A stretch of 26,060 nucleotides of DNA from assembly GCA_030167865.1 (NCBI GenBank), contig JALAGF010000577.1:62001-88060 (forward strand), read 5' to 3'. The first letter of the stretch is position 1; every line of letters begins with the position of its first letter. Below the pieces are notes generated by a model. That model made no database searches and was not told the origin of the DNA. It was given only the letters and a program-made list of their open reading frames with translations. Of the stretch, positions 1 through 26,060 are shown in pieces. Source of the stretch: Craspedostauros australis (taxonomy: Eukaryota). A program made the translations under genes and the position numbers.

Positions 1-1
1 C

Positions 2-70
2 ATGGATCCATTGAACGTCATGAATCCAGGCGTCGGCGGCCTCTCATCGAAGTACAAGTACGCCGAGTAA
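2..70 (+). CDS. 3' end of an FAD-linked oxidoreductase, resembling the C-terminus of quinone-dependent D-lactate dehydrogenase (partial, runs in from the left edge)
   Basis: Frame 2 reads MDPLNVMNPGVGGLSSKYKYAE*, with TAA at 68-70. DPxNxMNPG is the terminal motif of VAO/FAD-oxidase family proteins, and the following (V/I)Gx(L/T)S resembles bacterial Dld. Only 22 codons are visible. Confidence 0.55.
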   Translation: MDPLNVMNPGVGGLSSKYKYAE

Positions 71-994
71 GCAACAGCAACAGCAGCTAGCAGAACTGCA
101 CACGATACTCCGCTCGCTACATCCACTCCATCTACTTCACCTAACGCGCCCAATGCGCCAATTGTCTCCTCAATGCGGAGCTTCCATCTCAGCAAAATAA
201 CAATTCATTTTTCATCCATTCATACACGCATCAGTGCAACGTGGAGATGCTCTGCCAGATGTCTTGATGCAGCGGCATAGCTCATATCATAATAGTAGAA
301 TACGTTGTCAACTGTCACAACAGGATGAACTCATTTTCACAAAAAATGATAGCAACTGTAGTTCGTAGTTGCGATTTCCGAAGGACGAGCTGGTCAAAGG
401 GCAAGCGAGCACTCGCAACTGCTCTCCTGGTCGACACAACTTCGCCTCGGCATCACACAGATCGTACTACCCATAGTCATAGTACCATCCTGTAGGAACC
501 ACCATCCTGCGGATCTGTGATGTGCCACAAGAATCACGCTCATCCGATTCCTTTAGTCGTATCTGTAGCTTAGCAAATTGTTAGCATTTCTGTGGCTCGG
601 ATGAGTCACACAATCTTGAATGACTCCTGCGACCACCTGGTGACGAAAAACGGAATGAGCTTTGGTGACGTCTTCTGTCACCAACGAGAACTCTTTCTCT
701 TGGATCTTGGTTCTGGCTGGTTGGACGAAAAAAGAGAAAGAAAGAAAACAATCGATTCAACAGCACACGAAAGCGATTGCGCGAAACTCATCCATCACCG
801 ATGACGATGCGAATCCGCGGAACTCCGCTTGGCGTGGGTTGTGGAATACACGAATACGTACTTGGGAGTCAAGCATCATACATAGTGCGAACGCGGAGAG
901 AAAGAGAGAGCAAGAGAGCGTGCTGGTGCAACTACGCTTACAATTGCACTTTCATCAGGTCTCCAACAAGATCAACAACAACAACAACACAGGC

Positions 995-2557
995 ATGTCG
1001 TTTGGAGGCAACTTTCGCATGCTACCTTCCACAGCCACCATGACGAGGAACGAGGACGAGAATGCTGGGAGCATCGGAAGCACCGACGCCAACAGCAGTG
1101 CCAGCAACGACCGCAGCACGAGAACGACCGCAGGCTTTGGGATCTTTCCCTCCTCTTTGCTGCCAAGTTCCGCCGCAACGGATCCCAGCACATCACAACA
1201 AAGGGCATCGACCAGCCTAACCACGAGCATGACAGCTGGCACAAGTGGCAGCATTGCGGATGAAGGCCATCTGGAGGCCGCCATCCTTTCCGCCTACGAT
1301 CTTCCAACCAGTCGTCAGCCCATTGCGGTGACCATGAACATTGGCAACGTGACTGTTTCCACAGGGCCTCCAGTTGCCAAGCACAAGGATCGCAACTCCT
1401 TTCGCTTCAGCACCGGCAATGTGTCTTCGCCAGCATCGGCAACTGCGTCGTCCAGCATGCGCACTTCGTCAACGGAGAGCGCGAACGATGCCAATACGAA
1501 AAGCCACATTCTGCGCATCGTCAAGCCCTTTCCACAGCTGTACAGATCGACCGCGACGATCCGCCTGGTCTATGACGACCCAGATCTCAACCTGGAAACG
1601 AAGCTCTCGCTCAACGATTTGTGCATTGGTCAAACATCCTGGCAAATTCTCAATTTCATCCAATCGCCATCATCATCGTCATCACCAACACCACTTGCAG
1701 CAGCAGCAGCAACAACAACAACAATAACTGGAAGGACCCCGAATGCTGCAGGTACATCTGCAACTACTCATACTGCGACAGCATCGGCCGCGACAAGATA
1801 TTCCGCTCCATCGGTTGGCGATGACGTCGGCGACAATCCACCACCGACCATACGAATCAAGGTTCATCTGGATGCCCCGTACCGACCCGAAATCGCAGCG
1901 CTCATCGCCATCGCGCAATGGTGGTTCCATCTCGTCGATCGAACAGAGGATTGGATACGCGACGCTGCATCCAAGATACGCGTACCGACATCCTCCAACA
2001 TGATCCTCCTGCCATTGATTCCGCTCATCACGGCCATCGTAGTGGCGTCGCCCATCATGATGGGCACGCTCCTCGTTTTCATGCCCGTCGCATTGCCGTT
2101 CTTCATCATCGCGATCACCTCGATCGTCGCGTCCGGCCTCGTGATGTATTCCAGCACACGCCACGGACGAGAGCATATTGGCGGCACGGTGTTCATACCC
2201 TTCGCCGATTCGTTGCTGTTGTCATCCAAGGCAGGGCAGCGACTGATCTATCAAACTGGACCGCGCCCAACGCCTGTCAGCCTCGTGCGGCACATCCTGC
2301 CGACTGATCCCAACTCCCTGTGGGTGTCGTTGGCGATAGACTTCGTGGGTTCATCGTCGTACCTGTTGCCGGTCGTCGGCGAGCTGTTCGATGTGATTTG
2401 GGCGCCGATCCAATTCATACTGGTGATGGCCATGTACGACTCCGTCCACTCCAACTTGAAGTACGTGAGCCTCGTGGAAGAGCTGATGCCGTTCACAGAT
2501 ATCGTGCCAACGGCGACAATTGGATGGATCATGGAGCACTACGGTGTTCATTCGTAG
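995..2557 (+). CDS. StLDP: Stramenopile-type lipid droplet protein (StLDP)-like, 520 aa
   Basis: First ATG (995) of the 662..2557 ORF, following a CAA-rich leader. A ~50-aa hydrophobic stretch carries an exact P-X9-P-X10-P-X3-P pattern (P-LITAIVVAS-P-IMMGTLLVFM-P-VAL-P, 2021-2098), the motif reported for diatom StLDP. There is a C2-like N-terminal segment (GHLEAAILSAYDLP) and a hydrophobic C-terminal block (IDFVGSSSYLLPVVGELFDVIWAP...EELMPFTDIVPTATIGW). Confidence 0.8.
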   Translation: MSFGGNFRMLPSTATMTRNEDENAGSIGSTDANSSASNDRSTRTTAGFGIFPSSLLPSSAATDPSTSQQRASTSLTTSMTAGTSGSIADEGHLEAAILSAYDLPTSRQPIAVTMNIGNVTVSTGPPVAKHKDRNSFRFSTGNVSSPASATASSSMRTSSTESANDANTKSHILRIVKPFPQLYRSTATIRLVYDDPDLNLETKLSLNDLCIGQTSWQILNFIQSPSSSSSPTPLAAAAATTTTITGRTPNAAGTSATTHTATASAATRYSAPSVGDDVGDNPPPTIRIKVHLDAPYRPEIAALIAIAQWWFHLVDRTEDWIRDAASKIRVPTSSNMILLPLIPLITAIVVASPIMMGTLLVFMPVALPFFIIAITSIVASGLVMYSSTRHGREHIGGTVFIPFADSLLLSSKAGQRLIYQTGPRPTPVSLVRHILPTDPNSLWVSLAIDFVGSSSYLLPVVGELFDVIWAPIQFILVMAMYDSVHSNLKYVSLVEELMPFTDIVPTATIGWIMEHYGVHS

Positions 2558-3329
2558 GCCACCGACGGGTCGAAGATTGAGGAAATGAGGCAAGCCACGA
2601 GACCCGGTCATGGCCGCCGGTCGTTTGCGTTGCGACTCCCTGCGGCATGCGCAGATTTGCCGATACTACCATTCTCCGACACGCAGATGGCGTGAAACCG
2701 AGAAGCGATATCCTCTCTTTCTCCCTCTCTTAGAGAAAGGGAGAGAGAGAGACTTCCAACGTTTCCAGTTTCACTCTTTTCTCCTGGTCCATAATCCTAT
2801 TATAGTATATGAATTCTGGGTACGAGAATGGATTTCATGTCGTACTCGTGCTTCGAGGGTATCACCACAGAATAAACATGAATCCGATCAAGATGGCAGC
2901 AAGCACACCTACCACACTTACAAGCAGTATTCTGCGGGCGGCCTGCATACGACGAGCTATGCGGACGGAAGAGATTGGAAATGTATGTAAGTATGTATAA
3001 TATGTATGTGGAGACGCTATAACATGTATCATAATATGGAGTAGATTGTTCATTCTTCAATCCTCGGGCTTCGATGGTATCCCTCATCGCATGGTCAAGG
3101 CTTGCACCACAGCCCAGTAAGAGACCAACATCTGCCTTCATTGCTGCTACAGGAGCTGGATGCACGAGTATCCATACTCGTTGAATGGTCTCATTCAGAG
3201 CTCTTCGGCGACTTGCTTCATTTGGATGACTTGGGAGACTTCGTCTTGCTCTCCTTTGATGACTTGTCCGATTTGTATGATTTCGCCCCCTTCGTGCTGC
3301 GCATGTAAGATGGTTGGCAGGAAGGGAAG

Positions 3330-3627
3330 GACGACAGCGTGGGCGACAGCATGGACGACGGTGCGGATGACGGCGTGGACGACGGAGCCGATGACGGCGT
3401 GGACGACAGCATGGATGACGGAGCGGATGACGGCGTGGACGACAGCATGGACGACGGCGCGGATGACGGTGTGAATGACGGCGCGGACGACAGCGTGGAT
3501 GGTAGCGCAGATGGCGGCGTGGATGACGGCGCGGACGACAGCGTGGATGACGGTGTGGACGACGGCGCAAATGACAACGTGGATGACGGCGTGGATGACG
3601 GCGCGGATGACGGTGCAGATGACGGCA
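3330..3627 (-). repeat. Coding 12-bp degenerate tandem repeat encoding (S-S-A/T/M-P/L)n, a mucin-like linker
   Basis: Plus strand shows recurring GACGGCGCGGAT/GACAGCGTGGAC-type units, translating on the minus strand as PSSAPSSTPSSTL... Confidence 0.9.
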
Positions 3628-4841
3628 TCTTCGAGTTGCCGTTGCAGAATTCCAGTGAACCCATGAAGTACTCGAAGGAACCATTGTAGAGAGGAGGAGG
3701 ATTATCACCGACAACACCGCTCGCCGTTCCCATAAAGATAGTGAATGGGCAATTGTCGCAATCAAGCCAGTCTGGAGGGATAGGAAAGATGGCGTCCGAA
3801 TATTCATTCCCTGTGCTCGTTCGTGTATCGATGCGGATGGAGATCACGTCGTCGCTTTCGGACACAGCCAAAGGTTGATCGAATGCAATCACATCTGTGA
3901 ATTCACCATTACCTCTGGCCTCGATCGTTCCCGATGCAAGTTCTGTCCAATTCCCGGGTGCATCCCACGTACTTGGGCGGTAGAAGATTGTGAAAGTTTG
4001 GTTCCCCGTCGATGGCAGGACAAGCCTCATGCCTGTGATGTCGACACTGTCCAGAATCTGAATGTCGTGTCGCACTGAAGCGGCCGTGTCGTCATAGAAT
4101 GATCTTGGGAGACCTGCTGTTTTTGCGTCGCGGCAGGTGTCTGTTGGTGCCTGTGTGGGGTCTGCGGATGGCTGGATTGATGACGATGGTGTCGTAGTGG
4201 GGGGAGCAGATCCAGTGGGGGAAGCAGATCCAGTGGGGGAAGTTGACGGCATCATCGAGTTACCGTTGCAGAATTCCAGTGAACCCATGAAGTACTCGAA
4301 GAAATCACTGTAGAGAGGAGGAGGGTCATCACCGACAACACCGCTCGCCATTCCCGCAAAGATAGTAAATGGGCAATCGTCGTAATCAATCCAGTCTGGA
4401 GGGATGGGATTGATGACTTTCGAGAATTCATACCCTGTGCTCGTTAGTGTATCGATGCGGATGGAGATCACGTCGTCGCTTTCGGACACAGCCAAAGGTT
4501 GATCGAATGCAATCACATCTGTGAATTCACCATCACCTCTGGCCTCGATCATTCCCGATGCAAGTTCTCTCCAATTTCCGGGTACATACCACGTACTTGG
4601 GCGGTAGAAGATTGTGAAAGTTTGGTTCCCCATCAATGGCAGGACAAGCCTCATGCCTGTGATGTCGACACTGTCCAGAATCTGAATGTCGTGTCGCACT
4701 GAAGCGGCCGTGTCGTCATAGAATGATCTTGGGAGACCTGCTGTTTTTGCGTCGCGACAAGTGTCTGTTGGTGCCTGTGTGGGGTCTGCGGATGGCTGGA
4801 TTGTTGGCGATGCTGTCGTAGTGGGGGAAGCAGATCCAGTT
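3621..4841. repeat. Intragenic tandem duplication with 624-bp period (208 codons)
   Basis: ~3621-4217 matches ~4245-4841 at a constant offset of 624 (e.g. GAATTCCAGTGAACCCATGAAGTACTCGAAG at 3647 and 4271). The shadow ORFs 3875..4078 and 4499..4702 are near identical. Confidence 0.95.
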
Positions 4842-7234
4842 GGCATCTCGGTGCTCGAATCCCGACAGAATTCGAGGATGCCGGAAAAGAGGGGGAACTC
4901 ATCGCTGAAATTGGGCGGATTGTTTCCAACTTCGAGGCTATCTCGTCCGGCGAATACCTCGAATGGGCAGCCTGGGCACTCGACAATTCCCTCTCGGATC
5001 ACAATCGGATAACCTGTTGAGGAAGCCGGCAATCTGTCGGTCATGTCAATGCGGAAGGATACGATGTCATCCTCCGCGGTCACCACCACAGGCTGATCGA
5101 ATATGAGGGAGGGGGAGAAGCCAGACGAGTCCTTTTCTCCATTTTTTCCTGATGCAATCTGAGTCCAGGGACCATCGGCATCCCAGGTGCTTGGACGGAA
5201 GAACATCGTGTATGGCATGTTGGTGAGTTCAGGAGCCACGGAAACCTTGATGGCGGTGAATTTAGTGAGGTCCAGTATGCGAACATCGAATCTGAATGAC
5301 TCAATGCGCTCATATGAGCGAAGTATCTGGATCCCTGGATAAGTCCACATGCCACAATTCTCGGTTGGGACAGACGAGGGGGTTATACTCGGGACATTCG
5401 ATGGGGCTGATGACAATGATGGTGCCATAGAAACGGATGGTGTCGCGCTTGGTGGTTGGCAGAAATCCAGTTTCACGCTCACCGTCGCACACATGGGTGT
5501 GGCCGACTCATCGTCGATGTTGGATACCGAAACAACGATCCCATCCAGCAAAGACGACTGGGCGTCAATTCTGTATGATGGTTGTGTCGGGTTCAGGATG
5601 GCCTCCAGATGAGAGAATGGGATCCAGTCAAAGACGCTGTCTTGTGTCCTTGTCACGAGGATCTGATCCCTGCCTAGTGGAGAATCGGTGTTGAAGCCTA
5701 TGGCTCTGTTGAAGGCGATGTAGTACTTCAATTCACTCTCAGGATCGTCAATTCGGATGATGACGTCGAAGCTGGTGTCAGCGGGGTCATAATCGACCAC
5801 TCCGCAGAGCCTTCCCTCGAAGTCGACGTCTTGACCTCCGGTGAGCAATGTGGTCTGATCGGAGTACCACCCCGTCAGCCAGCTCTTGGCACCTATGTGT
5901 GGTGGAGGGGCAGGCACATGAGTAATGATATTGAAGGGATAGGTTCGTAGCAGGAGCATGAGGGTGTGAAATGATTTGGCGTGGACGTAAAGAATGAAAC
6001 GATGGAGAAGATAGTGATTGTTGAGGCAGTGTACGTAGAGTGTTGCATCGTATCGTATGTGATGAGGTGACACGACTCCTCCTGGAACGGAATCATTTGG
6101 GCCCTTGCTCTCCGCAAGGCAACGGCGCCGTAGCACTTACCGTTGTACCCTCTCTTATCGGTCAGCGTTTCATTACGAAATGAATTATAAATTGACCTTC
6201 CCATCGCGCCACTGCGGAATAATAGTCGATGTTGGGGTCGGAATCCATTGACCGGAGGACGTCAACAACGAGGAAGAGGATACACGAAGACGGGTTAGAT
6301 GGACTTCGAACGATAAACAGGTTTCCTGCCATGTGATGAGGATCAGAACATGGCAGACGCGTCCAATGTGCTCTCTCTGGAGCTTGATTGTGTGCGTTCT
6401 TGTGTCCGGTCGTCCATCCGTCCACAAAGATTGATGCAGAATGTCACAGATCATGTCCAGTCTCTATCTCTGCTGGCACATTGGCTGCGCTTACCTGGAA
6501 TCTTCGTACAGCACCCCGTTCCGATTGGAAGGGCCAAGCCCGAAGTTGCTACCAAGTCGGCGGACGATGATGGAAGGGTTGGTTGCCCAGTGCGTGCCTG
6601 GATAGTTTCTGATACCGTTGTACACACTGATCTTGTGGTCCAGATGAGCGTACGCTGTGAATCAGTGGTGTGTCGGTTACGTCGATGCGCGCGTTGATAA
6701 CCGGGAGAGTTTGACTCCCACGGAAGAAAGATGGTATTGCACGATGGAGTGAGATGGGTTGGATAGGAGTATGAGCACGGGTAGAGCTCGTCACGATACC
6801 AGTGCGAAATGTTGATATGGAAGATACGAGTTGTGTGGTCCTTGTCGGCACTTACCGACCCAATCAGGTCCTCGGGAGCTACCCAACGAGAATGGGATCA
6901 TGATCAAGAAGAAATCAAAGTCATCATAGATCTTGACCTCCTGCTTCAGATATTGGGAGACGAGATTACTGACTGTTATTGCCTCGAGAGTGGCGGGATC
7001 AACATCAGGTGAAAACTTATATGTCAAAATCCCATCATCTGTCCCATTCGTGGGCATGGTGGAGAGCCTCAGCTTGTCAAAAGACATGGCCGCGAACTGG
7101 TTGGTGAAGTTGGGTTGAGCGCCGAAGATCTCGTCTTTGATGAGGGATTTAGGAACTGTGTAGTTTGTTTGGAAGACGACCTGGATGAAGAGGAACTTCT
7201 TGTCGCCAGAACCACGGACATCAGGAGTGGTCAG

Positions 7235-7460
7235 AGAACGACCATGTCCATGTCCATGCCCATCGCTTTGTTCGCTTGGTTGACGATTCTCGATGTTCAT
7301 GTCATCGACTGTCTTCAAGTCCACGTTGTTTCTGGAGAATGTCATCATCGATGTCACCGACTTCTCCTTGAAGCTGCCGGACTTGAAGACAGTCGATGAC
7401 ATGAACATCGAGCATCATCAATCAAGCGAACAAAGCGATGAACATGGACATGGTCGTTCT
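7235..7460. repeat. Long inverted repeat: arms 7235-7322 and 7379-7460, 56-nt spacer
   Basis: The reverse complement of 7379-7460 matches 7235-7322 with 5 substitutions and one 6-nt indel; the inner ~33 bp are perfect. The ORF track shows MFMSSTVFKS...DLKTVDDMNIE on both strands. Confidence 0.95.
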
Positions 7461-9987
7461 TGGCCCATTCCGGCGTCAGCCCTTCAATGGTCAAATGCAC
7501 AGGCCCATGTTCTTCCTCATCGGAGCCTTGGAGCATGCAAGATAAGTCAGTTGCATCCGTTCCGTCGGCAGCGCCAATGATACGGGCCGAGACGAGGCAT
7601 GGCTCCTGCAGGGTACTGTGTTCGCCCGAGGCAGCGTCATGCGTCTGAATTGAGTTCGATTCAGTTGTTGGTTTTGTGATGAAGGATGTGACACGACGTG
7701 ATGTAATGTGTTGTGATGTATTGCGTAATACAAGGTGCAATACAAGGTGCAGAATCATGGTTGAGTTGAGGATGAGATCACTGAATTGGATGCACGTACG
7801 CGTATGTCTGTGGATGCGGATGCGGCAAGGCAGGAATTCCAGCAAAGAAGGAGCCCCCACACGCCGAGACAACAGTGACAGTTGCCATCTTACTTGTACT
7901 CACCGTCAACTTTGGTGTCGGGGATGCCACTGCCGTAGCGGCAAGCGCCGCAAGCACCACAGCAGCAAGGATTCGTTGGTAGAAGTGAGAATGCATGGCT
8001 TTTTGTCATCAACGAGATGAAGGATTTATGAGATGATTTGGAGTCCGAGGAAGGAAGGGACGAACAGCAACAGGAACTGCTGCCATTCCTTCGCCAGCCG
8101 CCACATTCATTGGCTTTTCGCATGCGGTGAACGCTTCCCTCTTGTGTGGGTGGGCTTTTCGGTCGCCTCTTTTCGCGATTGAGGTTGATGCCAGGTTGGG
8201 GGTGTCTTCATGATCGGTGGTGGAGCACTCGTATCGGCATGGTATCCATGGAGAGGACGAGCAGGTGGATGAGTGGGGGAGCATCTGTCGTAGAATAGTA
8301 GAGTAGCCATGCGTACACCGATGGGTTGCTGCGCATGAGCACGCGCACGACTATGAGTCGCTTGCATGCGCATCACGTGTCATGGTGGGTGGAACTTGTG
8401 GCCGTTCGCTGGAACTTTGTGTGCCGAGGTTCCTCAACTCCATGGATGGTCGTGCGGAGAAGCCACCCAGACAGTTCACTTGGAAAGATCTCACCAACAC
8501 CAATTATTGTGGAAGAACAGAACAACGTTGTCATGTGGATGTCGCTCAAGACGATCCATTTATGGACCAACCTCGTGTCACATGTCGTCAACGGAACTCA
8601 AATTTGTGAGTGGAACTACCCTGAGCGCACTTGAGTGATTGTGACATTGGATTGGTGGCATTTTGCGCCCTTTGGGTCATTGAAGTGACGATCGGATGAC
8701 GCCATCTGCGTTTGGGCGCTTTGCGACAAACCCGAACGTGTCTCGGAATCCCGAGTGTGGGACAAACGGTAAATTACATATATTTTGGATCTCAGTGGGC
8801 ACCAGCAACAAGGAAACGAACATTATAAACTAGCGCAACAAAACTAGACACCACAACATCAGATGTGGTCGGCATTGCGGCACTCTTTGTCGTGTTCGTG
8901 CTCGCGTGCAAATCCAAGAGCAAGTCTTGTCACCGTCGCCGTCAGGAACGAAGCCGGGGCATCAGTTGCGGCGACGCCAGCCAACGAAACAAGGTGTTAT
9001 GTTCAATGCACACATGGACACATAGCAAAGCACCAGAGCATCCCGAATCCCGCTTCATTCCATGTTGCGCTCATGGTCAATGTTGGTTGCTCGCATTCCC
9101 CGCGTCGGGAAAGGGCGAGTGGAAGACAGAATCAAGAGGGGAGAGGCGTCGTGGACGAAAAGAAGAATCTTGGAAGGGCCTATCCCTGTGTTGCAGGAAA
9201 CGGTGTTGCTGATGCCATCCCACCACATTTTCTTGTGTTGTGTCAAGTCCACGAGTGAAGGCATGCATGTGCAACTGTGGCAGAAAGATACGTTCGGTTT
9301 GACCCAAGGCGGCTGTGCGCGAATGGGGACTGGAAGGGAGCGATGTTTGTTCCACTCCAGCCATAATTATTGGATTGGCACGATCCGAATCATGTCGAAA
9401 TCACATCACAAACAAGATTCCGTTGCTGATGTGACATGCCAACAACATGCGGTGGACGAGCCGGTTGGCATCAAATTCGGCCACCCCATCTGTTGGCACC
9501 AGCCACAACAACGCCATGACGACAAATCGAACTTTGTGTGTGTCGCCACCACCTGTCACATGAAGTTTCTTCACAGAGCGCACGAGCAACAGAGACGGTT
9601 CAGACAGAGTGAAGGAACCACAAACACACCAGTCCGAGTTGAGTACTCACACGATCTCTGCGAGACGAGGCACGGGAGGTGTGAAGGCTCCGATCTTCCA
9701 TCCCTGGCCCCACCCAAATCAAAGAAAGCGCACATCCGACCAGCTTCAACGTGGTTGCTTCCGACAAACAGTCATAGTGAGAGCCAGAGCACTTGCGCCC
9801 TCCCTTGTGGGTCATGTGTCGCTGTATCTGTACCTCAGCTGGGAAAAGGGCGACAACATCGGCACCCGCCACTGGTTCGAACACACAGGAGTCACAAACC
9901 AACAAACCAACAAACCATCCGAATCAAGCCAAGCCAAGCCAAGCCAAGCAACACTTACCGATACTAACAACAACATCGCTCAGACGA

Positions 9988-12702
9988 ATGCACCCACCAA
10001 ACGGATCGACGATGTTTGACTTGGAAAGAGACTCGTCTCCACCTTCCGGCCATCCGTCATCTCGTGCCCAATCGGCACGCAGAGGCAAAGTCGGCACAGC
10101 CATGATGAGGACAGCGATGGCTGTTCTGTGCATCTCCAATGTCGCATCCATGGCATTGGCCGATCTCGACGTGTACAAGGAAATCAACGAAAAGCTATCC
10201 ACCACAGAGGCGCAGGAGATCATGAACGGCTTCGTCCTGACCGTGCGGAACGGCAGCATCTTCCGTCGGTCCACTGAGTACCAATGGGGGGACTTCATGA
10301 AGGCCTACAGCCAGATCACCGGCGATCCCGATGCCAACACGCTGGCGGGGCGCCAATTCTTGAATGGCGGCTCCGCCAAGGCGGGCATCGTCAACATCGC
10401 GCTGTTCATTGCGCAATCCCTGCACGAGTCCATCCAGTACGACGCGTGCGACGAAAACAACTACAGCGCCGACGTCCCGGGCATCCCTGATTATCCCATC
10501 TCCTCCGCTTGCGGGCAAAATGGACAGGACTACACCAAGTACACATGCTTCGGACCCGAGGGTCCCAACAACCGGAATGTGGAATGCCCCGTGGATCTCG
10601 ACATGCAGATCCAGGCCCGAACCAACGCTCTTTGGGGTGGTTCTCCGCCTCCGCTGTTTTGCGCGCCACGCTCCGAAACGGGAGGCGGAACGCCGCGATG
10701 GGACAGCACCCCAAACTGCGTCGGAAAGCCAACTGGGACGATCCCAATCCCAGAATTCCCCCAGCCTTACCTTGAAGACGCTCTTCAAAAGGGTACGGGT
10801 GAGCTGCTGTGCAATGCCTACACGGGGCAATCCGTGGGAAAGTTCACATCGGAGGGATGCGACGCCGAGATCGGATGCCCCAACGCGGTGACCATCGATA
10901 CCCAGGGCGGCACTGTCCACACCGACGTCGAGGGATGCTGCTGGTGGGGACGCGGTGTCATCCAGACAACGGGCCCTTGCAACACCGGTCGGTTCAATTA
11001 CTACCTCACAGGAACGTACTATGACGAGAATGGCCTGCCGCAGAAGGAGAAGGAGGGCAACTACCCTTACCCCGATCTCAACCTCTGCACGGATCCTGGC
11101 CTCATCTGCAACGGTCCCGGCGAACTCAAATGGACCTCCGGCTTGTTCTTCTGGCTCTTCAGCGTGGAGGGCTACTCCAACCCGACCAACTACGACTATG
11201 ACCACGAGCTGCTCCTGGAGGAGTTAGGTGAGGCCATCTTCGACTACCCTCCCAGCGGCCGCGATTTCGTCGACCTAGTCAGCGGTCTCATCAACCGTGG
11301 ATGCCCAGCGGTAGAGTGCCCCGCCGGGCCTGTGCTGGCCTTGGAGGATCGATACAAGAACTTCATCAAGACCATGGAGGCATTGAAGCACGTGTACGAT
11401 CCAAGCACCTACCCCAAGCCAGCCGGGGAACCTGCGGGGCCGTACCTCGGTCCGTGGTTCTCTCCCCAAGTACTGTGCGAGCCGTGCAAGGACATGCCAA
11501 ATGCCGACTGTGGTTTGACATGGTATCAAACCAACAGCCCAGTCTGCGTTGGATGGGCGCAAAGCCCCGAAAACTGTGCGGCATCTGGTGGCGTGGCAAC
11601 TGCCTGGTGCGCTGGGGTGGATTTCAGTGATCAACCATCGCAGGCACCTGTCGCGACCAAGGCACCAGCAACCACCCCACCCACCGACGCGCCGGTCAAT
11701 GCCGATTCGGCCATGCCAACGAATGCAGACACTCACGCGCCAACGAATGCTGATTCGGCCATGCCAACGAATGCTGACACTCAGACGCCAACGAATGCCG
11801 ATTCGGCCATGCCAACGAATGCAGACACTCACACGCCAACGAATGCCGATTCGGCCATGCCAACGAATACAGACACTCACGCGCCAACGAATGCTGATTC
11901 GGCCATTCCAACGAATGCAGACACTCACACGCCAACGAATGCCGATTCGGCCATGCCAACGAATGCAGACACCCATCTGCCCACTATGGCAACTGCTTCA
12001 CCATCGTTCGCTGATATCCCCATCAAAGACTTCGGCGATCCTCCCAAGGAGAGCGATTTCCCTCTCTCCCTCTGCGAAGGTGACTGCGACGCCAACGACG
12101 ACTGCGAAGCGGGCTTGGTCTGCTTCCAGCGCGGCGCTAACCAGCCAGTTCCCGGGTGCATCGGAGCCCCGAGCTCCCGCACGGACTTTTGCGTTCCGCC
12201 ATCCAAGATCCCCGACGCAGATCTTCCAATCAAGGATTACGGTGGCTCTCCTGATATTATCCTCGGTCGCTGCGAGGGTGATTGCGATTCCGACTCCGAT
12301 TGCAAGCCCGGTCTCAGGTGCTATCAACGATCTAAAGGCCAATCCATCCCTGGATGCTACGGCGAATTGGGATCCAACAGCGACTTTTGCATTCCCAAGA
12401 CCGATACGACGGCCCCCGTGACGATGCCGACCAGCTCACCGAACAGCAGCAAGCCGAAGCGAATGCAAATCGTGGACTACGGCAGCACGCCCAAACCGGA
12501 AGACCTTCCGTTGGAACGTTGTGCTGGCGATTGCGATAATCATACTCAGTGTGCCGACGGCCTGGAGTGCTTTCAACGCGATGCTGGCAAGCCTGTGCCT
12601 GGATGTGATGGACCGTTGGGGTCCAACAGTGATTTCTGCGTCATCCCTGGATTGACGGACGATGACTACGAAGACAGTCGCCGCAACCGATTGAGGCATT
12701 AG
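9988..12702 (+). CDS. Secreted GH19 chitinase-like protein fused to a Cys-rich module, a PT-rich repeat linker and three frustulin acidic cysteine-rich (ACR) domains
   Basis: Single long ORF with in-frame ATGs at 9988, 10012 and 10102; the last opens a signal-peptide-like MMRTAMAVLCISNVASMALA. GH19 motifs are IALFIAQSLHES (Glu codon 10426) and CCWWGRGVIQTTG..N. The C-terminus has three copies of C(E/A)GDCDxxxxCxxGLxC(F/Y)QRxxxxx(V/I)PGCxGxxxSxxDFC. Confidence 0.85.
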   Translation: MHPPNGSTMFDLERDSSPPSGHPSSRAQSARRGKVGTAMMRTAMAVLCISNVASMALADLDVYKEINEKLSTTEAQEIMNGFVLTVRNGSIFRRSTEYQWGDFMKAYSQITGDPDANTLAGRQFLNGGSAKAGIVNIALFIAQSLHESIQYDACDENNYSADVPGIPDYPISSACGQNGQDYTKYTCFGPEGPNNRNVECPVDLDMQIQARTNALWGGSPPPLFCAPRSETGGGTPRWDSTPNCVGKPTGTIPIPEFPQPYLEDALQKGTGELLCNAYTGQSVGKFTSEGCDAEIGCPNAVTIDTQGGTVHTDVEGCCWWGRGVIQTTGPCNTGRFNYYLTGTYYDENGLPQKEKEGNYPYPDLNLCTDPGLICNGPGELKWTSGLFFWLFSVEGYSNPTNYDYDHELLLEELGEAIFDYPPSGRDFVDLVSGLINRGCPAVECPAGPVLALEDRYKNFIKTMEALKHVYDPSTYPKPAGEPAGPYLGPWFSPQVLCEPCKDMPNADCGLTWYQTNSPVCVGWAQSPENCAASGGVATAWCAGVDFSDQPSQAPVATKAPATTPPTDAPVNADSAMPTNADTHAPTNADSAMPTNADTQTPTNADSAMPTNADTHTPTNADSAMPTNTDTHAPTNADSAIPTNADTHTPTNADSAMPTNADTHLPTMATASPSFADIPIKDFGDPPKESDFPLSLCEGDCDANDDCEAGLVCFQRGANQPVPGCIGAPSSRTDFCVPPSKIPDADLPIKDYGGSPDIILGRCEGDCDSDSDCKPGLRCYQRSKGQSIPGCYGELGSNSDFCIPKTDTTAPVTMPTSSPNSSKPKRMQIVDYGSTPKPEDLPLERCAGDCDNHTQCADGLECFQRDAGKPVPGCDGPLGSNSDFCVIPGLTDDDYEDSRRNRLRH
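11698..11973 (+). repeat. Coding minisatellite: alternating 24-bp subunits (48-bp period) encoding PTNADSAM/PTNADTHT
   Basis: CCAACGAATGC recurs every 24 bp, about six higher-order units, in frame within the chitinase ORF. Confidence 0.95.
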
Positions 12703-13235
12703 AGACGGAATCCAGTTTACGGCCGTGCGTGTAGAGCGTGGCATAGAACAGTCAGTGTGGAAGATTTGCATGCATGCATGCATCTCTACCCGTATGCGTG
12801 CCAATTGACATACTATTATTATCTATCGTGCCATATTCGTAAGAGATTCCCCAACTGTTAATTTGTAACCATCGATCTGTGCTTGTACGTTATTGCGTTT
12901 CAGATTGCATCTGCCAAAGTTGCTGAATTGTCCAAGCAAGGCGTGTGTGCTATCATATTCGTATTCGTACCATACAACGCAGTTGGACGTGAACACTTGG
13001 GCACCTCCACAGCAAATGCAAATGATGGTTGGTTGCATGTTCTCTGGCCGTATCACGAGTACGTCATGTTTGGCAAAGCTCCGGATCATCTCTCCACTTA
13101 CACGTACAATCTATGAGTAGAGAGTTCAGCACTGCTTCTTAAGAAGAGAATCTTGACTACACCATATCCTGAGAGGACTCAACGCAGGACACTTACTTGC
13201 AGTGGTACACTCGCAGTAGTGCACTCGCACGGATC

Positions 13236-16200
13236 TTACATCCCAATCCTCCCTCGCTTCTTCGGCATGAAACGCGAATTCTTGTTGGTCACGCGTCGGC
13301 CAGGGGTGATCATCGTCAAGCCTCCCGACGATCCTCCCCTTCTTTTGAATGACGCAGAACGCTTCTTTTCTTCCTCTTCCTCATCCTTCTTGGCCTTTTC
13401 GTCCGCCTCTTCCCTCATCTTGCGCTTCGCGACCAGCTGCTTTTCCATTTTGACCTTTTCCAACTTCTTCTCCTGTCGGCGCTTCAGCGTGGCCTCGAAG
13501 GATTCCTTGATGGAGAAGAACATGGGACCCAATTCGGCCAACCATTCTCCCTCCACGGACGTGACGCAGGACATGTACTCCTTCGTCGTGCTGATGAGTT
13601 CGTGGTAACACACGTAGTCGGGCGTGAAACCAAGACCGAACAACGCGCTCGAAGGATGCAAGGCAGATGGGATCCCGGACAGCATGTTGATGTATTCGCC
13701 GATCCCCTTGATCTTGGAGCTGTTGCAAAAGTAGGCGGAGCAGATGGCCTTGCGCACCGCGTCCCACGATCCACCGCAGCTCATGGGTTCGAGCCTTTGT
13801 TGCTTCATCAAGTCCACGAGCTGGGCATGCACCTCTCTGGCCTTGCGGATGCCCTTGGCGTGGATGAAGTGCCTGGCGCACCACTCCGGATCGAAGCGGA
13901 ATTGCTTGGCACGGAGGTAGACGTTGAGGAGGGTGAGGTGGTCCGATTCCGGCACGAAGAACTTCTCACGCGCCGCATCGGACTCTTCCTCACGGTCCTT
14001 GGGACGGAAGAAGACGCTGGGGACGCTGAGCATGCTGACGACGACCAGGACCTCCGTCGAGCACTCTCCATGCTCGTGAGCGTATAGCAGCATCTTGCTG
14101 AGGGATGGGTCTAACGGGAACTCCACCATGCGACGTCCCAGATCGGTGAGATCGCCAGTGTTGTCGAGCGCACCGAGGATCCACAGCTGGTACAACGAGC
14201 TCCGGATGTTGTCTTGCGGCGGTGGGTCCATGAAATCGAACTCCAACAAATTTCCAATCCCCAACGACTTGAGCAGTAGGACGACGTTGCTGAGATTCGT
14301 GCGCTGGATTTCAGGAACCGCCGTCTCCATCAGCTCGTCTCGGAACTGTCGATCCGTGTAGAGGCGGAAGCAGAATCCCGGCCCGGTACGTCCGGCACGA
14401 CCGCTGCGCTGGTTTGCATTGGCCTTGCTCACGGGCGTGACGAGCAGCGCGTCCATACCGATCTTGGAATTGTACACCTTGAGTTTGCAATACCCCGAGT
14501 CAATGACGTATCGAATACCGTCAACCGTCAAACTGGTTTCTGCCACGTTGGTGGATACGACGCACTTGCGAATGCCTTTGCCGGCAGCTTCGAAGATCTT
14601 GGCCTGCAGGTCGGCGGGCAGTTGTGAGTACATGGGAAGCACTAGGAGAGGTGGCAGATCTTCACCCAAGGTCTGCATCTTCTCAGCCAGCAGCGTGCAG
14701 GTTCCTTCGATGTCTTCCTGTCCAGTCATGAAGATAAGGATGTCGCCAGGTGGGCTGTTGAAGTGGATCTGGAGCGCCTGCTTGACAGCGGCCATCACGT
14801 AGTCCTCCTGGACGGATTTGGCGTAGTAGGTCTCGACGGGGAATGTCCTGCCTGGAATGCGGAAGATGGGAGCGCCGCCGAAGTAGTCGCTGAACACGTC
14901 GGCACTGAGCGTGGCGGACGTGACGATGAGCTTCAAATCCGAACGACGCGCCACGACCTTTCGAAGAACTCCAAACAGGACGTCGCTGTTGAGCGAGCGC
15001 TCGTGCGCTTCATCCATGACCAGGGCGCTGTACTTGTTCAGATCCGGGTCGTTCAAGCTCTCGCGCAGCAGCACACCATCCGTCATGTACTTGATCTTGG
15101 TGTGTTCCGTGGTGCAGTCCTCGAAGCGAATAGCGTACCCGACGGTGCCTCCGAGCTCCTCCTTCTTGCCGGGTTCCTTGTTGCTGTCCACCACGCCTGC
15201 AGTCACCTCTTCGCTGACACGCTTGGCAACGCTCATGGCGGCCACGCGACGGGGCTGCGTGCAGCCGACGGTCCCAAAGTCGCCGTATCCTTCCTCCAGC
15301 AGGTATTGCGTCAGCTGCGTCGTCTTTCCGGAACCCGTCTCACCGACAATAATGATGACGGAGTTCTCTCGAATGACGTTAAGCATATCATCCCGTACCG
15401 TGAAGACGGGCAGGTACTCTCGCTGCTGCCGGATCGTCTTGGTCTTGGCGAATGCCGAAACGGCCTCGTTCGATGGCTTTTCCTTCATGTGCTTGGCAAA
15501 TCCGGATGACTTCTTGTAGTCAATCTCGCCATTCTCGGTGGTGCTGTCCTGCGCGCCCTGCTTCGTCTTCTCGTCGCCGTTCTCGTCCGTCTCCTTGACG
15601 CCGACGACATCTCCCATGCGCGTGCCGCCGAGCTCCCAGAATTTCTGACGCATGGTGTGCTTTTCCTTGTTGGCGCGCAGGTATCGCAGAATCGCGGATC
15701 CTTCGCGTGCCATCTTGGCAAAGTCGGAGCTGGAATCCCTGACGGTGGGGACGGATTCGCGGATGGTGGAGAAGGAGACACGTCCGTCAAGGAAGGGCGG
15801 TTGGACTTGGTGCACCAGCAGCGTGACGCGTGTGTCCTGTTCGGAGGCCACGTGATCAAGATCGATCTCCTGACGCATGCCCGCTCCGCTCTGCAGCAAC
15901 CGGCTCTCCTCCCACCGATTCTGATCATCGTTCATTGCAGACTTGCGAGGGTTGAATTTGTTTCGACGCTTCTTGTCCATGTCATTTTCGCGGGCCTTCG
16001 TCTTGTCGTTCTCGAAGAGGAAGCGTCCCAGATCTTCGCCGCCCGCGCCGGGATCATTGTCGAGGACGTAGCCGCCTTCCTCCTGGTCCATGTAGAAGCT
16101 GCGATCGAAGTCATCGCCTTGCTGCTTTTCGATCTTTGCGACTTCTTCCGCGTTGCCGTTGCTGGGAACGCGCATGGGCGTTTCCGAATCTCGGAACGAT

Positions 16201-16550
16201 CGTCTGCGGCTGCGAGATTCGCGGTTGCGAAATTGGGAGTTGCGGTCGGAATTGCGGTCCTCACCACGGTCGTCATTACGGTCGTAGTTGCGGTCCTGAT
16301 TCCTGGGCTGGAAGCCACGTTCCGTATCTCGGCCACGAAACTGAGAGCCACGTTCCCTGTCGCGAAACTGGGATCCACGCTCTTGCTGACGAGATTGCGA
16401 GCCTCGATCCCGGTCACGAAACTGGGAGCCACGCTCTTGACTCCGGTGATTGCTGCGATGGTTGCTGTGGTGACGACGCATGCTGCCGTTGTGGCGTCGG
16501 TCGCGATCGTCATCCCGGTTTCTGGGATAGCCGTCATCTCTGCTGCTCAT
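13236..16550 (-). CDS. PRP16: Pre-mRNA splicing factor DEAH-box RNA helicase PRP16/DHX38, 1104 aa, apparently intronless
   Basis: Motifs [38 protein letters not shown] and QRSGRAGR, plus HA2/OB-type C-terminus. N-terminal region ([37 protein letters not shown]) is typical of Prp16 rather than Prp22/43; RD/RS-rich N-terminus. Confidence 0.93.
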
Positions 16551-17383
16551 GGTTGCTTGTCAGTTGCTCTGAACTCGAAGTGAGAAGAGTGGAAAGAAAA
16601 AGAGCAAAGAGTGCACGCGCCGTATTCTGATGTGATTTGTTTGGGCCGTTTCGATTACTCTGCGACGATCTGCTCGATGCGATGAGCAGGTGGGTGCGAG
16701 GTGTTGATTGTGGATGTGCGATGACCCGTTCATTGTTTGTGCTCATGTTGGTGATGTGGGAGATGATGGTCAACCAAGGAAATGCAGAAAGATGTGCCAA
16801 CACTTCGGTTGGATGGCCTCTCTGTGATGTCTGCCCATGCATCCGTATCTTTGACCGTGAATGGCTTCATCCGAATCACGAGTTATGCGAATTCCCACAA
16901 CATCGCAATTGATGATGTGTCAGTTTGCGAAGTGACGTTGTCGCCGTCGTGATGATGTGGTTTGGGCGTTTCTCACGTGTTGCATGAGGGTGTTCCAAAC
17001 AGTTCCAAAACAAGAACGGAAATGATCAAACCGTTGGCGAAGTTACGAGATGGGCTTGCAAGCACACGAGAGCGTGGGTGTTGCACGAATGATTGGGGGC
17101 GGAGCAACGTGGCTTGTGTTCGGTCCCATCAACACACCACACACACATGCTTTGTTCTCGATAAGTATTGCCACCACGAGCAGAGTACTTCGAAGATCCT
17201 CGGCCCTCCCTGCCACCATCTTGCCCATAAAACAACATCAACAGCAACAACCAAGGCCACCAATCAATCAATCAATCAATCGACCAAGACGTGAAGCAAA
17301 TCAATTCCAATCCAACGCACCCATCAAACTCCAACATTCATTCACTCGTTCATTCATTCGTCCATCCTCGTAATCACATCATC

Positions 17384-17962
17384 ATGGGAAATTCAGCCAG
17401 CGCCAACCTCCCCAAGCTCCAGGTGGTCCCCAACTGCGAGACCGCCCAGGTGATGGGACGACCATGGTTCGTCATCGGCGTCAAGCCAACGGCCTTCGAG
17501 ACCACCTGCTCCAACGCCGTGGAACGCTACACCCTGCTGGAGGGCAAGTCGCACGACATCAACATCGACTTTCAGTACAACGATAAGGACCCCATCACAT
17601 CGAAGCTCAAGTCGTTGCCGCAGAAGGGATGGATCCAAGGCGACCGCGAGAACTCCGGCCTGTGGAAGGTCAGCCCCGTCTGGCCGATCAAGATGCCGTA
17701 CAATATCATCGAAGTGGATGACAAGGACTACTCGTACATGGTGGTGGGATATCCAAGCCGTGCGTACTGCTGGATTTTGGGCCGCGAACCTACCATGGAT
17801 GATGACCTCTACAACGACCTCACCAACCGACTGAAAGAGAAGCACCAGTACACGTTGGATGGTCTGCGCAAGGTGCCGCAGGTGTGGACGAAGGACGAAA
17901 GAGAAAAGAGAGGCCTCAGCAAGGAGGAACTGCCGGATAAATTCCTCACGTCGAAGCCATGA
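17384..17962 (+). CDS. Lipocalin (Blc/ApoD/TIL-like), 192 aa
   Basis: SCR1-like MGRPWFVI, SCR2-like DDKDYSYMVVG, SCR3 WILGR.P. ATG in ATCATGG context after a CA-rich leader. N-terminus MGNSAS. Confidence 0.88.
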   Translation: MGNSASANLPKLQVVPNCETAQVMGRPWFVIGVKPTAFETTCSNAVERYTLLEGKSHDINIDFQYNDKDPITSKLKSLPQKGWIQGDRENSGLWKVSPVWPIKMPYNIIEVDDKDYSYMVVGYPSRAYCWILGREPTMDDDLYNDLTNRLKEKHQYTLDGLRKVPQVWTKDEREKRGLSKEELPDKFLTSKP

Positions 17963-18280
17963 ACAGGATGTTTGATCATCTCAGAGAGCGTCTCCAATTG
18001 AACCCTTGTAAATAAATTCTAGAAACCATGTTGATAGCAGCCACACAGATGTTCGGCCGTCGTGAGTATGCATGTTGCTCGTACGAAGAGTGGGCGGCGG
18101 AGTGCGGAGCACTTGATGCCTCCCTGTGATCCGAGGACAAGTGCGATCCAAGATGCCGCTGTTGCAAATGGGAGCCCTGAATTGGATTGGTGATGAAGAT
18201 AGTGCGATTGATGAATGAATGGCAATGCTCTTGAATGTGCCAGTACTCCAAGCAATCGCAAGATGATGACCCCACGAGCG

Positions 18281-18611
18281 TTTGGCGGAAACACTCGACA
18301 TCATCGGTATGTTCGGTTGGTTGCGTCATAGTATTGATACAGCATCGTATCAATGGAGCAGAGTTGATGCGACCGGATTGGCATCAACAAATATATCTAT
18401 GTTTGTTACTTTTAGACTTATATATTGGGGGCGGTGTAGTAGTCAGTTGAATCAAATTATCTTTCTTCACCCCATTTTGGTTCGCGCCAAACGATTTTGG
18501 CGAACGACCCCCATTTTTTGTTTCCGGCGATGGATTCGCCAACACTCACGAACAAAACGACGACAACAACAACGACAGAACACGTGATTTTCCTCCAACG
18601 CTGTTTCGCGC
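18281..18611. promoter_or_regulatory. Cluster of E2F-like sites (TTTSSCGS) upstream of POLA1
   Basis: TTTGGCGG at 18281-18288, GCGCCAAA (reverse complement TTTGGCGC) at 18484-18491, near-match TTTGGCGA at 18496-18503, and TTTCGCGC at 18604-18611. All lie within 500 bp of the ATG of a classic E2F target gene. Confidence 0.55.
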
Positions 18612-18778
18612 GCTTTCTTGTTGTCAACCACACTGACCTGACCAAAAAAGCAATCGCAAGGACCACAACAAAGAGGGAATCAACAACAAGGAAACAAAGA
18701 AGCCAGCAAGCGTTGGTTGACACAACAGTCTGCGTCAAATCTCACCAAGGCATTGAAGCATTGAGGCATCAAGACACC

Positions 18779-21700
18779 ATGTCCAGTTCCGGATCATCGT
18801 CACGCAAGGCGCGCAAGGCCGCGTTGAGCAAGTACAAGCAGGCCAAGCAACGCCGCGATGCTGGAATGTCGGTTGTGGACGATGTCTTCGACGAGCAAAT
18901 GAAGGGGATGGACGACGACGTCTACGATCTCGTCAGCAACGAGCAGTACCAGGACATGGTCGAGAAGCGCCGCCAACGAGAAGACTTTGTCGTTGATGAT
19001 GGTACGTTGCTTGCTTGTGGTATGCTCTGTGCCTCTTCACATGTTGCGTTCTGCCGGCGCGTCCTATCCATGTGCTCTGCAACGCATCTGCGCATCTGTG
19101 ATCTCCCCAATGCTTCACGCTTATTCCATGTCTCATCGTATGTCTCATTGTATTCACCACATCTTTCGGCATCACCCGCCAACGCATTTTACTCAACAAC
19201 AACAACAACAAATCGTCACCACGAACAGATGGCCTGGGATACTACGACGACGGAGAAGAGAAGCTGGGAGATGAGATGGGGAGCAACGCTCCAGCGCGCA
19301 AGCGCAACAGTACAGCCGCGTTGACCTCCGCAACCTTGAAGAAGGCACGCAGGGCCAAGGCAGCAATGCGCGGATCGAAGAAGAGCAACAGTCTTGGAGC
19401 CACCGCCGAGAATGAGAATGATGGCGACGATCTGCGTGACAATCGCAGCATTTGGGACTTTGTGCAGCGTGGTGGACCATCGTCCGTCAACAAGAGCACG
19501 GCGCGCAAGTTTGAAAGTCGCGTGCGCAGCAACGGCGGTGGTGCCTTCTCCAGTAATATGGGCACGAACAACGTGGACGACTTGCTGAAGCAGCTGGATG
19601 ATACCGATGATGTTGCAGTTCGGAGCAGCCGAGGCGGCAGGGGTCGTCATTCCTCGCATGGTACACGAGGCCGCCGAGGTCGCGACAACCGCGCATCTAT
19701 GAGATCCAAATACTCTCGACCCAAGCCATCCAGTAGAAACCACGACAGCCACGACGATGGTGCGGATGGTGACAACTTTGACGATGATGATAACGACGAC
19801 CACAACAATTCACTTCTTGTTGCAGGTGATGACGACGCCGACGAAACGGCCGAGGATGATCGCAACGAGGGTGGTGCCGCTGACGCAGCCACAATCGATG
19901 TATCCAACACCAATGCCAAGCACGCCAAACACGATACCGAAGATATGGAGGAAGATGGCAAAGTGGAATCATCTGCCAGCGCAGTCACGAAGGTTGCTGA
20001 AGGTAGCAGTGACAACAACGGCAGCACCAGCACCACGGAAGATGGTAAGCAATCGTCCGCTGATGGAGATGGTAACGACGTCACAGCAGAAAGCAAACAG
20101 GCCAAGGCACCGGCGCGGCGCCTTGCCCGACCAAAGTTGGGGGTTCGCTCTGCACCAGCTCAAAAGCTGATTGATGAACAGAAGAAGAAACAACAGCAGC
20201 AACAGCAAACGCAGATGCAAAAGGAACGAGAGGCCACCGCCAACAAGCAGAACAAGCCAGCGACGAAGCTGTCCACAGTCGTCATTCCAGACACTCTCTC
20301 TCCGTCCTTCCGTCCAGACGAGATCGCTGCCGAGGCCACGACTGCCACACCGGCCACCAACACCACCCTAGAGCAGTACTTGCACACCAAAGAATCAAAA
20401 GCCACCGATGGCAACGATGATGGCGAGCAGGGTGGCAACGGCGAATGTGGTCAGTACCTCGACATGTTCTGGTTGGATGCGAAGGAAGTCGAAGGCGAGA
20501 TTCTACTCTTCGGAAAAATCCAATCGAAGGCTTCCCAGCAGGCATCGTCCAAGAACACATCCGCCGGCGTCGGCGCAGGCAGCCACGCCAAGTTCGAAAG
20601 CTGTTGCGTGACCGTGAAGGGCAACATGCGCAATCTCTTCGTTCTGCCGCGCAAGGATCCAGCCACCGGAGAGCCTGCCGGCATGATGGAGGTCCATCAA
20701 GAAATTAAGTCGATCCTGCATGCCTCATGCATCCCGAAGCAGGCCGGATCTCAGTTCGGTGCCAAGATGGTGAAGCGCAAGTACGCCTTCGAGGATTCGG
20801 ATGTCCCTCGTGACGCAACCGATTACCTCAAGGTGGTGTACGATGCAAAGCATAGGGCACCGCCTGCCGACGTTTGCCGCGCGGGCGGCACGCACATCCA
20901 GAGGATCATGAACGGCGGTGCCAGCGTGCTGGAAACCTTCCTGCTGAAGCGCAAGCTCATGGGCCCATGCTGGATCCGCATCAGCAACCCGACGGCGCTG
21001 TCTCGCTTCTGCAGATCCTGGTGCCAAATCGACGTCGCCATCGATTCTCCGAAGCAGATCTGCCGTCTCGACAAGGCCGTCCCCAACGGCACGCCGGCAA
21101 GACCAGCACCACCGGTCGTCACCGTCACGATGAAGATCAAGTCCATCGTCAATGCGAAGACGCACAAGAATGAGATCGTGTCCGTGAGCGCGGTGTGTCA
21201 CAAGCAGGTTTGGTTGGATTCATCTACGGATGAAACCAAGAAGAGCCACATGACCCAGCTGTCCCTGATCCGACCAATCCACACCGAGGAATCCACGGAC
21301 ATTCGGGGCATCGCCAAGTTCCCACGCGACATCAACGGCGAAATCAAGCGTCGCATGCCGCAGCTCCAGATGATGCCAAACGAGTACGCTCTCCTGAACC
21401 GCTTGGTGACTCAGATCGGAGTGTGGGATCCAGACGTCCTCGTCGGCCACAACGCCTACGGTCACGATCTGCACGTGCTGCTGTCCAGATGCGTGGAGAA
21501 GGGCGTCAAGATGTGGTCGAAGGTTGGGCGATTCCGTCGCATGCAGGCTCCTCACAGGACCCGTTTCACGTCCGGCAAGGATTGGGCCATCATGGACGCG
21601 GTGGCAGGTCGCGTGGTGTGCGATACCTATCTCAGCTCCAGGGAGCACCTTCGCGAAACCACGTACTCTCTCAAGCATCTCTCCGAGACGCAGCTCAAGA

Positions 21701-22533
21701 CCAGCCGGCACGAGATCGAGCCCATGGATGTGCCACGGTACTTCCATTCCAGCGCCTCAATCGTGTCGCTCGCCTTGCACACCTTGAACGATGCCCAGCT
21801 TGTGCAACGACTCATGTTCAAGCTGCAGATACTGCCCCTCACAAAGCAGCTCACGAACATCGCAGGCAACGCTTGGTCCAGCACGCTCAAGAGCAACCGC
21901 GCGCAACGCACGGAGTACCTGCTCCTCCACGAATTTCACCGTCTCAAGTACCTCGCACCCGAAAAGATCAAGGAGAAGAAGGAGGAATCGGGCAAGGCCA
22001 AGTACCTGGGAGGTCTGGTTCTCGATCCCAAGAGAGGCTTCTATGACTCCTTCATCCTCCTTCTCGATTTCAACAGTCTCTACCCGTCCATCATCCAGGA
22101 GTACAACCTGTGCTTCACGACCGTCGATTGGTCAGAGTATCAATCGTCCAACCTTAGCAGCAGCCGTAGCAGGGGTGATGGTGATGGTTCGAACGAAGTT
22201 GACCCATCCACCGCCGTCACTGCCGTCGGCAAACAAGATTCCGAAAATCTGCCTCCCATTCCAGACTCATCATTGAACCGTGGAGTGCTGCCAGCCGTCA
22301 TTAAGACGTTGGTCGACCGCAGACGCAACGTCAAGAAGATCATGAAGACGGAGTCCAACCAGGATCGCAAGGCCGAGGTACGTATCGCATCAAGACAATT
22401 ATGTGTTTGAGATGCACGTGCGTTGTGCGTGTGCACGTTTTTTGCTTGCGTTGATGCAAATCAGACACTTCGATGTTCTGATGGGTGCTGTCTGTCACTG
22501 TCACTCACACATTTATCACCACCACAACCAATC

Positions 22534-22566
<33 letters not shown>

Positions 22567-24226
22567 GTTTGACATCCGGCAGAAAGCGCTGAAGCTGACA
22601 GCCAACTCCATGTACGGTTGTCTCGGATTTTCAAACTCTCGCTTCTTCGCGAAGCCCATCGCCGCGATGGTCACTTCGATGGGACGCAAGACGCTGCAAC
22701 GAACCGTCGACATCGCCCAATCGAATCTTGGCATGGATGTCATCTACGGTGATACGGACAGTATCATGATCAACACCAGGATCACCGACAAGGCATCCTT
22801 CGCCAAGGTGCGCGAGCTTGGTGAACAAGTGAAACGCGAAGTCAACAAGCTGTACAAGACGCTGGAGCTAGAGATCGATGGGATCTTCGGAAAGATGCTG
22901 CTGCTCAAGAAGAAGAAGTACGCCGCGACGGTGATCGATATTGATCGTAGCGGCAACATGACGCAGAGCAGGGAGGAGAAGGGACTGGATCTGGTCCGCC
23001 GTGATTGGTGCATCCAGTCCAAGGACAGCGGTCGATACGTGCTGGATCAGATCTTCTCCGACGACGAGCACGAAACGAAGCTCGCCAACATCTTCGTCCA
23101 CCTGGAAGAGCTCGCCGAAAAGATGAGAGCGGAAAAGCTGCAGCTCGGCAAGTACATCATCACCAGAGGCCTGAGCAAGCACCCCAACGACTACCCGGAT
23201 GCCAAGTCGCAACCGCACGTCAGCGTCGCGAAGATGATGATCAAGAACAACCTGAGGCTGACGGTGGGCGATCACATCCCGTACGTCATCACGAGCCAAC
23301 TGCCCGGCGACGACGAATCTCAGAAGGGAAAATCGAAATCGTCAGCGGAACGTGCCCGTCACCCGGAGGAGGTCGCACGAAGCGCAGGCGTCCTCAAGCC
23401 GGATGTGGAATGGTACCTGTCCCAGCAGATTCTCCCACCGGTGTTCCGTCTCTGCGAGGTCATCGACGGCATCTCCCAGGGTCTTCTGGCTGAGAAGCTG
23501 GGCCTTGACGCCAAGCGCTTCGCATCGATCAGCGGATCCTCGGGAGGTATGGAGCTTGACGACAACGAGCTGGTCAACTACAAGCCGGAATCCCAAATGA
23601 AGGACGAAGAGAGGTTCAAGGACGTCGAGAAGGTTTCCCTTTGCTGCGCCTCCTGTGGCGAGGAGAATGTCTTCCCTGGCATCCTGTACTCCAAGAAATC
23701 CGACGCGGGCACGTACCATCTGCACTCCGGTCTGCAGTGCGTGAATCCGGATTGCGAGAAGCCAGCCAACTGGGGTCTCGGCACCCCGTACGACTGCATG
23801 TCCCTCATCGCGAACTCCATGTCGCGGCTTGTCTCCAAGCGTGTTGGGGACTACTACAAGGGAGAGATCAAGTGCGACGATCCCCTGTGCGGGTTGGTGA
23901 CGCGTCAGCTCTCCGTCGCCGGGGGAGTTTGTCTGCGTCGCGGTTGCACGGGGCAGATGAAGCCCGTGTTCACGGAGAAGGCCATGCACACGCAGCTCAA
24001 GTACCTCGACTGTCTGTGCGATCTCAACCACATCGCATCGCAGCTGGAGTCGAAGGGATTGCACGGGACGCAGAAGGAGATTCTGAGCACTTCGGTTTCA
24101 CGTTCCGACAAGGCCGTTTGCGCAGAGCTCCACGAATTCGCACGGCAGCATCTCGAGCGGTCGGCATTCAACTGGATCACGCCATCGTTCTGGACATCCT
24201 TGTTTGGGACGCAAGCGAAGCAGTAG
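18779..24226 (+). CDS. POLA1: DNA polymerase alpha catalytic subunit, 3 exons (18779-19001, 19229-22377, 22568-24226), 1676 aa
   Basis: Splicing restores the Pol alpha N-terminal motif [17 protein letters not shown]. Family B motifs [19 protein letters not shown] and YGDTDS; two C-terminal Cys4 clusters (CASC...CVNPDC; CDDPLC...CLRRGC). Both introns are GTACGT...CAG with matching phases (1 and 0). Confidence 0.96.
22535..22567 (+). repeat. (CAA)10 microsatellite running directly into the CAG acceptor of POLA1 intron 2
   Basis: Directly visible in the sequence; gives the spurious poly-Q in ORF 22403..24226. Confidence 0.9.
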
Positions 24227-24724
24227 GTAGATGCAGATGGAAGGAAGACTGGGGATGTGATGTGATGCGTTGTGATGGGATGAGATGGACTGCATGGTAC
24301 TCTCACTCGTGCATCTGCGATCGAAGCAAGTCCTCTGAGCACAAACAAACAATGAAATGAGATGGGGGAATTGCGAGATGAAGAGTGTGATGAAAACCTC
24401 GTAACGACAATAGCATAGTAGCACCAAATACCACACAAATGCACTCCTCCTCGTCAGCATTGTTTGTATACAATGGGTTCGGACCAATCAGCATCCCCAG
24501 CTCTCTCTCTTCACTGATGAAGCTCTTTTTTTAATGAAACACGCAAGTTTGTTGCAGTTCTTGATTATTGTTGTTTGGTCGGTACTGTAGGCGAACAGAA
24601 TAATGGAATAGAGAAAAGTGTTCTGCGCCTATTTGTTTTCCCTGTCTCTTTCGCTACTGGTACTACTACTAGAGGACTCTTGGTTACGTCTGCGGGTGCA
24701 GCGACCACCACGGTCCGTGGCGGC

Positions 24725-25795
24725 CTAGTTGCGCTTCAAGCTTGGAATGATCTGGACGCAGTTCTCCGACAAGTCTCCATCCATCGTCCATGCGAGTTCG
24801 GTTCCTGCGAAGCCGAACAACACCTTCAGCTCATACTTTTCCATCGGTTTCAACTCTTCCTCATCATCGCAGTAGCGACGAAGGAAGTCAGCCATCTCCT
24901 TTCCGAGAGCCGAGTTGTTGTGGATGATCGTCTTGATGAAGTTCGGGAGGTCGTTTGCGTCGTCGACCGCCAGGATGATCTTGATGGGCTCCTTCTTGGA
25001 TGGATTCGCTTTCATTGACTTCGACCAAGCCACCGGACTGATATCCATGGAGTGGATGAAGTCGATGGTTCCTTCCAGGACAGAAGCGTGCTCGACTGCC
25101 AATGCAACAATCTGACTCTTGAGAGCGGCCCGGGCCTCTTCCATGCACTTGTCCATGTTGCTTTCATCGAAAGCGCAAATGTCATCCTTGATGTCCAACA
25201 GCAAGGTCAATGCGCCTTTCCTGGTGTACGCACTCGAGACCAAGTCGGTTGTTTTGCCAGATCCCTCTTCCGTGCAGTGGACGAAGACTTTGTCCGCATC
25301 GGATGGATCATGGGATGGTGAAAGATGGACTTTGACCATGTTCGTTGGATCGTTCGCAATTGGACGGAAATCCTTGCCGGCGAGGAAGTAGCCAGGCATG
25401 CCCTGTCGGTCGCATAGGAAGGTCGATACTCGTGCGCTCTTATTGCGGTATGCGAGGTCTGACAACACCTGATAGAATATCTCAATGGTGTCGCCCAGAA
25501 AGTGGTAGCAACCCTTTTCAAGTACACGGATGTTCTTGTCATGCTTCGGTTTGGACTTTGGCTTTGGCTCGCCTTCGTCTGGGCTGCTGGTGCTATCCGT
25601 GCTCATGTTGAGGGTGCGGAATGCCGGTGGGGATGAATGCACGCTGAGGCACGAGTGTGCCGATGGTGACGGTGTTGTGAATGCTGCCACCTGGGTCGAT
25701 GCTGAGGCAAGGAGGAGGAGAGCTACGAACTTCACTGGTCTTCTACCGACTGATGGTGAACGCATCATCTTGGTTGGGAGAAGACGGATCATCAT
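24725..25795 (-). CDS. Hypothetical protein with a putative bipartite plastid-targeting presequence and degenerate P-loop NTPase motifs
   Basis: 356-aa ORF. Hydrophobic FVALLLLASASTQVAA followed by FTTPSP (ASAFAP-like, Phe at +1) and an S/T/P-rich transit-like segment. Walker A-like TEEGSGKTT and Walker B-like IILAVDDA. Start could be a later ATG. Confidence 0.6.
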   Translation of the reverse strand: MMIRLLPTKMMRSPSVGRRPVKFVALLLLASASTQVAAFTTPSPSAHSCLSVHSSPPAFRTLNMSTDSTSSPDEGEPKPKSKPKHDKNIRVLEKGCYHFLGDTIEIFYQVLSDLAYRNKSARVSTFLCDRQGMPGYFLAGKDFRPIANDPTNMVKVHLSPSHDPSDADKVFVHCTEEGSGKTTDLVSSAYTRKGALTLLLDIKDDICAFDESNMDKCMEEARAALKSQIVALAVEHASVLEGTIDFIHSMDISPVAWSKSMKANPSKKEPIKIILAVDDANDLPNFIKTIIHNNSALGKEMADFLRRYCDDEEELKPMEKYELKVLFGFAGTELAWTMDGDLSENCVQIIPSLKRN

Positions 25796-26060
25796 GCTTT
25801 CCGTTGGATGGTGGGTCGGGTCCTCCTTCTATCTTGGTCGGGATATGGCCGTGTTGATCCTTCTTGATAGAGTACTTGCACTCACCAAGCTTGCTGAATG
25901 GGTCGATCACTCGGTGTGCAAGGTTGCGATTAATCTCTTTTTTATGAGGAACCAACTTCTCTCCTCCACATGATGGTGCTTTGTCCACGTTCATTCCAGC
26001 TTCCAGTGTGACACCAGACGAGATTGGTGCTCTTGATTGACGTCCCAACAAAACCCCAAA

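Follow-up and report, generated by a model that had tools for sequence, protein, structure and literature searches.

A putative non-peptidase homologue of the gametolysin (M11) family in Craspedostauros australis

Background

Most peptidase families include inactive homologues, and among the metzincins the pseudopeptidases of the ADAM type are well studied. The roles of M11 peptidases in diatoms, such as cell-wall remodelling and mating, have to our knowledge barely been explored. The described proteins closest to the one analysed here form the gametolysin/VMP family (MEROPS M11, Pfam PF05548) of metzincins, for which an expansion in the diatom Chaetoceros tenuissimus is reported in one account (PMC8613185). 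A natural M11 protein with an altered first zinc ligand is Volvox VMP3, described as carrying QEXXH and preferring copper (Heitzer & Hallmann 2002, as cited in bioRxiv 10.1101/2020.06.30.165720). For ADAM2, 11, 18, 22 and 23 (family M12), Table 2 of a 2024 review gives substitutions at both the zinc ligands and the general base and a retained Met-turn, and these proteins act by binding and not by cleavage (PMC11266112). No M11 pseudopeptidase is mentioned in the passages of that review returned by a term search, where "M11" occurs only within DOI strings, and literature searches on gametolysin or M11 in diatoms gave no characterised M11 pseudopeptidase. Among diatom frustule proteins, one account treats RXL as a potential cleavage site and defines a pentalysine cluster as five lysines within 12–14 residues (PMC9650480).

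The sequence analysed here is a stretch of 26,060 nucleotides of Craspedostauros australis (assembly GCA_030167865.1, contig JALAGF010000577.1, positions 62,001 to 88,060), referred to below as the window, in which an earlier note, made from the letters alone, had recognised a metzincin pseudoenzyme. The predicted protein shares with the gametolysin/VMP family a signal peptide, a pro-domain, the Met-turn, the KSW..GWY region and Ser/Pro/Thr-rich tails. It departs from that family in that HExxHxxxxxH has become RRxxSxxxxxP, in the loss of conserved cysteines and in the addition of three beta-sandwich modules, and the Pfam model is not reached by its pieces. In VMP3 one ligand is changed and the enzyme is active with copper, whereas all four residues are changed in the window protein. 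Like the ADAM pseudopeptidases, which are extracellular, the window protein, itself predicted to be extracellular, is a homologue of metzincins in which the zinc ligands and the general base have been substituted and the Met-turn kept. The ADAMs, however, belong to M12 and not M11, carry disintegrin, Cys-rich, EGF and TM domains, and have demonstrated functions; exon 5 of the window gene gave no Pfam domain, and the Ser/Pro/Lys-rich C-terminus contains no hydrophobic segment. The resemblance to the ADAM family would be functional only. With the silaffins and cingulins, which bear RXL and pentalysine-cluster or lysine-enriched signals, the window protein has in common a start that resembles a signal peptide, an RxL site and an end rich in Lys and Ser, a likeness of sequence features alone without sequence homology.

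Results

Gene structure

The window carries, on its minus strand, a nuclear gene of five exons in a diatom-type genome; the splice model holds for exons 2 to 5 (Table 1), and the full spliced protein would have about 1,245 residues. These four exons join in frame, and the introns between them are all GT-AG on the minus strand. Exon 3 is bordered by an AG acceptor at 6656-6655 and a GT donor at 6494-6493 and joins in frame with exons 2 and 4; the minus-strand translation of 6658-6494 reads ...IIVRRLGSNFGLGPSNRNGVLYEDS. Both junctions of exon 4 are free of gaps in the profile alignment. The four clear introns measure 201–283 nt and have donors of the gtaagt/gtgagt type. Exon 1 opens with a charged n-region followed by a long Ala/Val/Leu stretch, judged by eye to be a signal peptide. 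The pro-domain in exon 2 has the pattern L.EPC...L.C...EW, and together with the signal-like start it aligns to the pro-domain of homologues (11 bits, E 4e-5). The M11 domain begins in exon 2 with KKFLFIQ (7201), and its conserved C-terminal part in exon 5 runs from AKSW..GWY to about 5330; the stop codon of exon 5 lies at 3220-3218. In the architecture that we infer, a signal peptide is followed by a pro-domain that contains Cys, an RxL site and the M11 domain; behind these come three tandem beta-sandwich modules, then a Ser/Pro-rich stalk and finally the Lys-rich end. The earlier note had placed an RxL site ahead of the domain, and RSL does align under the conserved R-r-l position of the homologues.

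Table 1. Features of the gene and its surroundings, in minus-strand order (positions are those of the window).
Feature	Position	Strand	Description
Exon 1	7904..7996	-	ATG and signal-peptide-like start, then GT donor (gtgagt)
Exon 2	6856..7644	-	pro-domain, RSL site, N-terminal half of M11 domain; frame break ~7465 to 7381
Inverted repeat (palindrome)	7224..7471 (248 nt)	.	arms 7224-7322 and 7379-7471 with 56-nt spacer, inside exon 2
RSL (RxL) motif	7232..7240	-	candidate pro-peptide cleavage site ahead of catalytic domain
Exon 3	6495..6654	-	active-site-helix region of M11 domain
Dead zinc-binding motif RRLGSNFGLGPS	6527..6562	-	replaces HExGHNxxLxHS
Exon 4	6141..6211	-	completes Met-turn (SGAMG), ends YNG ahead of exon 5 AKSW
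Exon 5	3218..5892	-	M11 C-terminal part, three tandem beta-sandwich modules, Ser/Pro-rich tail, Lys-rich end
Repeat module A	4859..5368	-	36% identical to module B
Repeat module B	4250..4759	-	predicted beta-sandwich
Repeat module C	3626..4135	-	86% identical to module B
Lys/Ser-rich C-terminal end	3221..3292	-	four overlapping 14-residue windows, each with 5 or more Lys; pentalysine-cluster-like

Homology to the M11 family

The spliced product was compared with a family profile built from 34 homologues, 32 of which carry PF05548 above the cut-off (10 of 11 and 22 of 23 in two scans). It scored 231.5 bits in a single domain covering profile positions 20–424 of 436, compared with 3.7 bits for the best of 200 shuffled versions, which establishes the M11 similarity that the earlier note had claimed for the spliced protein. 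Exons 2, 3 and 4 alone scored 88.7 bits (best of 100 shuffles, 0.1 bits), the exon 2 open frame (7414-6794) 39 bits and exon 3 alone 17.2 bits; the exon 3 open frame by itself matches 21 of the 150 listed homologues at E ≤ 0.01 (best 7.6e-07). A phmmer search of the read-through with stops as X against 1.84 billion representatives gave 461 matches at E ≤ 0.001, of which 25 reached E ≤ 1e-10 (best match, E 3.8e-15). The relatives that bear a name, Thalassiosira sp., Cylindrotheca fusiformis and an MMETSP transcript, are diatoms. Pfam returned no family for three exon pieces (E ≤ 1) or for a read-through in which stops were written as X and which spans exons 2, 3 and 5 but lacks exon 4 with its part of the Met-turn (E ≤ 10). 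Active diatom homologues themselves score merely 26–72 bits against PF05548, for which the cut-off is 21. Over its entire catalytic domain the spliced protein is homologous to PF05548-carrying proteins, and the gene falls in the diatom branch, itself expanded, of the gametolysin family.

The zinc-binding motif

The peptide at the active site, RRLGSNFGLGPS, maps to the minus strand within exon 3, where it had been reported. In the profile alignment the window sequence VRRLGSNFGLGPS lies under the family pattern mHEiGHNLglaHS, giving H>R (codon 6562-6560), E>R (6559-6557), H>S (6550-6548) and H>P (6532-6530). Over the HExxHxxGxxH columns the window reads RRLGSNFGLGP, and H, E, H and H are invariant in all 34 homologues; all three zinc ligands and the catalytic Glu are replaced, as the earlier note had claimed. 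The four codons (CGC, CGA, AGC and CCT) are at least six base changes away from codons for His, Glu, His and His, and the loss of the catalytic residues is therefore old. A survey of the motif covered the 50 of 150 listed homologues in which 75 or more residues precede the K.W..GW anchor. The motif HExxH(x5-8)H is intact in 46; one of the other four has E>K, and in three the sequence that leads up to the motif or runs through it bears no relation to the family pattern, so that we read them as truncated or mispredicted models.

Given that M11 tolerates one variant site, the QEXXH of Volvox VMP3, the gene might still encode an active peptidase through another HExxH exon or an unconventional metal site. 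We consider this very improbable and close to refuted. A six-frame scan of the 26-kb window found just three HExxH, none of them M11-like, and the profile matched only the three exon open frames, with no alternative HExxH exon among them; different splicing thus does not supply an intact motif within the window. None of R, S and P is a usual zinc ligand, and the catalytic part (193 residues) has merely three His and no Cys. With R, S and P in place of the His ligands and R in place of the general-base Glu, the zinc site cannot form, and from its sequence the product is predicted to be unable to hydrolyse peptides by the metzincin mechanism. By its motif the protein would be classed as a non-peptidase homologue and not as an M11 peptidase.

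Retention of the scaffold

The residues that the earlier note had listed as spared around the motif are present in the profile alignment (G, N, G-L, S, Y.D.SG.MG and AKSW..GWY). The Met-turn Y.D.SG.MG spans the exon 3/4 junction, with M (33 of 34 homologues) and G (34 of 34) among its retained columns, while AKSW..GWY forms the start of exon 5. The window keeps 37 of the 49 columns that are at least 80% conserved in the homologues; the 12 changes are H>R, E>R, H>S, H>P, C>M, C>M, C>G, R>Q, D>L, F>Y, T>S and V>I. When the four catalytic and three Cys columns are left out, 37 of 42 are kept. Sixteen columns are invariant in 34 of 34 homologues, and the four catalytic ones are the only ones among them that changed. 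The probability that all four catalytic columns would be found among the changed ones, calculated post hoc, is P = 0.0023 (0.00077 with the Cys columns excluded). Such a concentration of change on catalytic columns is unlikely under uniform decay.

These observations bear on the possibility that the locus is a plain pseudogene, a decaying M11 paralogue of an expanded family, its reading frame thrown off by the inverted duplication in exon 2. No full-length protein would then be made, and the dead motif would be one more product of the decay. We regard this as a serious possibility, though not the probable one. Uniform decay does not predict that change among the 16 invariant columns should be restricted to the catalytic four, or that so many of the other conserved columns should be kept, and the multiple base changes in the four codons occurred beside a well-kept G, N, G-L and S. 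Also against a pseudogene, the approximately 1,100 codons of exons 2b to 5 contain no stops or frameshifts, and the four clear introns are GT-AG. The loss of all conserved cysteines (three, or four by eye), on the other hand, is in keeping with decay. The missing cysteines could destabilise the M11 fold, which the pattern of conserved columns suggests has been retained.

The frame break in exon 2

The pseudogene reading draws on the 5' part of the gene, where exon 2 loses its reading frame within the palindrome arm that is upstream in minus-strand sense, with no convincing intron to remove the break. The arms contain a 75-nt pair that is 93% complementary and a 34-nt pair that is 85% complementary, and the predicted RNA fold reaches −166.5 kcal/mol (z −17). 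As many as 165 GT/GC-AG pairs restore an open frame across the break, a number that does not discriminate; only a 50-nt intron (7431-7382) among them yields the spacing of the family, but its donor is weak and its acceptor is AAG. With the frame broken here, this copy of the gene may by now be inactive. The palindrome was also considered as a dispersed (MITE-like) repeat, and this was rejected for the window, in which a second copy is absent.

The break and the palindrome could instead be an assembly artefact or an allele-specific rearrangement, the real gene being intact and encoding a pseudopeptidase; nothing but the condition of the 5' end would set this variant apart from the pseudopeptidase explanation. 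The palindrome occurs once in the window, with arms that are ~93% complementary, and the extra length relative to family spacing (~50 nt) is confined to one arm, as such an origin would suggest. The arms nevertheless differ by ~7% and a 6-nt indel, which would be unusual for a fold-back read artefact, and we consider this origin unlikely.

Divergence and relatives

The window domain is the most divergent of the set. Its profile score is the lowest (231.5 bits compared with 264–484, median 404, for homologues left out singly), its terminal branch is the longest (1.75 compared with a median of 0.81), and its retention of conserved columns (0.755) is the second lowest of 35. Its median identity to the homologues is 25.9%, compared with 31.9% among the homologues themselves. 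The long branch and low score are consistent with a pseudogene, as is the apparent singleton status of the gene. Searches for homologous proteins found none with exon 3 (longer lengths), with residues 1–230 of exon 5 (near lengths) or with repeats B and C, and tblastn of metagenome contigs with the exon 5 start and with exon 3 gave no relative. A conserved clade of dead paralogues, for which the earlier note had suggested a survey, did not emerge: no orthologue with the same motif was found in the protein search or by tblastn of metagenome contigs with exon 3. A PDB sequence search with an active homologue (P0016) found no M11 structure; its only matches were to MMP-13 and karilysin around the HExxH helix (E 0.29–0.8).

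C-terminal modules and tail

The three beta-sandwich modules of exon 5 were not found in the 150 listed homologues. A model of module B (pLDDT 65.2, pTM 0.70) was compared with known structures by VIA-align, which placed it near PHR domains (Z 10.3–11.1) and the Cwp84 lectin-like domain (Z 9.0); Foldseek against the PDB gave no match at E ≤ 0.001. In the ESM Atlas, repeat B matched unnamed clusters, together with a Lectin_like cluster at rank 17 (score 0.91) that is a lead only. Between repeats B and C we count 7 synonymous and 25 non-synonymous differences (dN/dS 1.05), and omega ≤ 0.3 is rejected (P 0.0013), which would be expected of a pseudogene. Against such a reading, the differences are clustered, with 22 of 32 in codons 104–152 of 168 (P 2e-5, computed for at least 21), although gene conversion could equally produce clustering.

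The Ser/Pro-rich tail is also found in homologues, where PT repeats occur too. The window protein has both an RXL after a signal-like start and five lysines within 12–14 residues. Such Lys-rich windows also occur in 29 of the 150 listed M11 homologues, and the feature is therefore not specific.

Discussion

These results lead us to lean, by a little, towards a secreted M11 pseudopeptidase that was kept by selection for a long time and may have been disrupted recently. An M11 paralogue would have lost its zinc ligands, catalytic Glu and cysteines while keeping most of the conserved scaffold, including the Met-turn, as well as active relatives do. The resulting secreted, non-catalytic protein would then have been maintained by selection for a long time, because the losses sit on catalytic and Cys positions, several base changes were needed and the scaffold was kept. 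The remaining cleft, the beta-sandwich modules or both probably bound something at the cell surface. The earlier note had proposed a non-catalytic binding or structural role with the fold preserved. The part of this proposal that concerns the pattern of loss stands, as catalytic loss is concentrated and the scaffold largely kept; the longest branch, the frame break and a dN/dS close to 1 weigh against a role that continues today. On the sequence evidence a present-day binding or structural role is plausible, and secretion, a binding role and present-day function are what we infer for the protein.

A more elaborate scenario, which we offer as speculation and consider rather improbable, is a pseudopeptidase tethered to the frustule or the cell surface. 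Its zinc- and disulfide-free cleft might trap or decoy the targets or inhibitors of active M11 paralogues, with the PHR/lectin-like modules, the mucin-like stalk and a pentalysine-type silica-targeting tail serving as anchor, RxL as the processing site and the ~100-bp hairpin having a regulatory role and not representing damage.

A dead paralogue is expected and not surprising in this family, since inactive homologues are common and the family is expanded. The case adds a clean example of a pseudopeptidase in family M11. If the gene is a pseudogene, it would merely document turnover in an expanding family. If it is expressed, it would open a way to learn which partners M11 proteases bind on the surface of diatoms.

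A predicted catalytically dead homologue of peptidase family M11

The window DNA is eukaryotic nuclear, and its minus strand carries a multi-exon gene related to the gametolysin peptidases of family M11. Exons 2 (from 7414), 3, 4 and 5 join in frame, and the four clear introns (201–283 nt) are all GT-AG, with gtgagt, gtaagt or gtaagc donors. Pfam searches returned no family, either with the exon pieces or with a read-through of 7414–5201 in which stop codons were written as X (exons 2, 3 and 5 happen to be in one frame). An exhaustive phmmer search of the read-through against 1.84 billion representatives gave 461 matches at E ≤ 0.001, 25 of them at E ≤ 1e-10 (best 3.8e-15). The best-matching stretch was the start of exon 5 in all 461, and those relatives that are named come from diatoms (Thalassiosira sp., Cylindrotheca fusiformis and an MMETSP transcript).

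Features of the window, with coordinates of the 26,060-nt stretch
Feature	Positions	Strand	Remarks
M11-like gene	7996-3218	-	multi-exon
Exon 1	7996-7904	-	ATG start, signal-peptide-like reading
Exon 2	7644-6856	-	
Exon 3	6654-6495	-	53-residue segment
Exon 4	6211-6141	-	
Exon 5	5892-3218	-	
Inverted repeat (palindrome), 248 nt	7224-7471		exon 2 coding region; arms 7224-7322 and 7379-7471, 56-nt spacer
Module A	4859-5368	-	exon-5 tandem repeat
Module B	4250-4759	-	exon-5 tandem repeat
Module C	3626-4135	-	exon-5 tandem repeat
Ser/Pro-rich tail and Lys/Ser-rich end	3221-3625	-	57 Ser, 23 Pro in last 139 residues
DNA polymerase alpha-type gene	19102-24226	+	DNA_pol_B_exo1, DNA_pol_B, zf-DNA_Pol
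DEAH-box helicase	13236-16559	-	one 1,107-codon open frame; DEAD, Helicase_C, HA2, OB_NTP_bind
Long open frame	659-2557	+	632 codons; no Pfam family at E ≤ 0.001
Long open frame	9781-12702	+	973 codons; no Pfam family at E ≤ 0.001
Long open frame	24725-25828	-	367 codons; no Pfam family at E ≤ 0.001

Among the neighboring genes, that of the polymerase is interrupted by an intron from ~22379 (gtacgt), with a (CAA)n run inside, near 22535–22560.

A profile was built from the 34 matches that extend 230 residues or more upstream of the K.W..GW anchor. PF05548 (Peptidase_M11) scores above the Pfam cut-off in 32 of these homologues (10/11 and 22/23), the exceptions being two proteins labeled P0015 and P0060. 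The spliced protein aligns to the profile as a single domain (positions 20–424 of 436) with 231.5 bits, compared to 3.7 for the best of 200 shuffles, so the M11 similarity on which the reading of the earlier note depended is present. No gap interrupts the alignment at any of the three junctions, in support of the splice model. Because the homologues were recruited via exon 5, exons 2+3+4 provide an independent test, and they score 88.7 bits against 0.1 for the best of 100 shuffles (exon 2 contributes 39.3 bits when scored by itself, exon 3 17.2, and exons 3+4 35.2). The anchor lies within the first 30 residues in 40 of the 108 anchor-bearing phmmer matches, a pattern that a conserved start of the exon immediately ahead of AKSW would explain, and that fragmentary gene calls would explain equally well.

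Exon 3 encodes RRLGSNFGLGPS at 6562–6527, the same peptide and position reported in the earlier note. In the profile alignment it lies under the family pattern HEiGHNLglaHS with H>R, E>R, H>S and H>P, confirming the claimed replacement of the three zinc ligands and the catalytic Glu. The interleaved residues G, N, G-L and S are retained, and the codons CGC, CGA, AGC and CCT are at least six base changes away from His, Glu, His and His codons. Among the 150 matches listed, 50 homologues extend 75 residues or more upstream of the anchor, and an intact HExxH(x5-8)H is found in 46 of them. In three of the four exceptions the residues before the motif, or across it, bear no relation to the family pattern, and we read these as truncated or mispredicted models. 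The metagenome homologue P0084 has HKxGH (E>K) and C>Y in the CFN motif, the sole such case among the 50, and may be another inactive member.

The protein could still be an active peptidase if different splicing supplied an intact HExxHxxGxxH, a possibility raised in the earlier note, and a known M11 variant with QEXXH, Volvox VMP3, is reported to be still active with copper (cited in bioRxiv 10.1101/2020.06.30.165720). No such splicing was found. The six frames of the 26-kb window contain HExxH just three times, never in M11-like form, and profile matches are limited to the three exon open frames, which are also the only frames within 5800–8400 that resemble the homologues. Hence no other exon in the window is able to supply the motif, and retained peptidase activity is very improbable. 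Judged by its sequence, the protein appears to be a non-peptidase homologue of family M11, which has the family homology and lacks the catalytic motif.

Selective loss or decay

There are 49 alignment columns in which one residue occurs in at least 80% of the 34 homologues, and the window protein keeps 37 of them. The 12 changed columns comprise the four catalytic ones, three Cys (C>M, C>M, C>G), R>Q, D>L, and the conservative F>Y, T>S and V>I. Alanine also replaces a fourth Cys of lower conservation, that of the "WC" preceding the motif, and the 193-residue catalytic part contains no cysteine. Only the four catalytic columns are changed among the 16 that are invariant in 34/34 homologues. Random placing of 12 changes on 49 columns would hit all four catalytic ones with p = 0.0023, or p = 0.00077 when Cys columns are excluded, both tests being post hoc. 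The concentration of change at catalytic positions, the multi-base codon changes and the kept interleaved residues argue that the catalytic positions were long free to drift or driven to change while the remainder was constrained, as would be the signature of a pseudoenzyme.

The selective catalytic loss speaks for a non-catalytic role rather than decay, as the earlier note proposed, whereas overall divergence, a 5' frame break and the dN/dS of the C-terminal repeats speak against it. The window protein is the most divergent of the set, scoring 231.5 bits compared with 264–484 bits (median 404) for the homologues each scored on the other 33. Its retention of conserved columns (0.755) is the second lowest of 35; once the seven catalytic and Cys columns are removed, the figure becomes 37/42 (0.88), which from the listed values would be near the middle of the homologues' range of 0.66–0.98. 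Median identity is 25.9% to the homologues and 31.9% among them, and the terminal branch is the longest (1.75 vs. a median of 0.81). The tree sister, P0015, retains HExxH...H. The dead exon-3 sequence had no match in proteins or metagenome contigs, so that a conserved dead clade, for which the earlier note suggested a survey, is unsupported.

The 5' frame break and the palindrome

Exon 1 and the first part of exon 2 form one frame through a pro-domain to a stop at 7356–7354, and the M11-domain frame opens only at 7414. The pro-domain aligns weakly to the L.EPC...L.C...EW pro-domain of the homologues (11 bits, E 4e-5). The frame switch lies inside the upstream arm of the palindrome. Complementarity between the two arms is 93% along 75 nt and 85% along another 34 nt, and the RNA is predicted to fold into a ~100-bp hairpin (−166.5 kcal/mol, z −17). 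The linker containing the RSL site is encoded by one arm, and the frame break coincides with the other, which is the reverse complement of the first. The window contains no second copy. Six pro-domain sequences have, by eye, 11 residues from EW to the SG of the next conserved patch; the window gap is 83 nt, a ~50-nt excess that is out of frame. Of the 165 GT/GC-AG pairs whose removal leaves an open frame, one, a candidate intron at 7431–7382 (50 nt), brings the spacing to exactly that of the family, with an uninterrupted model of 1,245 codons. Its donor is weak, its acceptor is AAG, and the other introns of the gene are four times as long.

The break may represent an unusual intron, an inverted duplication that disrupts the gene, or an assembly fault. 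An assembly or allele artefact in an otherwise intact gene seems improbable. A plain pseudogene, for which the location of the break inside a palindrome speaks as a possible disruptive inverted duplication, is a serious possibility, to which we give well under even weight.

C-terminal modules and tail

Past the M11 C-terminal region, exon 5 encodes three ~170-residue modules with Ser/Thr/Pro linkers between them. Identity is 86% between modules B and C and 36% between A and B. No Pfam family and no relatives were found for the modules, and a search for them in the 150 homologues listed gave none. Across the 168 codons of modules B and C there are 7 synonymous and 25 non-synonymous differences (dN/dS 1.05), a ratio compatible with omega = 1 and incompatible with omega ≤ 0.3 (p = 0.0013). 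Of these 32 differences, 22 cluster in codons 104–152, one low-confidence loop region. Such clustering could arise from gene conversion or from constraint on the remainder of the module. Modelled from a three-row alignment, module B is predicted to be a beta-sandwich (pLDDT 65.2, pTM 0.70). Foldseek found nothing at E ≤ 0.001 with this model, and VIA-align aligned it with PHR domains (Z 10.3–11.1), the Cwp84 lectin-like domain (Z 9.0) and many carbohydrate-binding modules (Z 5–8). The predicted fold class, from a moderately confident model, would be typical of binding modules.

The last 24 residues contain four overlapping 14-residue windows with at least five Lys, in agreement with the published description of pentalysine clusters, which target silaffins to silica; for frustule proteins, an RXL cleavage motif is described as well (PMC9650480). 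Lys-rich windows also occur in 29 of the 150 homologues listed, and a silica-targeting signal is therefore only a lead.

Relation to known systems

An expansion of M11 domains is reported for the diatom Chaetoceros tenuissimus (PMC8613185), and a gene for an "autolysin ... such as gametolysins" is reported among early responses in Pseudo-nitzschia mating (PMC8769554). Searches of openly accessible papers on gametolysin or "peptidase M11" in diatoms turned up no description of an M11 pseudopeptidase. By analogy, the closest functional counterparts of the window protein may be the ADAM pseudoproteases, in which the same residues are substituted and the Met-turn is likewise retained (PMC11266112); they belong to another family and have a different architecture. 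While the dead motif is a confirmed observation, its interpretation as a pseudoenzyme is partly supported, and we consider it about an even chance that the gene represents a long-maintained secreted M11 pseudopeptidase, the present copy of which carries a possibly disabling 5' frame break.
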